Source: an uncultured Alphaproteobacteria bacterium
Lineage (GTDB): Bacteria > Pseudomonadota > Alphaproteobacteria > RF32 > CAG-239
DNA: 58,748 bases
NCBI GenBank assembly: GCA_944392225.1
Contig: CALXWB010000006.1
Coordinates: forward strand, 1-58,748
Reading direction: 5' to 3'
Below, in pieces: positions 1 to 58,748 of the stretch (positions within the stretch are counted from its first letter, which is position 1; the number at the start of each line of letters is the position of its first letter). The position numbers and the translations under genes were made by a program. Below the pieces are notes generated by a model. The model worked only from the letters and a program-made list of their open reading frames with translations, did no database searches and was not told where the DNA came from.

Positions 1-20
1 CAAGCCAGATATAGCAACGC

Positions 21-54
21 AAAAACGCCAAGGATTTTTATCCTCGGCGTTTTT
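21..54 (-). terminator. Intrinsic terminator downstream of tRNA-Thr
   Basis: AAAAACGCCAAGGAT-TTTT-ATCCTCGGCGTTTTT inverted repeat with A/T tracts on both sides. Confidence 0.7.
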
Positions 55-78
55 ATCATGAGCAAAATCTAAAAAAAA

Positions 79-154
<76 letters not shown>

Positions 155-210
155 ATGGCTCATAAATTATACCACAATTTACAAATTGCAAGTTTTATTT
201 ATTTGCCCTG

Positions 211-2676
211 TTATTTTTCTTGTTCTTTTTTGCCTTTTTCTTTTGTTTTTTTGTTTTCCAACATTTCCAAAACAGCTTTTTTAATGTCGGCATCGCCCAA
301 AGTGATGGTTTGCTGCGGGAACGGAATCTCTATTCCTTCTTCTCTGAAACGCTTGTCTATTTCAAAACGCAAATCACTCGGTATCATCCAGCCGGTCCAA
401 ATATCACTGGTATAGCAGCGCAACTCAAAATCCAAACTGCTGGGGCCAAAATCTTTGAAAAGAACTGACGGAGCCGGCTTTTTTAACACGCGTTTATGCG
501 CCTCTGCACATTCCAGCAAAATTTCAGCCACGCGACGCGTATCTGAACCATAGGCCACGCCGACATTGATTGACATACGCGATGAGTTGTCACTATGGGT
601 CAAGTTGGTAACCGTGGTGGACAAGATGTTGGCATTGGGGATAATTAAACTGGTCTTTTTGAAAGTTTCAACCTCGGTTGCACGGATGTTGATTTGCTTT
701 ACTCGGCCTTCTTCGCCATTAATACTCACCCAATCGCCCACTTTTATCGGACGTTCAAACAAAATAACAATACCGGAAACAAAGTTGTTGACCACATTTT
801 GCAAGCCCAAACCAATACCAACTGATAAAGCACCGGCAATCAACGCAAGGTTTCCTAAATCGCCTCCCATGATGGCTATGGCCAAGAGCGCCGATAAAAC
901 ATAGCCCACCGAACCAAAGCCGGATTCCAACGAGGCTTTAATTCCTTCATCAATATCCATTTTGCTCAAAACATTGCCGACCAAACGGCGTTTTAAGGCT
1001 CGAACTATGTTGACGGCAATGAAGAAAATGATGATGCCTAAGAATATGGACAACAAAGAAATTTTTACACCGCCTATATTAAACCCGGTGAAAATTTTAT
1101 ATATTCCGTGATTTAATATTTCTACCGAAACACCCCATAAAGCCAAAATCATATAAATGGCCAACAGAACAAAAAGCGGATCCACAACCAAGCTTATCCA
1201 GAAATTGAGCTTGGATAAAATCTTTCTCTTCACCCGGAAAGTTTTGGCCCAAAAACGCATCAGCAACAAACGATGCATTATCTCTTCAAAAGCTTTGCGC
1301 ACAATGAACAAAAAGCCCAAAAGGATGAATGTCATGATGATGCGGTTTAATATGAAGGCTGATAAAAACGGATAACCGCTTATGGCCACCAAACACAAAA
1401 TGATGCCCGCCACCGTGGTAAAGAATGTGATTTTGAAAGATGAACTTTCGCCATCATCTTCTTGGGTTTCATCATCCTCATCTTCCGGATTGTCATCTTC
1501 AACTTCCGGCAGGCCGTCCCATAAACTGCGGCGCACGATCAGCCATATGAAAAAGGCTTTGACAAAACACCCCATCGCACTGATATAAGCCGATAAATCT
1601 ATGCTGTAATCCGAACGGTCTGATATATATTCCAAAAAGCCAAACAAGCCAATGGCATATATCATGCCATAAAAGGCGGAAGCCATGCTTAAAGCTTTTT
1701 CATTATTGACATTGACCAAACGCCAGCGCTCGTTATAAGGCGCAAAAACCACACGAGCAATGGCGCGCCCCAACAAAACATATAAAGAAAAGAACAAAAA
1801 GCTGCCGACGATAGAGGCAAAATAGCCGGTTAAAATTTCGGTTGACGCAATCCATATCAGCATGCCGACGATAATGCAGGATGGAATCACGCCATAGCCG
1901 ATGGCCACGCATATGGCTGCCGAAACTTTTTTGCCATAACGGGGATGCTCAATTGTGTTATCATAACCAAATTTGCGCATGATGAGCAAACGCAAATAAA
2001 CACCCAAAATCAAACTCAATATAAAGATGACAAAAACCGGCAAACCGTTATTGTAGACGCGTGCTTTTTCCGTTTGATTCAAGCTTTCATACCAGCTTAT
2101 CGGTGAGTCGATGATATCATAAATAAAGCTCAAAAGATATTTGTTGGCTTCAAACAAATTGGCCGGATTTATCAGCGGTTTTTGTTTGTTAAACAAATTG
2201 CCGAACAGTTCTTTGCTGCGCAGATTTAAAATACGCGTATCAGTTTCATCCAAACGAGCCAAAATGACATCCGCTTCGGCCACTTTGCCTTTTTGCGTGT
2301 CAAGCTCTGATGTATATTCTTTGCGCTTTTGCGATAAGAGCTTTGATTCTTGGCCGCCTTCCGGAACTTCGCCCAAAGCATCCAGCTTTTTTTGCGTGTA
2401 TTGCATATCTTGTTCCAGCGCTTTTTTGGCCTCTAATGCCAAGCTGCGCATGGTTGAAGATAAGCGGATGCTGGCTTGCAGATAATCCGGCTTGGCCGAC
2501 CCGCTTTTCAAGATCTTATCCATGTCGTTTAACATGGTGGAAAACTTGAGATAATCAAATTTTGTTAAGGAATCTTGTGTTTGAGTTTTATCTGTTTTTT
2601 CTTCCGCCCAGACAGAATCTGTGCAAACAAACACACAGAAAAATGAAAACAATAACAATGATAAAAATTTTTTCAT
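211..2676 (-). CDS. Large MscS-family (MscK-like) mechanosensitive channel
   Basis: Signal peptide, coiled-coil periplasmic part, many TM helices, C-terminal MscS motifs GALSVGIGLGLQNVVNNFVSG, ERPIKVGDW, GIEIPFPQ. Confidence 0.92.
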   Translation of the reverse strand: MKKFLSLLLFSFFCVFVCTDSVWAEEKTDKTQTQDSLTKFDYLKFSTMLNDMDKILKSGSAKPDYLQASIRLSSTMRSLALEAKKALEQDMQYTQKKLDALGEVPEGGQESKLLSQKRKEYTSELDTQKGKVAEADVILARLDETDTRILNLRSKELFGNLFNKQKPLINPANLFEANKYLLSFIYDIIDSPISWYESLNQTEKARVYNNGLPVFVIFILSLILGVYLRLLIMRKFGYDNTIEHPRYGKKVSAAICVAIGYGVIPSCIIVGMLIWIASTEILTGYFASIVGSFLFFSLYVLLGRAIARVVFAPYNERWRLVNVNNEKALSMASAFYGMIYAIGLFGFLEYISDRSDYSIDLSAYISAMGCFVKAFFIWLIVRRSLWDGLPEVEDDNPEDEDDETQEDDGESSSFKITFFTTVAGIILCLVAISGYPFLSAFILNRIIMTFILLGFLFIVRKAFEEIMHRLLLMRFWAKTFRVKRKILSKLNFWISLVVDPLFVLLAIYMILALWGVSVEILNHGIYKIFTGFNIGGVKISLLSIFLGIIIFFIAVNIVRALKRRLVGNVLSKMDIDEGIKASLESGFGSVGYVLSALLAIAIMGGDLGNLALIAGALSVGIGLGLQNVVNNFVSGIVILFERPIKVGDWVSINGEEGRVKQINIRATEVETFKKTSLIIPNANILSTTVTNLTHSDNSSRMSINVGVAYGSDTRRVAEILLECAEAHKRVLKKPAPSVLFKDFGPSSLDFELRCYTSDIWTGWMIPSDLRFEIDKRFREEGIEIPFPQQTITLGDADIKKAVLEMLENKKTKEKGKKEQEK

Positions 2677-2711
2677 CGGAATTTTCCTTAACTTATAAGT
2701 CAGATTATTTT

Positions 2712-3716
2712 TTATTTTCCAAGCAACAACTTCATCACATTAAAGGCATTTTTTGCCACGCCGACGCGCAGGTTATCGGCCACGCACCAAAAGCTGATGC
2801 CGTTTTCAACCGAAACGTCTTGACGCAGGCGGCTGACATAAACCTCATTTTCGCCCTGAACATCGCTCATCGTTACATAACCGCCGTTGACGTGTTTGTC
2901 AAAAACAACCACGCCCTCCGTTTTGCTCATGAGTGTGCGGACATCTTCAACATCAACCTCATCGGCACATTCCACATTGACAAACATGCCGCAACCAATA
3001 AATGCCGGAATGAAAGCGCAGTTGGCATGAACCTTGACATTGGCGTTCAAAACCTTTTTGGTTTCAGCGTTCAAAGCCCATTCGTTTTGGGTTTCATCTC
3101 CCAAAAACTCCCCAACCTGCGGAATCACGTTGAAAGCAATTTGTTTGTTGAAAACTTTTTGATTATCGACCAAAGTATCGTTCATATAAATTTTTCTGAC
3201 CTGGTCAAAAAGCTCATCCATACCTTCTTTGCCATAAACGGATGTGGAACTATAAGTGGTGACAACAAGTCTGTTAATCAGATATTTTTCATTGACCTTG
3301 CTCAAAGGCAGCAACATTTGCGTCACGGCGGCAGAAGGAATCGAAACCAAGCCGCGTTTGGCCTCACTAACCTTGGCATCGTTGACGCCGGAAACAATCA
3401 TCGGAACATCGGAATCGGCAAAAAAGGCCGAAGATGTGTCCACAACTTTTGCACCCTTGCTCAAAGCCTTGGGAACATAGCGTTTGGCCAGCTCGTCGGT
3501 GGTGGCAAAAATGGCAACATCCACCTTGCCAAAATCAAAATCATCCAAGTTTAAGACATCCAGATCATCATCTTCGCCATAAGAAACTTGGTTGCCCAGA
3601 ACCGATTTATAATCAACGGCAAAAACATCTTTAGCTTTGATGCCGTCTTCTTCCAAAAAGCTCAAAATCTCATGTCCGACGCTTTCCATTACGCCGACAA
3701 CTGCAATCTTTGTCAT
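2712..3716 (-). CDS. Aspartate-semialdehyde dehydrogenase homologue lacking catalytic residues (probable pseudoenzyme)
   Basis: Asd scaffold motifs GKEGMDELF, QIAFNVIP, WCVADNLRVG present, but NPNC reads IPSA and GHSE reads GCGM. Confidence 0.85.
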   Translation of the reverse strand: MTKIAVVGVMESVGHEILSFLEEDGIKAKDVFAVDYKSVLGNQVSYGEDDDLDVLNLDDFDFGKVDVAIFATTDELAKRYVPKALSKGAKVVDTSSAFFADSDVPMIVSGVNDAKVSEAKRGLVSIPSAAVTQMLLPLSKVNEKYLINRLVVTTYSSTSVYGKEGMDELFDQVRKIYMNDTLVDNQKVFNKQIAFNVIPQVGEFLGDETQNEWALNAETKKVLNANVKVHANCAFIPAFIGCGMFVNVECADEVDVEDVRTLMSKTEGVVVFDKHVNGGYVTMSDVQGENEVYVSRLRQDVSVENGISFWCVADNLRVGVAKNAFNVMKLLLGK

Positions 3717-4010
3717 TTGCGAATCATCCTTTTTTTATAATCAAAATCTTTTTTATCTTTCTATATCATCTTTTTTCAAGCTTACCAACATTTTTTTCAA
3801 AAACTTTTACATTTATTGGCTGACAGATTTTGGACAAAATTGTATATTTTTTCTGTTTTAAGATTATTGTGGTTATTACTTTAAATAAATTGATTGGTTC
3901 TTTGCTAAGGGGAAGCAGTCGGTTGGTTTTTGGCAATGATGATGATAAGCTTAAGGCTCTTGCTCCGAAAATCGGGTAAGATATTTTATTCATTTTAATT
4001 TTTTTAATTT

Positions 4011-5456
4011 ATGAAAAACTTTAATTTTAAGGCAATTATTATTGCCATCATTGCGCCGATTGTAAAATTGTTCCCAGCATGGGCGCTGAAGTTTACCAAG
4101 AAGTCAAACCCGTTTGCGGAAAAGTTTATGATCTCTTCCAAAAGAGAGATTAAATATCTGGCGAAACACCTCAAATCGGTGAATTGGATTAGCGAACGCA
4201 GATGGCGTCTGCAAACCTACAAGCTTGTCTATGCTTGCAAAGACCCTCATTCCCTAGCTTTTCAGGCCTTCATTAACAATATCGATAACAGCGAAGTTTT
4301 TGATGCTGCTTATGCCGAAGTTCCTGTCGAAGCCGTTGAGGCTAAAGGGTATACCCTTGACAGTAAACGTGTTATCACGGCATGTAATGATAATATAGAT
4401 TATTTTTACATCCTTGAAAAAAAGCAGCCAAGAAGTTTCACCCCAGATATTGTGAGACAGCTGGAAGAAAAAGTAAGAAGTGCGTATTACGATACATTGT
4501 ATACGTATGGCAATTGGCAGGAGCTGGCAAAGCTGGATTCTCTCCTTTACCATGATTGGGAGAACGCTTCGACCATGGAAATGCGAGAAAAGGCAAAACG
4601 TTGCTTGGACTCTTTGCTTGAGAATAAGGATTATCTTCCCAATTTAACTGCGGGGCAGTTGCGTTCGCTGGGAGATAAGTTTGAAACTTGGAGCAAAGAG
4701 GCAAACCCCAATATTGTCGCAGATAAAATGCTGCAATATTGGAAAAAGGGAAAAAATTTCAACGAAATTTTCGCCCTTCTGGAACGCTTTTTAAGTGCTC
4801 CTAAGGCCGATACATCTCGGGCGATAGAGATTTCATCTATGCTCGAAGGCACAGAGTTTTATACTCCGGCCGTGATTGCAATGATCGGCAAAGGGATTGC
4901 TCGTCCTCAGGATTTTTCTTGCCTTACAGGAGATGCTGAAAGCATAAAGAAAAATCTTGAGCACTGCATTGCTCAGAAAGTTGAAAGTCTTATATCTAAC
5001 GATGATTTTGCTCTCTTGGATAATACGCAAAAGGCATCTTTGCTCGAAATTTTGGCCAAGAGGGGAAAGCTTTCTCTTGACCTGTTATCTACCGTTCAGG
5101 ATAATCAACTCAAAAAAAAGTTGATAAATATATTGGAGGAAAATGCTCAGGCAAAGTGGTTTGCCTCATTATTGGGACATAGCATCGTTGAGAGTTACAT
5201 CAGAGATCTCGACTCAATGCCTTGCATCTACGGGAAGACTCAAAGTTTGAGTTTCCATGATGGAGAATGGGTTCAAATCTTTGTTGAGAAAAACTGGTAT
5301 GATGAGGAACATATCGTCAAGCTCATGCAAAGCCCTTATGCCAAGTCAATTCGGATTTTTATTGAAAAATACGGATTGACCCAGAAGCAATTTGAGGCTC
5401 TACTCACGGGACAAAACTCCGCATTGGCACCGAAAGTAAAAAAATTTCTTAATTAA
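4011..5456 (+). CDS. Hypothetical protein (481 aa, helical)
   Basis: Long ATG-initiated ORF with its own downstream terminator; no motif recognised. Confidence 0.75.
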   Translation: MKNFNFKAIIIAIIAPIVKLFPAWALKFTKKSNPFAEKFMISSKREIKYLAKHLKSVNWISERRWRLQTYKLVYACKDPHSLAFQAFINNIDNSEVFDAAYAEVPVEAVEAKGYTLDSKRVITACNDNIDYFYILEKKQPRSFTPDIVRQLEEKVRSAYYDTLYTYGNWQELAKLDSLLYHDWENASTMEMREKAKRCLDSLLENKDYLPNLTAGQLRSLGDKFETWSKEANPNIVADKMLQYWKKGKNFNEIFALLERFLSAPKADTSRAIEISSMLEGTEFYTPAVIAMIGKGIARPQDFSCLTGDAESIKKNLEHCIAQKVESLISNDDFALLDNTQKASLLEILAKRGKLSLDLLSTVQDNQLKKKLINILEENAQAKWFASLLGHSIVESYIRDLDSMPCIYGKTQSLSFHDGEWVQIFVEKNWYDEEHIVKLMQSPYAKSIRIFIEKYGLTQKQFEALLTGQNSALAPKVKKFLN

Positions 5457-5490
5457 TAGCAATATTTTCGTTCTTTTGCTGTTTGCGTCT

Positions 5491-5526
5491 AAACACTCTG
5501 GCTTGTGAAAGTCGGAGTGTTTTTTT
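5491..5526 (+). terminator. Intrinsic terminator of the 481-aa gene
   Basis: AAACACTCTGGCTT-GTGA-AAGTCGGAGTGTTTTTTT hairpin plus T tract. Confidence 0.75.
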
Positions 5527-5540
5527 ATTTTAAAATGCAC

Positions 5541-5576
5541 AAAAAAAATCCTCAGGATAAAACCTGAGGATTTTTT
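5541..5576 (-). terminator. Intrinsic terminator after rplS
   Basis: AAAAAAAATCCTCAGG-ATAAAA-CCTGAGGATTTTTT perfect stem. Confidence 0.8.
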
Positions 5577-5596
5577 CTTTTAACTCAACGCTAAAA

Positions 5597-5995
5597 TTAT
5601 TCAGCATCTTTGTTGTCTTCACGAGCTTTTGCAGCGGCTGCCAAGTCATCGGCAATACGAGCAGAACGGCCACGCAATGCGCGCAAGAAGTATAATTTTG
5701 CACGGCGAACTTTACCGATACGAGATACTTCAATTTTTGCAACATTCGGAGAATATAACGGGAAAACACGTTCTACGCCTTCACCGAAAGAAATTTTTCT
5801 AACCGTGAAAGAAGAGTTTAAGCCGTCATTTTTACGAGCGATGCAAACGCCTTCATAAATTTGGATACGTTCTCTGTCGCCTTCTTTTACTTTGGTGTGA
5901 ACGCGCAAGGTGTCACCAGGTTTAAAACTAGGAACGTTTTTACCTTCGGTGAGCTTTTCCATTTGCTCTTTTTCAATATCTTCAATTATGTTCAT
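5597..5995 (-). CDS. rplS: 50S ribosomal protein L19
   Basis: [43 protein letters not shown]; follows trmD. Confidence 0.98.
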
Positions 5996-6034
5996 CAGTT
6001 TTACCCTTTTACTAATTTTTTTAACTTTATATAT

Positions 6035-6724
6035 CTAAACTCTTTTAGAATCAAGATATTTCTTCAACAAATCAGGTCTTCTTCGTTCAGTTATTTCCAA
6101 GGCTTCCCGGTGTTGCCAGTCAGCAATTTTTTGGTGGTGTCCGCTCAATAAAACTTCCGGCACAACCCTTCCCTCCCACTCTATCGGGCGGGTGTATTGC
6201 GGGTGCTCCAGCAGATAGTTTTCAAAACTCTCGTCAGTGGTGGAATCTGCATTACCCAAAACGCCGGGCAAAAGCCTGATTACCGCATCTAACATAATTT
6301 GCGATGCTTGCTCGCCTCCGGTCAAAACATAGTCGCCTATGCTTATCTCTTCCACATTAAAGGCATCTAACACGCGTTGGTCAACACCTTCAAAGCGACC
6401 GCAAATGATTGTGAGTTCTTCTTCTTTGCTCAACTCTTTGACTTTGTCTTGGCTCAAGGGCATGCCCCTCGGGCTCATATAGATGATTCTGCCGCCATGG
6501 TAGTTGGCTTTGATTGCCGCGCCCAAAACATCGGGACGCATCACCATGCCGGCGCCGCCGCCACAAGGTGTGTCATCAACCGAGCCATGCTTGTCAAAAG
6601 CATAATCTCTGATGTTGACTGCCTCCAGCGACCAAATACCCTCTTTTAAGGCGCGACCGGTTAAAGAATAACCCAAAAAACCCGGAAAAATCTCGGGAAA
6701 TATGGTCAAAACCTTAACCTTCAT
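6035..6724 (-). CDS. trmD: tRNA (guanine-N1)-methyltransferase
   Basis: VDDTPCGGGAGMVM, CGRFEGVDQR, SIGDYVLTGGE, LLEHPQYTRP; start moved to ATG 6724 (MKVKVLTIFPE). Confidence 0.97.
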   Translation of the reverse strand: MKVKVLTIFPEIFPGFLGYSLTGRALKEGIWSLEAVNIRDYAFDKHGSVDDTPCGGGAGMVMRPDVLGAAIKANYHGGRIIYMSPRGMPLSQDKVKELSKEEELTIICGRFEGVDQRVLDAFNVEEISIGDYVLTGGEQASQIMLDAVIRLLPGVLGNADSTTDESFENYLLEHPQYTRPIEWEGRVVPEVLLSGHHQKIADWQHREALEITERRRPDLLKKYLDSKRV

Positions 6725-7274
6725 TATCCTCATCCTCAAAAGAGGTGTCTTCCTCATCTTCTTCGGCAAAGTTTATGAGCGAACGAACAATAATATAACC
6801 ATCTTTAATATTTATTGTTGGGACATATTCTTTTGTAAAAGGCAGCATTTCAGACTTTCCGTTTTCGCTTAATTTTATTTCAAGCATATCTCCGGCACCA
6901 AAATTATAAACGCCGACCACTTCACCCAACACCTCAGAAGTCTCGTCTTGAACTTTTAACCCGATTAAATCGGCATGATAAAATTCTTCCTCTTCCAAGG
7001 CAGGCAAAACATCTTTGCTTACATAAAACCCTGTGCCTTTCAAAGCCAGAGCTTCATTTCTGTCATCAAGCCCTTTTATCTTGACCCGTAACAAATCTTT
7101 AGAATGACCAACAACTTTAATCTCAAATTTGCGCGAACCTTCTTTGTTCTCAACCATTCCATATTGGTCAATGTCTTCGGGAACTTCGGTAAAGCTCTTC
7201 ACCTTAACCTCACCCCTGACACCGTGAACTCCGACGATGGCACCCAAACATATGCGATTGTCTTTTTTGCTCAT
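6714..7274 (-). CDS. rimM: Ribosome maturation factor RimM
   Basis: HGVRGEVKVKSFTE, EFYHADLIGL, NFGAGDMLEI; between rpsP and trmD. Confidence 0.96.
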   Translation of the reverse strand: MSKKDNRICLGAIVGVHGVRGEVKVKSFTEVPEDIDQYGMVENKEGSRKFEIKVVGHSKDLLRVKIKGLDDRNEALALKGTGFYVSKDVLPALEEEEFYHADLIGLKVQDETSEVLGEVVGVYNFGAGDMLEIKLSENGKSEMLPFTKEYVPTINIKDGYIIVRSLINFAEEDEEDTSFEDEDNEG

Positions 7275-7315
7275 CTAAAGCTCCGTTAAAAAAATAACTA
7301 AACGTTCAAAGTTTT

Positions 7316-7696
7316 TTATTCAGCAGAAGCTTCGGCGTTAGCAGCTTCAGCAGCAGCTTTTGCTTTTTCTTCTTTTTCTTTCAATCTTTCCATAGCTTTT
7401 GCTTTAGGAGCAGATTTTTTCGGTTGAGCATTGATAACCGGTTTGGCTACCAAACCCAAGTTTGCAAACAATTTTGCCAATCTTTCAGTCGGAAGAGCAC
7501 CTTTAGAGAGCCACTCTTTGACTTTTTCTTCATCAACAACCAAACGATTTGCGTGGTCTTGAGGCAACATCGGGTTATATGAACCAATGCGCTCAATGAA
7601 TCTACCGTCGCGTGGAGCTCTGGCATCGGCTACAACGATACGATAGAACGGACGTTTTTTAGAACCACCACGAGATAGTCTGATACGTACTGCCAT
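7316..7696 (-). CDS. rpsP: 30S ribosomal protein S16
   Basis: [35 protein letters not shown]. Confidence 0.98.
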
Positions 7697-7766
7697 TTTA
7701 TTTTATCCTTTCTTTATTATTAACACCGCCGGATTGGTCACCCTTTCCGGCACTCAAATCCGCTCA

Positions 7767-9164
7767 TCAGAACGGAAATTTTCCTCCAAATCCGCCGAAG
7801 TTTCCTCCAAACGGACCATTTTTCATTAACTGAGAAGCCAGCGGCGACTTCAACAATGAACCCATGCCGCCCAACTTACCCATCTTTTTCATCATGGTTG
7901 ACATTTGCTCATATGATTTGAGCAACTTGTTAACCTCGTGAACTTCAACTCCGGCACCCGAGGCAATTCTCTTTTTGCGAGATGCCTTGATTATGTCCGG
8001 ATTTTTTCTTTCGGCCTTGGTCATGGAAAGTATGATGGCTTCTTGCTTCTTGATTAAGCCATCAGATCCGGCTGCCTCAATTTGGCTTTTGAACTTGGAC
8101 AACCCCGGAATCATCCCGACGATTGAACCGATACTTCCCATATTTTGAATCTGGCGGAGCTGACCTAACATATCTTCCAAGTCAAACTTGCCTTTCATCA
8201 TTTTTTTTGCCATTTTTTCGGCTTCTTCGTGATCCACCTTTTCAATGGCTTTTTCAACCAAAGAGACAACGTCTCCCTGACCTAAGATTCGTCCGGCCAT
8301 ACGTTCCGGATGAAACTCTTCAATCTCGTCAATCTTTTCGCCCGTGCCCAAAAACTTAATCGGGACGCCGGCCACCATTTTCATGCTCAATGCGGCACCG
8401 GCTCTTGAGCTACCGTCCACTCTGGTCAAGACCAAACCGGTGATGCCGATTTGCTCGTTAAACTCTTTGGCCACGTTGCAGGCCTCTTGACCAATCATTG
8501 AATCGGCAACCAACAAAACCTCGGTCGGATTGGCGATTTTTTTAACCTCTTTAACCTCATCCATCAGCACTTGGTCAATTTGCAAACGGCCGGCCGTATC
8601 CAAGATGATGACATCATAGCCGCCTTTTTTGCCTTCGCTTAGCGCACGTTTGGTAATGGCTTCCGGCTTTTCGCCTTTAACAATCGGCAAACAAGCAACG
8701 CCGATTTTTTCTGCCAATTGCGCCAACTGCTCTTGCGCGGCCGGACGATAAATGTCCAAAGAGGCCAATAAAACTTTTTTCTTTCCCTTCAACTTGTTGG
8801 CAATTTTGGCAGATGTTGTGGTTTTGCCCGAACCTTGCAAGCCGACCATCAACACACAGACCGGCGGCACGGCTTTGAAATTGAGCTCACTGCCCTCTTC
8901 CGAACCCAAAAGTTTGACCAACTCGTCATGCACAATTTTGACAACCATTTGTCCCGGTTGAATGGATTTGACAACCTTTTCACCCAAAGCCTCAACCTTG
9001 ACCTTGGCAATAAAGTCTTTGACCACCGGCAAAGACACATCGGCCTCAAGCAAAGCAATGCGAATTTCGCGCATGGCTTCGTCAATGTCTTTTTCCGTCA
9101 ATACACCGCGTGATGTAATCTTGGAAAAAACCGAACCTAATTTATCTGTCAGAGCCTCAAAAAT
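7767..9164 (-). CDS. ffh: Signal recognition particle protein Ffh, apparent ATT start
   Basis: GLQGSGKTT, DTAGR, Met-rich M domain; frame extends upstream of the ORF-track start as ATT-FEALTDKLGSVFSKITSRGVL, matching the conserved Ffh N-terminus, with AAGGA 8 nt upstream. Confidence 0.95.
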   Translation of the reverse strand: MFEALTDKLGSVFSKITSRGVLTEKDIDEAMREIRIALLEADVSLPVVKDFIAKVKVEALGEKVVKSIQPGQMVVKIVHDELVKLLGSEEGSELNFKAVPPVCVLMVGLQGSGKTTTSAKIANKLKGKKKVLLASLDIYRPAAQEQLAQLAEKIGVACLPIVKGEKPEAITKRALSEGKKGGYDVIILDTAGRLQIDQVLMDEVKEVKKIANPTEVLLVADSMIGQEACNVAKEFNEQIGITGLVLTRVDGSSRAGAALSMKMVAGVPIKFLGTGEKIDEIEEFHPERMAGRILGQGDVVSLVEKAIEKVDHEEAEKMAKKMMKGKFDLEDMLGQLRQIQNMGSIGSIVGMIPGLSKFKSQIEAAGSDGLIKKQEAIILSMTKAERKNPDIIKASRKKRIASGAGVEVHEVNKLLKSYEQMSTMMKKMGKLGGMGSLLKSPLASQLMKNGPFGGNFGGFGGKFPF

Positions 9165-9177
9165 TGTCTTATTCCTT

Positions 9178-9381
9178 TCAGGCAGGGCCTGAGCCCCACA
9201 CCACTTTACCTCTTGCCCCGTGTACCGCGATGCTCTCGCGACACTACACGAAACAAATACCTACACGTTGTTGCACGCAGGCGACGGCCTGAGCGAACAC
9301 CCTCTCACCCTCTTGCTCCGTGGACCGCGTTGCTCTCACATCACTTCCGCGAAAACAAGTGCCTACATACTATTGCACGCC
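9178..9381 (-). repeat. Two diverged ~100-nt tandem repeats with shared hairpin potential in the ffh 5' region
   Basis: Cores at 9186-9278 and 9286-9380 share GCGTGCAA, TGTAGG, TTGTTT, GAGAGCA, CGCGGT, CACGG, GCAAGAGG, GCTCAGGCC (minus strand); about 70% identical by hand alignment. Confidence 0.85.
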
Positions 9382-9425
9382 AGTGTGCGAACCCTCGCTG
9401 ACTGGCGGCACTCCTTGGAGTGTTA
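9376..9425 (-). ncRNA. ffh leader RNA motif (alphaproteobacterial ffh motif)
   Basis: Minus strand CACTCC-AA-GGAGTG hairpin then CGCCAG-TCAGCGAGGGTTCGCACA-CTGGCG hairpin; resembles the known ffh motif as recalled and lies upstream of ffh. Confidence 0.65.
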
Positions 9426-9791
9426 AACGTTTCTCGTGCTTTTCACTTGGAAAAGTTGTTATGTTGCTGATTTTATAATTGGTTTTATTTTAAGAGTCAA
9501 GCTTAAAAATGCTTGTTTTTCAGACCGATTCTTTTTCTGCTTTTTCGATTCTTTTTTTATTTTAACCTCAATAATCGGTAAAATCTGTCATCTCATTGTT
9601 ATTTGTTGTTTTTTACAGAAAAAATAAAAATTCAACTTTTGTTTGGATTCGCCGGCAAAGTGTTAAACGAATCGTTAAAATTGTTACAAAAAATTTATCT
9701 TTTTTTACCGCTCAACCTATTGACTTATAATCATTTTGTCCTAGAATCTGCTCATAACGTGAATTCTTATAGTAATAATTAATTATATAAT

Positions 9792-9911
9792 ATGGAAGCA
9801 TTATTTTTTGATTTAACAGAGATCCTGGGGGGATTTTTGTTTGGTCTGGTTCTTTTAATTGGGGCCATTCAATTGTTTTGGTCGCCAAAAGAGGAACTGA
9901 AAGATTATTGA
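9792..9911 (+). CDS. Small single-TM protein, 39 aa (MEALFFDLTEILGGFLFGLVLLIGAIQLFWSPKEELKDY)
   Basis: ATG-to-TGA ORF in an otherwise empty intergenic region; ~20-aa hydrophobic stretch and charged tail; followed by a terminator; no strong SD. Confidence 0.55.
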   Translation: MEALFFDLTEILGGFLFGLVLLIGAIQLFWSPKEELKDY

Positions 9912-9925
9912 GAATGTTTGACACT

Positions 9926-9976
9926 AAAGCCTTGAATTTTGTACGTTTCAGCTGACGTATTTTATTCAGGGCTTTT
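9926..9976 (+). terminator. Intrinsic terminator after the small ORF
   Basis: AAAGCCTTGAAT...ATTCAGGGCTTTT extended hairpin with T tract. Confidence 0.6.
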
Positions 9977-9992
9977 GTTGTTTTAAAAGCGC

Positions 9993-10028
9993 AAAAAAAG
10001 AACCGAACTCATCATTCGGTTCTTTTTT
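9993..10028 (-). terminator. Intrinsic terminator after gltX
   Basis: AAAAAAAGAACCGAA-CTCATCA-TTCGGTTCTTTTTT. Confidence 0.8.
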
Positions 10029-10040
10029 ATTTACTCTAAT

Positions 10041-11468
10041 TTACAATCTTGCCAGGGCCTGATTGATACGATTTATCGTTTCTTCCTTACCCAAAATCAC
10101 GGCAATCTCGGTGGCACCGCCCGGCGTGGTTTCTTTGCCGGACAAGGCTATGCGTAACGGATACAAAATCTGTCCGTTTTTAACACCCAAAGTTTCAGCC
10201 AAAGCTTTCAGTTTTTCAAACAAAGCCTCATTGGTCCAAACATCAGCTTCTGCCAACACGGTTTTGGCTTCAGCTAAGGTCTTTTTGGCAACTTCAGCAT
10301 CACTCTTCATCTTTTTATTGAAATACAAATCATTAGAAAAATCTTTAACTTGCTCAATAAAATCTATCTGATTTGGAATATCGCCCAAAAACTCAACACG
10401 CGGCTGCAAAACCTTGCTCAAAAATTCTTCATCAATTTTTCTTGACAGACACTCTTTATAATAAGGTGCTGCTAATTTATGGAACTCTTCCAAGGGCAAA
10501 GCTCTGATGTAGCAACCGTTCATCCATGTGAGTTTGGTGATATCAAAAATGGCCGGAGATTTGTTCAATCTCTCCACGGAGAAGACTTTTTTCAACTCAT
10601 CAAGAGAGAAAATTTCTTGGTCGGTTCCAGGATTCCAGCCCAGCAAAGCAATATAGTTGATGATGGCTTCCGGCAGATAGCCTTTGGCGACCAAATCTTG
10701 GAAAGAGGCATCGCCGTTACGTTTGCTCAATTTATGCTGCGCATCTTTCATCACCGGCGGAACATGAACATATTGCGGGTGCTCCCAACCAAAATCTTCA
10801 TAAATCAGATTATATTTCGGGGTAGAAGAAATATATTCATTGCCTCTGACAACATGGGTGATTTCCATCAAATGGTCATCGACCACATTGGCAAAGTTAT
10901 AGGTCGGCAAACCGTCTGATTTGAGCAACACGCCTTCATCCAACTCATCATAATCAATTTCAATATCACCATAAACCTCATCATGATATTTGGATTTGCC
11001 GGTTTTGTTGATGGTTTGGCGAATGACATATGGCTCACCGGCTGCAACTCTTGCTTTGGCTTCTTCCAAGCTCAGATGTTTGCAAGGGTCTTGAAACTTG
11101 ATGTTTTGCTCTTCGTCTTTTTGTTCATCGGCATCTTCTTTAGAGCAGAAGCAATAGTGCGCACCGCCCAACTCAACCAATTTGTGCGCGTATTCGGCAT
11201 AGATGCTCTTTCTTTCCGATTGAATATACGGGCCGTATTTTCCGCCGATATCCGGGCCTTCATCCCAGTTCATGCCGACGCGTTTCAATGTGGCATAAAT
11301 GATATCGGTTGCACCTTCAACATAGCGTTTTTGGTCGGTATCTTCAATACGCAAAATAAAATCTCCGCCTTTTGCTTTGGCAATCAAATATTCATACAAA
11401 GCCGTGCGCAAATTGCCGATATGCATATAGCCCGTGGGACTTGGGGCAAAACGAGTTCTGGTTTTCAT
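10041..11468 (-). CDS. gltX: Glutamate-tRNA ligase
   Basis: RFAPSPTGYMHIGN (HIGH-type), LRIEDTD, KLSKR (KMSKS-type); start ATG 11468. Confidence 0.96.
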   Translation of the reverse strand: MKTRTRFAPSPTGYMHIGNLRTALYEYLIAKAKGGDFILRIEDTDQKRYVEGATDIIYATLKRVGMNWDEGPDIGGKYGPYIQSERKSIYAEYAHKLVELGGAHYCFCSKEDADEQKDEEQNIKFQDPCKHLSLEEAKARVAAGEPYVIRQTINKTGKSKYHDEVYGDIEIDYDELDEGVLLKSDGLPTYNFANVVDDHLMEITHVVRGNEYISSTPKYNLIYEDFGWEHPQYVHVPPVMKDAQHKLSKRNGDASFQDLVAKGYLPEAIINYIALLGWNPGTDQEIFSLDELKKVFSVERLNKSPAIFDITKLTWMNGCYIRALPLEEFHKLAAPYYKECLSRKIDEEFLSKVLQPRVEFLGDIPNQIDFIEQVKDFSNDLYFNKKMKSDAEVAKKTLAEAKTVLAEADVWTNEALFEKLKALAETLGVKNGQILYPLRIALSGKETTPGGATEIAVILGKEETINRINQALARL

Positions 11469-11550
11469 CTTTTTTACCTTCAATTAAAATTGATACATAA
11501 AATTGAATTCAACATAAAACAAATTTATTTCCTTGCCAAGCTAAATCTGT

Positions 11551-13224
11551 TTATGCCGATTTTGAGTTGATTAAAATGTTGGCGGCGGCTCTGGCCTCAT
11601 CAGTTATCACTTCTCCGGCCAACATGCGGGCAATTTCTTCTTGTCTTTCAGCGGCGGAAAGCTCATGCACATAGGTTGTGGTGACGTTGTCTTTGGTTTG
11701 TTTTTCCACCTTGAAATGATGATTGCCCTTGCCGGCCACTTGCGGCGAATGCGTTACAACCATCACCTGAACACTGCCCGCCAAGCGTGCCAACCTTTCG
11801 CCAACGGCTTGAGCCGTGGCACCGCCGACACCGGCATCAACCTCATCAAAAATCATGGTGCCGATATTGGAAGATGCGGCCAAATTGACTTTCAGGGCCA
11901 GCATAAACCTTGCGAGCTCGCCGCCTGAGGCTATTTTGTTTATCGGGCCTTGCGGTGAATTTGGGTTGGTTGAAACCGTGAACATCACCCCATCCATGCC
12001 TAATTCGCTCCAACTATTTTCATCCAGCGGGGTAATCAAAGTCTCAAACTTGGCTTTTTCCATTTTGAGCGGTGATAATTCTGCCATCACACTCTTGTCT
12101 AAATTGGCAGCAGTTTTCTTTCTGGCTTGGCTTAACTCTTTTGCTTTGTTGATATATTCCAGCCTTTTTTCCTGCTCAAGCTTTCTTAAATTTTCCAAAC
12201 CTTCTTCACCGAACTCAATTTGTCCCAAACGTTTTTGAAAATCAGCCAAAACTTTGGGCAGCTCACTCACGCTGACTTGATGTTTGCGTGCCAAGTCTTT
12301 AAGCATATAAAGTCTGCTCTCAATATTTTCCAGCTCATTTGTGTTCATGGAAATGTTTTCCGAGGCGGCCTCTATTTGATTTATGGCTTCAGAGGCCTCA
12401 ATCAGCGCACTATCCAGTGCGGCAATGATGTCATCATATTTGCCCTCAACATGGCTGGCGGCCTTGTCCATGGCGGCTTGTGCATGGCGCAAAGCGGAAG
12501 GAACATCGTTTGTTTGCGTCAAAGCATTATAAGCATATGACAAACTCTCTATGATTTTTTCGGCGTTCATCAGCTCGGAGCGGCGATTGCTCAGCTCTTC
12601 TTCCTCACCTTCATAGGTATTGGCTGCCTCAAGCTCTTTGACCCAATGGCGCAAATTTTCTTCATCTTCTTTAGCTTTGACGATCTCTGCCTCGGCCTCG
12701 GCTCTTTGCTTTTTGGCTTGTTTATAGGCCGTGTATGCCTCTTTCACGGCTTGCAACAAATCTTTATATAAGCCGTAAGAATCCAACACGGATAAATGAT
12801 TGGCCGGGTTGAGCAAACCTTGATTATCAAACTGTCCATGCACCTCGACCAAATATTTGCCGATTTCTTTGAGCAACTTCAAGCTTATCGGTTGATCATT
12901 GAGAAAGATTTTGCCTTTGCCGTCTTGCCCCAGTGTGCGCTTGATGACCAAATCGCCATCACATTCCAGCTCGTTATCGGCAAAAATTTGCCATAGCGGA
13001 CTATCTTTTTGCGGCATATCAAAAACCGCTGTCACGCTTAATTTGTCTTCTCCCATACGAATCAATGAAGTTTCGGCCCGGTTGCCGATAACCAACCCCA
13101 AAGAATCGAGCAAAATCGATTTACCGGCACCGGTTTCCCCGGTCAAAACACTCAAGCCGGACTTAAAATCTAAGTCCAGCTTGTCGATTAACACAACATT
13201 GCGTATGGATAAAGATTGCAACAT
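11551..13224 (-). CDS. recN: DNA repair protein RecN
   Basis: TGETGAGKS Walker A, ASGGELARFMLALK, IFDEVDAGVGG, VTHSPQVA. Confidence 0.97.
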   Translation of the reverse strand: MLQSLSIRNVVLIDKLDLDFKSGLSVLTGETGAGKSILLDSLGLVIGNRAETSLIRMGEDKLSVTAVFDMPQKDSPLWQIFADNELECDGDLVIKRTLGQDGKGKIFLNDQPISLKLLKEIGKYLVEVHGQFDNQGLLNPANHLSVLDSYGLYKDLLQAVKEAYTAYKQAKKQRAEAEAEIVKAKEDEENLRHWVKELEAANTYEGEEEELSNRRSELMNAEKIIESLSYAYNALTQTNDVPSALRHAQAAMDKAASHVEGKYDDIIAALDSALIEASEAINQIEAASENISMNTNELENIESRLYMLKDLARKHQVSVSELPKVLADFQKRLGQIEFGEEGLENLRKLEQEKRLEYINKAKELSQARKKTAANLDKSVMAELSPLKMEKAKFETLITPLDENSWSELGMDGVMFTVSTNPNSPQGPINKIASGGELARFMLALKVNLAASSNIGTMIFDEVDAGVGGATAQAVGERLARLAGSVQVMVVTHSPQVAGKGNHHFKVEKQTKDNVTTTYVHELSAAERQEEIARMLAGEVITDEARAAANILINSKSA

Positions 13225-13231
13225 CTTTTAT

Positions 13232-13993
13232 TTATGCCTTTTTATCGGTCATTCCCTCTTCTATCACATCCATACCGCGCTTGGTCCATTTGCTCTTGGG
13301 ATAGTTATATTCCAAAACCTGATATGCTTTTTGCGCTTCGGTGTTCAAACCCAAAATGGTATAAATCTCCACTTGGCGATACAATGCTTCTTCAATTTGC
13401 GGGGTGGTTTGATATTGGTTAACCACGGTTGAAAAACGGTTCAATGCCGATAGATAATTTTCTTGTCCTAAATACCAGCGACCGATTGCCATTTCTTGTC
13501 CGGCCAAATGGTCCACCGTCAAATCCAGTTTCAAGCGGGCGTCTTTGGCATATTCCGAATTCGGGAAACGGATAATTACTTCTCTTAATGCTTGCAAAGC
13601 TTTTTGCGTGTTGCTTTGGTCTTGGCTGACATCGACAATTTGCTCATAATAGCACATGGCCTTGAGATAATAAGCATAAGCAATGTCTTTGTTGCCGGGG
13701 TGGAATTTGATGAATCTGTCCAGAGCGATAATCGAATCGTCATATTTTTTGTCTTTATAATAAGCATATGCCGCCATCAAGCGCGATTGTGTGGCCAAAG
13801 CCGAATATGGGTGTTCGAGCTCAACTTTTTCAAAGGTTTCCGCTGCTTTGGTATATGATGTTTTGTCCAGATATTCTTGTGCTTGCTGATACAATGCCTC
13901 GGCGGTTTTGGGTTCTTCTTTGGGGGTGGAGGAACATCCGCCAATAAAGCTCAAAGACAACATACATCCTACTATAAGCAGTGCTTTTTTCAT
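13232..13993 (-). CDS. bamD: Outer-membrane assembly lipoprotein BamD
   Basis: Lipobox IGGC, TPR helices, FPNSEYAKDA, EEALYR; lpxC-bamD-recN order; start ATG 13993. Confidence 0.93.
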   Translation of the reverse strand: MKKALLIVGCMLSLSFIGGCSSTPKEEPKTAEALYQQAQEYLDKTSYTKAAETFEKVELEHPYSALATQSRLMAAYAYYKDKKYDDSIIALDRFIKFHPGNKDIAYAYYLKAMCYYEQIVDVSQDQSNTQKALQALREVIIRFPNSEYAKDARLKLDLTVDHLAGQEMAIGRWYLGQENYLSALNRFSTVVNQYQTTPQIEEALYRQVEIYTILGLNTEAQKAYQVLEYNYPKSKWTKRGMDVIEEGMTDKKA

Positions 13994-14006
13994 CTCTATA
14001 ATCTCC

Positions 14007-14861
14007 CTACATAATCTCATAATTGCTTTTATCGGCAAAAAGTTTTTTCAACAGCTCGTTGGTATGGAAATGCCCGGTTTTGGCCGCTTTTAATCTGCCC
14101 AAAACATGATAACCCGATGTATATAAGTCACCGATGGCATCTAAAACCTTGTGGTTGACACATTCGTTTTCTACTCTGAAACCGCCCTCGTTTAAGATAT
14201 TTTCGCCATCCAAAACAACCGCATTTTCCAAACTGCCGCCCTTTATCAGCCCGATGGATTGCAAATAATCTACCTGATATTTTTCGCAAAAGGTGCGGCA
14301 AGGCGCAATTTTTTTGGCAAAAACCTGTTCATCAATATCGGCATCAAACTCCTGATGTCCAACAATTTTTGACGGAAACTCTATCATAAAATCAATATGC
14401 AGTTTTTCTGCCGGAGAAAGGCTGATTTGGTTGCCCTTATCATCAACAAAGGACACCTCTTTCAAAACTTTTAAAAATCGGCGCGGCGCATTTTGTGCAA
14501 CAAGCTTTTCTTTGCGCAAAATTTCATAAAAAATTTCGGCACTGCCGTCCATAATCGGCACTTCCGGGTTGTTGACCTCAATTAATGCATTATCAACGCC
14601 GACTATGGCCAAGGCACCCATCAAGTGCTCTATGGTTGAAACCAAATTGCCTTCTTTATCGCCTAAGCAAGAACAGTTTCTGGTATCTACAATATTGGAA
14701 TACAGGGCCTTAATTTCCGGCTTGTTTGGCAAGTCTACCCGCTTGAAAACAATACCGAAATTTTCCGGCGCCGGCTTGATGGTCAACACGGAAGCACAGC
14801 CCGAATGCAAACCAATTCCTTCTATTTTTAAATCTTTTGCCAAAGTTTGCTGCATTTGCAT
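14007..14861 (-). CDS. lpxC: UDP-3-O-acyl-GlcNAc deacetylase
   Basis: GIGLHSG, STIEHL, EVPIMDGSA, HKVLDAIGDL, GH. Confidence 0.96.
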   Translation of the reverse strand: MQMQQTLAKDLKIEGIGLHSGCASVLTIKPAPENFGIVFKRVDLPNKPEIKALYSNIVDTRNCSCLGDKEGNLVSTIEHLMGALAIVGVDNALIEVNNPEVPIMDGSAEIFYEILRKEKLVAQNAPRRFLKVLKEVSFVDDKGNQISLSPAEKLHIDFMIEFPSKIVGHQEFDADIDEQVFAKKIAPCRTFCEKYQVDYLQSIGLIKGGSLENAVVLDGENILNEGGFRVENECVNHKVLDAIGDLYTSGYHVLGRLKAAKTGHFHTNELLKKLFADKSNYEIM

Positions 14862-14892
14862 GGTTCAAATAACCTCTTTAAAAAAATTTATA

Positions 14893-15277
14893 TTCAGGCG
14901 GCCTATAAGCCGGGTTCTGTATTTTGTTCTACTTTGCAGCACAACAAAACGATAGCTATTCATCTGGGCAAGATGTCACCATCTTGCTCGTCGCGACCTA
15001 CCTCTGGAGTGGGTTGGAAACACCCCGCACAACTTTTTAATAAAAGCCCTCCTAACTTGGTCTTGCTTCAAATAGGGTTTACCTGGCCAAAACCGTTGCC
15101 GGCTTTGCGGTGAGCTCTTACCTCGCCTTTTCAACCTTACCGCGAACAAGCCGCGGCGGTAATTTTCTGTGGCACTTTCCCTTGGGTCGCCCCAGCCAGA
15201 CGTTATCTGGTATTTTGTTTCCATGAAGCCCGGACTTTCCTCGCCGGTTGCCCGACGCAGCTATCCGACCGCCTATT
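14893..15277 (-). ncRNA. rnpB: RNase P RNA
   Basis: Minus strand GAGGAAAGTCCGGGCT, AGTGCCACAGAAA, ACAGAACCCGGCTTA conserved segments; terminal P1 AGGCGGTC/GGCCGCCT; ends approximate. Confidence 0.95.
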
Positions 15278-15445
15278 TCAAACTCTAAACATATAAAAAA
15301 TAAAAGCAAGTTTATTTATTCAATTTATTTAAAAATTATCCCCATTTTTTTATTTTTTTCTATCTCCCTGCCAGCAACAGTTTGCTCTTTTCTTATTCTT
15401 TTTTCTTTAGAACAAACATAGAACAATTAATAAAATGCTAAATTT

Positions 15446-15481
15446 TTCCATTGATTCCCACAATTTCCCATGATATACCAT
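15446..15481. promoter_or_regulatory. MraZ binding boxes, four repeats at 10-bp period
   Basis: TTCCA/TCCCA/TCCCA/TACCA ending at 15450, 15460, 15470, 15480 (TGGGA-like on the minus strand), directly upstream of mraZ. Confidence 0.7.
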
Positions 15482-15519
15482 ATACATGTTTTGATTCTAA
15501 GAAAAAAGGCAGAAAGACA

Positions 15520-15984
15520 GTGAGAAAGACTTTTCTCTTTATGGATACAATCTCTAACAAGGTGGACGCAAAAGGCCGCGTCTCCCTGCCTGCCGATTAT
15601 CGCGCCATTGTTAAAGACCTATCCAGCGAGATTGTCTGCTATCGCAGTCTTTCTCTGCCTTGCATTGAAGGTTGCTTGGAAGAAACTTTGGATAAGCTGG
15701 CCTCTGATATCGAAACCTCAACAGATTTCTTTTCCGAGACACAAGACAACCTCACCAACCTCATTTTCGGCGATGCCAAACGTTTTCCTTTTGATTCTAC
15801 CGGGCGTATTCTCCTTTCCGAAAAGCTCTTAAAACATGCGCAAATCACAACCGAGGCCGTGTTTGTCGGCAAGGGGAGAAAGTTCCAAATTTGGAACCCT
15901 GAAAATTGGGAAAAAGAAGAGGCTCGCATTCGCGCCGAGGCTTTGAAAAATCGCCCCTCTTTGCAACCCAAGGAGGAACGCTGA
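15520..15984 (+). CDS. mraZ: Division/cell-wall cluster repressor MraZ
   Basis: NKVDAKGRVSLP, FDSTGRILL, FVGKGRKFQIW; GTG start 15520 chosen by alignment to family N-terminus. Confidence 0.93.
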   Translation: MRKTFLFMDTISNKVDAKGRVSLPADYRAIVKDLSSEIVCYRSLSLPCIEGCLEETLDKLASDIETSTDFFSETQDNLTNLIFGDAKRFPFDSTGRILLSEKLLKHAQITTEAVFVGKGRKFQIWNPENWEKEEARIRAEALKNRPSLQPKEER

Positions 15985-16907
15985 TGTTTGCCAAAGGTTA
16001 TGACAAGCATTTTCCGGTGATGTTGCCCGAAGTCCTCTCTGCGCTTAAACCTCAAGATAATGAAATATATGTTGATGCCACTTTCGGCAACGGCGGCTAC
16101 ACTCAAGCCCTGCTTGAAGCCGCAAATTGCAAAGTGATTGCGCTTGACCGCGACCCCAATGTGCAACAACGCGCTGCAGAATTTGAAAAAATTTACGGTT
16201 CTCGTTTTGACTTTAGAGCCGGCCAGTTCGGCGATTTTGCCGAGATTGTGACCGAACCCATTAACGGCGCCGTCTTTGATATCGGCGTCTCGTCCATGCA
16301 GCTTGATAATGCCGACCGAGGTTTTTCTTTTGCCAAAGATGCCCCGCTTGATATGCGCATGTCTTGCTCCGGCCTTTCTGCCGCAGACTTGGTCAATACT
16401 TTGAGCGAAAAAGAGTTGGCCGATATTCTCTACAACTTCGGAGAAGAAAGAAAATCTCGGCAAATTGCCGCAAAAATCGTGGCCGAAAGAACAAAAAATC
16501 CAATCTCTTCCACCAAACAATTGGCGGATATCATCTACACCGTTATCAAAAAAACACCTCATTCTATAGATCCGGCAACCCGCAGTTTTCAAGCTTTGCG
16601 TATTGCCGTTAATAATGAGCTCGGTGAGCTGGAAAACGGCCTTAAAGGCGCCACCAGCCGAATCGCCTCAGGCGGAAGATTGGTCGTTGTGAGCTTTCAC
16701 TCGCTTGAAGACCGCATCGTCAAAAACTTTTTTAAAGCTAACTCGGGCCCTAACGTGCATGTTTCAAAATATGCACCTAAAGCCCAAACAAATAACAGTT
16801 GCGCTGCTTTTGCCCAAACCTCCAAAGCCATATCCGCCTCGGAGGAAGAAGTTGAGCTCAATGTTCGCTCTCGCTCGGCAAAGCTGCGTTGGGGATTGAA
16901 ACAATAA
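15984..16907 (+). CDS. rsmH: 16S rRNA m4C1402 methyltransferase
   Basis: HFPVMLPEV, DATFGNGG, DIGVSSMQLD, FQALRIAVNNEL, SFHSLEDRIVK; ATG overlaps mraZ stop. Confidence 0.97.
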   Translation: MFAKGYDKHFPVMLPEVLSALKPQDNEIYVDATFGNGGYTQALLEAANCKVIALDRDPNVQQRAAEFEKIYGSRFDFRAGQFGDFAEIVTEPINGAVFDIGVSSMQLDNADRGFSFAKDAPLDMRMSCSGLSAADLVNTLSEKELADILYNFGEERKSRQIAAKIVAERTKNPISSTKQLADIIYTVIKKTPHSIDPATRSFQALRIAVNNELGELENGLKGATSRIASGGRLVVVSFHSLEDRIVKNFFKANSGPNVHVSKYAPKAQTNNSCAAFAQTSKAISASEEEVELNVRSRSAKLRWGLKQ

Positions 16908-16932
16908 CGCCAGACCAGAAAGGATGTGCGAT

Positions 16933-17316
16933 ATGACAAATACAAAAACAATTTCTTATATTTTAGCTTTTATTATTCCCTGTCTTTTGGGTTTTGGAAT
17001 CTTGGTGATGAAAAATCAGGTCCAAGGCTTGGAAAAAGAACTCGTTTCCTTGAACAAAAGCATTCAGACCGATATCAAAACAATCCATGTGCTCAAAGCC
17101 GAATGGAGCCATTTGAACAACCCGGCTCGCTTGAGAAAACTTGCCGCCAAACATATTTCTCTAAATCCTCTGCAAGCTGAACAAATTATTAACCTTTCTG
17201 CGTTACCATTTGAATATGAATCGGGCGATTCGAAAAAAATGATTGCTCAAAAAAATATTGCAGATTATGCCGAGCAAAATAAGGAAATTAAAAAACTTGT
17301 TAAAGCTCAGCGCTAG
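16933..17316 (+). CDS. ftsL: Cell division protein FtsL-like
   Basis: Single TM then coiled coil, LKAEWSHLNNPARL; between rsmH and ftsI. Confidence 0.85.
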   Translation: MTNTKTISYILAFIIPCLLGFGILVMKNQVQGLEKELVSLNKSIQTDIKTIHVLKAEWSHLNNPARLRKLAAKHISLNPLQAEQIINLSALPFEYESGDSKKMIAQKNIADYAEQNKEIKKLVKAQR

Positions 17317-17359
17317 TCTTGTTGGTTTTTAATTGGTTTTTGTTGAGGCAGAAAGGCAA

Positions 17360-19117
17360 ATGTTCGGAAAGTATTTTTCCAAAAAGGAAGAAAATTTTTA
17401 TCTTCCCGGCGAGGAAATCAAAATCGGAAAATCTTGTTCTTTTATGAACTATACTTGCGCGAAAGATCCGCTTTCCGTTTGCAAAAACCGTGTCATTTTT
17501 ACCATCTTTTCTTTCTTGTTTATCTATCTTGTTATCGGCGTGCGCTTGTTTGAAGTCTGTGTTGCCCCTAACCTCAAAGCTCATGAAGAGGAAGAAGTTT
17601 CTCACGGCTTTGCTTTTGCTCATAACCCCATTAAACGTGCCGATATCGTGGATAGAAACGGAACCGTTATTGCCACTTCTTTGCCCACGGTTAACCTCTA
17701 CGCCAACCCAAGAAAAATTCTCAACCCGCAAAAGGCTGCTCAAAAACTGGTTCGGATTTTGCCCGAACTCAAATATAACTCTTTGTTGAAAAAACTTTCT
17801 TCCAACTCTACTTTTGTTTATATCAAGCGCAACCTCACGCCTTCTCAACAATATCAAATCAACTATCTCGGAATCCCCGGATTGGACTTTGAAAACGGTG
17901 AAAAACGCGTCTATCCGCACAAAAACCTTTTTGCCCATCTTATCGGCTCCACAAATATTGATAACAAAGGTATTGCCGGACTGGAGAAAAAAGAAAATGA
18001 GCGTTTGACAGAATCGGACATTCCTTTGGCTTTGACCATTGATGCCGGCGTGCAAGATACCATACGTGAGCATTTGCAGGCTGCCGTCAAACATTTTGAT
18101 GCCGTCGGCGCAACCGCCATTTTGATGAACGTAAATACCGGCGAGGTCATTTCTCTGGTTTCTCTCCCCGATTATGACCCCAATCTTTCCATCAACCCCA
18201 ATTCACGCTCTTATTTCAACATGGCAACCAAAGGTGTTTACGAACCGGGGTCTGTCTTAAAGGTCTTTAATGCCGCCATGTCTCTTGAAAGCGGAAAAGT
18301 TAAAGTATCGGATAAGTTTGATGCCACTCAGCCTCTCAAACTCAAATATAATGTGATTAAAGATTATCGCGGCGAAAATCGTTGGCTCTCCGTTCCGGAA
18401 ATTATGGTTTATTCTTCAAATATCGGCTCGGCACGCATGGCTCTAAAGGTCGGCGGCAATGAACAACGCCAATTTATGCAAAAGCTGGGCTTTTTTGACG
18501 AACTTGATTTTGAAACAACCGAAAAAAGCAAACCCATTTTTCCGAAACGCTGGAGTGAAGGCACAATTGCAACCGTTGCTTATGGCTATGGCTTGGCAAT
18601 TACACCCATGCATATGATTACGGCTTTTTCTGCCGTGGTTAACGGCGGAATTTATCATGAGCCGACAATCTTGAAAAACAGCAATAAAAAGAACAGCGGA
18701 TACCGCGTCTTGTCTTACAATACCTCTAAACAAATGCGCGATTTGCTCCGTTTGGTGGTCACGGACGGCTCCGGCAAAAGAGCCAATGTTTTGGGCTATG
18801 AAGTGGCCGGCAAAACGGGAACGGCAAACAAACTCTCCGCTAACGGAAAATATAACAGTAAAGTGGTGCGCACAACCTTTGTTTCAACCTTCCCGGTCAG
18901 CAATCCTCAATATGCCTTGCTGGTGATGATGGATGAGCCCAAAGGCAGCAAAGAAACCTGGGGCTTTACAACTGCCGGCTGGAACGCCGTCCCGACCGGG
19001 GCTAAAATCATTACCGCTATTGCACCGCAGCTTAATGTTAAAGCCAATTATGACTTGGATGAAGCCAGAAAAGCACGCATTATTGAAGCTTCATACACGG
19101 GAAAATCCGTTCACTAA
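17360..19117 (+). CDS. ftsI: Septal transpeptidase PBP3
   Basis: RADIVDRNG, EPGSVLK (SxxK), SSN, KTGT; start ATG 17360. Confidence 0.93.
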   Translation: MFGKYFSKKEENFYLPGEEIKIGKSCSFMNYTCAKDPLSVCKNRVIFTIFSFLFIYLVIGVRLFEVCVAPNLKAHEEEEVSHGFAFAHNPIKRADIVDRNGTVIATSLPTVNLYANPRKILNPQKAAQKLVRILPELKYNSLLKKLSSNSTFVYIKRNLTPSQQYQINYLGIPGLDFENGEKRVYPHKNLFAHLIGSTNIDNKGIAGLEKKENERLTESDIPLALTIDAGVQDTIREHLQAAVKHFDAVGATAILMNVNTGEVISLVSLPDYDPNLSINPNSRSYFNMATKGVYEPGSVLKVFNAAMSLESGKVKVSDKFDATQPLKLKYNVIKDYRGENRWLSVPEIMVYSSNIGSARMALKVGGNEQRQFMQKLGFFDELDFETTEKSKPIFPKRWSEGTIATVAYGYGLAITPMHMITAFSAVVNGGIYHEPTILKNSNKKNSGYRVLSYNTSKQMRDLLRLVVTDGSGKRANVLGYEVAGKTGTANKLSANGKYNSKVVRTTFVSTFPVSNPQYALLVMMDEPKGSKETWGFTTAGWNAVPTGAKIITAIAPQLNVKANYDLDEARKARIIEASYTGKSVH

Positions 19118-19134
19118 TTTTTGATTTTCATAAC

Positions 19135-19168
19135 AAAAAAAACAGCCTCTTTGTGAGGCTGTTTTTTT
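19135..19168. terminator. Bidirectional terminator between ftsI and trcR
   Basis: AAAAAAAACAGCCTC-TTTGT-GAGGCTGTTTTTTT between convergent genes. Confidence 0.85.
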
Positions 19169-19173
19169 ATCTT

Positions 19174-19956
19174 TTATTCAGCTGCCTTTTTGGTTGTTTT
19201 CTTTTTGGCTGCTGTTTTTTTCTTAGAGCTCGTCTTTTTGGTTGTTGCTTTTTTGGCAGCCTTTTTAGGAGCTGTTTTCTTGGCAGCCTTTTTAGGTGCT
19301 TTCTTCACGGCTGCTTTTTCTTTGGCTTTTTTAGCTGTGGTTTTCTTTGTCGTTTTTTTAGCTACAGCTTTTTTGGCTGTCTTCTTCGTGGCTTTTTTCT
19401 TTGTAGCTTTCTTTTTCGGAGCATTTGCCTTCTCAAGACGTGCTTGTGCCAAAGAAATGGCCTCATCAAGTTCTTTTTCGCTGGTCAAACCAATGATAAC
19501 CGGGTTTTTGGGGCGAATATTGGCACTTTCTCTGTGAGTGCCGTTACGAATGGCCTCAATCGTGGGTTTGGTGGTGCCGATTAATTTGCAGATTTGGCTG
19601 TCTGACAATTGCGGATAATTTTTGATTACCCAAGCAATGGCGGACGGCTTGTCATTTCTTTGTGACGGTGAAAGCATTTTTTTGGCTTTGGCATTCTTTT
19701 CTTTAACGTTTCTTTCCAAAACATTAGCCACCAAATTTGCCGTGCTGTCTGCTTCACAACGGTGAATTTCTTCCCAGGTGAGTTGGTTGTTGTCAATTGG
19801 GCTTAAACCCATAATATTGCTGGAAACATCTCCATCGGCAATGGCTTGAATCTCAAGCTCGTGAATCTCGCAAAAATCTGAAATTTGTCTGAAGGTCAAT
19901 GTGGTATTTTCAACCAACCATACCGCGGTTGCTCTTGGCATTAACGGAGCTGTCAT
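19174..19956 (-). CDS. trcR: DUF1013/TrcR family transcription regulator with Lys/Ala-rich tail
   Basis: PLMPRATAVWLVENTTLTF, DKPSAIAW, QICKLIGTTKPTIEAIR; C-terminal KKA/KKT repeats. Confidence 0.85.
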   Translation of the reverse strand: MTAPLMPRATAVWLVENTTLTFRQISDFCEIHELEIQAIADGDVSSNIMGLSPIDNNQLTWEEIHRCEADSTANLVANVLERNVKEKNAKAKKMLSPSQRNDKPSAIAWVIKNYPQLSDSQICKLIGTTKPTIEAIRNGTHRESANIRPKNPVIIGLTSEKELDEAISLAQARLEKANAPKKKATKKKATKKTAKKAVAKKTTKKTTAKKAKEKAAVKKAPKKAAKKTAPKKAAKKATTKKTSSKKKTAAKKKTTKKAAE

Positions 19957-20077
19957 CTTTTTTATCCTTTCTTTTGAAAATATATATCTTGCAATATATA
20001 AAAAAAACTATCTTTTTTTCAAAGATAGTTTTTCTTTGCATAATATACAAGCATTTTTTTATTAATGCGCTAATTTG

Positions 20078-20902
20078 TTAGAATTTGCTGTTGCGATTAT
20101 AAATATTGGCCATATTCAAATAACCAACTTCCAACATCTGAGCCGTGGCCTGATATTTTGTGGCCTGGATTTGCAGCGCATTGACCGATGATAAGGTGCC
20201 TGAGCTATCCGTTGTGGTTAGCGGGACTTTGCTCTCTGTTTTGTTTTGGGTGTCTTGGGATACCTGCTCGGTCATAACATAGTCGTGTTTGACATTATCT
20301 CCCATTTTGATTTGCAGCGCATAGGACACTTCTTCATTGCGTTCGGCCGTGTCTTCATTGCGGGTGATTTTGATATAATAGTCACCCTTTTGAGCACGAT
20401 ATTCTCCCGACAAAATGGAGTCCATGGCTTCTCTTTCTTTTGTGCCTTTCTCTGCCGTGCTGTCACCAATCAAGACTTGTTTGTTGCCTTTGGTCATATA
20501 AACTTGAATATTTAACTTCTCAGCCGTTAATGCCAACAGATTTTCTTCTTCCAAAGCCTCTTGCTCGGCTTTTTCCTCTTCATAGCCTTCCGGGTCAAGC
20601 TGTTGCTTCAGGCTGTCCAAATATTCTTCATACTTAGACAAGTCCAGAACATTTTCACTTTCCGTGCTGTCTCTTAACGATATGGCCAGTTTGCCGTTGG
20701 ATTGGACCTGAACTTTATAGATATCTTGTGAATCGTAATCTTCTGCCAACTTGGCTACTGCCGTTGTTCGGGCATAGTTTAAGCGCACATAGCCTAAATC
20801 TCTGGCATTGGCAAAGGTCTCATCGACATCGTTCATATCGGTAAGTGTTTTTTCCCAGGTTTGGGAGCTTGCGTTTGCCATTGCTTCTGAAATCGTAACC
20901 AT
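20078..20902 (-). CDS. Hypothetical protein, possible PPC-like beta-sandwich
   Basis: ORF with SD (AGGAG) before ATG 20902; DIYKVQV...GKLAISL...GDYYIKIT pattern. Confidence 0.7.
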   Translation of the reverse strand: MVTISEAMANASSQTWEKTLTDMNDVDETFANARDLGYVRLNYARTTAVAKLAEDYDSQDIYKVQVQSNGKLAISLRDSTESENVLDLSKYEEYLDSLKQQLDPEGYEEEKAEQEALEEENLLALTAEKLNIQVYMTKGNKQVLIGDSTAEKGTKEREAMDSILSGEYRAQKGDYYIKITRNEDTAERNEEVSYALQIKMGDNVKHDYVMTEQVSQDTQNKTESKVPLTTTDSSGTLSSVNALQIQATKYQATAQMLEVGYLNMANIYNRNSKF

Positions 20903-20967
20903 TTTACGTCTCCTCACAAATATACCTTGTTAGTATAGCATATTTTTTGTAATAATTCAATAAAACT

Positions 20968-22530
20968 TTAATATATAAGTTTATATAGTGCTATCATTTT
21001 ATTGGTTTTATTCAACTTTTTCTCACCTAAAAACTCAAACTCATATTTTGCGGCATACATATTCTCTTTGACTTTTTCCGTGACCAAAATTTCATTATTG
21101 TAGGTATGCTCCAAAATGTCACTGACATAATCGTCCAAAAGCGTTTCCGCATCAGGATAATCAACAATATTGCATTTGCTCAAAAACAGCAAATTATCAT
21201 CATCCAAGTCTTCTTTATATTGGGACACGTCTTTTAAAAATTCTGACGCAAATTTTGCCGCCGTTTCCGTATCTTCATAGCCAATTTCGGTAAAACTTTC
21301 TTTTTCCTTGACATCAGAAGAATGATATTTGCTCAATAAATTATATACAATATTCTGCAAATCGGAGCGATAAGTGTTTAAGCTTTCTTCAACATTGATA
21401 TTGCTCTCGTCATAAAAACGAAACTGATAACTGATATTGACCAAGCACGGAAATTTTACATCTACCTTCTTCAATGGGATGTTTTCTTCTTCCTGCTCTT
21501 GGAAATTGCCGTTTAGTTGGTCTTCCCATTTTTTGAAACTACGCCTCAATATGCCATAGTCTGCGGGAACTCCCGCTTGGACTTGCGACATGATATGAGC
21601 TCCAACGCCGGTTAAAAACAGCGCAACCTTATTATCTGAAAAAGTTTTTTTGCTTTCATAAAACTCTTCCAAATTAACATTTTCTCCATCAATTATCCTA
21701 AAAGCATCATAAAGCAACGAATTGGCTTCCGGCAAAGATAAATTGCAATATCTGGCCAGTTCCATTGTGCCTCCGTATACAATCAATTTGACGCCGAATT
21801 TGGAAAACGTGTCTTCAAACATGGTTTGTGATTCTAAATTTTCCATAACTTCGGTAATAAAGTCTACTATATAATGTCGATACTCCAACGGTGCCTCCGG
21901 CCAGGCCGGGGCCAACGCCGGTTCATAATCATTTAAATGATATAGCTTTATAATCTGATTGGCTTTTTCATAAAACTGGCTCTCTTTTTTTTGCGGCCGT
22001 TCTTTTTTGGCTGATCCCCTAAAAACATACCAAGGGATTTTGTTGAGCAACAACGGTATGGCTAAGGCCAAAAAGATTACAAAAAATGATGAAAATAATA
22101 TCCGTTGAACATATTCTTCCGGCGCCAGCTCTTCAACTATCGGCAATAATAACGTGACGACGATGTTGGCCAAAATCAAGCTCAAAATGATTATGGACAC
22201 AAGCTTTAAGGCTGCCACAATGATATCTGTCGAGCCACCTTCTTTGCTTTCTCTCTCTGCTTTTTCGGCTTCCACATCATATATGTTTTTGACGGGCGCA
22301 TCCTCATCTTTTTTGCCGCGATTTAAGACACTCACATATTCTACCGTTTCCTGATAGCTGTTGTCTTGAACGTCAAACACTTCTTTGATGATTTTTACTT
22401 TTACTTTTTCCTGCTCTCTTTCTTTGGCAAGGTTTATGGCCTCGTGCCGCTGATCGCTTGAAAATCTGTCTTCCAGTTTCCAACCGTCTCCCCTATCGGC
22501 ATAAACCTCATAATGCGTTATTTTTACCAT
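20968..22530 (-). CDS. Hypothetical two-TM membrane protein with possible degenerate class III cyclase-like C-terminus
   Basis: Two hydrophobic helices (~aa 105-165); C-terminal EILVTEKV...YEFEFLGEKKL...LYKL pattern. Confidence 0.7.
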   Translation of the reverse strand: MVKITHYEVYADRGDGWKLEDRFSSDQRHEAINLAKEREQEKVKVKIIKEVFDVQDNSYQETVEYVSVLNRGKKDEDAPVKNIYDVEAEKAERESKEGGSTDIIVAALKLVSIIILSLILANIVVTLLLPIVEELAPEEYVQRILFSSFFVIFLALAIPLLLNKIPWYVFRGSAKKERPQKKESQFYEKANQIIKLYHLNDYEPALAPAWPEAPLEYRHYIVDFITEVMENLESQTMFEDTFSKFGVKLIVYGGTMELARYCNLSLPEANSLLYDAFRIIDGENVNLEEFYESKKTFSDNKVALFLTGVGAHIMSQVQAGVPADYGILRRSFKKWEDQLNGNFQEQEEENIPLKKVDVKFPCLVNISYQFRFYDESNINVEESLNTYRSDLQNIVYNLLSKYHSSDVKEKESFTEIGYEDTETAAKFASEFLKDVSQYKEDLDDDNLLFLSKCNIVDYPDAETLLDDYVSDILEHTYNNEILVTEKVKENMYAAKYEFEFLGEKKLNKTNKMIALYKLIY

Positions 22531-22547
22531 TGTTCACTCGTTCATAT

Positions 22548-22583
22548 AAAAAAAACCTGCATTTAACATAGCAAATGCAGGTT
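22548..22583 (-). terminator. Terminator after rpmE
   Basis: AAAAAAAACCTGCATTT...AAATGCAGGTT hairpin, U tract on minus strand. Confidence 0.75.
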
Positions 22584-22608
22584 AATAAAAAGCTAAATCA
22601 AACAAAAA

Positions 22609-22848
22609 TTACTTATTGCTATCTCCGGCTTTAAGACCGAATGCTGCAAATTTGTTGTTGAATTTAGAAATTTGACCGCCGGTATCTACCAAACGTTGAA
22701 CGCCTGTCCATGCCGGATGAGATTTCGGGTCAATCTCCAAACGGATTTTGTCACCGGGTTTGCCCATGGTGGATCTTGTCTTAAATTCTGAACCATCTGT
22801 CATTACATACGTAATTTCATGGTAATCAGGATGAATTCCTTCTTTCAT
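22609..22848 (-). CDS. rpmE: 50S ribosomal protein L31 (Cys-less type)
   Basis: [23 protein letters not shown]. Confidence 0.97.
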
Positions 22849-22936
22849 TCTAAAAACTCCTAAAACTTTTATTTAAACGCATAATTTTTACGCTTTTATA
22901 CATTAGCATTTTTAATAACGCAAGCTTTTTTTTAGA

Positions 22937-23950
22937 TTATTTTAATTCTTCTATCAAAACGCTGTTTTCTTTGCCGTTGGCTTCTGTCAAATTCACCAAC
23001 TTGATGCTATAATTTTTATAGCCCTTGGAAAGCAAATATGACCGCGTGGCAATGGCACGATTTAAGGCTGTGCGCTTTTTGCGAAAACTGTCTTCTCCAT
23101 TTTCCAAATTATACGGATATATGCCAATCTTATTTTTGTTTGGATCTGCAAAAGTGGCGATGATGGCATCTATTTGGGCTTTGTTTTCCTCTGTCAACTC
23201 ATCGGCATCTTCGGCAAAATAAATGGTGCCCATGGCCTCTTGCTCAGCATCTTGTGCTTTTTCTTGCGCGGTGTTAACCAATAATTTTGGCTGAATTTCC
23301 GGCTCTGTTGCTTCTTCTTTGAGCAAAGATTCAACTTTGGGAGCCGGTGTGCTTGTTGCAGCTGGCAATGCGCTTTGGCTCTCTTGAGACAGGCTTTCTT
23401 GTTGCTTGCCCTCAATCGTGCTTGTTTGCACCATATTCACATTCGGCAATTCTTCCGTCACAACAGGGGTGCTCGGCGCCGGAGAAGTTTTCTCTGCGAC
23501 ATTATTTTGCTCTTGCACCTTAAACGGCGTGTCTTTTGGCAACGTAGCGGGCTGAGAAACTTGTGCGGGCTGAGTAACCTGAGCCGGCTCATTTTCTGCA
23601 GGGGCCATCTGTTTTGGCTCAACAGGTTTGGCCATTTCTTGCTTCTCTGCTGTCTGCGGCAAAGTAACCGTTACGGCTTTTTTAGCCGGAACTTCTATTT
23701 TTGTTTCCGATTTTTTAGAAACTGCAGCTTTTTTCTTTGGTTTTGCCTTTTTTGGGGCCGGGGTGCTTTTTTCTGCCGAGATTATTGGGAAAAGAGGCTT
23801 GGAGACATACGCGCCGGAAGAAGTTGTGCCTTCCAAATTATCCAGCACAGACAAGTTGACATACGAATCGTCGGCATTTGCCTTTTGCGCTTGGATAAAA
23901 ATTCCTAAGGACAGCACACTTATTGTTGTTAATAATAACTTGGCGCGCAT
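22937..23950 (-). CDS. Exported protein with Pro/Ala-rich linker and OmpA-like C-terminal domain
   Basis: Signal peptide, low-complexity linker, IYFAEDADEL...ALNRAIATRSYLLSKG. Confidence 0.7.
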   Translation of the reverse strand: MRAKLLLTTISVLSLGIFIQAQKANADDSYVNLSVLDNLEGTTSSGAYVSKPLFPIISAEKSTPAPKKAKPKKKAAVSKKSETKIEVPAKKAVTVTLPQTAEKQEMAKPVEPKQMAPAENEPAQVTQPAQVSQPATLPKDTPFKVQEQNNVAEKTSPAPSTPVVTEELPNVNMVQTSTIEGKQQESLSQESQSALPAATSTPAPKVESLLKEEATEPEIQPKLLVNTAQEKAQDAEQEAMGTIYFAEDADELTEENKAQIDAIIATFADPNKNKIGIYPYNLENGEDSFRKKRTALNRAIATRSYLLSKGYKNYSIKLVNLTEANGKENSVLIEELK

Positions 23951-23968
23951 TTTCCCCTCCTATAAAAA

Positions 23969-24784
23969 TTATTTGTTAATCAGTTCGATAACTTTTTTCC
24001 CAATATTGGCATTGGATGCAACCACGTTGCCGGAAGCCAAAACTGATGCAATGTCTTCGCTGCGCGGGTCTTTTTGATGCATTTCCAAAACTAAACCACC
24101 TGATTCTTTGACCAATAATATTCCGGCGGCAATTTGCGACATTGTATTATGTGCACTAACGGCAGCATCCATTTTTCCGGCGGCAACGCGTGCCAAATCA
24201 AGCGCCGTGCAACCAAAATTGCGCACGAAGCCTTGTTCGGCAATGATTTTGTTTCTGATATCTTGGCAAACCTGGTCGCTGTTTTGGCCCTGATCATCCA
24301 TTTGTGACTGCACACTTATCATCGAATCGGCAATGTCTTTGCGCAAAGACACACGCAAACGCTCGTGGCTGCGAAAACCCTCTTTATAAGCGCCATTGCC
24401 TTTTTCGGCAAAATAGCATTCTTCCGTGGCCGGATTGTAGATGACAGCCGTGGTGATTTGACCATTCTCACAAGTGGCAACCGAAACGGCAAGCTCCGGG
24501 ATTCCGCGTGAGAAATTGATGACACCGTCCAATGTGCAAACAATGAAATGCGGACCTGCCGGTTGCGGCTTGTTATCTTCGGCAAAAGCAAAACCCGGAC
24601 GAATCTTGGACAGTTCCTGTCTGAGGTTGCCTGCAACGCGCCTGATGGAAGATATTGCAAACTCATTGAGCCCGCGAACGGATGTTTGCAACTTTTCAAT
24701 TTCGCTAAAGTCACGGTTGGCCGGTGCCGCAGCTCTTTTCACGGCACCGATTAAGGCGTTAAGATTGCTTGATAAATAAGACAT
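23969..24784 (-). CDS. suhB: Inositol monophosphatase family (SuhB-like), active site degenerate
   Basis: RDFSEIEKLQ N-terminus, LDGVINFSRG, YFAEKGNGA, ALDLARVAAG; next to efp. Confidence 0.8.
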   Translation of the reverse strand: MSYLSSNLNALIGAVKRAAAPANRDFSEIEKLQTSVRGLNEFAISSIRRVAGNLRQELSKIRPGFAFAEDNKPQPAGPHFIVCTLDGVINFSRGIPELAVSVATCENGQITTAVIYNPATEECYFAEKGNGAYKEGFRSHERLRVSLRKDIADSMISVQSQMDDQGQNSDQVCQDIRNKIIAEQGFVRNFGCTALDLARVAAGKMDAAVSAHNTMSQIAAGILLVKESGGLVLEMHQKDPRSEDIASVLASGNVVASNANIGKKVIELINK

Positions 24785-25347
24785 TATTTAGCTCTTTCTA
24801 CATATGAACCATCTGATGTGTTGACCACAATTTTTTCACCTTGGCCGACAAACGGCGGAACCATTGTTCTCACACCATTGTCCAAAATGGCCGGTTTGTA
24901 AGAAGAAGCTGCGGTCTGGCCTTTGATAACCGGCTCGGTTTCTTTGACCTCGCAAATAACTTGTTGCGGCAGCTCAACAGAAATCGGCTTGCCATCAATG
25001 AAGTTGATGATGACGGCCATGCCATCTGTCAAAAACGGACGAGAATCGCCCAAAATATCTGACGGCATGTTGAATTGATCAAAGGTTTCGCTATCCATGA
25101 ATGTTAAGCCGGAAGCATCTTCAAACAAAAATTGGCAATCTTTGGTTTCAACCATCAATTTTTCTACCATATCTTCTGTTCTGTAACGTTCGTTGGTTTT
25201 GGTTCCTTCTTCCACAGATTTCATTTCAACCTGCATGAAAGCGCCGCCTTTGCCCGGTTTGACAAAGTTTGTTTTGGTTACAGTCCAGGGTTTGTTTTTA
25301 TATTCAATTACCCAACCTACTCTGATTGATCCAGCTTGTTGTTTCAT
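24784..25347 (-). CDS. efp: Translation elongation factor P
   Basis: VKPGKGGAF, KGQTAASSYKPA, MVPPFV, YVERA; start ATG 25347 with GGAG SD. Confidence 0.97.
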   Translation of the reverse strand: MKQQAGSIRVGWVIEYKNKPWTVTKTNFVKPGKGGAFMQVEMKSVEEGTKTNERYRTEDMVEKLMVETKDCQFLFEDASGLTFMDSETFDQFNMPSDILGDSRPFLTDGMAVIINFIDGKPISVELPQQVICEVKETEPVIKGQTAASSYKPAILDNGVRTMVPPFVGQGEKIVVNTSDGSYVERAK

Positions 25348-25397
25348 TTTTTTCTCCAATTTATTATATTTTTTATTTCAATGATTTTTAATGCAAA

Positions 25398-25919
25398 TTA
25401 ATCTAATCTTTTGATTTTATCAACTAGAATTTTATATTCCGATGCATTTAAAATGACAAAATCGGCAATTTTTAAAATTTCTTCATCTATTTTTTCAAAA
25501 TAGGGAATCGCTTGCTGAATCAAAAACAGTTCAGAATACCATTTTATGACGGCCTTGCCCTGCTCTTGATTTTCTTTTTCCAACAAAAAGCATACAAAAT
25601 CCGGCTCTGCTTCCGATGCAAGCATGGCTTCATGGCGCGTGGGCGCACAATTTATGCCCAAAAATTTTCCTTTGAGCTCCTTTTGCAACGGCTTTATGCT
25701 CTTGGCAAATTTTTCATCAATCTCTGTTGTGAGCAACAGGCCGTCCAAACCAAACTGTTGCATAAACTCTTTATTTGTCCCCAGCACCAATTTATCTGAT
25801 GCAACCGCCTGCGCCAAAACCGCCTTTGCTGATTTTTCATCGGCAATATAACAGCATATGTCTTCATTATTTATCAGATTTTGGTCATTCGGACCGATTT
25901 TTAGCATAAACTTTGGCAT
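25398..25919 (-). CDS. Divergent thiamine-phosphate synthase (ThiE)-like protein
   Basis: HEAMLASEAEPDFVCF and WYSELFLI resemble the alphaproteobacterial ThiE-like gene next to efp; start ATG 25919. Confidence 0.6.
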   Translation of the reverse strand: MPKFMLKIGPNDQNLINNEDICCYIADEKSAKAVLAQAVASDKLVLGTNKEFMQQFGLDGLLLTTEIDEKFAKSIKPLQKELKGKFLGINCAPTRHEAMLASEAEPDFVCFLLEKENQEQGKAVIKWYSELFLIQQAIPYFEKIDEEILKIADFVILNASEYKILVDKIKRLD

Positions 25920-26009
25920 AAATTCTCTTTGTTGGTTGAAAAACTTTATTATCTTATTATTATGTTCAAAATCATATGTGAAAATTATGTGAATTGAAAG
26001 CAAAAAATC

Positions 26010-26282
26010 GTGACCGAGATAAAAAATATTGAACTGAGACAAACCGAAAATGCTCTGGCAGAGCTTAGCAATGCTTTGCTTGAGCTCGGCAACCTCGTCG
26101 ATGCAAAAAAGAATCTTCTTTCCGAAGAGAAAAAAAAGCTCCTATCTGAAAATAAAGAATATAAAAACCAGATAGAATCGCTTAAAAACTCTTCTCAGAA
26201 TGTTATCTCGACGATTGATCATATCATCCTTAAACTTGATAATGTGTTGGAAAACGATGGCGCAAGTTACAATAACAATTAA
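26010..26282 (+). CDS. Small coiled-coil protein upstream of zapA (DUF4164-like position)
   Basis: Heptad-rich 90-aa ORF overlapping the zapA start. Confidence 0.65.
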   Translation: MTEIKNIELRQTENALAELSNALLELGNLVDAKKNLLSEEKKKLLSENKEYKNQIESLKNSSQNVISTIDHIILKLDNVLENDGASYNNN

Positions 26283-26604
26283 TTCTCGCGAATATGCCGT
26301 TGCCTGTGAAGACGGCCAAGAAGTCAGAATCATTCAGCTCTCGCGAATGCTGGATGAAAAAGCAAAAATGCTCACCCAAGGCGGCGGACAAGTGAACGAA
26401 AATATGCTCCTGGCCATGGTTGGTTTGCTGCTGGCAGATGAGCTCTCCGAGCTCAAAAAAAATGGCGTGACCCTTCCCAAAGATCAAAATCAAACAGCTC
26501 TCGACCCCGCTCAAATCAAGCAACTGGACGATTTGTTAACAGGCAAAATTAATTCTTTAATTAAAGATATAAAATCTGTTGCATCTAAAATCGAATCATT
26601 GTAG
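26257..26604 (+). CDS. zapA: Cell division protein ZapA
   Basis: MAQVTITINSREYAVACEDGQE, LLAMVGLLLADEL; followed by 6S RNA. Confidence 0.93.
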   Translation: MAQVTITINSREYAVACEDGQEVRIIQLSRMLDEKAKMLTQGGGQVNENMLLAMVGLLLADELSELKKNGVTLPKDQNQTALDPAQIKQLDDLLTGKINSLIKDIKSVASKIESL

Positions 26605-26616
26605 ACTATAAACATA

Positions 26617-26772
26617 GAGGGAAGCTGTCCGGTGCGTATTTCCGCAGATCTTCCGAGCCATCGTTTTTTTATAGGGAATCGTCCCTGAGCAGATCGTGGT
26701 CTGTTTATATGATGCCCACCTTGTGAGAAGCGGTTCGACAAGTTTGTTTCATACGGCTATGATGGCTCCCTC
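26617..26772 (+). ncRNA. ssrS: 6S RNA
   Basis: Closing stem GAGGGAAGCTGTC/GATGGCTCCCTC, internal GTCCCTG and ATGCCCACCT segments; canonical position after zapA. Confidence 0.85.
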
Positions 26773-26784
26773 ACAATTTTTCTT

Positions 26785-26812
26785 AACCCCTACTTTAATA
26801 TAGGGGTTTTTT
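26785..26812 (+). terminator. Terminator after 6S RNA
   Basis: AACCCCTA-CTTTAATA-TAGGGGTTTTTT. Confidence 0.7.
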
Positions 26813-26843
26813 GTTGTTAATTTTTGCCGAAAGGGCTAAACCT

Positions 26844-27626
26844 TTGAGATTGATTTATTGCGGAGATGTGGTCGCTCGCGCCGGACGCGAGGCCGTTTTG
26901 AATAACCTTGATGTCTTGAAACAAACCTATAAACCCGACTTTATTATCGTGAATGTGGAAAATGCTGCTCATGGGTTTGGCGCAACACCGGGTATCTGCC
27001 GCGATTTTTTGGCTCAGGGAGCCGATGCTCTTGTCACGGGAAATCATGTTTGGCAGCAAAGAGAACTCATTCCTTTTTTGGATGAATGTAAAAAAATCGT
27101 GCGACCGCTTAACTATCCCGAAGATCTTCCCGGAAAAGGCTATTGCGAAGTTGAAACGCCGAACGGTAAAAAACTCCTTATCATTCAGCTCTTGGGACGC
27201 TTGTTTATGGAAGCGGTCGATTGCCCGGTTGCCGCTGTTGACAAACTTTTGAAAAACTATGCCTTGGGCAAAAATGTTGATGCCATTTTTGTGGATATCC
27301 ACGCCGAAGCAACTTCTGAAAAACTGGCCTTGGGTTGCTATCTTGACGGCAGAGTTTCCGCCGTTATCGGTTCACATACTCACGTGCCGACCAACGATGC
27401 CAAAATTTGGCCTCACGGCACGGCCTATCTTACCGATGTCGGTATGTGCGGCGATTATGACTCCGTTCTGGGTTTTGATAAGCAAGAACCCATCAACCGT
27501 TTGGCTCGCAAATACACCGGCGGCAGACTCACTCCGGCCAAAGGTAAAGGAACGCTCTGTGCCGTTTTGGTGGATACCGATGTGCAGACCGGGTTGGCCA
27601 CGCATATTGAAACAATCAAAATTTAG
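26844..27626 (+). CDS. YmdB-like metallophosphoesterase (TIGR00282 type)
   Basis: GDVV, NVENAAHGFG, TGNH, VDIHAEATSEK, GSHTHVPT, TDVGMCG; TTG start 26844 inferred. Confidence 0.93.
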   Translation: MRLIYCGDVVARAGREAVLNNLDVLKQTYKPDFIIVNVENAAHGFGATPGICRDFLAQGADALVTGNHVWQQRELIPFLDECKKIVRPLNYPEDLPGKGYCEVETPNGKKLLIIQLLGRLFMEAVDCPVAAVDKLLKNYALGKNVDAIFVDIHAEATSEKLALGCYLDGRVSAVIGSHTHVPTNDAKIWPHGTAYLTDVGMCGDYDSVLGFDKQEPINRLARKYTGGRLTPAKGKGTLCAVLVDTDVQTGLATHIETIKI

Positions 27627-27635
27627 GGCTTGATT

Positions 27636-28808
27636 TTATTTTTGATAGATTTGGCTGCCATAAGGAATGTCATTGCCGATACCGGGGGCCAAATATTTGC
27701 TTTGGATAAAACCCATCTCCCCTTCATCCAGCATAATCCTGGACCAGGTTTTGTCCGGGGAAATGCCCGTCAGGCGCACCGTTGTTCCCTCTTTTAGTCT
27801 TTTGAGGACATCAAAATCTTCTGACGGACCATACATCACTTTTTGCTCTGATTTTAGGTGATATAGTTTGGAAATGTCTGTGATATCGACAGGGATTTTT
27901 ATGATTTTGCCAACAACCATATCATCACTTATCACATCGCCATCATTAAAAACAACCTGCTGGTTATATTCAATACTATCTTTATGCTGAAAATATTTTG
28001 CAATAGAATCATAGGGCAAAAATTTTATCATTGTCGGCAAGACAACAATCAAAACCAGCAAAAGCGGAATGAACAGTTGGACCAAACGCAGAGCCCCGAA
28101 ATTCCAGCTTTTAATCTCAAAGTTTGGCTTGAGCCCAAGTTTTGTCATGAGCTTTTTTAACAAAGTTTTTTGATAAGCATCGGCATATTTTCCGGCAATC
28201 ACCGCAGAAATATAGGCATTGCCAAGCTGCTTGTTTTGCCAATAGGCCAAAGCATTATGTGCCCAAAGCTGATAGTTTTGCGCTCTGTTTTTATCCACGC
28301 CGTTAAAATTGTTTATTATGGCTTTGATATTTTGTTTGAAAGCCTTCAAACTCCACCAACCGCAAAGCCAGTTCACGACAGACGTGGAAAAAGCCTCTTT
28401 TATGGCTTCATTATAATTGCAGATTTTGTCTTCACAACTTATTTCTTCCCCGATGATTTTGCCCTTAACCTTGGTCAGGCTTATTGCTTTGAGATTAAAG
28501 TCATCGCGGCCTTGCCCGTTTTTATAGGGCTTTAACGAAAACAGCGGCGGCATTTTTTCTGCCGGATATGCCGAACACAAAATATCATAGGTCAGGCGTT
28601 TGTTCTCATTGCTGATGATATCATAGGCAACCGACAATTTTTGAAAATTTTCTTTGGCCTCATCACTACTGTTATGGTCCGGGTGCCAGCGTTTGGCTCG
28701 CTCCCGATATTTCAGCTTGGCCAAATTTTCATCAGCATCATATGAAACTCCTATGATGCGATAATAGCCCAAAGCATCTTTGCTATATGTTTTCATCTGT
28801 TCCGTCAT
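27636..28808 (-). CDS. J-domain membrane protein with C-terminal SH3b-like domain
   Basis: YYRIIGV...WHPD J-domain, TM segment, YGPSEDFDVL...GTTVRL...WSRI...GFIQSKYL; ATGA overlap with upstream gene. Confidence 0.8.
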   Translation of the reverse strand: MTEQMKTYSKDALGYYRIIGVSYDADENLAKLKYRERAKRWHPDHNSSDEAKENFQKLSVAYDIISNENKRLTYDILCSAYPAEKMPPLFSLKPYKNGQGRDDFNLKAISLTKVKGKIIGEEISCEDKICNYNEAIKEAFSTSVVNWLCGWWSLKAFKQNIKAIINNFNGVDKNRAQNYQLWAHNALAYWQNKQLGNAYISAVIAGKYADAYQKTLLKKLMTKLGLKPNFEIKSWNFGALRLVQLFIPLLLVLIVVLPTMIKFLPYDSIAKYFQHKDSIEYNQQVVFNDGDVISDDMVVGKIIKIPVDITDISKLYHLKSEQKVMYGPSEDFDVLKRLKEGTTVRLTGISPDKTWSRIMLDEGEMGFIQSKYLAPGIGNDIPYGSQIYQK

Positions 28809-30460
28809 ACGTAAAAACCTTGTTTGATGTTTTCCGTTTGTGACTCATTTTCACATATCTTTATAAAATTTTCTTTAACATTTATTCTGATGTTACCGAC
28901 ATAGTGCAAAGCATTTAACGTGGTTTTGAATATGGCAAAAATGTTTTTCTTTAAATCGTCATCTATCTCTTTTGATGTGCGGATTATCAAATCAAAATTT
29001 CTTTCTTTGCGATATGAAAAGCCGTCAAACTGAAACATGCCCAGCGCGGTAAAATTGGTATCAACCACAAAGCGCGTGGCTTTGGCGCCTTTTCTGCGCT
29101 TTTTGTTTTGCTCTTGAGAATCTTCTATATTTTTGATGGCAATGCGAATGTGGCTCAACTGTTCTCCGTTTAATATCGGCATATCTATTATTTTCCAGTT
29201 TTGCACTTCTCGAATCGAACTTTGCACCACCTCATGCAAGCGGTTCAGCACCTCTTGACCACCTGTTCCTTGTCGGTTCAAATCTTGCACCAAATCTTTA
29301 CCCAGCCAGGCGGAAACGTTTTTTTGCAAAGCCGCTTTGGTGTAATTTAAAACACTTTCGGTAATATTTTCATTGGCGCCGGGAAATTTTTGTATGATTT
29401 CGGCCACGAGTTTGGTTTGGTTATTTTTCTCCAGCGGCTCAAATATTTTCACCAGCTTTTGCAGTTCTTGTCCTTCCACACCGGCCAGCAAATTTTTAAA
29501 TATTTTTACCGCGGAGATTAATTTTTCCGATAAATTTTGGCTGGCATTTATTTCTTGGTTTTGCTTTGGTAATTCTATATCCGGCAATTTGACATCTACA
29601 ATCTCCAACAAAACTTGTTTTTGATTTTCCATTTTCATTAAATTATCCGGCAGGAAATTTCCCATTACCGTGCGTAGGGCCAAAAGCTTGCTGTCCGGGC
29701 TGGAAAATGCCGCGCCGGTAAAATGTGTGTTTTTCAAAGATAAAAGCTCGTTTTTTATCTGCTCAACCACCTGGTTTGTTTCTGCCACATTCGGCAGCCT
29801 GCCTTTGGTTTGAGCCACAAATCGGTTTAATATCAGCTCCAGGCGCTCAATCGAACTTTGGATGACCTCTCCTTTGGGCAGAATATTTCCTCCCTGCTGA
29901 GCCATATTGTTTGCCAGAGATACATCTTTTATTTTGATGGAAACTTGAGCGTTGCTGAAATTTTGTTTCAAAATCTGACGCACATTTTCCGGCAAGTTTA
30001 TTCTTTTGGATATGGTCTTTAAAATATAATTGACTTTCATCGGGTGAAAATCAGCATTATTAAAAGCCTGATTATTTTTAACGATAACTGCCGTTTCTGC
30101 TCGGGGCTGATTTTTTACAATTTCATTTGTGCTTAAATTTGCCGTCGGAAGTTTTATTTCTGCTTTGTTGTCACCTGTGGCACTTACTTTGACCTGAATG
30201 TTATCCGGGAAATTTTGCCCGTTTTTTATCTCGCCCGAAAGCTTGACCGAAACTTCAACCTGCTGGCCGTTTATCTCAACCAAAGCCTTGAAAGCATTGG
30301 GCTGAAATGACATATCTTTTATGATTTGCAAGCGCAAATCTTGACCCGCTTTGAGAAACTCTTGCACCTCTGCCGGCAAGTTTGATATCTCGCCTTTGAT
30401 GCTGCTTTCCGGCGGGGTTAGATTGGGTGTTTGCACTATCGGCGGAATAATATCAGCCAT
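28805..30460 (-). CDS. Flagellar-operon protein with FliK-like C-terminus
   Basis: RFVVDTNFTALGMFQFDG...FDLIIRT; overlaps the flhG stop; start ATG 30460. Confidence 0.6.
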   Translation of the reverse strand: MADIIPPIVQTPNLTPPESSIKGEISNLPAEVQEFLKAGQDLRLQIIKDMSFQPNAFKALVEINGQQVEVSVKLSGEIKNGQNFPDNIQVKVSATGDNKAEIKLPTANLSTNEIVKNQPRAETAVIVKNNQAFNNADFHPMKVNYILKTISKRINLPENVRQILKQNFSNAQVSIKIKDVSLANNMAQQGGNILPKGEVIQSSIERLELILNRFVAQTKGRLPNVAETNQVVEQIKNELLSLKNTHFTGAAFSSPDSKLLALRTVMGNFLPDNLMKMENQKQVLLEIVDVKLPDIELPKQNQEINASQNLSEKLISAVKIFKNLLAGVEGQELQKLVKIFEPLEKNNQTKLVAEIIQKFPGANENITESVLNYTKAALQKNVSAWLGKDLVQDLNRQGTGGQEVLNRLHEVVQSSIREVQNWKIIDMPILNGEQLSHIRIAIKNIEDSQEQNKKRRKGAKATRFVVDTNFTALGMFQFDGFSYRKERNFDLIIRTSKEIDDDLKKNIFAIFKTTLNALHYVGNIRINVKENFIKICENESQTENIKQGFYV

Positions 30461-31265
30461 TGGCCAAAACCTTTTTGGCAATGCTTATCACATCTTCTGC
30501 CGCTTCTGATGTGGGATAGCGATTAATAATCGGGGTTTGGTTTCTGATTGAATCTCTCACCCTGGTATCGCGGCGAACAATGCCCAACAAAGGCGGATTT
30601 ATCTTCAAAAAATTGGTGCAGGCTTTAAGCAACGTATCATACGTTCTTTGCCCTTCCCTGATATTGACCGCTTGGTTGACCACAATGCCAATCTCGCTCT
30701 TGGGATATTGCATGGTCATGATTTTGATAAAAGCATAGGCATCGGTCAGTGATGTCGGCTCGTCGGTGCACAAAACTATGATTTTTTCTGCCAAGCCCGA
30801 TAATATTCGCACCGGCTTTTCAACCCCTGCTCCCATGTCCAATATCACTTTATTATAAGATGAAGCTAATAGGGACAAGTCTTCTCCCAAAATTTGCAGC
30901 CGGCCTATCGGCATGGAGGCCAAGCCGGCCGAACCCGAGCGCCCGGCTATCACATCAAAACGGCCTTTATCATAATGCTGAACAACCTGATTTAGCGTCA
31001 ATTTTCCGGCGACCACACTGCCTAAGTCATATTGCGTCATCAGCCCCAATTGGATATCTATATTGGCCAAGCCAAAATCGGCATCAAAAAGCAATGTCTT
31101 TTGCCGCATCAGACTCAAGGCCTGTGCCAGGGTTATGGAAAACCACGTTTTGCCCACACCGCCTTTACCCGATGCCACGGCAATCAGATTTCTGCCTTTT
31201 CTCACGCTGCGGCTTATGGGCCCCCGAGGCATGATTTTTAATTCTTCCGAAATTTGATTTTCCAT
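30453..31265 (-). CDS. flhG: MinD/ParA-like flagellar ATPase FlhG/FleN
   Basis: SGKGGVGKT, DADFGLANID, EPTSLTDAYAFIK; follows flhF. Confidence 0.92.
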   Translation of the reverse strand: MENQISEELKIMPRGPISRSVRKGRNLIAVASGKGGVGKTWFSITLAQALSLMRQKTLLFDADFGLANIDIQLGLMTQYDLGSVVAGKLTLNQVVQHYDKGRFDVIAGRSGSAGLASMPIGRLQILGEDLSLLASSYNKVILDMGAGVEKPVRILSGLAEKIIVLCTDEPTSLTDAYAFIKIMTMQYPKSEIGIVVNQAVNIREGQRTYDTLLKACTNFLKINPPLLGIVRRDTRVRDSIRNQTPIINRYPTSEAAEDVISIAKKVLANG

Positions 31266-31283
31266 TTTTCCCTCTTTCTGTTT

Positions 31284-32246
31284 CTAGGCCGCACTCAAAA
31301 CCAAACGGCTTAATGATTTGGCATCAATTGCAGATAATCCGTTGGCAATTGATGAACTCACACTTGCTGCACAAAAGCTCATGTCACAACATGCGGCAAC
31401 CGATAATACCGTTCCTATTCTGCGGGTTAAATCAAGGCGCGTGGGCAAAAGATATTTGGCCCCAATCTCGGCAAATATTTCTGCAATTTCCACCGCTTCT
31501 ATCGTGTTTCTGCCGGAATCCATCGTCAGAATAAACTGACCTTTTATCTGGCGGCAAAAATTTTCCACTTTCAAAACTTCTTTATCTATAAACGGGTTTA
31601 TTCCCGGCGTGTCTATCAGCACCAGCCCATATCTCTCTTTGGCTTCTTTCACCTTTTGTAGCAAAGCTTTTTCTTCCGGGCAAAAATAAAAATCCGTTTC
31701 CAAAATTTTGGCAAAAGCCTCTAATTGTTTGTTGGCTCCGGCGCGGACATTATCCGTGCTGATGATGCAGCAAGATATCTTTTGAAACTTGGCTTGCGTA
31801 GCTGTTTTGGCAATGGCCGTCGATTTTCCGCTGCCCGAAGTGCCCATGAATAATTTAACGGGATGACGCATATCCAAAATATCGCTATAGGCATACAGCT
31901 TGCTCAATGTTTGGGTCAAGATTTCTCCTTCATCTTTGAGGGGGAATTGTCTTTCTATATCCCGTGCCGTGGCCAAAATTTTGTCTTTTACCACATCTAA
32001 AACACCGTGATAATCCAAACACTCACGCAGTTTTTGCAGCTCAAATATCGGCTTTGTCGAAACCTCTTCCGGCTTATCTTCAATTTCAAAACTCAAATCC
32101 GTATCTTCATCAACCGCTGCCATGACCAAAATCGTGCCGTCTGCTTTTTTTTCCGATGAAATTATGGCCGCATCAGCCCCCAGCTCTGACTTGATTATTG
32201 CCAAAGCCTCACTCATGTTTGCCGCGGATATTTGCTTGATTTTCAT
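31284..32246 (-). CDS. flhF: Flagellar SRP-type GTPase FlhF
   Basis: MSEALAIIKSELGADAAII N-terminus, GSGKST, DNVRAGA, DTPG, TRLD. Confidence 0.9.
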   Translation of the reverse strand: MKIKQISAANMSEALAIIKSELGADAAIISSEKKADGTILVMAAVDEDTDLSFEIEDKPEEVSTKPIFELQKLRECLDYHGVLDVVKDKILATARDIERQFPLKDEGEILTQTLSKLYAYSDILDMRHPVKLFMGTSGSGKSTAIAKTATQAKFQKISCCIISTDNVRAGANKQLEAFAKILETDFYFCPEEKALLQKVKEAKERYGLVLIDTPGINPFIDKEVLKVENFCRQIKGQFILTMDSGRNTIEAVEIAEIFAEIGAKYLLPTRLDLTRRIGTVLSVAACCDMSFCAASVSSSIANGLSAIDAKSLSRLVLSAA

Positions 32247-32255
32247 CGGCTAACC

Positions 32256-34364
32256 TCAAATTTGGCCAACGGTTTTAATCTTGGCTTTCGGGTGAATCTC
32301 ATTTTGCGACATAACCACCGTCATCGGGCGGAAACGCTCAATGATTGAACGCACAAACGGTCTGATATTCGGGCTGGTTAACAAAACCGGGTTTTCCCCT
32401 TTGGCAGCCAAATTTTCTATCACATCTCTGACTTTGGTGATGAAGTTTTGTAAGGTGCTCGGCGCCATGGCCAACTGTCTGTCATCTCCTTCTCCGACAA
32501 TCGACTCTGCAAAAGCCTGTTCCCAAGAAGGCGACAATGTGACCAATGATATCACGCCGAACTCGTTGGCGTAGGCATTAGATAACTGGCGCGCCAAACG
32601 CGTGCGGACATGCTCGGTTATCATCATCAAACTGCGGGTGGTGGTCACGGCTTCCGAAATGCCTTCCAAAATGGTGGGCAAATCTCTTATGGAGACACGC
32701 TCTTGCAACAAATTTTGCAAAATGCGCTGCACCGCACCCAAGCTGACCTTGTTGGGAATCAGCTCTTTGACCAGTTTTTGTTGTTCTTTATCCAGCTCAT
32801 CCAGCAATTTTTGCGTCTCAGCATAAGATAATAACTCAGGCATGTTATCTTTCACCAGCTCGGTGATATGCGTGGTCACAACCGTTGAGGGATCTACTAC
32901 CGTATAGCCTCTAAACATGGCTTCTTCTCGATATGATTGGTCCACCCACATGGCTTTCAAACCAAAGGTCGGCTCGGTTGTATCTTCTCCGGGAAGATTA
33001 ATCTTTTCCCCTCTCGGGTCCATCACCAACAATTGCGTCGGGCGCAGTTCTCCCCTGCCGCTTTTAACCTCCTTAATATAAATATTATATTCATTTGGGG
33101 CCAATTGCATGTTATCTTGAATGCGGATGGAGGGCATGACAAAACCTAATTCTGAGGCCAAGGCTCTTCTCAAAGCTTTTATCTGATCCGTCAACTTCTT
33201 ATTGGTTTCTTCATTAATCAGCGGCAACAAGCCATATCCGATTTCCAGGCGAATCAGGTCTATTTTCAAAGCTGTTGAAATCGGCTCTTCAGCAGCTTTT
33301 GAGCCAACTTGTTTCTGCTCTTGTTCCATAACCTCTTGCGCTTGCGCCTGGGCTTCTTTTTGCCTTTTATCCAGATAATAGGCGGTTGAGCCGGTTAAGG
33401 TGGCCAACAAAACAAACGGAATGGCCGGCGTGCCCGGCAACATGCCCAAAGCCAAAGCCAAGAAAGCAGACATACCCAAAGCTTTTGGATAGTTGGCAAC
33501 CTGGTCAAACAAAACCTTATCCGTGGCATCGGTCATACCGGCTTTGGAAACCAAAATACCGGCGGCTACGGAAACAATCAAGGCCGGAACTTGAGATACC
33601 AGACCATCACCAACCGTCAATAGCGTATATGTTGAACCGGCCTGCGCAAAGCTCAAATCATTTTGCACCATACCAATAATAATACCGGCCACGATGTTAA
33701 TAAACGTGATAATCAAACCGGCAATGGCATCTCCTCTGACGAACTTGCTGGCACCATCCATCGCTCCGTAAAATGAGCTTTCTTTGGAAAGGTCTTCTCT
33801 TCTTTTTCTGGCTTCGTCTTCATTTATCAAGCCGGAAGACAAGTCGGCATCTATGGCCATTTGCTTACCGGGCATGGCATCCAAAGCAAAACGGGCGGCA
33901 ACTTCTGCAATACGCCCCGAACCTTTGGTGATGACCACAAAGTTGACCAAAACCAAAATGGCAAACACAATCACACCAATCACAAAATTGTTGCCCATGA
34001 TAAAACCACCGAAAGCCTTAATCACTTCACCGGCGGCATCGGGCCCCATATAGCCTCGGGACAAAATCAAACGCGTGGAGGCCAGGTTTAAGGCCAAACG
34101 ATACATCGTGGTGATTAACAAAACCAACGGAAAGGCACTAAACTCTGTCGGCTTTTCAATAAAAATGGCGGTCATCAAAACCAGGCAAGACATGGTAATA
34201 GACAAGGCCAAGGCAATATCCAATAGCCATGCCGGCATTGGCATAATCAAAATCACCAACATCAAAATAATCGACAAAGCAAAAAGCAGGTCACCCCTCT
34301 TGGTGGCGCCCAACAGCATGTCTTTAAATGATTTGTTGCCAAATATGTTATTTTGCATTGCCAT
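32256..34364 (-). CDS. flhA: Flagellar export gate protein FlhA
   Basis: RIAEVAARFALDAMPGKQMAIDADL, FYGAMDGASKFVRGDA, LTVGDGLVSQVPAL. Confidence 0.98.
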   Translation of the reverse strand: MAMQNNIFGNKSFKDMLLGATKRGDLLFALSIILMLVILIMPMPAWLLDIALALSITMSCLVLMTAIFIEKPTEFSAFPLVLLITTMYRLALNLASTRLILSRGYMGPDAAGEVIKAFGGFIMGNNFVIGVIVFAILVLVNFVVITKGSGRIAEVAARFALDAMPGKQMAIDADLSSGLINEDEARKRREDLSKESSFYGAMDGASKFVRGDAIAGLIITFINIVAGIIIGMVQNDLSFAQAGSTYTLLTVGDGLVSQVPALIVSVAAGILVSKAGMTDATDKVLFDQVANYPKALGMSAFLALALGMLPGTPAIPFVLLATLTGSTAYYLDKRQKEAQAQAQEVMEQEQKQVGSKAAEEPISTALKIDLIRLEIGYGLLPLINEETNKKLTDQIKALRRALASELGFVMPSIRIQDNMQLAPNEYNIYIKEVKSGRGELRPTQLLVMDPRGEKINLPGEDTTEPTFGLKAMWVDQSYREEAMFRGYTVVDPSTVVTTHITELVKDNMPELLSYAETQKLLDELDKEQQKLVKELIPNKVSLGAVQRILQNLLQERVSIRDLPTILEGISEAVTTTRSLMMITEHVRTRLARQLSNAYANEFGVISLVTLSPSWEQAFAESIVGEGDDRQLAMAPSTLQNFITKVRDVIENLAAKGENPVLLTSPNIRPFVRSIIERFRPMTVVMSQNEIHPKAKIKTVGQI

Positions 34365-34375
34365 TTTTATTTATC

Positions 34376-35710
34376 TTATTTTTCCGATGTTACGTTATAA
34401 CCTTCTGCCTCATATTGTTTGAGCTTGTTGCGCAGGGTTCTGATTGATATACCTAAAATTTGCGCTGCAACAGTGCGGTTGCCTAATGTGTGTTTGAGCG
34501 TGTCTATTATCAAATTGCGCTCCATTGAAGCAACCGTGGTGCCGAACGGGGTACTCATGCCGCTTGTTTGAGCCGGAGCTTGCGGCTCTTGCGTTTTATT
34601 GATTATCGAATCGGCATCATCCAAAATGATGGCCTCTTCTCCAATTTCGTCCCCCGTGCTTAGTAACACGGCACGATGAATGGTATTTTCAAGCTCACGC
34701 ACATTTCCCGGCCAAAGATAATTTAACAATTTTTCTTCCGCTTTTCTACTCATCGGTTTCATCGGCAGCTCATTTAATTCGGAATATTTTTTCACAAAAT
34801 GTTTGGCCAAAACAACAATGTCTCCGGGGCGATCTTTTAATGAGGGAATGTGAATATTGACCACATTCAAACGATAATATAAGTCTTGACGAAAAGTGCC
34901 GTTCTTGACTGCCTCGGCCAAATCTCGGTTGGAGGTGGCGATGATGCGCGTGTTGATTTTTATCGGTGCTTTGCCGCCAATTCGGTCAATTTCTTTTTCT
35001 TGAATGGCACGCAGCAATTTTGCCTGAATTCCAATATCCATTTCTGAAATTTCATCTAAGAGCAAAGTGCCGTCCGAGGCTTCTTCAAACTTGCCGATAC
35101 GACGAGCCACGGCGCCCGTGAATGCACCTTTTTCATAGCCAAATAATTCTGATTCAAGCAAGGTTTCGGGAATGGCTGCACAGTTTACGGCAACAAATTT
35201 TTTGTTGGCACGTTTGGAATTGTCATGAATAAAACGAGAAAAAATTTCTTTACCTGTTCCCGATGCTCCCGTCAATAATATGCTGGCCTCAGACGGGGCT
35301 ACTTGCTTGGCCATTTTTAAAATAGCCTCGGTTTTTTTGTCACCATATATCAGTGCATGGTTTTCTCTGGTGGCTGCCGCCAATACCGCACCAATCAGCT
35401 CCGGGTCGGGCGGAAGCGGAATATACTCTTTGGCACCTGCTTTGATGGCTTTGACCGCCAATGTCGGATCATTGGCTACGCCGCAAGCCACAACCAAAAC
35501 ATTTATTCTTTCACTCTCTAAAGATTGAATAAATTTATAGACATCTAACTTGACGTCTATCATCACCAGCTCTATGGCTTTGCCGGAACGCAATATCTCC
35601 AGCGCAGCTTCTTCCGTATCTGCCAAGCTCACCTGTCCGCCTTGCGAAATGGCAATCTTGCTCGCTGCACCGATTTGGCCGTCTAATGTTCCGACAATTA
35701 ATAACTCCAC
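34376..35710 (-). CDS. flbD: Sigma54-dependent flagellar activator FlbD
   Basis: Receiver domain, GASGTGKE, ESELFGYEKGAFTGA, WPGNVRELEN, Fis-type HTH; inside the flagellar operon. Confidence 0.9.
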   Translation of the reverse strand: MELLIVGTLDGQIGAASKIAISQGGQVSLADTEEAALEILRSGKAIELVMIDVKLDVYKFIQSLESERINVLVVACGVANDPTLAVKAIKAGAKEYIPLPPDPELIGAVLAAATRENHALIYGDKKTEAILKMAKQVAPSEASILLTGASGTGKEIFSRFIHDNSKRANKKFVAVNCAAIPETLLESELFGYEKGAFTGAVARRIGKFEEASDGTLLLDEISEMDIGIQAKLLRAIQEKEIDRIGGKAPIKINTRIIATSNRDLAEAVKNGTFRQDLYYRLNVVNIHIPSLKDRPGDIVVLAKHFVKKYSELNELPMKPMSRKAEEKLLNYLWPGNVRELENTIHRAVLLSTGDEIGEEAIILDDADSIINKTQEPQAPAQTSGMSTPFGTTVASMERNLIIDTLKHTLGNRTVAAQILGISIRTLRNKLKQYEAEGYNVTSEK

Positions 35711-35737
35711 TTTTTTACCCTCTGATCTCTACCTTTG

Positions 35738-36088
35738 TTATTTTGCGGCTTTGACAACCTCGGTCATGGTTATGCCCAATTTGTCATCAACCACAACAAC
35801 CTCTCCTCTGGCAACCAGATTGTTGTTGACATAGACATCTATGGCTTCGCCAACCTTGCGGTCAAGCTCTATGATGGCGCCCTTGTTCAAGCTCATCAGC
35901 TGGCTGACTTTCATCTTGGTTTTGCCCAAAACCGCCGATACTTTCACCGGAATCTCATATATTGCTTCCAAATCATTGACAGAGCTCGGGATGTTGAAGT
36001 TGTCCATGTCTTCTTGCGTGCGCAAAATCGGCTCTTCTCCGACGTTGCCGTTGTCGCTCATTTCATCTAACTCTAAGTTCTTATCCAT
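35738..36088 (-). CDS. fliN: Flagellar switch protein FliN
   Basis: IPVKVSAVLG, LDRKVGEAIDVYVNN, ARGEVVVV. Confidence 0.96.
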   Translation of the reverse strand: MDKNLELDEMSDNGNVGEEPILRTQEDMDNFNIPSSVNDLEAIYEIPVKVSAVLGKTKMKVSQLMSLNKGAIIELDRKVGEAIDVYVNNNLVARGEVVVVDDKLGITMTEVVKAAK

Positions 36089-36100
36089 TTTTTCCTCGTT

Positions 36101-36862
36101 TTATTTATGTTTATTGGCTTCTAATATTTTGTTGGCTTTTTCCAGCATCTGTCTGCCGTTCCTTTCAACACCGCCGCTCTCCCATTCCACACGGCAATCC
36201 GAGGGCAACATGCTCTCATCTTTATGAAGAGATATCTTGCCTTCAAAGTCGTTTTTGTTGGCCAGTTTTGCTATCTCTTCCTGAACAAACGGCAAAACTT
36301 CAGGATGAAAATAAAACGCCAATTTGTCTTCATCCTTAAAACTGGCAAAGTTTTTCTCTAAAAACTCTTTGACCAATTTTTGCGCCATTTTGGCTTCCAA
36401 TATCGGAACCAGCTTTTGAATCACATTTTGTGATATTTCTATAATCCGATTGTCTGAGGCATCTTCTTGCTGCTTGTTGTCTGACAATAATATCATCAAA
36501 CGGTTGTTTATCTCAGACAACAGCGCATCATGCATTTGTTCCGCTTCGGCTTTGGCTTTTTCATAGCCTTCCGCATAGCCTTTGTCATGAGCTTCTTTCT
36601 CTTTTGCCTGCACCTCTTCTTCACTAAAGGTTATCACTTCTTCTTCCGGGTAAACAGGGGCCGGCGGCTCCGGCGCTTTAACTTCTTCCGGTTGAGGAAG
36701 CACCTCTTCTTGCAAGGGTTCTGCCTGCGGTTCTTCTTTTTCAGCTTTTTCCTCTTCTTGCACCGCGTCTATGCTGCTGTTGTTTTCCCAGCCTTCAACA
36801 TAAGGTTGATTATATTCATCCAAGATGAAATTATCAAACTGAAATTTTTCAAATTTTGACAT
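36101..36862 (-). CDS. fliH: Flagellar export protein FliH
   Basis: KFQFDNF N-terminus, AxxxGxxxG repeats, DCRVEWESGGVER; between fliG and fliN. Confidence 0.88.
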   Translation of the reverse strand: MSKFEKFQFDNFILDEYNQPYVEGWENNSSIDAVQEEEKAEKEEPQAEPLQEEVLPQPEEVKAPEPPAPVYPEEEVITFSEEEVQAKEKEAHDKGYAEGYEKAKAEAEQMHDALLSEINNRLMILLSDNKQQEDASDNRIIEISQNVIQKLVPILEAKMAQKLVKEFLEKNFASFKDEDKLAFYFHPEVLPFVQEEIAKLANKNDFEGKISLHKDESMLPSDCRVEWESGGVERNGRQMLEKANKILEANKHK

Positions 36863-36887
36863 CAACCCTTCTCCGTCTGATTTTCAA

Positions 36888-37910
36888 CTAGTAAATCAGC
36901 TCATCATTTTCTTTACCTTCACTAATCACAATCTCACCGGCGTTCGAAAGCTCTTTAGTGGTGGTAACAATATATTGTTGTGCTTCTTCAACATCGCGCA
37001 GGCGAACAGGTCCCATGGCTTCCATATCTTCTTTGATAATCTTTCCGGCACGGGTGGACATGTTGTTGAAGAACAAATCTTTGATGGTGTCTGATGCACC
37101 TTTCAAGGCAATTGCCAGCTTGTCTTTATCGACATTGCGCAGCAAAACTTGAATACCTTGAGAATCGACCCTGACCAAATCTTCAAACGTAAACATAAGA
37201 GATTTGACGCGTTCGGCACTCTCGCGGTTTCTTTCTTCCAAGGCTTCCATAAACCGACTCTCGGTATTGCGATCCAAAGAGTTGAAAATATCGGCAATGA
37301 GCTCGTGCGCATCGCGTCTGGAAGACTTGGACAGATTGCTCATAAACTCTTTGCGCAAGGTCTTTTCCAAACCATCCAAAACTTCTTTTTGCACCGAATC
37401 CATTCTGAGCATGCGCATGACAATTTCCATGGCAAAATTTTCCGGCAACAACGCAATGACCTTGGCTGCGTGTTCTGCCTTGATCTTTGACAAAATAACG
37501 GCAATGGTTTGCGGATATTCGTTTTTCAAATAGTTGGCCAAAACATGCTCGTTGACATTGCCCAGTTTGTCCCACATCGTGCGGCCTGCCGGACCTCTGA
37601 TCTCTTCCATAATCACGGATACGCGGTCTTTATCCAGAGCTTTGGACAATAATCTTTCCGTGCTCTCGTATGTGCCCATTAACATGCCGCTGTTGGAAGC
37701 TCTTTCTATAAACTCATCAAAAAGTTGCTCCACAACATTGGAGTTGACCTTGCCCAAGCTGGCCATGACAACAGACAGCTCTTTTATCTCTTCATCGTCC
37801 ATTAAGGCAAACAAAGATGATGACCTCTCGTCGTTTAGAGAGAGCATCAAAATGGCTGCTTTCTGCTGGCCGCTAAGTAAGTTATAATCATCTATCACAT
37901 TTGGTTTCAT
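36888..37910 (-). CDS. fliG: Flagellar rotor protein FliG
   Basis: QKAAILML, EYPQTIAVILS, MFTFEDL, NMSTRA...EDME...GPVRLRDVEEAQ. Confidence 0.97.
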   Translation of the reverse strand: MKPNVIDDYNLLSGQQKAAILMLSLNDERSSSLFALMDDEEIKELSVVMASLGKVNSNVVEQLFDEFIERASNSGMLMGTYESTERLLSKALDKDRVSVIMEEIRGPAGRTMWDKLGNVNEHVLANYLKNEYPQTIAVILSKIKAEHAAKVIALLPENFAMEIVMRMLRMDSVQKEVLDGLEKTLRKEFMSNLSKSSRRDAHELIADIFNSLDRNTESRFMEALEERNRESAERVKSLMFTFEDLVRVDSQGIQVLLRNVDKDKLAIALKGASDTIKDLFFNNMSTRAGKIIKEDMEAMGPVRLRDVEEAQQYIVTTTKELSNAGEIVISEGKENDELIY

Positions 37911-37926
37911 GTTTTTATCCTCTCAC

Positions 37927-39549
37927 TTAGTTGCCATCGGTTGAATATAACCAACTGCGAATGATGCTGACCGCTGCTTCCGGATTTTTCTCTATCAAAT
38001 CATTAATCCGTTTCAGAGATGACACTTTAACCCTTCCATCAACCTTGTTCAGGTTCACCAGCTCATCCAAATCGGCATCATTGTCGTTTAAGAAGTTGGA
38101 CAAGAGCAAATTGTCGTCTTCGGGGTTTTCACCCAACAATTTGGCATTCGGTCCTTGTTGGGCACTGTTTTCAAAGGCATTGTTGATAAGCGGACGAATG
38201 ACCAGCAAAATCACCAATATTGCCACTATTGCCACGCCCAGACCCTCTGCCATGCGCATCAGTTCTTTCTTGGTAAAGCCCATAATCAAAATTTCAGGGG
38301 CTTTTTCCATCTCTTCACCAAGACTTGCAAAGCGAATGTTTTCCACTTCAACCATATCTCCTCGGTTGGCATCAAAACCGACTGCCGACTTGACCAAAGC
38401 TTTTAATTGCTCCATTTCTTCTGCCGTGCGCGGACGATATACCATTTTGCCTTCGGCATCTTTTTCATAAACACCGTCAACCATCACGGCAACCGTCAAA
38501 CGCTTTATCTCACCCGTGTTTTTGATCTTGTTTCTAACCGTCTTGGAGATTTCATAATTGATGGTCTCTTCGGTTTTGTTGCTTTGCGAAACAATGTTGT
38601 TGCCCGATGTGACCGTATCTCCGTTGGGTATGTTTTGTGATACGGTTACAGGATTTTCCACATCATTGGATATGCCGCTCTCGCTGATGGTTTGGCTGGA
38701 ACGCGCCACTTGCGAATCCGGGTCATAAATTTCTTCATTGGTCACAACCTGGTCAAAGTCCATCTCAATATTGACTCTGGCTTGTGCTTTGCCCGCACCG
38801 ACGGCTTTTTCCATCATTTCAACCACGCTTTTGGCCATTTTGCGTTCTTGTTCCATGCGCATGATTTCGTTGGTGGCATTGTCTTGGGCCTGCTTGTCCT
38901 CAGAATCGGTTGTCAGCAACTTGCCGCTGCTGTCCACTATTGATACATTTTTAACATCAAGCTTTGGAACTGCCGCTGCAACCAACTTTTGAATCGATTG
39001 CACTTCTTTGGTATCCAACGGCCCATTTTTGGTTTTGACTACAACGGAAGCAGACGGCACCTGCTCTTCTCTTGAAAACATTTCTCTTTTCGGCAAAACC
39101 AAATGAACCCTTGCGCTCTTGATATTGTCTACCGAGCGAATCGTTCTGGCAAGCTCTCCTTCCAGCGCTCTGATGAGGTTGATGTTTTGCACAAAATTGG
39201 TGGAGCCCAAAGCATCGGTATTGTCAAAAATTTCATACCCGACATTGGAGCCTTTGGAAGCCAAAGCCAGCTCTGCCGTTTCTACACGCATTTTATTAAC
39301 CTGGTCTGCCGGCACCAAAACCTCCGTGCCGTTTTTGGCCAGTTTGTATTTTATGTTATCTGCTTCCAGGCGTGAAACGATTTGTTTGGCATCTTCCAAC
39401 TCTAAGTCCGTATATAAAACAGAATATTCCACCGAGTTTATTTGCATGATGATATAGGCAAAAAAACTGATCAAAAATATCACGATGGCGGCCAAAGATA
39501 CCAATCTGCCAGGTGACAAATTTTTTATACTTTGCAAAAAATTATTCAC
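37927..39549 (-). CDS. fliF: Flagellar MS-ring protein FliF
   Basis: VGYEIFD, RALEGELARTI, ARVHLVLP, ASVVV, RGDMVEV, NPEAAVSIIRSWL. Confidence 0.97.
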   Translation of the reverse strand: MNNFLQSIKNLSPGRLVSLAAIVIFLISFFAYIIMQINSVEYSVLYTDLELEDAKQIVSRLEADNIKYKLAKNGTEVLVPADQVNKMRVETAELALASKGSNVGYEIFDNTDALGSTNFVQNINLIRALEGELARTIRSVDNIKSARVHLVLPKREMFSREEQVPSASVVVKTKNGPLDTKEVQSIQKLVAAAVPKLDVKNVSIVDSSGKLLTTDSEDKQAQDNATNEIMRMEQERKMAKSVVEMMEKAVGAGKAQARVNIEMDFDQVVTNEEIYDPDSQVARSSQTISESGISNDVENPVTVSQNIPNGDTVTSGNNIVSQSNKTEETINYEISKTVRNKIKNTGEIKRLTVAVMVDGVYEKDAEGKMVYRPRTAEEMEQLKALVKSAVGFDANRGDMVEVENIRFASLGEEMEKAPEILIMGFTKKELMRMAEGLGVAIVAILVILLVIRPLINNAFENSAQQGPNAKLLGENPEDDNLLLSNFLNDNDADLDELVNLNKVDGRVKVSSLKRINDLIEKNPEAAVSIIRSWLYSTDGN

Positions 39550-39606
39550 TTATATTCCCCAATTTTTGAGCTTTTATTCTCAATTCAATAAAAATACTTC
39601 CCTTTC

Positions 39607-39622
39607 GTTATACATAACTTAA
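39607..39622 (-). promoter_or_regulatory. Imperfect CtrA box upstream of fliF
   Basis: Minus strand TTAA-GTTATGT-ATAAC, one mismatch to TTAA-N7-TTAAC; AT-rich context weakens it. Confidence 0.4.
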
Positions 39623-39678
39623 AAATTTTTATAATTAAATGATATTTTTAAATATTCACAAGTTATCCCCTTTGGCAC

Positions 39679-39706
39679 AAAAAAAGCCCCCGTTTTCACA
39701 GGGGCT
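39679..39706 (-). terminator. Terminator after flgE
   Basis: AAAAAAAGCCCC-CGTTTTCACA-GGGGCT, U tract on minus strand. Confidence 0.75.
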
Positions 39707-39736
39707 CAACTTTAGGAAAAATTTGCAAATTTTATA

Positions 39737-41983
39737 TTAGATTAATCTTGTCAATTCCTCTAACATTTCATCTGCGGTGGTAATAATTTTGGTTGAAGCC
39801 GAGTAAGCTCTTTGTGTGACAATCATATTTGAGAACTCGGTAGCCAAATCAACGGTTGATGCTTCCAAAGCATTGCCGCTGATTTCGCCGGCACCGTCAA
39901 CACCTGCTTGTTTCAGCAACGGTTGGCCCGAAGCATCGGTTTCAATCCAAGCATTACCTGTTAAAGCACTCATGGCGTTGGCATTGGTGAAAGTGGCAAG
40001 CGGTAAAATGGCTATCGGACGTGTTTCACCATTGTCAAACAAGGCTGTCACAACACCATTTTCACTTACTGTCACGCCGGAATAACTACCATATTTTGCA
40101 CCGTCTTGTTTGATGTAGTTGGTGGAAAAACTTCCGGCCAAGCTGGTCAAACCATCCGTGGTGCCGGTGTTGCCCATGCTGATTTTTACGGTTGTACCGT
40201 TACCAACCGAGCCATCCATATTTTCTGCACCGTTTGCCCATTGAATGGACATGTCTTCAACATAGAAATATTTCGGTGTTCCGTCTGAGTTAAAGCGAAC
40301 AGCCGGAACCATGGAGCCGTCTTCAACATCCAAACCGTTGGTCGTAAAGCTGCTGGAGATGGTGTGTTCTCCCGTGGCAACCGCATTGCCGTTGACCCAG
40401 GTGTTGCCATCATTGCGCAAAGAACCGGTTACACCTGCCAAGCTGTTCATGTTTAAGGTGATATCTCCGCCCGTGCCGGTCGGCATAATTTCAATACTGC
40501 TACCGCTGGCAACAAAACGGTTCGGCTCCGTGACATTGGCTTTGATGGCAGCCACCGTCAATTCTACCAGTTTTACGGTATCAATTTTGCCGCCAGCAAT
40601 GGCTGAAGAAATATCAATATCCGTTGCTGCGGCCGCACCGCCGTTTTTAAAGGTGAATGTGGTGCCGTTGATGGTAAATGTTTGGTCTGTATAATCGCCC
40701 AAAGTGGTCGAAGTAAAGTCTAAACGAGCCGTGTTTTTGATATCCGGGTCAATTTCAGGAATTTGGAAAATACCTGTCGGAATACCTGTGGCCAAAACAG
40801 GGTTTGCTGCCGATTGAACACAAGCTTGGGTTTGGCTGGCATTGACTGTTAAGGCTGCACCGGCCTGAGATTGAACGATCTGAATCGAATCGCTGGTGGC
40901 GCTAAAACGATCTGCACTCGGCATATTGGCCTGAATCACATTATTAAATGCATTTATAAAATCTGATACCGAGGTAATGCCATCTTGAATATCCACTTTC
41001 AATTGAACATTATTGCCTTGGCTTTGCGGTGCATTTATATCCGTGTTTAAGAAGTTAAAGACATAGTTTTTGCCGGTGCTTTGATCCGTGATTGTGATGC
41101 TTGAACCATTGGCCGGAATTGCCTTGAATTCCAATTGGCCTGCAGCATAATATACATCGGCAGAACCTCCGTCGGTCACTTCCTTATTGCCGGTCAAAAT
41201 CAAGTTAGCTGCACCTGAGGGCATGTCTACTTCCATTCCCCAAGAGTTGGTGCTCTTTTTAACAAAGTTGATGCTCAAGTTGCTTGAGTTACCCAAGCTG
41301 TCATAAATCAAGGCAGAAATTGAGCGATATCCGCCGGCATCGGGTGAGGTGGCATCATAAACCGGGTCATCTGCCGGCAAGTTTGCTCCAAAGCTAATTT
41401 GTTGGGTCGGGCTGGCCGTGCCGCCAATTGTGGCCAAATTAATCGGTTTTAAGTTTTTGCTGTCTACAATATTGTCATTGACATAAACCGTGGCTCCCGT
41501 AGTGTCATAATAGGCCTTCATATAGGTTACGCCGCCTACCTCTACCGTTGTGGCATTGGGGTTGCCGTCCCAAGGCAACAAAGACCAGCCTTGCGCATAA
41601 AAACCGCCGGTGTTGACCAAATAGCCTGACGTATCCACACCGAAATCTCCGGCTCTGGTATAAGCCCAAGCATCACCTTCTTGCGGGTTGGCTGCTTGGT
41701 TTACAACAAAGAAACCCGTGCCGGAAATAGCCAGTGCTGTTGATGATGAGGTTGATGACAACAAACCCTGAACATCTATTCCTTGTTTGGAAACCGGCTG
41801 AACACCGCCCGGGGAATAAAAGTTTGATGAGGTTTGCTTGGTCACCAAAGTTTGAAATGCAACACTGGTTCCTTTATAACCAATGGTGTTTACGTTTGAG
41901 ATATTATCGGAAATTGCACCCATTGCATTTGACTGGGCGGTCATTCCCGAAATACCCGATTGCATTGCTCCAAAAAGACTCAT
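39737..41983 (-). CDS. flgE: Flagellar hook protein FlgE, long form (748 aa)
   Basis: ISDNISNVNTIGYK, YTRAGDF, LEASTVDLATEFSNMIVTQRAY; follows flgD. Confidence 0.93.
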   Translation of the reverse strand: MSLFGAMQSGISGMTAQSNAMGAISDNISNVNTIGYKGTSVAFQTLVTKQTSSNFYSPGGVQPVSKQGIDVQGLLSSTSSSTALAISGTGFFVVNQAANPQEGDAWAYTRAGDFGVDTSGYLVNTGGFYAQGWSLLPWDGNPNATTVEVGGVTYMKAYYDTTGATVYVNDNIVDSKNLKPINLATIGGTASPTQQISFGANLPADDPVYDATSPDAGGYRSISALIYDSLGNSSNLSINFVKKSTNSWGMEVDMPSGAANLILTGNKEVTDGGSADVYYAAGQLEFKAIPANGSSITITDQSTGKNYVFNFLNTDINAPQSQGNNVQLKVDIQDGITSVSDFINAFNNVIQANMPSADRFSATSDSIQIVQSQAGAALTVNASQTQACVQSAANPVLATGIPTGIFQIPEIDPDIKNTARLDFTSTTLGDYTDQTFTINGTTFTFKNGGAAAATDIDISSAIAGGKIDTVKLVELTVAAIKANVTEPNRFVASGSSIEIMPTGTGGDITLNMNSLAGVTGSLRNDGNTWVNGNAVATGEHTISSSFTTNGLDVEDGSMVPAVRFNSDGTPKYFYVEDMSIQWANGAENMDGSVGNGTTVKISMGNTGTTDGLTSLAGSFSTNYIKQDGAKYGSYSGVTVSENGVVTALFDNGETRPIAILPLATFTNANAMSALTGNAWIETDASGQPLLKQAGVDGAGEISGNALEASTVDLATEFSNMIVTQRAYSASTKIITTADEMLEELTRLI

Positions 41984-42008
41984 TTTTTTTCTCCTAAAGT
42001 TTTTTTAA

Positions 42009-42788
42009 TTATATGGTGTAATAACTTTGCGTTTCTTCTGCAGGAGGGGTTTCTTCCTCTTTGTCGCCTTCTGAGCCTTCTACGTTGCCGCTGCCTGAAT
42101 TCTTGTCAAAGTAGTCATCATTGCGAATTGTGACAATATCGCCCAATTGTGCCGTTACGGCATCACCAAGACCAACATATATGTTGTTTTGGTCACTGGC
42201 CACACCCGTAACTTTGCCAAAAATCGTCGTGGTTACGGAAGCTGCCGTTTCTCCGTCGGCAACCTTGGTGGTTACAACAATTTGGTAAGCACCGTCTTCC
42301 AACTGTTTGCCGTTTGAATCTTTTCCGTCCCATGTAAACTCGTGTGTGCCGGATGTTTTTTCGCCATTTTGCGTATATACAATGTTGCCGCTCATGTCTT
42401 TGACCACAATGCTTGAAGACAAGACATCTTTGTCAAGAGTGTATGTGGCTTTGGCCTTGGCGCCTTCCAGGGGCATAACATCGCCCAAAACCTGAACGGT
42501 CTTGCCAATATAAGAAACGGCTTGAGCTCCCAAGTTGGCTATGTTTAAAGACATTAAAGTATCTAATTTTTCATTGGTTTGGATGGCTTGCTCAACCGAT
42601 GAATATTGAACCAGCTGATTGGTAAATTCTGCCGTGTCCATCGGATCCATCGGATCTTGATATTTTAATTGTGTGGTCAACAGCTGCAAAAATGTGTTCA
42701 TATCTGCAGAAAGCTGTGCCGAACTCTTATTTGTTGAGCTGGTGCCGTTGGTATAATAACCTGTGATTCCGCTTATATCTGTTGTCAT
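42009..42788 (-). CDS. flgD: Hook capping protein FlgD
   Basis: FLQLLTTQLKYQDPMDPMD, QYSSVEQ, FTWDGKD. Confidence 0.96.
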   Translation of the reverse strand: MTTDISGITGYYTNGTSSTNKSSAQLSADMNTFLQLLTTQLKYQDPMDPMDTAEFTNQLVQYSSVEQAIQTNEKLDTLMSLNIANLGAQAVSYIGKTVQVLGDVMPLEGAKAKATYTLDKDVLSSSIVVKDMSGNIVYTQNGEKTSGTHEFTWDGKDSNGKQLEDGAYQIVVTTKVADGETAASVTTTIFGKVTGVASDQNNIYVGLGDAVTAQLGDIVTIRNDDYFDKNSGSGNVEGSEGDKEEETPPAEETQSYYTI

Positions 42789-42807
42789 GGCTTTTCTCCT
42801 CTAAAGT

Positions 42808-44505
42808 CTATACCCTGATATTCAAGCCTTTTTCTGCCGTCCAATTTTGGTTGGCTGCTTCCGAAGTGATAATATCCGGGTTGGCTTCTTGTTCAAAAAC
42901 CTTACCGATGAAACTGCGCAGCTGTTCTCCCTGCCCTTGCGCCTGATTGCCGTCATTTCTGAAGCTAAAGCTCAGGCTGTTGCCATCGGTTTCAAATCCG
43001 GCATCGTTAAATGCCTTTTCCAGAACTTGCGCATCTCTTTGCAAGGCTTCCATTGTTTCTGGACGGCTGGAAATGATATGCGCTTGTAATTTGCCATCCT
43101 TAATTTGCATCTTGATTTCAATATGACCTAAATCTTCCGGCTTGAGGCGAACTTCAATCGTATCCACCCCTTTCACGGCTGATTTGGTGATATTTACTTT
43201 TACTTGCTCTACAGCTTCTTTGCTCATGCCTTTATAAATATCTCTGAAAGATGTTTGTGTGCTTTTATCTGCCGCTTCTGCTTTGGCCGCCGCGTTGAAC
43301 TCGGCACCGCTTATAACGGCATGATTTCCCATATCAGCTTTGGCTGAAACAGACTTAATATCCGTTACGGCCACGCTTTGTTGATTGTTCACAGCTTCTG
43401 CCGTGTTTTGCATATTCTGCATGGCAACGCCCGCCTGCATATTTTCTGCTTGCGTCGGAGCCGATTTTGATGCTGTTGTGGTAGTCGGCTGCGTTGTTGT
43501 TTGTGCCGGAGCATCAAGCTTGCTTTCCGTTTCTTGCAAAGCAAAACTGTTTTTTACCAATTCTTTTTGGTTGAGATAGGAAATTTTTTCCTCTTTGACA
43601 TTAACAGACAATTTGACTTGCTTATCGGCCAAAGTTTCTTCTATTTTTTTGACATCTTCCAACTCAGACAAATCTATCGTTTGCGGTTCTTCCGATACAA
43701 CCTCTGTTGTCTGTTTGGCTTTTGATTGCGCTTTAACAGCTGTTGCTGCCGTTTGAGAAAGCTCTCCGGCCATTTCAGCTTCCGGCAAAATTTCAGCAAC
43801 GGGATTTGTTGCTGGAAGAAGTTTTTGAGACAATTCTGCCCCGCTTAAATTGATGCTTTCTTGCGTTTGCGGGGCGATCAAAGTCACATTTTGCATTTGA
43901 GACAAAAGATTTGCAGAAACCTTTTCGGGGGCAATTTGGTTGCCGTTTTCATCCAAGACCTGTATCTCTCCCGATGATATTTTATCCATTACCGTTTCCG
44001 GCGATGTTGTGAGCATATCTTGCAAGGAGACGCTTTCTTCTCCGGCGGCCGCTTCTGCCTGTTGGGAAATATTTGCCGCTTCAATCGGGGCAGCAAATGC
44101 GGCCACAACCTTGTCCGAATTGTCTTCATCTTGAGCCGATTTATCTTTCACATTTTCTTCAGCAGGGGCTGTATTTTCCTTAACCTCTGCAGAATCATCC
44201 TTTTCAGCCTTATCATCTGGCGTTTTGTCTGCTGAGGTATTTTTTTCAACCGCCTCATCTTTATATTCTGTTTTTTCTTTATATTCTGTTTTTTCCTTTA
44301 CAGGCTCTTCTTGCGTCTTTTTATCTGACGCTTTTTGAATATCGGTATTTTTATCTTCGGTTTGCCCGATTGAAGAAAATTCCGGTGTATTTTTCTCCAA
44401 CAAACCGGCAAAGCTCTCCGTTCCGATTGCAGGCGTGCTTATCTGAGAAACAAGTTTGCTGAACTGAGCGGTGATGCTTAATTTATTTAATTCATTAATA
44501 TCCAT
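42808..44505 (-). CDS. fliK: Hook-length control protein FliK
   Basis: Low-complexity N-region, C-terminal RLKPEDLGHIEI...LQRDAQVLEKAFNDAGF; start ATG 44505. Confidence 0.9.
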   Translation of the reverse strand: MDINELNKLSITAQFSKLVSQISTPAIGTESFAGLLEKNTPEFSSIGQTEDKNTDIQKASDKKTQEEPVKEKTEYKEKTEYKDEAVEKNTSADKTPDDKAEKDDSAEVKENTAPAEENVKDKSAQDEDNSDKVVAAFAAPIEAANISQQAEAAAGEESVSLQDMLTTSPETVMDKISSGEIQVLDENGNQIAPEKVSANLLSQMQNVTLIAPQTQESINLSGAELSQKLLPATNPVAEILPEAEMAGELSQTAATAVKAQSKAKQTTEVVSEEPQTIDLSELEDVKKIEETLADKQVKLSVNVKEEKISYLNQKELVKNSFALQETESKLDAPAQTTTQPTTTTASKSAPTQAENMQAGVAMQNMQNTAEAVNNQQSVAVTDIKSVSAKADMGNHAVISGAEFNAAAKAEAADKSTQTSFRDIYKGMSKEAVEQVKVNITKSAVKGVDTIEVRLKPEDLGHIEIKMQIKDGKLQAHIISSRPETMEALQRDAQVLEKAFNDAGFETDGNSLSFSFRNDGNQAQGQGEQLRSFIGKVFEQEANPDIITSEAANQNWTAEKGLNIRV

Positions 44506-44543
44506 CTTTTTTATCCCGATAAAGGTTACGTTTGCCTTATCCT

Positions 44544-44560
44544 TGCAAAAAGCATGCCAA
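44544..44560 (-). promoter_or_regulatory. Sigma54 (-24/-12) promoter of fliK-flgD-flgE
   Basis: Minus strand TTGGCAT-GCTTT-TTGCA, ~40 nt upstream of the fliK ATG. Confidence 0.85.
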
Positions 44561-44575
44561 AAAAAATAAGCGCAC

Positions 44576-44613
44576 AAAAAAAAGAGATTCTTTTATTTTG
44601 GAATCTCTTTTTT
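44576..44613 (-). terminator. Terminator after flaF
   Basis: AAAAAAAAGAGATTC...GAATCTCTTTTTT inverted repeat. Confidence 0.75.
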
Positions 44614-44633
44614 CTTCATATGAATTTTCAGAT

Positions 44634-45020
44634 TTACTTATTTTCTTCAGGCGAAACTTCTTCGTGTTCGGACAAACCGCGCGCTATGTTCATATTGATG
44701 TTTATCAAAATATCCAAACTCTCCGGCTTGGGGTTGGCCAAAATCTCCAACGTGCGCTTAAACACAAACATGGATAAATTTAAGATATTTTTTCTTAACT
44801 CTTCCGGCTGAGGAGATGTGTTATCTCCCATGGCGCTGGCAATAATGCTCCACAAACGACGGTTCTTCTCCAGCGCTTCAGACAGACTGTCGTTACTTTG
44901 TTCCCAATTTTCTTTAATTTGGTTGAGTCTGGATGCCGTTCTTATTAAGGCTCTGCTTTCAAGCTCAACCTGATTCATCCCGGAAACTTCTGTTTCGGCA
45001 TATCTGTTGGTTATATTCAT
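44634..45020 (-). CDS. flaF: Flagellar biosynthesis regulator FlaF
   Basis: ELESRAL, ALEKNRRLWS, PEELRKNILNLSMFV, LININMNIARGL. Confidence 0.9.
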   Translation of the reverse strand: MNITNRYAETEVSGMNQVELESRALIRTASRLNQIKENWEQSNDSLSEALEKNRRLWSIIASAMGDNTSPQPEELRKNILNLSMFVFKRTLEILANPKPESLDILININMNIARGLSEHEEVSPEENK

Positions 45021-45045
45021 TCTCTCCCTCTAATTATTTATCTTT

Positions 45046-45061
45046 TTAAAAACTTTTTAAC
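45046..45061. promoter_or_regulatory. CtrA box in the flaF divergent intergenic region
   Basis: Exact TTAA-AAACTTT-TTAAC; AT-rich context. Confidence 0.55.
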
Positions 45062-45108
45062 ACAATTTAGTTAAATTATTCTTATTATATTATTAACAAG
45101 GGGGAAAT

Positions 45109-45972
45109 ATGAACAAAAAATTATTTAAAATTTTTTTGGTGTTTTTTTTGGCTTTTTCATCCGTTGCTTTTGCGCAAACAAAAAATGCATTCAACTCAAA
45201 GCAAGAGCGAGAAAGGCTTAATGTTGCCGGATTTATTGAATATCCTCCTTTCGGGACTTTTGAAAAACGCGGTAATTATTATATTTTTAATTCCGTGTTT
45301 AAAAATATTGTTTCCGAACTGGCGCAAAATGCCAATTTCGGCGTGAATTATTTTACTCCGACCAAAAAAACTTATTCCGCCTTGGTTGACGGGGTTAATC
45401 AAGGAAATTATGATTTGTTGCTCGGTGCTTATTCCAACACAAAGCTTTATGAACGCGTGGAACTGATTTTTCCCTCAATTCTTAACAACCCCGTTACCGT
45501 CATCACCCTGCAAGAAAACGCAAAAAACATTACCAATGCCGAACAGCTGAAAAACCTTAAAGGCGCGGTCTGCATTCAGGATCAGTTTACCGATTTTGTC
45601 TCTAATCAGATGAAAGGCTATAATCTGGAATATGTTGAAACTCCTTATGAAATGTTTGAAAAACTTTTCACAAAAAAAGTGGATTATTTGTTCATGACAC
45701 AATATTACGGTTTGATTGAGTCCATCAAACTCGGCTTGAGAAAAAAGCTCAGCTTTTCCAAACAAAGTGTTTGGAATATGCCCATGTTTTTCGGCGTGTC
45801 AAAATTTTCAAAAAGCAGAAAAATCTTAACCCAAAAGCTTTCTTCTTATTCCAATCTGCCCCAAAATAAGGCTAAATTGGAGCAAAACCTGCATGATATT
45901 ATTCGAGATTATGAAATCCAATATCAAGGTGTTGTTCCGCCAAACTTTTCCACAGAAGAATTGTCCCAATAA
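45109..45972 (+). CDS. Periplasmic solute-binding protein family 3-like, no cognate permease nearby
   Basis: Signal peptide, EYPPF, GNYDLL, LKNLKG, KKVDY pattern. Confidence 0.75.
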   Translation: MNKKLFKIFLVFFLAFSSVAFAQTKNAFNSKQERERLNVAGFIEYPPFGTFEKRGNYYIFNSVFKNIVSELAQNANFGVNYFTPTKKTYSALVDGVNQGNYDLLLGAYSNTKLYERVELIFPSILNNPVTVITLQENAKNITNAEQLKNLKGAVCIQDQFTDFVSNQMKGYNLEYVETPYEMFEKLFTKKVDYLFMTQYYGLIESIKLGLRKKLSFSKQSVWNMPMFFGVSKFSKSRKILTQKLSSYSNLPQNKAKLEQNLHDIIRDYEIQYQGVVPPNFSTEELSQ

Positions 45973-46040
45973 AATGATATCCGCTCTTGACCTTTTTTGA
46001 GAAGCGTTTACTATTTAGGTGTTTTTTTAAGGCAGAGAAA

Positions 46041-46706
46041 ATGGTTTTACTTGTTCAACATCCCGTCAGCCCGCAGTGCCGAAAAATAAGAATCGGCATG
46101 AGCGAGAAAAAAATGCTCTTCATCCTCCGCAATGAAGAACCTTGGAATCTGTCTGCCGATGTTTATAAACTCAACCCGGCAGGCGAGCTTCCCATTTATC
46201 TTAATGACGGTATGGTCTTGTGCGGACATAATGCCATTGCCGAATATTTGGAAGAAACCAATCGCGAGATTAAACTCATGCCGGAAACGCCCAGAGAGCG
46301 TGCCGAAGTCAGACGAATCGTCGAATGGTTTGATGATAAGTTTTATCGCGAAGTGTATCGTAATATTGTTTATGAGAAAGTGCACAAACGCTTTTCCAAA
46401 GGGCTCTCTCCCGATTCAAAAATATTAAAAATCGGCTTAAATAACCTCAATTTTCACATGGAATATATTGATTGGCTCGCCGAGCAGAGAAACTATCTTG
46501 CCGGAGAAGAACTTTCTTGGGCTGATGTGGCTGCCGCTGCTCATCTTTCCGTGATTGATTATCTCGGCGATGTGCCTTGGGAGGGATATAAAAATGCCAA
46601 ACTTTGGTATTCTAAAATGAAATCTCGCCCCAGCTTCAAAGATATTTTGAAAGACAATATCAAAGGTATCTTGCCGGCAAAACACTACGCTGATTTGGAT
46701 TTTTAG
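46041..46706 (+). CDS. fzlA: GST-fold protein, FzlA (FtsZ-binding)-like
   Basis: LNPAGELP, RAEVRRIVEWFDDKF, SVIDYLGDVPW, KSRPSF, C-terminal HYADLDF; start ATG 46041. Confidence 0.8.
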   Translation: MVLLVQHPVSPQCRKIRIGMSEKKMLFILRNEEPWNLSADVYKLNPAGELPIYLNDGMVLCGHNAIAEYLEETNREIKLMPETPRERAEVRRIVEWFDDKFYREVYRNIVYEKVHKRFSKGLSPDSKILKIGLNNLNFHMEYIDWLAEQRNYLAGEELSWADVAAAAHLSVIDYLGDVPWEGYKNAKLWYSKMKSRPSFKDILKDNIKGILPAKHYADLDF

Positions 46707-46717
46707 GAATTTTGTTT

Positions 46718-47194
46718 ATGATGAAAAAAGCCCTCCCTGTTTTGATTGTTTTTGCTTTATGCGGTTGCAGCTTGATTCCTTTTTATGATGATGAACCGCA
46801 AGGTCAGGTTATTTATCATTGGGCAAAAGAAAATACCGGCGTGCAAAAATTTTCCAAAGACCATTCCGAATGTATGAGAGAAGCAGAACCAACACGCTGG
46901 ATGCCTGATATTTCCAGCTGGTTTTATTCAGAAGAGGCAAAGCTCAATATTCGTGCCGATTGGTATTCGGGAAAAGGAATTTGGGCAACATATGTGCCCT
47001 ACACCGGCGCTCAGCCGCTTATTGTCAATTCTTTGCGCGATGACAGTGAAGTCAGCCCGAAAAAATATCGTCAATGCATGGAAAAAAGAGGATATTGGCA
47101 TCGACGCGCCAATATCCCCGAAATCACCAATATCTATGTTTACAAGCCGCAACGTGTGTTGCAAAACAAACCCTTCAACCAAGGCGACTTATAG
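46718..47194 (+). CDS. Hypothetical lipoprotein
   Basis: Lipobox LCGC; DHSECM...YRQCMEKRGY Cys pair. Confidence 0.75.
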   Translation: MMKKALPVLIVFALCGCSLIPFYDDEPQGQVIYHWAKENTGVQKFSKDHSECMREAEPTRWMPDISSWFYSEEAKLNIRADWYSGKGIWATYVPYTGAQPLIVNSLRDDSEVSPKKYRQCMEKRGYWHRRANIPEITNIYVYKPQRVLQNKPFNQGDL

Positions 47195-47947
47195 TTGAAG
47201 CAACAGCGAGCTTAGGGCTTGCTTCATCTCCAAAATATCAATATCTCTGCCCAGACGGTGATTGCTGCCTTTTATCCATTTAATGACAACATTTTCGCTT
47301 TTGACATGTTGCAAAATTTTCATCGGCTTGTCCGGCAAAACGTTTTTATCATCCGTGCCCTGCAACAGATATAGCGGACAAGAAATCGGCTGCACTTCTT
47401 TGAGCAACAAATTTTGCTGTGCCGTATCAAATATGCGGCCGGTGAAAATATAAGCAAAATCTTTCATCGGGAAAACAAGCCGACCCGTTTCTTTGAGCTC
47501 TTGCTTTTGCTCAGGTGTAAAAATCAATTTATCCAAGTCATCCGTAAAATCCGGGGCTGCCGCCATACCCACCACGCCTTTGACACGCGCTGGGCGTTCT
47601 CTGGCTGCAAGCAAGCTCAACCAACCTCCTAAAGAAGAGCCAACCATTATCACGGGGCCTGTAATCAGATCATCAATGATTTCCAAAATCTGATTTTTCC
47701 AGATATTAAAATCAACTTTTTCAATGTCATTTTTATCGCTTCCGTGGCCGGCTAATTCGAATCGGCAAAAGCCTAAATCATTTTCTTTACAATAAGCTTT
47801 CACCTCTTCCGGTTTTCTTCCCCAAGGGTCTGAGAAAAAGCCATGCACATAGAGAATGGTCATTTCATTGTGTGTATTGAAAGATTTTTCTTGGCTCATT
47901 TCTATTTTGGTTGTAAATTTTGCTTTAAATGTGTGATTTTTTATCAT
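47189..47947 (-). CDS. Alpha/beta hydrolase
   Basis: HGF, GHG, GSSLGG nucleophile elbow, QGTDD, NHRL; start at ATG 47947 or 47899. Confidence 0.88.
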   Translation of the reverse strand: MIKNHTFKAKFTTKIEMSQEKSFNTHNEMTILYVHGFFSDPWGRKPEEVKAYCKENDLGFCRFELAGHGSDKNDIEKVDFNIWKNQILEIIDDLITGPVIMVGSSLGGWLSLLAARERPARVKGVVGMAAAPDFTDDLDKLIFTPEQKQELKETGRLVFPMKDFAYIFTGRIFDTAQQNLLLKEVQPISCPLYLLQGTDDKNVLPDKPMKILQHVKSENVVIKWIKGSNHRLGRDIDILEMKQALSSLLLQL

Positions 47948-47990
47948 ATAAAACTCCCGAATTGATTTTGAAGAGGATTTTAGAAAAAAA

Positions 47991-49145
47991 ATGGAAAAAG
48001 GTAAAGATAAAAAACCTGTTATTTTGCAAGTGTTGCCCGAGCTTGGAACCGGCGGTGTGGAGCTTGGAACGGTGGAGGTTGCTTCCGAACTTGCCAGACG
48101 CGGAATCAAAAACTTTGTTGCCTCAAAAGGCGGCCGTATGGAACATGACCTGCACAAACTCGGCGTGCCGCATTTGACACTTAACCTCAAAAGCAAAAAC
48201 CCTTTGACCATTTTGAAAAATGCCAAAAAATTGGAAGCTTATATCAAAGAAAACGACATCAACATCGTGCATGCCCGTTCGCGTGCTCCGGCTTGGAGTG
48301 CTTATTTGGCGGCAAAAAAAGCCGGCGTGCATTATATGACCACTTTTCACGGCACTTATGGCCTTGGGCTTTGGGGTTTGAAAAAAATCTATAACAAAAT
48401 CATGGTGATGGGAGAGCGCGTGATTGTTATCTCTAACCATATTAAAAATCATGTTTTGAAAAATTATAAGGTTGACCCGAGCAAATTGCGCCTTATTTTC
48501 CGCTGTGTTAATTTGGAAAGATTTTCTCCTGCCGCCGTCAGCCAAGAGAGAATGATTCAAAAGGTTAAAGAATATAATATCCCCGATGATAAGCCCGTGC
48601 TGTTTTTGGGCGGACGAATCACCCGTTGGAAAGGGCAACATTTGCTCATTGAAGCCCTCTCAAAAATGAAAAATCAGGACTATTACTGCATTATTGCCGG
48701 TGATGACCAAGGGCGCGACGGCTATTTTGCTCTCCTGCGCAGTTTGGCCAAGAAATATAAACTCGGCAACAAAATCGGAATCTACGGCAAGGTTTTGGAT
48801 ATGCCCGCCGCCATGATGGTTTCTGACGTGGTTCTATCTACCGCCATTGAGCCCGAAGCTTTCGGCCGCATTGCCGTGGAAGGACAAGCCATGGGCAAAA
48901 TTGTGATTGCGTCAAATATCGGCGGTTCGCTTGATTCCATTATTGACGGCGTGACCGGCAAACTCTATCAATATGACAGTCCGCAAGCCTTGGCTGATGC
49001 CCTCGATTGGGCTTTGTCTCTGCCTTTGAGCGAAAAGAAAAAAATTTCCGCCGCAGCGCAAAAAAATGTAAAAGAAAACTTTACCAAAGAAATAATGTGT
49101 GATAAAACCATTAAAGTTTATGAAGAGCTTTTAGCAGAAAAATAG
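47991..49145 (+). CDS. Glycosyltransferase family 4
   Basis: GGVE, HARSRAPAWS, TTFHG, GRITRWKGQ, EPEAFGRIAVEGQAMG. Confidence 0.93.
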   Translation: MEKGKDKKPVILQVLPELGTGGVELGTVEVASELARRGIKNFVASKGGRMEHDLHKLGVPHLTLNLKSKNPLTILKNAKKLEAYIKENDINIVHARSRAPAWSAYLAAKKAGVHYMTTFHGTYGLGLWGLKKIYNKIMVMGERVIVISNHIKNHVLKNYKVDPSKLRLIFRCVNLERFSPAAVSQERMIQKVKEYNIPDDKPVLFLGGRITRWKGQHLLIEALSKMKNQDYYCIIAGDDQGRDGYFALLRSLAKKYKLGNKIGIYGKVLDMPAAMMVSDVVLSTAIEPEAFGRIAVEGQAMGKIVIASNIGGSLDSIIDGVTGKLYQYDSPQALADALDWALSLPLSEKKKISAAAQKNVKENFTKEIMCDKTIKVYEELLAEK

Positions 49146-49241
49146 TTTTCTGCGGTTTGACAAGGGCTTGCCATTGCCTTTGTGAAACTTTGTTTTGATA
49201 AATGGCGTGATGATTAAATATAAAAAAAAGGATATTTTAAT

Positions 49242-51173
49242 ATGGTTGCGATTAAATTGCCTGATGGCAGTAAGTTAGAGATGGAAAGCGGGGTCAATGG
49301 TTTTGACATCGCTCAGAAAATCAGTTCAAGTTTGGCTAAAGCCGCTTTGGCTATCAAAGTTAACGGAAAAACACAAGATTTAAGCACTCCTATCACTACC
49401 GACGCAACCGTGACTATCATCACCGGCAAGGATAAAGAAGGCTTGGAAATCTTGCGTCACTCTTGCTCTCACGTGATGGCTCAGGCCGTTAAAGAGCTCT
49501 GGAATGATGTTCAAGTGACTATCGGCCCGGCTATTGAAAACGGTTTTTACTATGACTTTGCTCGCAAAGAACCTTTTACAACCGATGATTTTGCCAAGAT
49601 TGAAGCCAAAATGCACGAGATTGTGAAACGTGATGAAAAGCTTGAGCGCATTGTTATGCCGCGCAATGAGGCTATCAAATTTTTCAAAGACAAAGGCGAA
49701 CACTACAAAGCCGAGATTATTGAAGATTTGCCGGAAGATGAAACAATTTCTCTTTATCGTCAGGGTGACTTTACCGACCTTTGCCGCGGCCCGCACGTGC
49801 CATCAACCGGCAAAATCGGCGATGCTTTCAAATTGATGAAAGTGGCCGGCGCTTATTGGCGCGGAGATTCAAGCAAAGAGATGTTGCAACGAATCTATGC
49901 CACGGCTTGGGCAAATAAAAAAGATTTGGAAGATTATCTCCATATGATGGAAGAAGCCGCCAAACGTGACCACCGCAAGCTCGGTAAAGAAATGGATTTG
50001 TTCCACTTTGAGCCGGAATATGCTCCGGGTGCCGTTTTCTGGCATGACAAAGGTTACAAAGTCTACCGCAAACTCATTGAATATATGCGCAAACGTCAAG
50101 AAAATAACGGTTATATCGAAATTTCTACCCCGCGCGTGATGGATAGATGCTTGTGGGAAATTTCCGGCCACTGGGATAAATACGGAGCACATAACTATTC
50201 CGGCCAAACCGAAGATAAAAAATGGTTCTGCATTAAACCGATGAATTGCCCCGGTGGTTTGCTCGTCTATAAACAAGGCATTAAATCTTATCGTGATTTG
50301 CCGCTGCGTATTGCAGAGTTTGGTAAGGTTAACCGTTATGAAGCCTCGGGTGCTTTGATGGGCTTGATGCGTGTTCGTGAGTTTACTCAAGATGATGCAC
50401 ATATTTTCTGCACGCCGGAACAAATGGAAGCTGAATGCATCACCACGTTGAAACTGATTTTGGATATTTACAAAGACTTTGGTTTCAACGATGTGAAAAT
50501 TTATCTTTCGACCCGCCCGGACAGCATTTATCGAATCGGCTCCGATGAGATTTGGGATTTGTGCGAAAATGCTTTGGCTCATGCTTTGGAAAGCCATGGC
50601 TATAAATATGAAATTAACCCCGGTGAAGGTGCTTTCTACGGTCCAAAACTTGAGTTTATTTTGAAAGATGCCATCGGCCGTGAATGGCAATGCGGCACTA
50701 TTCAAGTGGATATGAACTTGCCGCAACGCTTTGATATTTCTTATATCGGCGAAGATGGCGAGAAACACCAACCCGTGATGTTGCACCGTGCATTGTTTGG
50801 TTCAATCGAGCGCTTCCTTGGTATTTTGATTGAAAACCACGCCGGCAAGTTGCCGCTCTGGCTCTCGCCGGAACAAGTTGTGGTTTGCCCGATTACTTCC
50901 GATATGGATGATTATGCTGAGGAAGTGACCGATATTTTGAAAAAGAACGGACTTTATGCCAAAGCTGATTTGCGCAACGAAAAAATCAGCTACAAAATCC
51001 GTGAACATTCGGTTGCCAAAATCCCGGTTATTGCCGTGGTCGGGGCCAAAGAAAAAGAAAACAGAACCGTTACGGTGCGCCGTATCGGCTCTGACAAACA
51101 AGAGGTTGTTAAACTTGATGACTTTGTCAAAGCTTTGGTTGAAGAAGCTAAAATGCCGTCTCAAGATAAATAA
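49242..51173 (+). CDS. thrS: Threonine-tRNA ligase
   Basis: TGS domain, HSCSH, DLCRGPH, KPMNCP, RVREFTQDDAH, HRALFGSIERF. Confidence 0.98.
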   Translation: MVAIKLPDGSKLEMESGVNGFDIAQKISSSLAKAALAIKVNGKTQDLSTPITTDATVTIITGKDKEGLEILRHSCSHVMAQAVKELWNDVQVTIGPAIENGFYYDFARKEPFTTDDFAKIEAKMHEIVKRDEKLERIVMPRNEAIKFFKDKGEHYKAEIIEDLPEDETISLYRQGDFTDLCRGPHVPSTGKIGDAFKLMKVAGAYWRGDSSKEMLQRIYATAWANKKDLEDYLHMMEEAAKRDHRKLGKEMDLFHFEPEYAPGAVFWHDKGYKVYRKLIEYMRKRQENNGYIEISTPRVMDRCLWEISGHWDKYGAHNYSGQTEDKKWFCIKPMNCPGGLLVYKQGIKSYRDLPLRIAEFGKVNRYEASGALMGLMRVREFTQDDAHIFCTPEQMEAECITTLKLILDIYKDFGFNDVKIYLSTRPDSIYRIGSDEIWDLCENALAHALESHGYKYEINPGEGAFYGPKLEFILKDAIGREWQCGTIQVDMNLPQRFDISYIGEDGEKHQPVMLHRALFGSIERFLGILIENHAGKLPLWLSPEQVVVCPITSDMDDYAEEVTDILKKNGLYAKADLRNEKISYKIREHSVAKIPVIAVVGAKEKENRTVTVRRIGSDKQEVVKLDDFVKALVEEAKMPSQDK

Positions 51174-51192
51174 CTTTTGTTTAAAAATTTAT

Positions 51193-51226
51193 AAAATAAA
51201 GCCTCCTTTTCGGAGGCTTTATTTTT
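51193..51226 (+). terminator. Terminator after thrS
   Basis: AAAATAAAGCCTCC-TTTTC-GGAGGCTTTATTTTT. Confidence 0.85.
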
Positions 51227-51307
51227 CTCTTTTTATTCAGAAATAATAATATTTTAACCATTCATTGTTATCATATTTTTTATGACAATGAATCGGGGAG
51301 AAGAATT

Positions 51308-51538
51308 ATGGCAAATTTCAATGAAAATGCTATTCGTGAAGCGGCTTATTATATTTGGAAAAACGGCGACAAAAAATATGATTGCGGTATGGATAACTGG
51401 AATGCCGCCATCAGCCAATTGCGCGCGCAAAATGCCGCTGCCGTTTTGAAGTGCGGACAACAGATGGGTACCGGCAAAACCAATGCTGCCGCTTTGTATC
51501 GCGGAATCAATTTAATCAAAAAAGGAAATATGAGATAA
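51308..51538 (+). CDS. Small DUF2934-like protein
   Basis: IREAAYYIWK...NWNAA motif; GGGGAG SD. Confidence 0.7.
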   Translation: MANFNENAIREAAYYIWKNGDKKYDCGMDNWNAAISQLRAQNAAAVLKCGQQMGTGKTNAAALYRGINLIKKGNMR

Positions 51539-51620
51539 AAGAAGTGATATTTTTTTCAAATCTTGAAAATAATGCTGGACAAGAAAAAAAATATGCTCTA
51601 TAAACTCTTTCGTGATTGAT

Positions 51621-51696
<76 letters not shown>

Positions 51697-51700
51697 TTTC

Positions 51701-51724
51701 AAAGCCTTGGTTTTCCAAGGCTTT
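51701..51724 (+). terminator. Terminator after tRNA-Phe
   Basis: AAAGCCTTGG-TTTT-CCAAGGCTTTT. Confidence 0.8.
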
Positions 51725-51939
51725 TGTTGTATCCGGAACATATTGTTTTTACCGATGCTTTCAACAGGAAAGCAGATAGTAAGCACTTTAAAAAAAATTT
51801 AGAAATAACAGCTTTTATTTCTTTGTGTCTTTTCTCGTAAATATATCTAATAGCTTGAATTTTTTTAATGACATATTAAGTTTTTTTTGTTTCAATAAAT
51901 CTTGAGTTTAATATTTATGAGGTTTTTGATTAAAAAGTT

Positions 51940-53268
51940 ATGGATTCCGCATTTAAAGATTTAATCTATTTATTTTTTGTTTTCTTTCTTGTTTTTGCTA
52001 ATGCATTCTTTGTTGTTTCTGAATTTGCAATTGTTAAAATCCGCCGCACCAAGCTGGAAGAGCTGGCTCACTCCGGCGACAAACGCGCCAAAACGGCTCT
52101 TAAAATCAATGCACGGTTAAACACTTTTTTGAGTGCCATTCAACTTGGCATCACCCTTGCTTCCTTGGGCTTAGGTTGGATTGGTGAACCCGCCGTTTCC
52201 CGCTTGCTGGAAGATATTTTTGCTGACTTTTTCGGCAATAACAAGATTTTGTTGCACTCGATTAGCTTTGGTGTGGCTTTTGCTTTTATCACTCTTTTGC
52301 ATGTGGTTTTGGGCGAGCTGGTGCCAAAATCTTTGGCCATTCAAGATACAGAGCGCTATGTTTTGCGCATTGCCAAACCTTTGTATCTGTTCAACCAAAT
52401 TTTTGCGCCCTTTATTTGGGTGTTTGATCATGTGACCAATGCTATTTTGCATTTGATGGGAACTCAAGTTTCTAACGAAAATGATGATGCTCACTCCGAA
52501 GAAGAAATTAAACTCATTATTGATGCTTCGCAAAAAGGAGGCGTGATTGATGATACCGAACGCGGTATTATTCAAAATGCCATCGATTTTTCCGAGATTT
52601 TGGCTCATGAGGTGATGATTCCCAGACAAGACATGAAATGTTTGTATAAAGGACAAACCTATGATGAGGCTCTGGAGTTTGTTAAAAACAACAACCACAC
52701 ACGTTTTCCGCTTTGCGATAAAGACAAAGACCATATTTTGGGTATGATTCATATTCGTGATATGCTGGAATTTAACCCGCAAAACGGAGAAAAATATGTT
52801 TTGAAAAAATTGGCACGTAAGGTTTTGTTTGTGCCGGAAAACAAATCTATCTCCGATATTTTGCACGAGATGATGAGCAAACGTATTCATATGGCCGTGG
52901 TGGTTGATGAATATGGCGGAACGGCCGGTCTGCTCTCCATGGAAGATATTTTGGAAGAGCTGGTCGGGGAGATTCAAGACGAGCATGATGAAGAAGAAGT
53001 GCCCATGAAAAAGCTCAAAGACGGAAGTTTTGAATTTGACGGGGCATATCTGATTGAAGATGCTTATGAAGATATGAGTTTGCCTTTGCCCGAATATGAA
53101 GAAAGCACCATCGGCGGCTATGTCTTCGGGTTGCTCGGACGGGTGCCCAGTGTAGGTGACAAAGCTGAAGACTTCTATTGTTCTTATGAAGTTTTGGGTG
53201 TGGATAATATGCGAATCACCCGCGTTAAAGTTTCGGTTAAATATTCTATTGAAGACAGTGAAGAATAG
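51940..53268 (+). CDS. HlyC/CorC (CNNM, CBS-domain) family membrane protein
   Basis: NAFFVVSEFA, QLGITLASLGLGWIGEP, LGELVPKS, VVDEYGGTAGL, EDILEELVGEIQDEHD. Confidence 0.93.
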   Translation: MDSAFKDLIYLFFVFFLVFANAFFVVSEFAIVKIRRTKLEELAHSGDKRAKTALKINARLNTFLSAIQLGITLASLGLGWIGEPAVSRLLEDIFADFFGNNKILLHSISFGVAFAFITLLHVVLGELVPKSLAIQDTERYVLRIAKPLYLFNQIFAPFIWVFDHVTNAILHLMGTQVSNENDDAHSEEEIKLIIDASQKGGVIDDTERGIIQNAIDFSEILAHEVMIPRQDMKCLYKGQTYDEALEFVKNNNHTRFPLCDKDKDHILGMIHIRDMLEFNPQNGEKYVLKKLARKVLFVPENKSISDILHEMMSKRIHMAVVVDEYGGTAGLLSMEDILEELVGEIQDEHDEEEVPMKKLKDGSFEFDGAYLIEDAYEDMSLPLPEYEESTIGGYVFGLLGRVPSVGDKAEDFYCSYEVLGVDNMRITRVKVSVKYSIEDSEE

Positions 53269-53285
53269 TTTTCTTCTGCCCTCAT

Positions 53286-53321
53286 AAAAAAAAAGCCGCT
53301 CAAATTGAGCGGCTTTTTTTT
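53286..53321. terminator. Bidirectional terminator
   Basis: AAAAAAAAGCCGCTCA-AAT-TGAGCGGCTTTTTTT between convergent genes. Confidence 0.85.
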
Positions 53322-53334
53322 ATAAGTTTACGGC

Positions 53335-54552
53335 TTATGACTTCAAGTCGCGGACAACTTGCAACATTTCATCGGCAACGGTAAACGAACTAGAGTTCAT
53401 GCCATAAGCTCTTTGAATGACCACCATTTTGCTGAACTCTTTTTCCACATTGGCGGTGGATTGTTCCAAGGCTTGCGGCACAAGATAATTGCCGCCGTCT
53501 TCTATCAACACGGCATTGCCGCTGGCACCGTTGGCCTCAAATAAAGTGCCGGAAATCGGGGTCAAGTTATCAGGCGCGGCAAAACTACTCAAGGCAATTT
53601 TGGCAATTTTTACCGTTTCACCATTGGTATAGAGGGCAGAAACAATTCCGTCTTCACCAATAGAAGCTTCTTTAAAAGCACCGCCTTCTTGCCCATCTTG
53701 TTTGATGTTGGTGATGCCGCTGCTTCCGGCATATTGCGTCATTTTTTCTATATTCATATTAATGGCATTGGTTGAGCCATCTGCCCAAGTGACATTGAGG
53801 TTGAAGTTGGTGGGAGAGATGACTTTTCCATCATTTGAAAATAAAACCTCAATCGGTTCGGAAGAAACGGTGGCGCCATCCATCTCAAAGGTGACGTTCC
53901 AGGCATTGTTTTTGCCTTCCACCTTATGAAAAACCATATTCATATTGGCGCCATTATCATTCGGACCATAAACCATAATGCCGTAGCTGCTGTTTTCCAC
54001 ACCGTCGGCCGGCACATTGGCGCCGATTTGGACTTGACTTGTCGGCGTAGCCGGTATTTTTTCGGGATAATTGAGCACAATATCTGAAATTGAGGTGCCG
54101 AAAGTTCCATCCTCGTTAGGCATGAAGCCTTGAACGCGCATACCATTGTTGGCCACCAGATAAGGCTGACCATCTGTCAGCTGAATGCGAAAGTTGCCGG
54201 CACGTGTATAATACATATCACCCGAATAACTGTCTCGCACATTGAAAAAAGCATTGCTGTTGCCGTTGATGGCTACATCAAAGTTGCTGTTGGAGGCCAC
54301 AACCTGCCCTTGCGAGGTGATAAGGGTTCTGTCATAATAGCCGACGCCTTGCGTGTCCACACGTGTTGACTGCAGACCGCTTGCGGCATTGCCTTTGACC
54401 ACGGGAATTGAGCCCAACATGGTATAAAACATGGTTTCGCTTGATTTATAGCCCACCGTGTTGATATTGGCAATGTTGGTGCTCACGGTTTCCAGCGCAT
54501 GTGACTGGGAGTCCATCCCGGTGACTGACGGGGTAAAAATACTCAGCGCCAT
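53335..54552 (-). CDS. Second flagellar hook protein (FlgE-like, 405 aa)
   Basis: NIANINTVGYK, YTRAGNF, LEQSTANVEKEFSKMVVIQRAY; length fits a hook rather than a rod protein. Confidence 0.85.
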   Translation of the reverse strand: MALSIFTPSVTGMDSQSHALETVSTNIANINTVGYKSSETMFYTMLGSIPVVKGNAASGLQSTRVDTQGVGYYDRTLITSQGQVVASNSNFDVAINGNSNAFFNVRDSYSGDMYYTRAGNFRIQLTDGQPYLVANNGMRVQGFMPNEDGTFGTSISDIVLNYPEKIPATPTSQVQIGANVPADGVENSSYGIMVYGPNDNGANMNMVFHKVEGKNNAWNVTFEMDGATVSSEPIEVLFSNDGKVISPTNFNLNVTWADGSTNAINMNIEKMTQYAGSSGITNIKQDGQEGGAFKEASIGEDGIVSALYTNGETVKIAKIALSSFAAPDNLTPISGTLFEANGASGNAVLIEDGGNYLVPQALEQSTANVEKEFSKMVVIQRAYGMNSSSFTVADEMLQVVRDLKS

Positions 54553-54586
54553 TTTTCTTCTCCTCTAAAATCTTTTAACCTTTATA

Positions 54587-54603
54587 TGCAAAATGTATGC
54601 CAA
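54587..54603 (-). promoter_or_regulatory. Sigma54 (-24/-12) promoter of the second flgE
   Basis: Minus strand TTGGCAT-ACATT-TTGCA, ~35 nt upstream of the ATG. Confidence 0.85.
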
Positions 54604-54816
54604 AATCAAATCTTGTTTTAGTTGTTTTGGCATGCAAGCCTCAACCGCATTTTTAAAAACAATAAAGATATACACAATTTTGCCCGTTTTTTAACAAAAA
54701 TTGCCCATTTTTTGCTTTTTTTTGCGTTTTTTTGATTATTTTTATTGTATTTTACATAAATTGGCGGTATGTATTGTTTTGAATTTTTTGTGTTAACAAT
54801 AGAGAGAAATAAGAAA

Positions 54817-55305
54817 ATGGCTAACCCATTGGATACTAAAGTTATCAGCAAATTGGCTGAAATTCTTGATAAAAGTAATTTAACCGAACTTGAATATGAA
54901 GATGAAACTTGCAGAATTTGCCTGACCAGAGAGGTCAACGTTGCCCCTGTTGCAGCTCCTGCTTTTGCACCCATGCCGCAAGCTTTGCCCGTTGCCGCTC
55001 CGGCCGCTGCTCCCGCACCTGCTGCCGAAACACCTGCTCCGGCTGCCGCTGATCAAGACTTTTCAAAACATCCGGGTGCTGTTAAATCTCCGATGGTCGG
55101 CGTGGTTTATTTGTCTGCCGATCCTAACTCTCCAAACTATGTTAAAGTTGGTGACTCTGTGGCCGAAGGTGACACCGTTTGCTTGATTGAAGCCATGAAG
55201 ACTTTCAACCCCGTTAAAGCTCATAAAGCCGGCAAAGTTACCAATATTTTGGTTGATACCGGCGACCCGGTTGAATATGGCGAACCTTTGGTTATTATTG
55301 AATAA
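54817..55305 (+). CDS. accB: Biotin carboxyl carrier protein
   Basis: Ala/Pro linker, SPMVG, EAMK biotinylation motif; start ATG 54817. Confidence 0.96.
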   Translation: MANPLDTKVISKLAEILDKSNLTELEYEDETCRICLTREVNVAPVAAPAFAPMPQALPVAAPAAAPAPAAETPAPAAADQDFSKHPGAVKSPMVGVVYLSADPNSPNYVKVGDSVAEGDTVCLIEAMKTFNPVKAHKAGKVTNILVDTGDPVEYGEPLVIIE

Positions 55306-55334
55306 GTCATCCCGCCAACTTTAAGGATTTTAAT

Positions 55335-56681
55335 ATGTTTGAAAAAGTTTTGATTGCTAACCGTGGTGAAGTTGCTTTGCGTATTCATCGTGCTTGCCGC
55401 GAGATGGGAATCCGCACCGTAGCCGTCCACTCCGAGGCCGATGCCGACGCCATGCACGTGCGCTTGGCTGACGAGGCCGTTTGTATTGGTCCGGCTCGTT
55501 CCACCGACTCATATCTGAATATGTCGGCAATTATTTCCGCCGCACATATTACCGGGGCTGACGCTATCCATCCCGGTTTCGGCTTCTTGTCCGAAAGTGC
55601 AGATTTTGCCGAGATGGTTGAAGAACACGGAATCACTTTCATCGGCCCAAGACCCGAAATTATGCGCATGATGGGTGATAAAATCACCGCACGTGAAGCT
55701 TCCATCAAAGCCGGATTGCCCGTTGTGCCGGGATCTCCTGCTTTGGAAAGTGTGGAACACGCCATTGAATGGGCTCACAAAATCGGCTATCCCGTGATTG
55801 TTAAAGCCAAAGACGGCGGCGGCGGTAAGGGTATGAAAACCGCTTTCAACGACGAGGAAATGAAAGAAGCTTATACCATGGCTAAAGCCGAAGCTAAAAA
55901 CGCTTTCACCAGCGATGTGGTTTATATGGAAAAATATTTGCAAAAACCACGTCATATTGAAATGCAGGTTTTGGCCGATAACTATGGTCATGTGGTGCAT
56001 TTGGGTGAACGTGATTGTTCCATCCAACGCAACCACCAAAAGGTGATTGAGGAAACCCCTTCCCCGGCTTTGAACCAAAAACAACGTGAAGAAATCGGCG
56101 AGATTGCACGTCACGCTGCCGAAGTTTTGGGTTATAATAACGCCGGAACTATGGAGTTTTTGTATGAAGACGGTAAATTCTATTTCTTGGAAATGAACAC
56201 CCGTTTGCAAGTGGAACACCCCATTACCGAGGCTATCAGCGGTATTGATATCGTTAAAGAGCAAATCCGCATTGCCAGCGGCGCCGAACTGGGTTATAGC
56301 CAAAAAGACATTCAGTTCAGCGGACACGCCATTGAATGCCGAATCAACGCCGAAGACCCTGAAACTTTTGCACCTTGGCCCGGCAAGATTACCGAATGGC
56401 ATGCCCCGGGCGGTTTGGGCGTGCGCGTTGATTCTGAAATTTATTCAGGATACAGAATTCCGCCTTATTATGACAGCATGATTGCCAAGCTCATTGTGCA
56501 CGGCAAAACACGTAATGCTGCTTTGATGCGCTTGCGTCGTGCTTTGGAAGAGTTTGTGATTGAGGGGGTGAAAACCACTATTCCGCTGCACCAAGAAATT
56601 ATATCTCAGCCGGAGTTTATTGACGGCCAATATAATATTCACTGGTTGGAAAAATTTATGGCCTCAAAACACAAGGCATAA
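55335..56681 (+). CDS. accC: Biotin carboxylase
   Basis: LIANRGEVA, GGGGKGM, ERDCSIQR, EMNTRLQVEHP, YYDSMIAKLI. Confidence 0.98.
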   Translation: MFEKVLIANRGEVALRIHRACREMGIRTVAVHSEADADAMHVRLADEAVCIGPARSTDSYLNMSAIISAAHITGADAIHPGFGFLSESADFAEMVEEHGITFIGPRPEIMRMMGDKITAREASIKAGLPVVPGSPALESVEHAIEWAHKIGYPVIVKAKDGGGGKGMKTAFNDEEMKEAYTMAKAEAKNAFTSDVVYMEKYLQKPRHIEMQVLADNYGHVVHLGERDCSIQRNHQKVIEETPSPALNQKQREEIGEIARHAAEVLGYNNAGTMEFLYEDGKFYFLEMNTRLQVEHPITEAISGIDIVKEQIRIASGAELGYSQKDIQFSGHAIECRINAEDPETFAPWPGKITEWHAPGGLGVRVDSEIYSGYRIPPYYDSMIAKLIVHGKTRNAALMRLRRALEEFVIEGVKTTIPLHQEIISQPEFIDGQYNIHWLEKFMASKHKA

Positions 56682-56698
56682 ATTGCGCCGAGAAAGAC

Positions 56699-56732
56699 AA
56701 AAAACCTCTTCTGAAAATGAAGAGGTTTTTTT
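56699..56732 (+). terminator. Terminator after accC
   Basis: AAAAAACCTCTTC-TGAAAAT-GAAGAGGTTTTTT. Confidence 0.85.
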
Positions 56733-56749
56733 GTGAAAAATTAAGCATA

Positions 56750-56765
56750 TTAACCAAACATTAAC
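56750..56765 (+). promoter_or_regulatory. CtrA box upstream of flagellin
   Basis: Exact TTAA-CCAAACA-TTAAC, ~90 nt before the flagellin start. Confidence 0.65.
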
Positions 56766-56857
56766 CTGAAATATGGTAGTTTTAAAGACGGATGAAAAGG
56801 TTTGAGTAAAAAAGCACATCCAAAGTATTGTAATATATCAAAAAGTAGTTGGTGGAT

Positions 56858-58618
56858 ATGTCAGAAATAAGTTTAACAGCGTCCATGCGCAGCAATTTGT
56901 TAAGCTTGCAACAAATAGCAAAGTTGCAAGACAGCACGCAATTACGCTTATCCACCGGCTTAAAAGTCAATTCCGCCATAGATAATCCCAGTTCTTATTA
57001 TACTGCCAGCTCGCTTAATAACCGAGCCGAGGATTTGTCAGCATTGCTTGATTCGATGGGACAATCGGTGCAGACCATTAAAGCTGCAACCGAGGGGATT
57101 GAGAAAGCAGAAGAGCTTTTAGCCATTGCGCAAGCCACGGCCAACTCGGCTTTGGAAGATATAAAAATTCCCGAAAAAAGCTATTTTGAAAGCCTGGTCG
57201 GAGAAAACGGCGCGGTTGTCAGCAGCAAAGAAGAATTGTTAAACGCCGTCAATGCCGGCAAAGAAGAAATATGCATCTATGGTGAGATTGATATGGGTGA
57301 CCAAACCATCACCTTAACCGACAATCAGAAACTGGTTGGTATTGGTTATTATGGCAAATTTGACTCTGACACCGATAAATTTTCTTCTCTCAAATTTGAA
57401 TATGAAGGTATTGAAGGAAGAAACTTTATTTTTTCTGCTAAGAGCAACAATGTCATTTCAGATTTATCAATAAATGTGAATTCCTTAAACAACCAATTCT
57501 GCAGCGCTATTGCTTTTGATAATGCTACAAATGCAATCATTCAAAATATAGATATTCAAGCTAACACAACAGCTTTATCTATAGCTACTTCAACCAATAT
57601 AAAATTAGATGGAAAAAACTTTTTTAATCTTTACGAAAAAGATACTATATATGCCATTGATTCAAACTCTTCAACTTTTGATATCTATGGGGAAACTACA
57701 ATCAAGAATATTGGTCCGTCATATAATTATGGATTGTGTAGCGGAGGCCAAACCGGCCAAATCAATATTTATGGCAAGATGAATATTCATAGCGAAGGAA
57801 GAAATTCTTTTAATGTGGCTCTCGGAGAAGGAAAAATCAATTTTAAATCCGGTTCAGAGCTTAATATGCAAGGTTTTCTTTTTGTTGCAGAAACACAAAC
57901 GACCGCCCCCGGAATAATGACTTTTGAAGCCGGAGCAAAGTTGAATTATCAAAATCAAGGAAGTTTTCTCGCTTCTAATGAAATAGCGGTTACAGGAAAT
58001 ATGGGCTCAGGTGGACATATAAATATCACTGCAAATTATATCCGTCAAAATTTAACTGATTTCACCGAAACGGATTATAAATGGGAAGAAATTGATTTTG
58101 AGGGCGACAATAGCGGTGCCAAAGGCAAAGTAGAAGATAAATATAATTCAAGTTTCAACAAAACTTTGTCGCAATATGATAGTTTGATTAAAGATAGTTC
58201 TTATAAAGGCGTGAACTTGCTTCAAGCCGATGATTTGAAAGTGATTTTTAATGAAAACAGAAGTTCAACCTTAGAGGTGAGCGGCGTGGATTTGAGCTCC
58301 GATAAAATCGGTATGATGACGGCTGATTGGTTAACCGCTGAAGATGTGCAAAAAACCATAGAACAATTATCTAACGCCAAAAACGCCCTGCGTTCGGCCT
58401 CAACCAAGCTCGGCAACTATTATTCCATCATCACCGAGCGCGAGACTTTTACCGATAATTTGATTAATGTGCTGGAAGAAGGTGCGGATAAGCTCACGCT
58501 TGCTGATATGAATGAAGAGAGTGCCAATATGCTCTCCCTGCAAACGCAACAACAACTGGCGATTAATTCTTTAAGCCTTGCATCACAGGCCAGCCAAGCT
58601 GTCCTGAGATTGTTCTAA
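56858..58618 (+). CDS. Flagellin (Rhodospirillales/Bradyrhizobium polar type) with large beta-rich insert
   Basis: ISLTASMRSNLLSLQ...RLSTGLKVNSAIDNP, DSSYKGVNLL, LADMNEESANMLSLQTQQQL...QAVLRLF; start ATG 56858. Confidence 0.92.
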   Translation: MSEISLTASMRSNLLSLQQIAKLQDSTQLRLSTGLKVNSAIDNPSSYYTASSLNNRAEDLSALLDSMGQSVQTIKAATEGIEKAEELLAIAQATANSALEDIKIPEKSYFESLVGENGAVVSSKEELLNAVNAGKEEICIYGEIDMGDQTITLTDNQKLVGIGYYGKFDSDTDKFSSLKFEYEGIEGRNFIFSAKSNNVISDLSINVNSLNNQFCSAIAFDNATNAIIQNIDIQANTTALSIATSTNIKLDGKNFFNLYEKDTIYAIDSNSSTFDIYGETTIKNIGPSYNYGLCSGGQTGQINIYGKMNIHSEGRNSFNVALGEGKINFKSGSELNMQGFLFVAETQTTAPGIMTFEAGAKLNYQNQGSFLASNEIAVTGNMGSGGHINITANYIRQNLTDFTETDYKWEEIDFEGDNSGAKGKVEDKYNSSFNKTLSQYDSLIKDSSYKGVNLLQADDLKVIFNENRSSTLEVSGVDLSSDKIGMMTADWLTAEDVQKTIEQLSNAKNALRSASTKLGNYYSIITERETFTDNLINVLEEGADKLTLADMNEESANMLSLQTQQQLAINSLSLASQASQAVLRLF

Positions 58619-58653
58619 AAAATCGTCTAACTGGGAACTAGAGTATTGGACAC

Positions 58654-58685
58654 AAAAAAAGCTCTACAGCTGCAGAGCTTTTTTT
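58654..58685 (+). terminator. Terminator after flagellin
   Basis: AAAAAAAGCTCTACA-GC-TGCAGAGCTTTTTTT. Confidence 0.8.
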
Positions 58686-58748
58686 GTTTTGCTTTATTTC
58701 TTGCCGGCGGGCTTGACCGGGGCATTGACTTTGTTTTGCAAATCTTTA

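Follow-up and report, generated by a model that had tools for sequence, protein, structure and literature searches.

The ffh gene of the 58.7-kb window (the whole stretch of DNA analysed here, 58,748 nucleotides) is preceded by two contiguous, homologous RNA-coding units of about 100 nt each, positioned between a known orphan leader RNA, represented in Rfam as the ffh motif, and the ribosome-binding site of ffh. The repeats are an undescribed, clade-restricted extension of that known leader and do not constitute a new RNA class. We conclude, with moderate confidence, that the tandem pair is a duplicated, lineage-specific accessory module that acts as a selected cis-acting element of the ffh leader; our confidence in any particular binding factor is much lower. 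The analysis combined the window with homologous leaders obtained by a genome search using the Ffh protein as query, which returned 80 related loci, 77 of them with upstream sequence. These are mostly from metagenome-assembled genomes of uncultured Alphaproteobacteria. Ffh is 98–99% identical to that of the window in L001–L004, 70–83% identical in most other loci, and 50–59% identical in about eight distant loci (L024, L072, and L074–L080).

The genes on the minus strand are arranged in the order recN, gltX, an AT-rich spacer of 600 bp, ffh, rpsP, and rimM. The ffh coding sequence (9164–7767) specifies 465 amino acids with the Pfam domains SRP54_N, SRP54, and SRP_SPB; downstream of it lie rpsP (7696–7316, Pfam Ribosomal_S16) and rimM (7274–6714, RimM domains), both on the same strand. 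The ribosome-binding site (9177–9162) consists of an AAGGA Shine-Dalgarno (SD) sequence at 9177–9173, an 8-nt spacer, and an ATT start codon at 9164–9162. No in-frame ATG, GTG, or TTG is present from the upstream stop to 9101, the N-terminus (M)FEALTDKL lines up with the ATG, GTG, or TTG starts of relatives only if translation begins at this ATT, and the SRP54_N domain begins at residue 5. AUU is known as a point of start codon control in infC, and ffh here likewise starts with ATT, as it also does in nine related loci. An ATT start points to initiation that is both weak and sensitive to factors, and open to modulation by a structured leader. Three loci (L008, L009, and L040) have the ATT start without the module, however, and no link between module and start codon was seen.

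The GC content of the repeat region is 0.55–0.58 versus 0.22–0.38 in the adjoining intergenic stretch, in agreement with the initial annotation, which had described a GC-rich segment within an AT-rich intergenic region. A coding reading of the repeats was rejected: the ffh frame 5' of the ATT is closed by a UAG within the tail of the second unit and has no ATG, GTG, or TTG, and the leader lengths of relatives (162, 163, 138, and 213) differ by non-multiples of three. A conserved leader peptide was likewise ruled out, as frames and lengths vary among relatives. The plus-strand open reading frames at 9213–9401 and 9220–9426 gave no Pfam match.

Transcription of the leader may be driven by a putative sigma-70-type promoter at 9500–9472 on the minus strand (TTGACT at 9500–9495, a 17-nt spacer, and TATAAA at 9477–9472), which would place the transcription start near 9465. 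This site was not listed by the consensus scanner because its rule requires the −10 element to end in T; within the repeats the scanner detected nothing promoter-like on the minus strand. Of 71 related leaders that extend over 400 nt or more, 55 contain TTGACN-N16–18-TANAWN 49–81 nt 5' of the motif core. The 52-position Rfam ffh motif model (RF01793) matches 9422–9370 on the minus strand over its full length (model positions 1–52, E 2e-4) at 34.2 bits, which is 0.8 below the gathering score of 35; L003 and L004 score the same. The bulged hairpin proper of the motif occupies 9406–9379, and a small hairpin, CACUCCAAGGAGUG (9422–9409), lies just 5' of it and is paired in the minimum free energy (MFE) structure of the leader. 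RNAalifold on 37 leaders predicts this small hairpin, one of whose four pairs changes on both sides, and across the same number of leaders the motif hairpin itself covaries, with both-sided changes in 4 of 10 pairs. The motif was found in nearly all leaders examined. Placement of the repeats within the ffh 5' leader, 3' of the ffh motif and of a conserved promoter-like site, was thus borne out by cmscan and by the related leaders.

In the sections of Meyer et al. (2009; PMC2704228) that deal with it, the ffh motif is described as widespread in Alphaproteobacteria and its function is left unassigned. An 'ffH leader RNA' appears among the expressed small RNAs in the pertinent part of a Bartonella RNA-seq report (PMC7717549). 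No functional study of the motif after the 2009 description was found in the literature searched. The motif and the modules have much in common: they share leader, gene, and strand, the module opens with the tail found after the motif and has a 3' part similar to the motif's 3' half, both cores are bulged hairpins, and both are presumed to be cis-regulatory for ffh. The RF01793 model nevertheless ends at 9370 and leaves the approximately 200 nt of modules unmatched, so the repeats are not members of this family. They also differ in distribution, since the modules are optional and confined to one sub-clade, whereas the motif is nearly ubiquitous.

The two units are located at 9378–9179 on the minus (ffh-sense) strand, directly 5' of the ffh start at 9164, and are designated A (9378–9277) and B (9276–9179). 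In a MAFFT alignment 69 of 103 columns are invariant, and the global alignment score of 44 compares with −8.1 ± 4.9 and a maximum of 11 among 1000 dinucleotide shuffles. Two contiguous copies of about 70% identity are therefore present as initially annotated, with the correction that the period is 102 nt and not 100. Tandem Repeats Finder, applied to 8900–9900, did not report a 100-nt period, as expected because of the approximately 70% identity with indels. Each unit is composed of a 20-nt tail (tail R), a bulged hairpin (stems P1 and P2) whose loop contains AGCA, then a linker rich in purines, and finally a GC hairpin of 5 bp (P3).

Unit A begins with tail R1 (GUGCAAUAGUAUGUAGGCAC, 9378–9359), which has 0/20 differences to L002, L003, L004, and L011 and 1/20 to L006, and which has a single match in the window at up to three mismatches. 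A 16-mer core of tail R occurs only in ffh leaders, at 14 loci. Hairpin A (9358–9313) is formed by P1 (9358–9346 with 9324–9313) and P2 (9341–9337 with 9329–9325), capped by the AGCA-containing apical loop at 9336–9330. It is followed by the purine-rich linker A (GAGGGUGAGAGGGUGUUCGCU, 9312–9292), the 3' part of which is similar to the motif's 3' half, and by the P3 hairpin CAGGC CGUC GCCUG (9291–9278), which is the local MFE structure. Unit B begins with a degenerate tail, R' (GUGCAACAACGUGUAGGUAU, 9276–9257). Its hairpin (9256–9213) consists of P1 (9256–9245 with 9224–9213), a GUG bulge (9244–9242), and an upper part in which P2 (9241–9236 with 9230–9225) closes the loop GAGCA (9235–9231). 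Linker B (9212–9192) and a second P3 hairpin, CAGGC CCU GCCUG (9191–9179), complete the unit; an alternative hairpin, GUGGGGC/GCCCUGC, beats this P3 in MFE. The long hairpins, the GAGAGCA apex, and the CAGGC-loop-GCCUG hairpins that the annotation had predicted are thus all found on the ffh-sense strand. The compensatory pair is also present, as a change from G-C to U-A at alignment columns 32/57, and the AAGGA sequence does adjoin the second small hairpin.

The 281-nt whole leader folds better than 200 of 200 shuffled sequences (z −3.2). Hairpin B has a predicted stability of −21.2 kcal/mol, with 0/200 shuffles as stable (z −4.85), compared with −12.4 for the opposite strand; the corresponding hairpin of L011 gives −23.9 kcal/mol on the sense strand versus −12.5 on the opposite one. 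The hairpin fold is strand-specific because of G-U pairs, and folding on the transcribed strand, as had been proposed, holds for that strand only. A long hairpin had been predicted for each copy. This is well supported for B, whereas hairpin A (−13.9 kcal/mol, z −1.08) forms in the MFE structure but is no better than shuffles, 28 of 200 being as stable. Model pairs are canonical at 15/17 positions in hairpin A and 17/17 in hairpin B, and the hairpin is the MFE structure in both window copies and in L002, L004, and L011.

Conservation of the pairing was evaluated with a P1/P2 model that was defined by hand, after which pairs were counted. Over seven window-type modules 89.7% of cells pair, as compared with 36–59% in slid controls, a value matched by only 4 of 500 column shuffles. 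The covariation check suggested with the initial description gave a weak signal. The pairs are compatible across homologues, but the covariation score is not above shuffles, either for all 11 modules (0.140 versus 0.139, reached by 230 of 500 shuffles; about five independent lineages) or for the seven window-type modules. Both-sided changes were counted at 3/17 pairs on 11 modules and 2/17 on the window-type set; the latter count is just 2/17 because MAFFT sets L011 and L006 out of register. When these two were read directly, several P1 pairs were found altered on both sides (U-A to A-U, U-A to C-G). RNAalifold on the 11-module MAFFT alignment yielded 8 trivial pairs only, a result of register shifts in L011, L006, and the L005 group. 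Taken together, covariation in the module is suggestive but falls short of formal significance.

The modules of L005, L007, L027, and L029 lack the 5' strand of P1 and do not fold better than shuffles (88, 163, 93, and 122 of 200 as good, respectively); what they keep is a block around the AGCA loop and the CGGGGCA that follows. AGCA in the P2 loop is invariant in 11/11 modules. At the P3 site, 5-bp stems of differing sequence are found, CAGGC/GCCUG in the window, L001, L003, L004, and L011, CACCC/GGGUG in L005, L007, and L027, and CCAGC/GCUGG in L029. This comparison between groups was made by direct reading, as MAFFT misaligned the L005 group. Varying stems at one position are compatible with a conserved structure. 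Complementarities between loop and open reading frame and between linker and small hairpin, seen by eye, were dropped, as L006 and L011 do not preserve them.

In most species the conserved tail R, with GUAGG as the SD sequence, comes after the motif, and the start codon adjoins the tail. The distance from the 3' end of the motif to the start codon ranges from 19 to 213 nt in the 72 leaders in which the motif was located (71 loci plus the window), the window being the longest, which argues against a simple model of the motif sitting directly on the ribosome-binding site. Homologues of the module were found at the same leader site in 10 of the 77 loci (L001–L007, L011, L027, and L029). L002 and L006 contain one module each; L001, L003, L004, and L011 contain one module plus a second tail and the initial bases of a second hairpin; L005, L007, and L027 contain a diverged form; and L029 contains a more diverged module together with an exact second copy of the 3' strand of the motif. 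All module-bearing loci fall within one 33-row Ffh clade (quick IQ-TREE with SH-aLRT support). Within it are sister taxa without a module, L022 beside L027, L040 beside L006, and L064, L061, and L073 beside L029; the module has been lost in these taxa and is therefore dispensable. Unrelated structured inserts occupy the same site in L030–L032 (93 nt) and in L033, L034, L037, and L038 (about 100 nt).

The module is restricted to ffh leaders in all sequence searched. No further copy was detected in the window by blastn-short. A module covariance model, applied to the window and the 80 loci (1,262,648 bases in total, 5–21 kb per related genome), gave 33 matches, all 33 of them in ffh leaders; the weaker ones cover tail R only. 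No match was found in 72,556 plasmid records. Apart from the ffh motif, Rfam 15 at gathering thresholds identified nothing in the ffh leader, and no Rfam match lies within 9178–9369 even at E≤10, so the repeats match no Rfam family, as the annotation had thought possible. The alternative that it had named, a small dispersed repeat, is rejected within the window and the 80 related loci.

Evidence for selection was obtained by comparing the module with sequence expected to drift. Fourfold sites of ffh are 45–51% identical between the window and L011, L006, and L027, and neither the 100 nt 5' of the −35 element nor the leader segment from the transcription start to the small hairpin aligns better than shuffles (z −1.1 to 1.8). 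In contrast, the module without its tail aligns at z 8.3–9.5 to L011, 4.0–4.4 to L006, and 4.7–5.8 to L027. The module has therefore been kept far longer than neutral sequence, since it can be aligned where fourfold sites and non-coding flanks are randomised, and from these comparisons it appears to be under selection; part of the similarity between species could reflect recombination rather than selection. An identity of 85% between unit A and L011, obtained by lenient global alignment, was set aside as inflated, as shuffled sequences already give about 58% and part of the identity comes from the invariant tail.

The two copies have diverged unequally, and in a complementary manner. Hairpin B differs from L004 at 3/45, from L002 at 6/46, and from L003 at 8/45 positions, whereas hairpin A has 9–12/46 differences to hairpin B, L002, L003, and L004. 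The reverse applies to the linker plus P3, which in unit A has 2/36 differences to L003 and 4/36 to L004, and in unit B has 16/36 to L003 and L004 and 9/34 to L002. Tail R' of unit B has 5–6/20 differences to the otherwise almost invariant tail. The orthologous hairpin is thus kept in B, the linker and small hairpin are kept in A, and the tail is intact only in the first unit. Retention of a single good version of every part while the redundant ones drift is as expected after the duplication of a functional element, and it favours a redundant duplication over a cooperative tandem device. The tandem pair accordingly looks like a redundant, partly decaying duplication and not a cooperative pair.

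Neutral debris is the account that survives best beside the favoured one, although we regard it as unlikely. It holds that slippage or unequal recombination occurs readily in the leader just 3' of the ffh motif, and that the resulting modules are tolerated and functionless. Copy number indeed varies among loci with 98–99% Ffh identity, from two units here to a single unit in L002, with L001, L003, and L004 having one unit and a fragment. Sister taxa have none, a 24-nt tandem (2.7 copies) arose independently in L078, and decay is seen in hairpin A, tail R', and linker B. Debris would not be expected, however, to leave a module core that aligns at z 4.0–9.5 across lineages with randomised fourfold sites and flanks. 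Nor does it fit hairpin B, which differs at 3/45 positions from L004, as compared with 21% at the fourfold sites that separate the window from L002–L004, and which retains 17/17 canonical pairs despite eight stem differences from hairpin A.

The simplest history of the module is apparently a tandem duplication within the leader itself. The bases that follow each tail, CAC-UUGUUU (CAC-AUGAUUUUU in L005), mirror the tail and ffh start of L069, CAC-AUGUUUGA, and the 3' part of the module, GAGGGUGUUCGCUCA, mirrors GAGGGUUCGCACA of the ffh motif. The module may have arisen in one clade of uncultured Alphaproteobacteria by duplication of the 3' half of the ffh motif, the SD-bearing tail, and the first bases of ffh, and the duplicated segment would later have been built up into a long hairpin that buries the pseudo-start. 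The separate tandem of L078 comprises the 3' strand of the motif plus the tail.

A broader and decidedly speculative reading, to which we assign a low probability, views the ffh motif as no more than the 5' portion of a larger operator built of modules. The GC hairpin plus 20-nt tail would bind a trans-acting factor, for which Ffh or another product of ffh-rpsP-rimM is a candidate, and the AGCA hairpin would be a second, clade-specific domain. If this is true, synthesis of the SRP protein would be tuned by changes in operator copy number, which have occurred independently at least two times (in this clade and in L078), and the 0-, 1-, and 2-copy variants would constitute a ready series for finding the ligand of the orphan leader.

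Autoregulation through mimicry of SRP RNA, in which free Ffh would bind the AGCA and CAGG elements and repress its own translation, is improbable. It draws on the invariance of AGCA in the P2 loop and on the fact that the controlled gene encodes an RNA-binding protein. The words are not arranged as mimicry would require, as AGCA occupies an apical loop whereas CAGG belongs to the stem of another hairpin, so that they do not face each other across an internal loop; their order in the modules is the reverse of that in the SRP RNA domain-IV hairpin. CAGG, moreover, is present in 7/11 modules and missing from L005, L007, L027, and L029. None of the 24 Rfam matches listed for 8900–10100 at E≤10 is to an SRP RNA family, although a whole-RNA model may miss a partial mimic. 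The resemblance to SRP RNA noted initially was thus not upheld. Autoregulation was suggested earlier for the ffh motif, which the same account describes as unlike the Ffh-binding helix (helix 8) of 4.5S RNA (Meyer et al., 2009, in the portion on this motif; PMC2704228).

Ribosomal-protein leaders with two operator sites are autoregulatory leaders of genes for RNA-binding proteins. The ffh leader likewise is structured next to the ribosome-binding site, precedes a gene for an RNA-binding protein, and contains repeated operator-like units, and the ffh operon here also encodes S16 and RimM. The module units differ from those operators in being recent duplicates and not two distinct mimic sites, and cmscan gave no resemblance to the natural RNA target of Ffh.

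A transcription attenuator or upstream-ORF device, in which a terminator-like junction hairpin would compete with P3 or short ORFs would gate the ATT codon, is more doubtful still. The scanner flagged 9282–9259, formed by the 3' strand of P3 in unit A and tail R' (9 pairs, tail AUUUGUUUCG), and L011 contains a 12-bp version followed by UUGUUUU. The junction hairpin in the window is weak (−8.9 kcal/mol, with three G-U pairs), the U-tract after it (AUUUGUUU) is interrupted, P3 is favoured in the local MFE, and L005, L007, and L027 have no U-tract. In those three loci an SD sequence and AUG open ORFs of 17–19 codons inside the module. ORF lengths and frames vary, however (5 codons in unit A, 16 in B, 8 in L011, and 29 in L004), and differences among L005, L007, and L027 fall at codon positions 1, 2, and 3 in the ratio 3:4:5, which is no coding signature.

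The suggestion that the repeats are riboswitch-like, as tandem small-molecule aptamers, is hardly credible. A tandem, GC-rich folded RNA in a 5' leader recalls the glycine riboswitch, in which tandem aptamers place two homologous folded units one after the other in a leader. Each unit here is a single bulged hairpin plus a 5-bp hairpin, without the multi-stem junction or multi-helix pocket of an aptamer. P1 is missing in L005, L007, L027, and L029, the copies decay in complementary fashion, and relatives have one module or none, with no tandem pair retained there. The gene, which is neither metabolic nor a transport gene, suggests no ligand, and no Rfam riboswitch matched.

Insertion of a miniature mobile element or of a small dispersed repeat is an equally far-fetched origin for the module. 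It resembles the dispersed intergenic repeats of the REP/BIME, ERIC, and MITE-like kinds in its size of about 100 nt, imperfect palindrome, and intergenic site, its distribution on the tree is patchy, and 20–28-nt direct repeats (tail plus CUUGUUUU) flank it in L003, L004, and L011, but these are the leader's own conserved tail and not a random target-site duplication, and neither the 1.26 Mb of window plus related loci nor the plasmid records contain an unlinked copy.

The favoured reading, a duplicated accessory module of the ffh leader, leads to the following proposal, which extrapolates from sequence comparison. The module would be transcribed from the conserved promoter 5' of the ffh motif, within the leader of ffh-rpsP-rimM, and would act in cis as an extra structured domain, probably recognised by a protein. 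Together with the ffh motif it may set how much translation begins from the weak ATT codon, possibly through sequestration of the duplicated pseudo-start (UUG UUU) within P1, with repeated units of GC hairpin plus tail being kept. In this genome the first tail, the linker and P3 of unit A, and the hairpin of unit B would be the parts retained, the redundant copies drifting.

The finding is a modest one, in that it extends a known orphan leader; in one clade, the ffh leader has a further conserved domain beyond the motif. The variants with 0, 1, or 2 modules and the complementary decay of the copies point to the parts that are constrained, namely the first tail, one hairpin, and one linker with P3. 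These observations bear on the control of SRP protein (Ffh) levels in bacteria.

In the 37 leaders compared with RNAalifold, a small hairpin (CACUCCAAGGAGUG, 9409-9422, minus strand) is predicted 5' of the Rfam ffh hairpin, with compensatory changes; the Rfam model, contrary to this prediction, marks the same segment as unpaired. A second candidate hairpin (CUUUUC...GAAAAG, 9439-9455, minus strand) was read by eye upstream of the small one. Further upstream, an AT-rich spacer of 600 bp (9500-10040, 0.22-0.38 GC) separates gltX from the ffh promoter. It contains a strong terminator-like hairpin of 14 pairs (9994-10028), a pair of plus-strand promoter-like sites (9704-9747), and a 70-codon ORF on the minus strand (9712-9924), for which a search against Pfam returned no match. 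Elsewhere in the window, Rfam matches identified a class A RNase P RNA (14890-15276, minus strand), a 6S RNA (26619-26772, plus strand), and two tRNAs, one at each end of the window (82-154, minus strand; 51621-51693, plus strand), whose Rfam scores are identical.

The 80 related loci (L001-L080) were collected with the Ffh protein as query. No recognizable ffh motif was found upstream of ffh in L036, where a short run of AAAATCC-like repeats precedes a TTG start instead. The contigs of L033, L056, L057, and L076 carry titles that name Lachnospiraceae, Eubacteriales, [Ruminococcus] gnavus, and Burkholderiaceae. The Ffh proteins of these four loci fall within alphaproteobacterial clades of the Ffh tree and their genes carry the alphaproteobacterial ffh leader; the taxa named in the titles probably reflect mistakes in binning or labelling.

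In the window, ffh apparently starts with ATT (9162-9164, minus strand). An ATT start was likewise inferred for nine related loci (L001-L004, L006, L008, L009, L011, and L040), and the homologous codon in other relatives is ATG, GTG, or TTG. ATT is a rare, non-canonical start codon that usually implies regulated and weak initiation.

The ffh leader of L078 contains a tandem repeat (9925-9988; 2.7 copies of a 24-nt unit, 97% matches) whose unit joins the motif's 3' strand to the tail, the conserved 20-nt segment that follows the motif; its sister locus L079 has one copy of this unit. The L078 repeat is an independent tandem in the leader of a distant alphaproteobacterium. In other lineages, L030-L032 (93 nt) and L033, L034, L037, and L038 (∼100 nt), the position of the tandem modules, downstream of the ffh motif and ahead of the start codon, is taken by different structured inserts with their own predicted helices. 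This position looks like a hot spot at which the leader expands.

Follow-up and report, generated by a model that had tools for sequence, protein, structure and literature searches.

P0001, a flagellin of an uncultured alphaproteobacterium from the chicken gut (genome 1.46 Mb), carries a large additional domain in the loop between ND1a and ND1b. On balance it is probably an accessory flagellin that displays this domain on the filament as a non-enzymatic, probably adhesin-like β-solenoid. In the scheme that we favour, the D0/D1 ends would be exported by the flagellar type III apparatus that is encoded in the same window (by which we mean the whole stretch of DNA analysed, 58,748 nucleotides), the exported subunits would polymerise into a filament, and the domain of about 330 residues in the loop would be displayed in many copies on the filament surface. 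The displayed domain, for which a β-solenoid fold is predicted, would consist of a conserved N-terminal cap and a head related to the Pfam family PF20585, followed by a hypervariable body of coils of about 27–28 residues, the number of which differs between paralogues. Its surface would bind non-enzymatically or vary antigenically, and would not act as a lyase. About twenty single-gene units that share a promoter/leader of about 110 nt, in which a CtrA-box-like motif is followed by a hairpin, are presumably co-expressed, so that filaments with a mixed or changing set of surfaces would be possible. The features of the locus are collected in Table 1.

Table 1. Features of the P0001 locus, with positions in the window
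Feature	Position	Strand	Remarks
accC	55335–56678		Biotin carboxylase domains; upstream neighbour of the flagellin gene
Hairpin with T/A runs	56699–56731		Between accC and the flagellin gene; terminator-like site
CtrA-box-like motif, TTAACCAAACATTAAC	56750–56765	+	108 nt before the ATG; starts the block of about 110 nt common to the paralogues
Leader hairpin, GGATG...CATCC	56790–56821	+	Aligned in 16/17 paralogues
Shine–Dalgarno-like GGTGGA	56851–56856	+	One base before the ATG; identical in 16/17 paralogues
Flagellin gene P0001	56858–58618	+	586 codons and stop; Pfam and NCBIfam matches
Residues 1–100, D0 and ND1a helices	56858–57157	+	Pfam Flagellin_N; FlaA alignment
Residues 101–429, insert in the ND1a/ND1b loop	57158–58144	+	329 aa; alignments, GC3
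Residues 119–235, conserved head	57212–57562	+	Cap helix AVVSSKEELLNAVNAGKEE, first strands, SDLS, N230
Residues 236–400, variable repeat body, short form	57563–58057	+	Family period 28
Residues 401–429, acidic linker back to D1	58058–58144	+	Sequence; poorly aligned tail
Residues 430–586, ND1b, β-hairpin, CD1 and CD0	58145–58615	+	Caulobacter alignment; Pfam Flagellin_C
Intrinsic-terminator-like hairpin with T run	58652–58687	+	3' of the flagellin gene

The open reading frame spans 56849–58618 on the forward strand and encodes 589 residues when counted from a TTG codon; the start is likely to be the ATG at 56858, which gives a protein of 586 residues. All of the peptides quoted in the original prediction are present in the translation, and the passenger that it proposed at 57161–58135 corresponds to residues 102–426. 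The gene can be taken as real because contigs from two sequencing runs match the insert with zero mismatches, over 839 letters in run X1 (57338–58176) and 924 letters in run X3 (57253–58176), and because the insert and the flanking accC have similar read depths. No contig in the four runs bridges accC and the insert; the contigs break at the conserved flagellin ends. DNA tandem repeats were not found within the flagellin gene. The terminator-like site upstream appears to end an accB–accC unit, and the flagellin gene itself is predicted to be a single-gene unit.

Both ends of the protein are recognisably those of a flagellin. Pfam Flagellin_N (PF00669) matches residues 15–103 of the 589-residue form with 30.0 bits (cut-off 26.6) and Flagellin_C (PF00700) matches residues 506–589 of that form with 34.8 bits (cut-off 23), which bears out the claim that the termini are intact. 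In alignments to PDB entries, residues 9–101 of P0001 pair with residues 9–101 of Sinorhizobium FlaA, and residues 430–586 with residues 112/114–272 of Caulobacter flagellins; a sequence search of the PDB with P0001 matched flagellin cores alone. By these alignments the insert occupies the ND1a/ND1b loop, just before DSSYKGVNLL as had been predicted, and not the classical D2/D3 site, which is without an extra domain. The canonical TLR5 segment QRVRELAV is indeed absent, the homologous stretch being GIEKAEELLAIAQATAN. Its absence is expected in alphaproteobacterial flagellins generally, and a special meaning of the missing segment for this gene is not supported. PMC4938411 gives R90, in Salmonella numbering, as a TLR5 hot-spot residue; if the numbering is transferred, the ND1a/ND1b loop would lie about ten residues past it.

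The window encodes FlhA, FlhF, FliF, FliG, FliN, FlgE, FlgD, FliK and FlaF; Pfam matches to FliD_C and FliS were not found, as in a Caulobacter control genome. The flagellin ends are under strong purifying selection, with dN/dS values of 0.01–0.26 for the N end and 0.04–0.17 for the C end in ten paralogue pairs. Alternatively, P0001 might not be a filament subunit at all: its ends could act as an export signal for an adhesin that is released, or secreted to a hook-proximal or tip position. Sister species that appear ready to swim carry flagellins of 470–510 residues without a P0001-type insert, and the host itself has a separate classical locus on contig C15, with flbT and a flagellin of 485 residues whose insert is unrelated, both of which would suit such a reading. 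However, the whole of D0/D1 is conserved, and the core of P0001 aligns end to end with Caulobacter flagellins that form filaments; we consider a role outside the filament highly improbable.

The insert has the composition that had been described for it. It is rich in Asn (10.8%), Ile (9.9%), Gly (9.9%) and Ser (9.0%), and it is more AT-rich than its flanks: in 200-nt windows GC is 0.29–0.375 across 57300–58199, 0.45–0.47 before and 0.43–0.46 after, and GC3 is 0.298 in the insert and 0.495 and 0.478 in the ends (genome median 0.46, 5–95% range 0.34–0.54, from 517 long ORFs). A foreign origin of the AT-rich insert is weakened as an explanation, since low GC3 (0.22–0.34) is common to the inserts of all 13 complete paralogues and therefore does not reflect a recent import into the P0001 gene alone; the ends have a GC3 of 0.43–0.58 in 12 of the 13, those of C15a being low too. 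A search with the insert only returned 86 cluster representatives among 1.84 billion, and nearly all of them match near residues 100–430 of proteins of about 600 residues. Inserts of family members are 302–544 residues long, with block indels. All 26 insert columns that are invariant or at least 90% conserved fall within residues 105–230, and from residue 231 to residue 438 not one column reaches 90% among 108 sequences. The repeat body of P0001 would comprise about six to eight repeats of about 27–28 residues.

The original prediction had read a β-helix passenger from rung-like strands, and this stands in part. For P0001 by itself the periodicity of the 'rungs' lies within chance (196 of 2000 shuffles reach the periodicity peak and 91 of 2000 the lag-2 value); it is clear over the family only, where the lag-28 hydrophobic autocorrelation is 0.081 for 47 inserts and none of 200 shuffles goes above 0.033. 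Self-alignment of long family members with hhalign gives off-diagonal matches with probabilities of 98.4–98.9% at offsets of 54–56; the internal repeat of P0001 is weak (probability 12%, E 0.0025), and the number of repeats differs between family members. The second line of evidence is homology to PF20585, Pectate_lyase_5, which is named in Pfam as a 'pectate lyase-like adhesive domain'. P0001 has no match to this family at E ≤ 1 (cut-off 24.3 bits), there are no matches across the host genome at E ≤ 0.01, and of the 47 inserts two give weak matches (best E 1.8e-4). The insert profile (A2) does, in turn, align with the related flagellin P0200 (98.8% probability, E 4.6e-17, 291 columns), the insert of which passes PF20585 with 27.6 bits against 24.3, at profile positions 2–125 of 126, and this match covers the stretch that is aligned to the conserved head of P0001. 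The same profile matches the secreted non-flagellin P0188 (98.8% probability), which is 52% identical to P0200; the insert-type domain also sits in secreted non-flagellin proteins.

Autotransporters of related organisms provide a further comparison. The autotransporter β-domain was found with 99–120 bits in three of the four ORFs scanned, and two of three N-terminal pieces match PF20585 (37.7 and 38.4 bits). The profile of the flagellin-insert head (A3) aligns with that of the autotransporter head (A4) at the cap motif, with 90.3% probability and E 1.5e-6 over just 33 columns, and the insert profile showed no significant match to the whole autotransporter passenger (probability 1.1%). P0001 is without a PF03797 match and does not belong to the type Va autotransporter class. 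Against the PDB, A2 gave no matches at E ≤ 10 and A3 nothing significant (best E 0.057), the best fold-relevant match of A3 being Pectate lyase B at a non-significant E of 0.41; P0188 had no match there. A phage tailspike identity is not supported, there being no tblastn match at E ≤ 0.01 among 50,697 phage records and no PHROGs families for five proteins; plasmids likewise gave no match. Taken with the family repeats and the PF20585-related head, the insert is most likely a β-solenoid, the support for this coming from the family and not from P0001 alone, which offers neither a periodicity beyond chance nor a PF20585 match of its own.

It had also been suggested that the domain might degrade glycans. 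The proposed fold class is that of pectate lyases, the head gives the Pectate lyase B match already mentioned, and enzyme-bearing flagellins exist (cited in PMC11532411), so a β-helix lyase or hydrolase acting on host or dietary glycans from the filament, by analogy with flagellinolysin, deserves consideration. Yet neither P0001 nor any of the 47 inserts matches a lyase, hydrolase or other catalytic family of Pfam or NCBIfam, and the repeat body has no conserved polar column to set beside its lack of columns of at least 90% conservation. P0001 is thus not assigned to the polysaccharide lyase/glycoside hydrolase class, for want of a family match or conserved body residues, nor to the enzymatic flagellins of the flagellinolysin type, its translation having neither an HEXXH motif nor a peptidase family match. 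A varying number of repeats would, in addition, disrupt a fixed active-site cleft. We regard an enzymatic flagellin as quite improbable, and the glycan-degrading part of the suggestion is not supported.

P0001 is one member of a swarm of paralogues. The host genome has 19 ORF matches to the flagellin N end, 21 to the C end and 22 to the insert profile, and most of its flagellin ends carry an insert of this type; the insert of the divergent group B is the same domain with 99.4% probability. Related genomes of 1.6 Mb, from two other genera, have 43 and 52 Flagellin_C matches, 12 genomes of the same genus have 1 to 12 each, and sister species have 1–5. In five genomes of sister species (G001, G002, G003, G005 and G007) there are Flagellin_C matches without an insert match. 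Our literature searches, which covered flagellins with a β-helix or solenoid, RF32, the expansion of paralogues and insertion at ND1a/ND1b, brought up PMC11532411 as the one relevant paper and nothing on swarms of flagellin genes in Alphaproteobacteria of the gut.

The collection of paralogues that the original prediction had called for shows conserved ends and very divergent inserts (median identity of N end, insert and C end 0.89, 0.27 and 0.81 over 78 pairs), and the insertion point is, as proposed, the variable site of the flagellins of this lineage. There is nevertheless only weak support for a swappable cassette, as the ends diverge together with the inserts: among 12 paralogues the identity of the insert rises and falls with that of the C end (Spearman 0.78), and each of the three parts of the protein yields the same four paralogue groups. 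An exception is C8b, whose C end shares 95% identity with the C end of C58. The dN/dS of the insert is 0.21–0.38 in the nine computable paralogue pairs, and the insert is therefore constrained too. A diversity-generating retroelement was considered and set aside, the host genome being without an RVT_1 match; an MptE/Maf-like glycosylation gene gave no match either.

Hypervariable inserts between conserved ends are also what might be seen if the insert were a mechanical or shielding layer, which stiffens and thickens the filament for mucus and covers its core, binds nothing in particular, and has diverged among paralogues under selection by host antibodies or flagellum-binding phages. The great variation in copy number among close relatives is consistent with this, as is the acidity of all 12 inserts examined (net charge −8 to −25), and PMC11532411 takes up outer domains that change motility. 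Nevertheless, the family to which the head is related carries an adhesive annotation, the same domain occurs in secreted proteins that are not flagellins, and the whole-insert dN/dS gives no sign of overall positive selection. We think a purely mechanical or shielding role unlikely.

The regions upstream of 16 of the 17 paralogues are near-identical over the promoter/leader. The CtrA-box-like motif at its start fits the CtrA-box consensus TTAA-N7-TTAAC. Such a motif occurs in 14 of 17 flagellin 5' regions of the host genome, which encodes a CtrA equivalog; its count within the window is no higher than chance. It is present in just one of 51 loci of relatives, which weakens the case for CtrA control as a family-wide trait. 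A sigma-70-like promoter was not found upstream of the flagellin gene on the forward strand. The leader hairpin appears in the minimum-free-energy fold, the z-score of the region being merely −1.08, and it is a candidate site of post-transcriptional control; the FlaF gene is in the window and the FlbT gene elsewhere in the genome. No Rfam family exceeded its threshold for the leader or for the 3' repeat.

These observations invite a more ambitious and more doubtful proposal, which we put forward as a possibility. In a lineage of gut Alphaproteobacteria with small genomes, dozens of co-regulated single-gene flagellin units might together form a combinatorial scaffold, each placing a different autotransporter-like solenoid surface for binding in the ND1a/ND1b loop. 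A single cell could then have mosaic or switching filaments that serve both as multivalent adhesins and as shifting targets for antibodies, with domains exchanged with secreted non-flagellin proteins. Combinatorial display of this kind, if true, would add a new strategy to those by which bacteria vary their surfaces, akin to the pilin or Pmp families but with flagellin as its basis. Most outer domains of flagellins are Ig-like and occupy one classical site, whereas that of P0001 is built from repeats and lies at the ND1a/ND1b loop; if P0001 polymerises, the D1 loop would tolerate cargo of 300–540 residues, which would be useful for the engineering of filament display. A swarm of flagellin genes of this size would be out of the ordinary in any bacterium, and it implies that selection is strong where the cell meets its host. 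It also makes this uncultured lineage of the gut a manageable system in which to study how surface proteins diversify.

A pectate-lyase-like outer domain of a flagellin is already in print, as AlphaFold cluster #35 of Fields et al. (PMC11532411); as for P0001, the pectate-lyase-like character of the non-core part comes from prediction only. These authors removed the first 163 and the last 100 residues as D0/D1, a trim that would cut into the P0001 insert because the insert starts near residue 101. The accessible text of that paper makes no mention of the ND1a/ND1b site or of paralogue swarms. The closest solved cores are those of the Caulobacter filament (FljJ–O; PDB 6xky, 8uxj, 8uxn, 9cef and 9cem; E 6e-13 to 8e-11). 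Caulobacter resembles the host in having several flagellin genes, FlaF and FlbT and no FliD_C or FliS match; its flagellins, unlike P0001, are 270–273 residues long and without an outer domain. It has six flagellin genes, against about 20 in the host genome. The best NCBIfam matches of P0001 are PRK12688 and PRK14708 (752 and 888 positions). The C-terminal match to PRK12688 starts at ND1b (residue 434 of P0001 to profile position 592 of 752), and a large insert would therefore sit at the same place in the PRK models; the inserts of PRK12688 and PRK14708 are not matched by P0001, which scores far below the curated cut-offs (PRK12688, 202.2 versus 614; PRK14708, 185.2 versus 1384; PRK12687, 67 versus 311).

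Flagellinolysin is an HEXXH metalloprotease located at the classical hypervariable site. Proteolytic flagellins of this kind were reportedly described by Eckhard et al. in 2017. As is proposed for P0001, they carry a functional module within flagellin and so display it on the filament; P0001 differs in its insertion site and in being without HEXXH or any catalytic signature. Pmp-like type Va autotransporters of the same bacterial family have a cap helix and first strand in common with the flagellin inserts. Their passengers are repeat-built and β-rich, with GGAI/FxxN repeats that are not seen in the inserts, and have a head of the PF20585 family, which the flagellin P0200 also passes. Unlike these autotransporters, P0001 has no signal peptide and no β-barrel, and would reach the cell exterior by the flagellar export route.

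The open frame at window positions 56849-58618 (+) comprises 589 codons, the first of them TTG; because the ATG at 56858, which follows GGTGGA, gives the usual flagellin start MSEISLTASMRSNLL, the gene is taken as 56858-58618, and its product is here called P0001. It forms a solitary unit between the hairpins at 56699-56731 and 58652-58687. Both of the flagellin ends claimed in the original prediction exceed their Pfam cut-offs (Flagellin_N, 30.0 bits against 26.6; Flagellin_C, 34.8 against 23), and every peptide quoted there is found in the translation. A Pfam search gave no credible family between the two ends, the top NCBIfam models are flagellin subfamilies with every score far below cut-off, and a sequence search of the PDB returned flagellin cores only. 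Since residues 9-101 align to residues 9-101 of Sinorhizobium FlaA, and residues 430-586 to residues 112/114-272 of Caulobacter flagellins (270-273 aa), approximately 329 residues replace the short ND1a/ND1b helix loop. They are followed by ND1b (FNKTLSQYDSLIKDSSYKGVNLL), a hairpin, CD1 and CD0, and the alignment to PDB flagellin cores leaves no extra domain at the classical D2/D3 position. The canonical TLR5 segment is missing, as had been noticed, the stretch aligned to the hot-spot region reading KAEELLAIAQ; alphaproteobacterial flagellins are not known to carry the TLR5 motif, and its absence is not taken as special to P0001. PMC4938411 names R90 as the TLR5 hot spot.

Coordinates of features of the flagellin gene, its leader and its paralogues (window positions, unless contigs of the host genome, G000, are named)
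Feature	Position	Strand	Remark
Flagellin gene P0001	56858-58618	+	586 aa; ATG after GGTGGA
Hairpin with T/A runs closing the upstream accB-accC unit	56699-56731		terminator-like site
Terminator-like hairpin 3' of the flagellin gene	58652-58687		
Conserved hairpin GGATG...CATCC of the 5' block	56790-56821		in minimum-free-energy fold
Second TTAA-N7-TTAAC site of the window	45046-45061		gap between flaF (minus strand) and next plus-strand ORF
Contigs of the flagellin swarm	C3, C5, C7, C8, C9, C13, C15, C21, C22, C28, C32, C33, C58		
Frameshift-split copies	C21:7066-9151, C3:84657-86457, C13:31757-33747		break inside insert
Repeated element directly 3' of flagellin genes	C3 (49226-49357, second copy beyond; 84556-84644), C5, C7, C8, C13, C21, C22, C28, C58		
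Repeated element elsewhere	including C9:5880, C10:13678, C18:8478, C20:1130, C21:16899, C25, C50:5216		about eight other places

Four public sequencing runs that carry the label chicken gut or metagenome supplied contigs for comparison with window 55300-58748. The insert stretch occurs without a differing letter in a contig of run X1 (57338-58176, 839 letters) and in one of run X3 (57253-58176, 924 letters); a third run differs at 51 of 988 letters. Depth over this stretch in X1 and X3 is 23.3 and 6.4, not far from that over accC (25.8 and 8.9-14.4); the conserved ends have 20-60 times more, which is expected from the many paralogues and related strains. The assembly may itself derive from one of these runs. 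No contig of the four runs spans accC to the insert. None of the 22 public runs surveyed is of RNA.

The composition of the insert is as originally described: it is rich in Asn, Ile, Gly and Ser (10.8, 9.9, 9.9 and 9.0%) and more AT-rich than its surroundings, its GC content being 0.29-0.375 over 57300-58199, compared with 0.43-0.47 on either side of it within the gene. The AT-richness sits at synonymous sites, GC3 being 0.298 in the insert and 0.495 and 0.478 in the two ends. Given a median GC3 of 0.46 (5-95% range 0.34-0.54) among the 517 long ORFs of the genome, the ends are typical and the insert is the odd part. This is not a sign of recent import into P0001, because GC3 is low in the insert of every one of the 13 complete paralogues (0.22-0.34, at or below the 5th percentile of the genome, 0.34). 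Their ends lie at 0.43-0.58 in 12 of the 13, the exception being copy C15a, in which the ends are low too.

A search with the insert alone against 1.84 billion cluster representatives gave 86 matches at E<=0.001 (57 at E<=1e-10), nearly all near residues 100-430 of proteins of ~600 residues, i.e. flagellins. Phage collections, plasmid collections and PHROGs gave no match. In an alignment of 47 inserts, a conserved head is followed by a body in which whole blocks are inserted or deleted, and then by a semi-conserved tail, the head consensus being PxKxYFExxVGxNGAVVSTxxELxxAxxSGKETICVYGxIDLG...NQKLVG...KFS...SDLS...N. Across 108 full-length sequences, the 26 columns that are invariant or at least 90% conserved all fall within residues 105-230, and none between residues 231 and 438. 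The autocorrelation of hydrophobicity, taken over the bodies of the 47 inserts, has peaks at lags 2, 8, 16-18 and 26-28, the lag-28 value (0.081) exceeding all 200 shuffles (maximum 0.033). Internal repeats were sought by comparing the insert profile with itself, with long members as master. A 544-residue insert gave off-diagonal alignments of 98.9 and 98.8% at offsets 54-56, and one of 494 residues gave them at offsets 54 (98.4%) and 113 (97.6%); the long members are therefore built of units in tandem, each comprising about two coils of 27-28 residues. P0001, with an insert of 329 residues against 302-544 across the family, is a short and degenerate member: its insert alone gave one weak off-diagonal alignment (12% probability, E 0.0025, offset 54), and its periodicity was equalled by 196 of 2000 shuffles.

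Pfam searches of the 47 inserts gave weak matches only, among them PF20585, a pectate lyase-like adhesive domain, in two (best E 1.8e-4) and DUF2807 in two. The related flagellin P0200 (615 aa) exceeds the PF20585 cut-off (27.6 bits against 24.3, profile positions 2-125 of 126), and the insert profile matches its residues 107-409 with 98.8% probability (E 4.6e-17). PF20585 has no match at E<=0.01 in G000 but is common in the bacterial family to which G000 belongs, with matches at that threshold in the genomes of 14 of 41 relatives, 12 of them over cut-off. There it stands at the head of large secreted proteins. AIDA and Chlamydia-PMP repeats accompany an Autotransporter beta-domain (99.0, 99.6 and 119.6 bits) in three of four such ORFs scanned, and two of three N-terminal pieces score 37.7 and 38.4 bits for PF20585. 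Large Pmp-like type Va autotransporters of 1260-1549 residues headed by PF20585 occur at loci L122, L123 and L125 (genomes G002 and G023) and elsewhere; the family has many of them, with up to six PF20585 matches in one 1.7-Mb genome. An ORF with a reverse transcriptase domain (RVT_1) was also seen ~1.3 kb from a PF20585-bearing ORF (G013:C185:723-3001). The heads of the flagellin inserts match those of 18 autotransporters with 90.3% probability (E 1.5e-6) over only 33 columns, namely the cap helix and first strand, and the insert profile has no significant match to a whole autotransporter passenger (1.1%); what connects the inserts with autotransporters is therefore no more than the cap and the chain via P0200.

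The domain also occurs outside flagellins. P0188, a secreted protein of 853 residues with Cys-rich repeats and a visible signal peptide, contains it twice (98.8%). The second of these copies shares 52% identity with the insert of P0200, which suggests an exchange of domains between flagellins and secreted proteins. In another family of the order, two secreted-looking, partly masked ORFs of 997 and 771 residues (G025:C82:1500-9500) have two copies and one copy, respectively, among Cys/His-rich linkers. Taken together, we consider that the insert family is probably a repeat-built, beta-rich solenoid bearing a pectate-lyase-like cap, and hold this slightly less firmly for the insert of P0001 itself. 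The original prediction of a beta-helix appears to have named the likely class rightly, in view of the repeats of the family and the link to PF20585; the fold itself is read from sequence.

That the domain might degrade glycans, as had been proposed, is unsupported. No lyase, hydrolase or peptidase family was matched (Pfam and NCBIfam on P0001, Pfam on the 47 inserts), the translation of P0001 has no HEXXH motif, the body has no conserved polar column among the 108 sequences, and its coil number differs between family members; nothing here points to catalysis. The insert is under purifying selection (dN/dS 0.21-0.38 in nine paralogue pairs), and the ends are held more tightly (0.01-0.26 at the N end and 0.04-0.17 at the C end, ten pairs); the looser value fits a folded surface domain with an exposed face free to change. 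The inserts are acidic in all 12 examined, with net charges of -8 to -25.

More surprising than the insert of P0001 is the swarm of flagellin genes to which it belongs. The genome (1,456,797 bases in 78 contigs, 94.9% complete) gave 38 matches to P0001, and an all-frame scan found 19 N-terminal and 21 C-terminal flagellin ends: 13 complete genes, three split by frameshifts and seven pieces cut by contig ends. The split copies may be pseudogenes, assembly errors or slippage; those on C21 and C3 are 93% identical and have the same shift. Strain variation at a single locus does not account for the copies, since long contigs carry several of them at separate positions (three each on the 86-kb C3 and on C9, for example). 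Over the 78 pairs of complete genes, median identity is 0.89 for the N end, 0.27 for the insert and 0.81 for the C end, and the expectation of conserved ends with variable passengers is thereby borne out; even the copy nearest to P0001 (C3:49361-51109) gives 0.99, 0.63 and 0.95. One paralogue group has an insert that phmmer missed, and profile comparison identifies it as the same domain (99.4%, E 1e-21). A repeated element of ~100-130 nt lies 3' of at least ten of the paralogues, sometimes as two tandem copies; it is absent 3' of the window's flagellin gene and has no Rfam match.

Such a pattern could be produced by a swappable cassette, as was suggested at the outset, or by duplication of whole genes. 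Twelve of the 13 complete genes fall into the same four groups by N end, insert and C end, and insert identity tracks C-end identity (Spearman 0.78, 12 paralogues); only copy C8b departs from this, its C end sharing 95% identity with the C end of a gene from a different group. Because ends and inserts co-diverge, whole-gene duplication with fast divergence of the insert would explain the paralogues better than cassette shuffling, for which the case is weak. Synonymous divergence is 0.16-0.57 in the N end, less than the 0.46-1.7 of the insert. In a tree built from the conserved ends, for which ORFs lacking near-complete ends were dropped and identical ends merged (leaving 63 distinct rows), the copies group by genome or lineage, with 18 label changes against 41.2 in shuffles and none of 200 as low. 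This is consistent with expansion within lineages, or with the ends having been homogenised.

Among relatives, Flagellin_C matches, which are not exact copy numbers, amount to 19 in G000, 1-12 in 12 genomes of the same genus, and 43 and 52 in G013 and G023, two genomes of 1.6 Mb from other genera of the family; six of the family's 12 other genera have none. The insert profile is matched in 13 of 41 genomes (22 times in G000, then 34, 31, 17, 6 and 3, and one to three times in seven others) and in none of 15 other sampled families of the class. Given these uneven numbers, and five genomes of the genus whose flagellins of 470-511 residues have no insert-profile match, the insert-bearing flagellins make up an accessory set that is patchy in distribution and expandable. 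Contig C15 seems to carry the classical flagellin locus; there, flbT immediately precedes the gene of a 485-residue flagellin with an unrelated insert (0.3%) and a different upstream region. The window itself holds a flagellar cluster (30456-45020 and 53338-54552) with genes for MinD/FlhG-like, FlhF, FlhA, a sigma-54 activator (FlbD-like), FliN, FliG, FliF, FlgD, FliK and FlaF, together with a 748-residue FlgE and a second, FlgE-like gene of 405 residues. FliD_C and FliS have no Pfam match in the genome, and the same holds for a Caulobacter control.

A near-identical block of ~110 nt (window 56745-56857) precedes 16 of 17 flagellin genes in G000. It starts with TTAACCAAACATTAAC, which fits TTAA-N7-TTAAC, the consensus of the CtrA box. 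The motif stands 108-113 nt before the ATG in 14 of the 17 regions; two others have TTAAT instead, and C15a lacks it. A CtrA equivalog is encoded in the genome (401.7 bits against a cut-off of 350), which has 49 such sites where ~32 are expected. The window has two, one before P0001 and one beside flaF, a number reached or exceeded in 33 of 100 shuffles and so within chance. The hairpin region of the block folds no better than shuffles overall (z -1.08), and no Rfam family matched the leader of P0001. Since upstream regions differ in relatives of other species, with the motif at only 1 of 51 loci, CtrA-box-like control is a feature of this species and not of the family. FlaF is encoded in the window and FlbT elsewhere in the genome; we infer, by analogy with Caulobacter, that these two may control the leader.

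We lean modestly towards a reading in which P0001 would be an accessory flagellin displaying a variable, adhesin-like beta-solenoid surface from its D1 loop, as one member of a large co-regulated gene family. A literature search found no paper on ND1a/ND1b-loop inserts or on flagellin swarms in gut Alphaproteobacteria, and term searches of PMC7018530 and PMC13353774 gave nothing on copy numbers. The C15 flagellin has its own insert at the ND1a/ND1b site, and NCBIfam flagellin models of 752 and 888 positions are matched in the same manner as P0001, with an insert at the same place; use of this site is thus a habit of the lineage. In two related flagellins from MAGs, at loci L058 (ORF 5986-7641) and L079 (ORF 1232-3562), the insert matches Lcl_C, the C-terminal domain of the Legionella collagen-like protein, at scores below the cut-off (31.4 and 26.2 bits against 34.9). 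There are hints, then, that several adhesin-type modules may have been grafted there. PMC11532411 describes AlphaFold models of annotated flagellins sorted into 682 outer-domain clusters, after trimming of the first 163 residues as core, which would cut into inserts placed at ND1a/ND1b. It also mentions a peptidase-like cluster (flagellinolysin) and WD40, and a pectate-lyase-like flagellin domain is already in print there, as a prediction (cluster #35).
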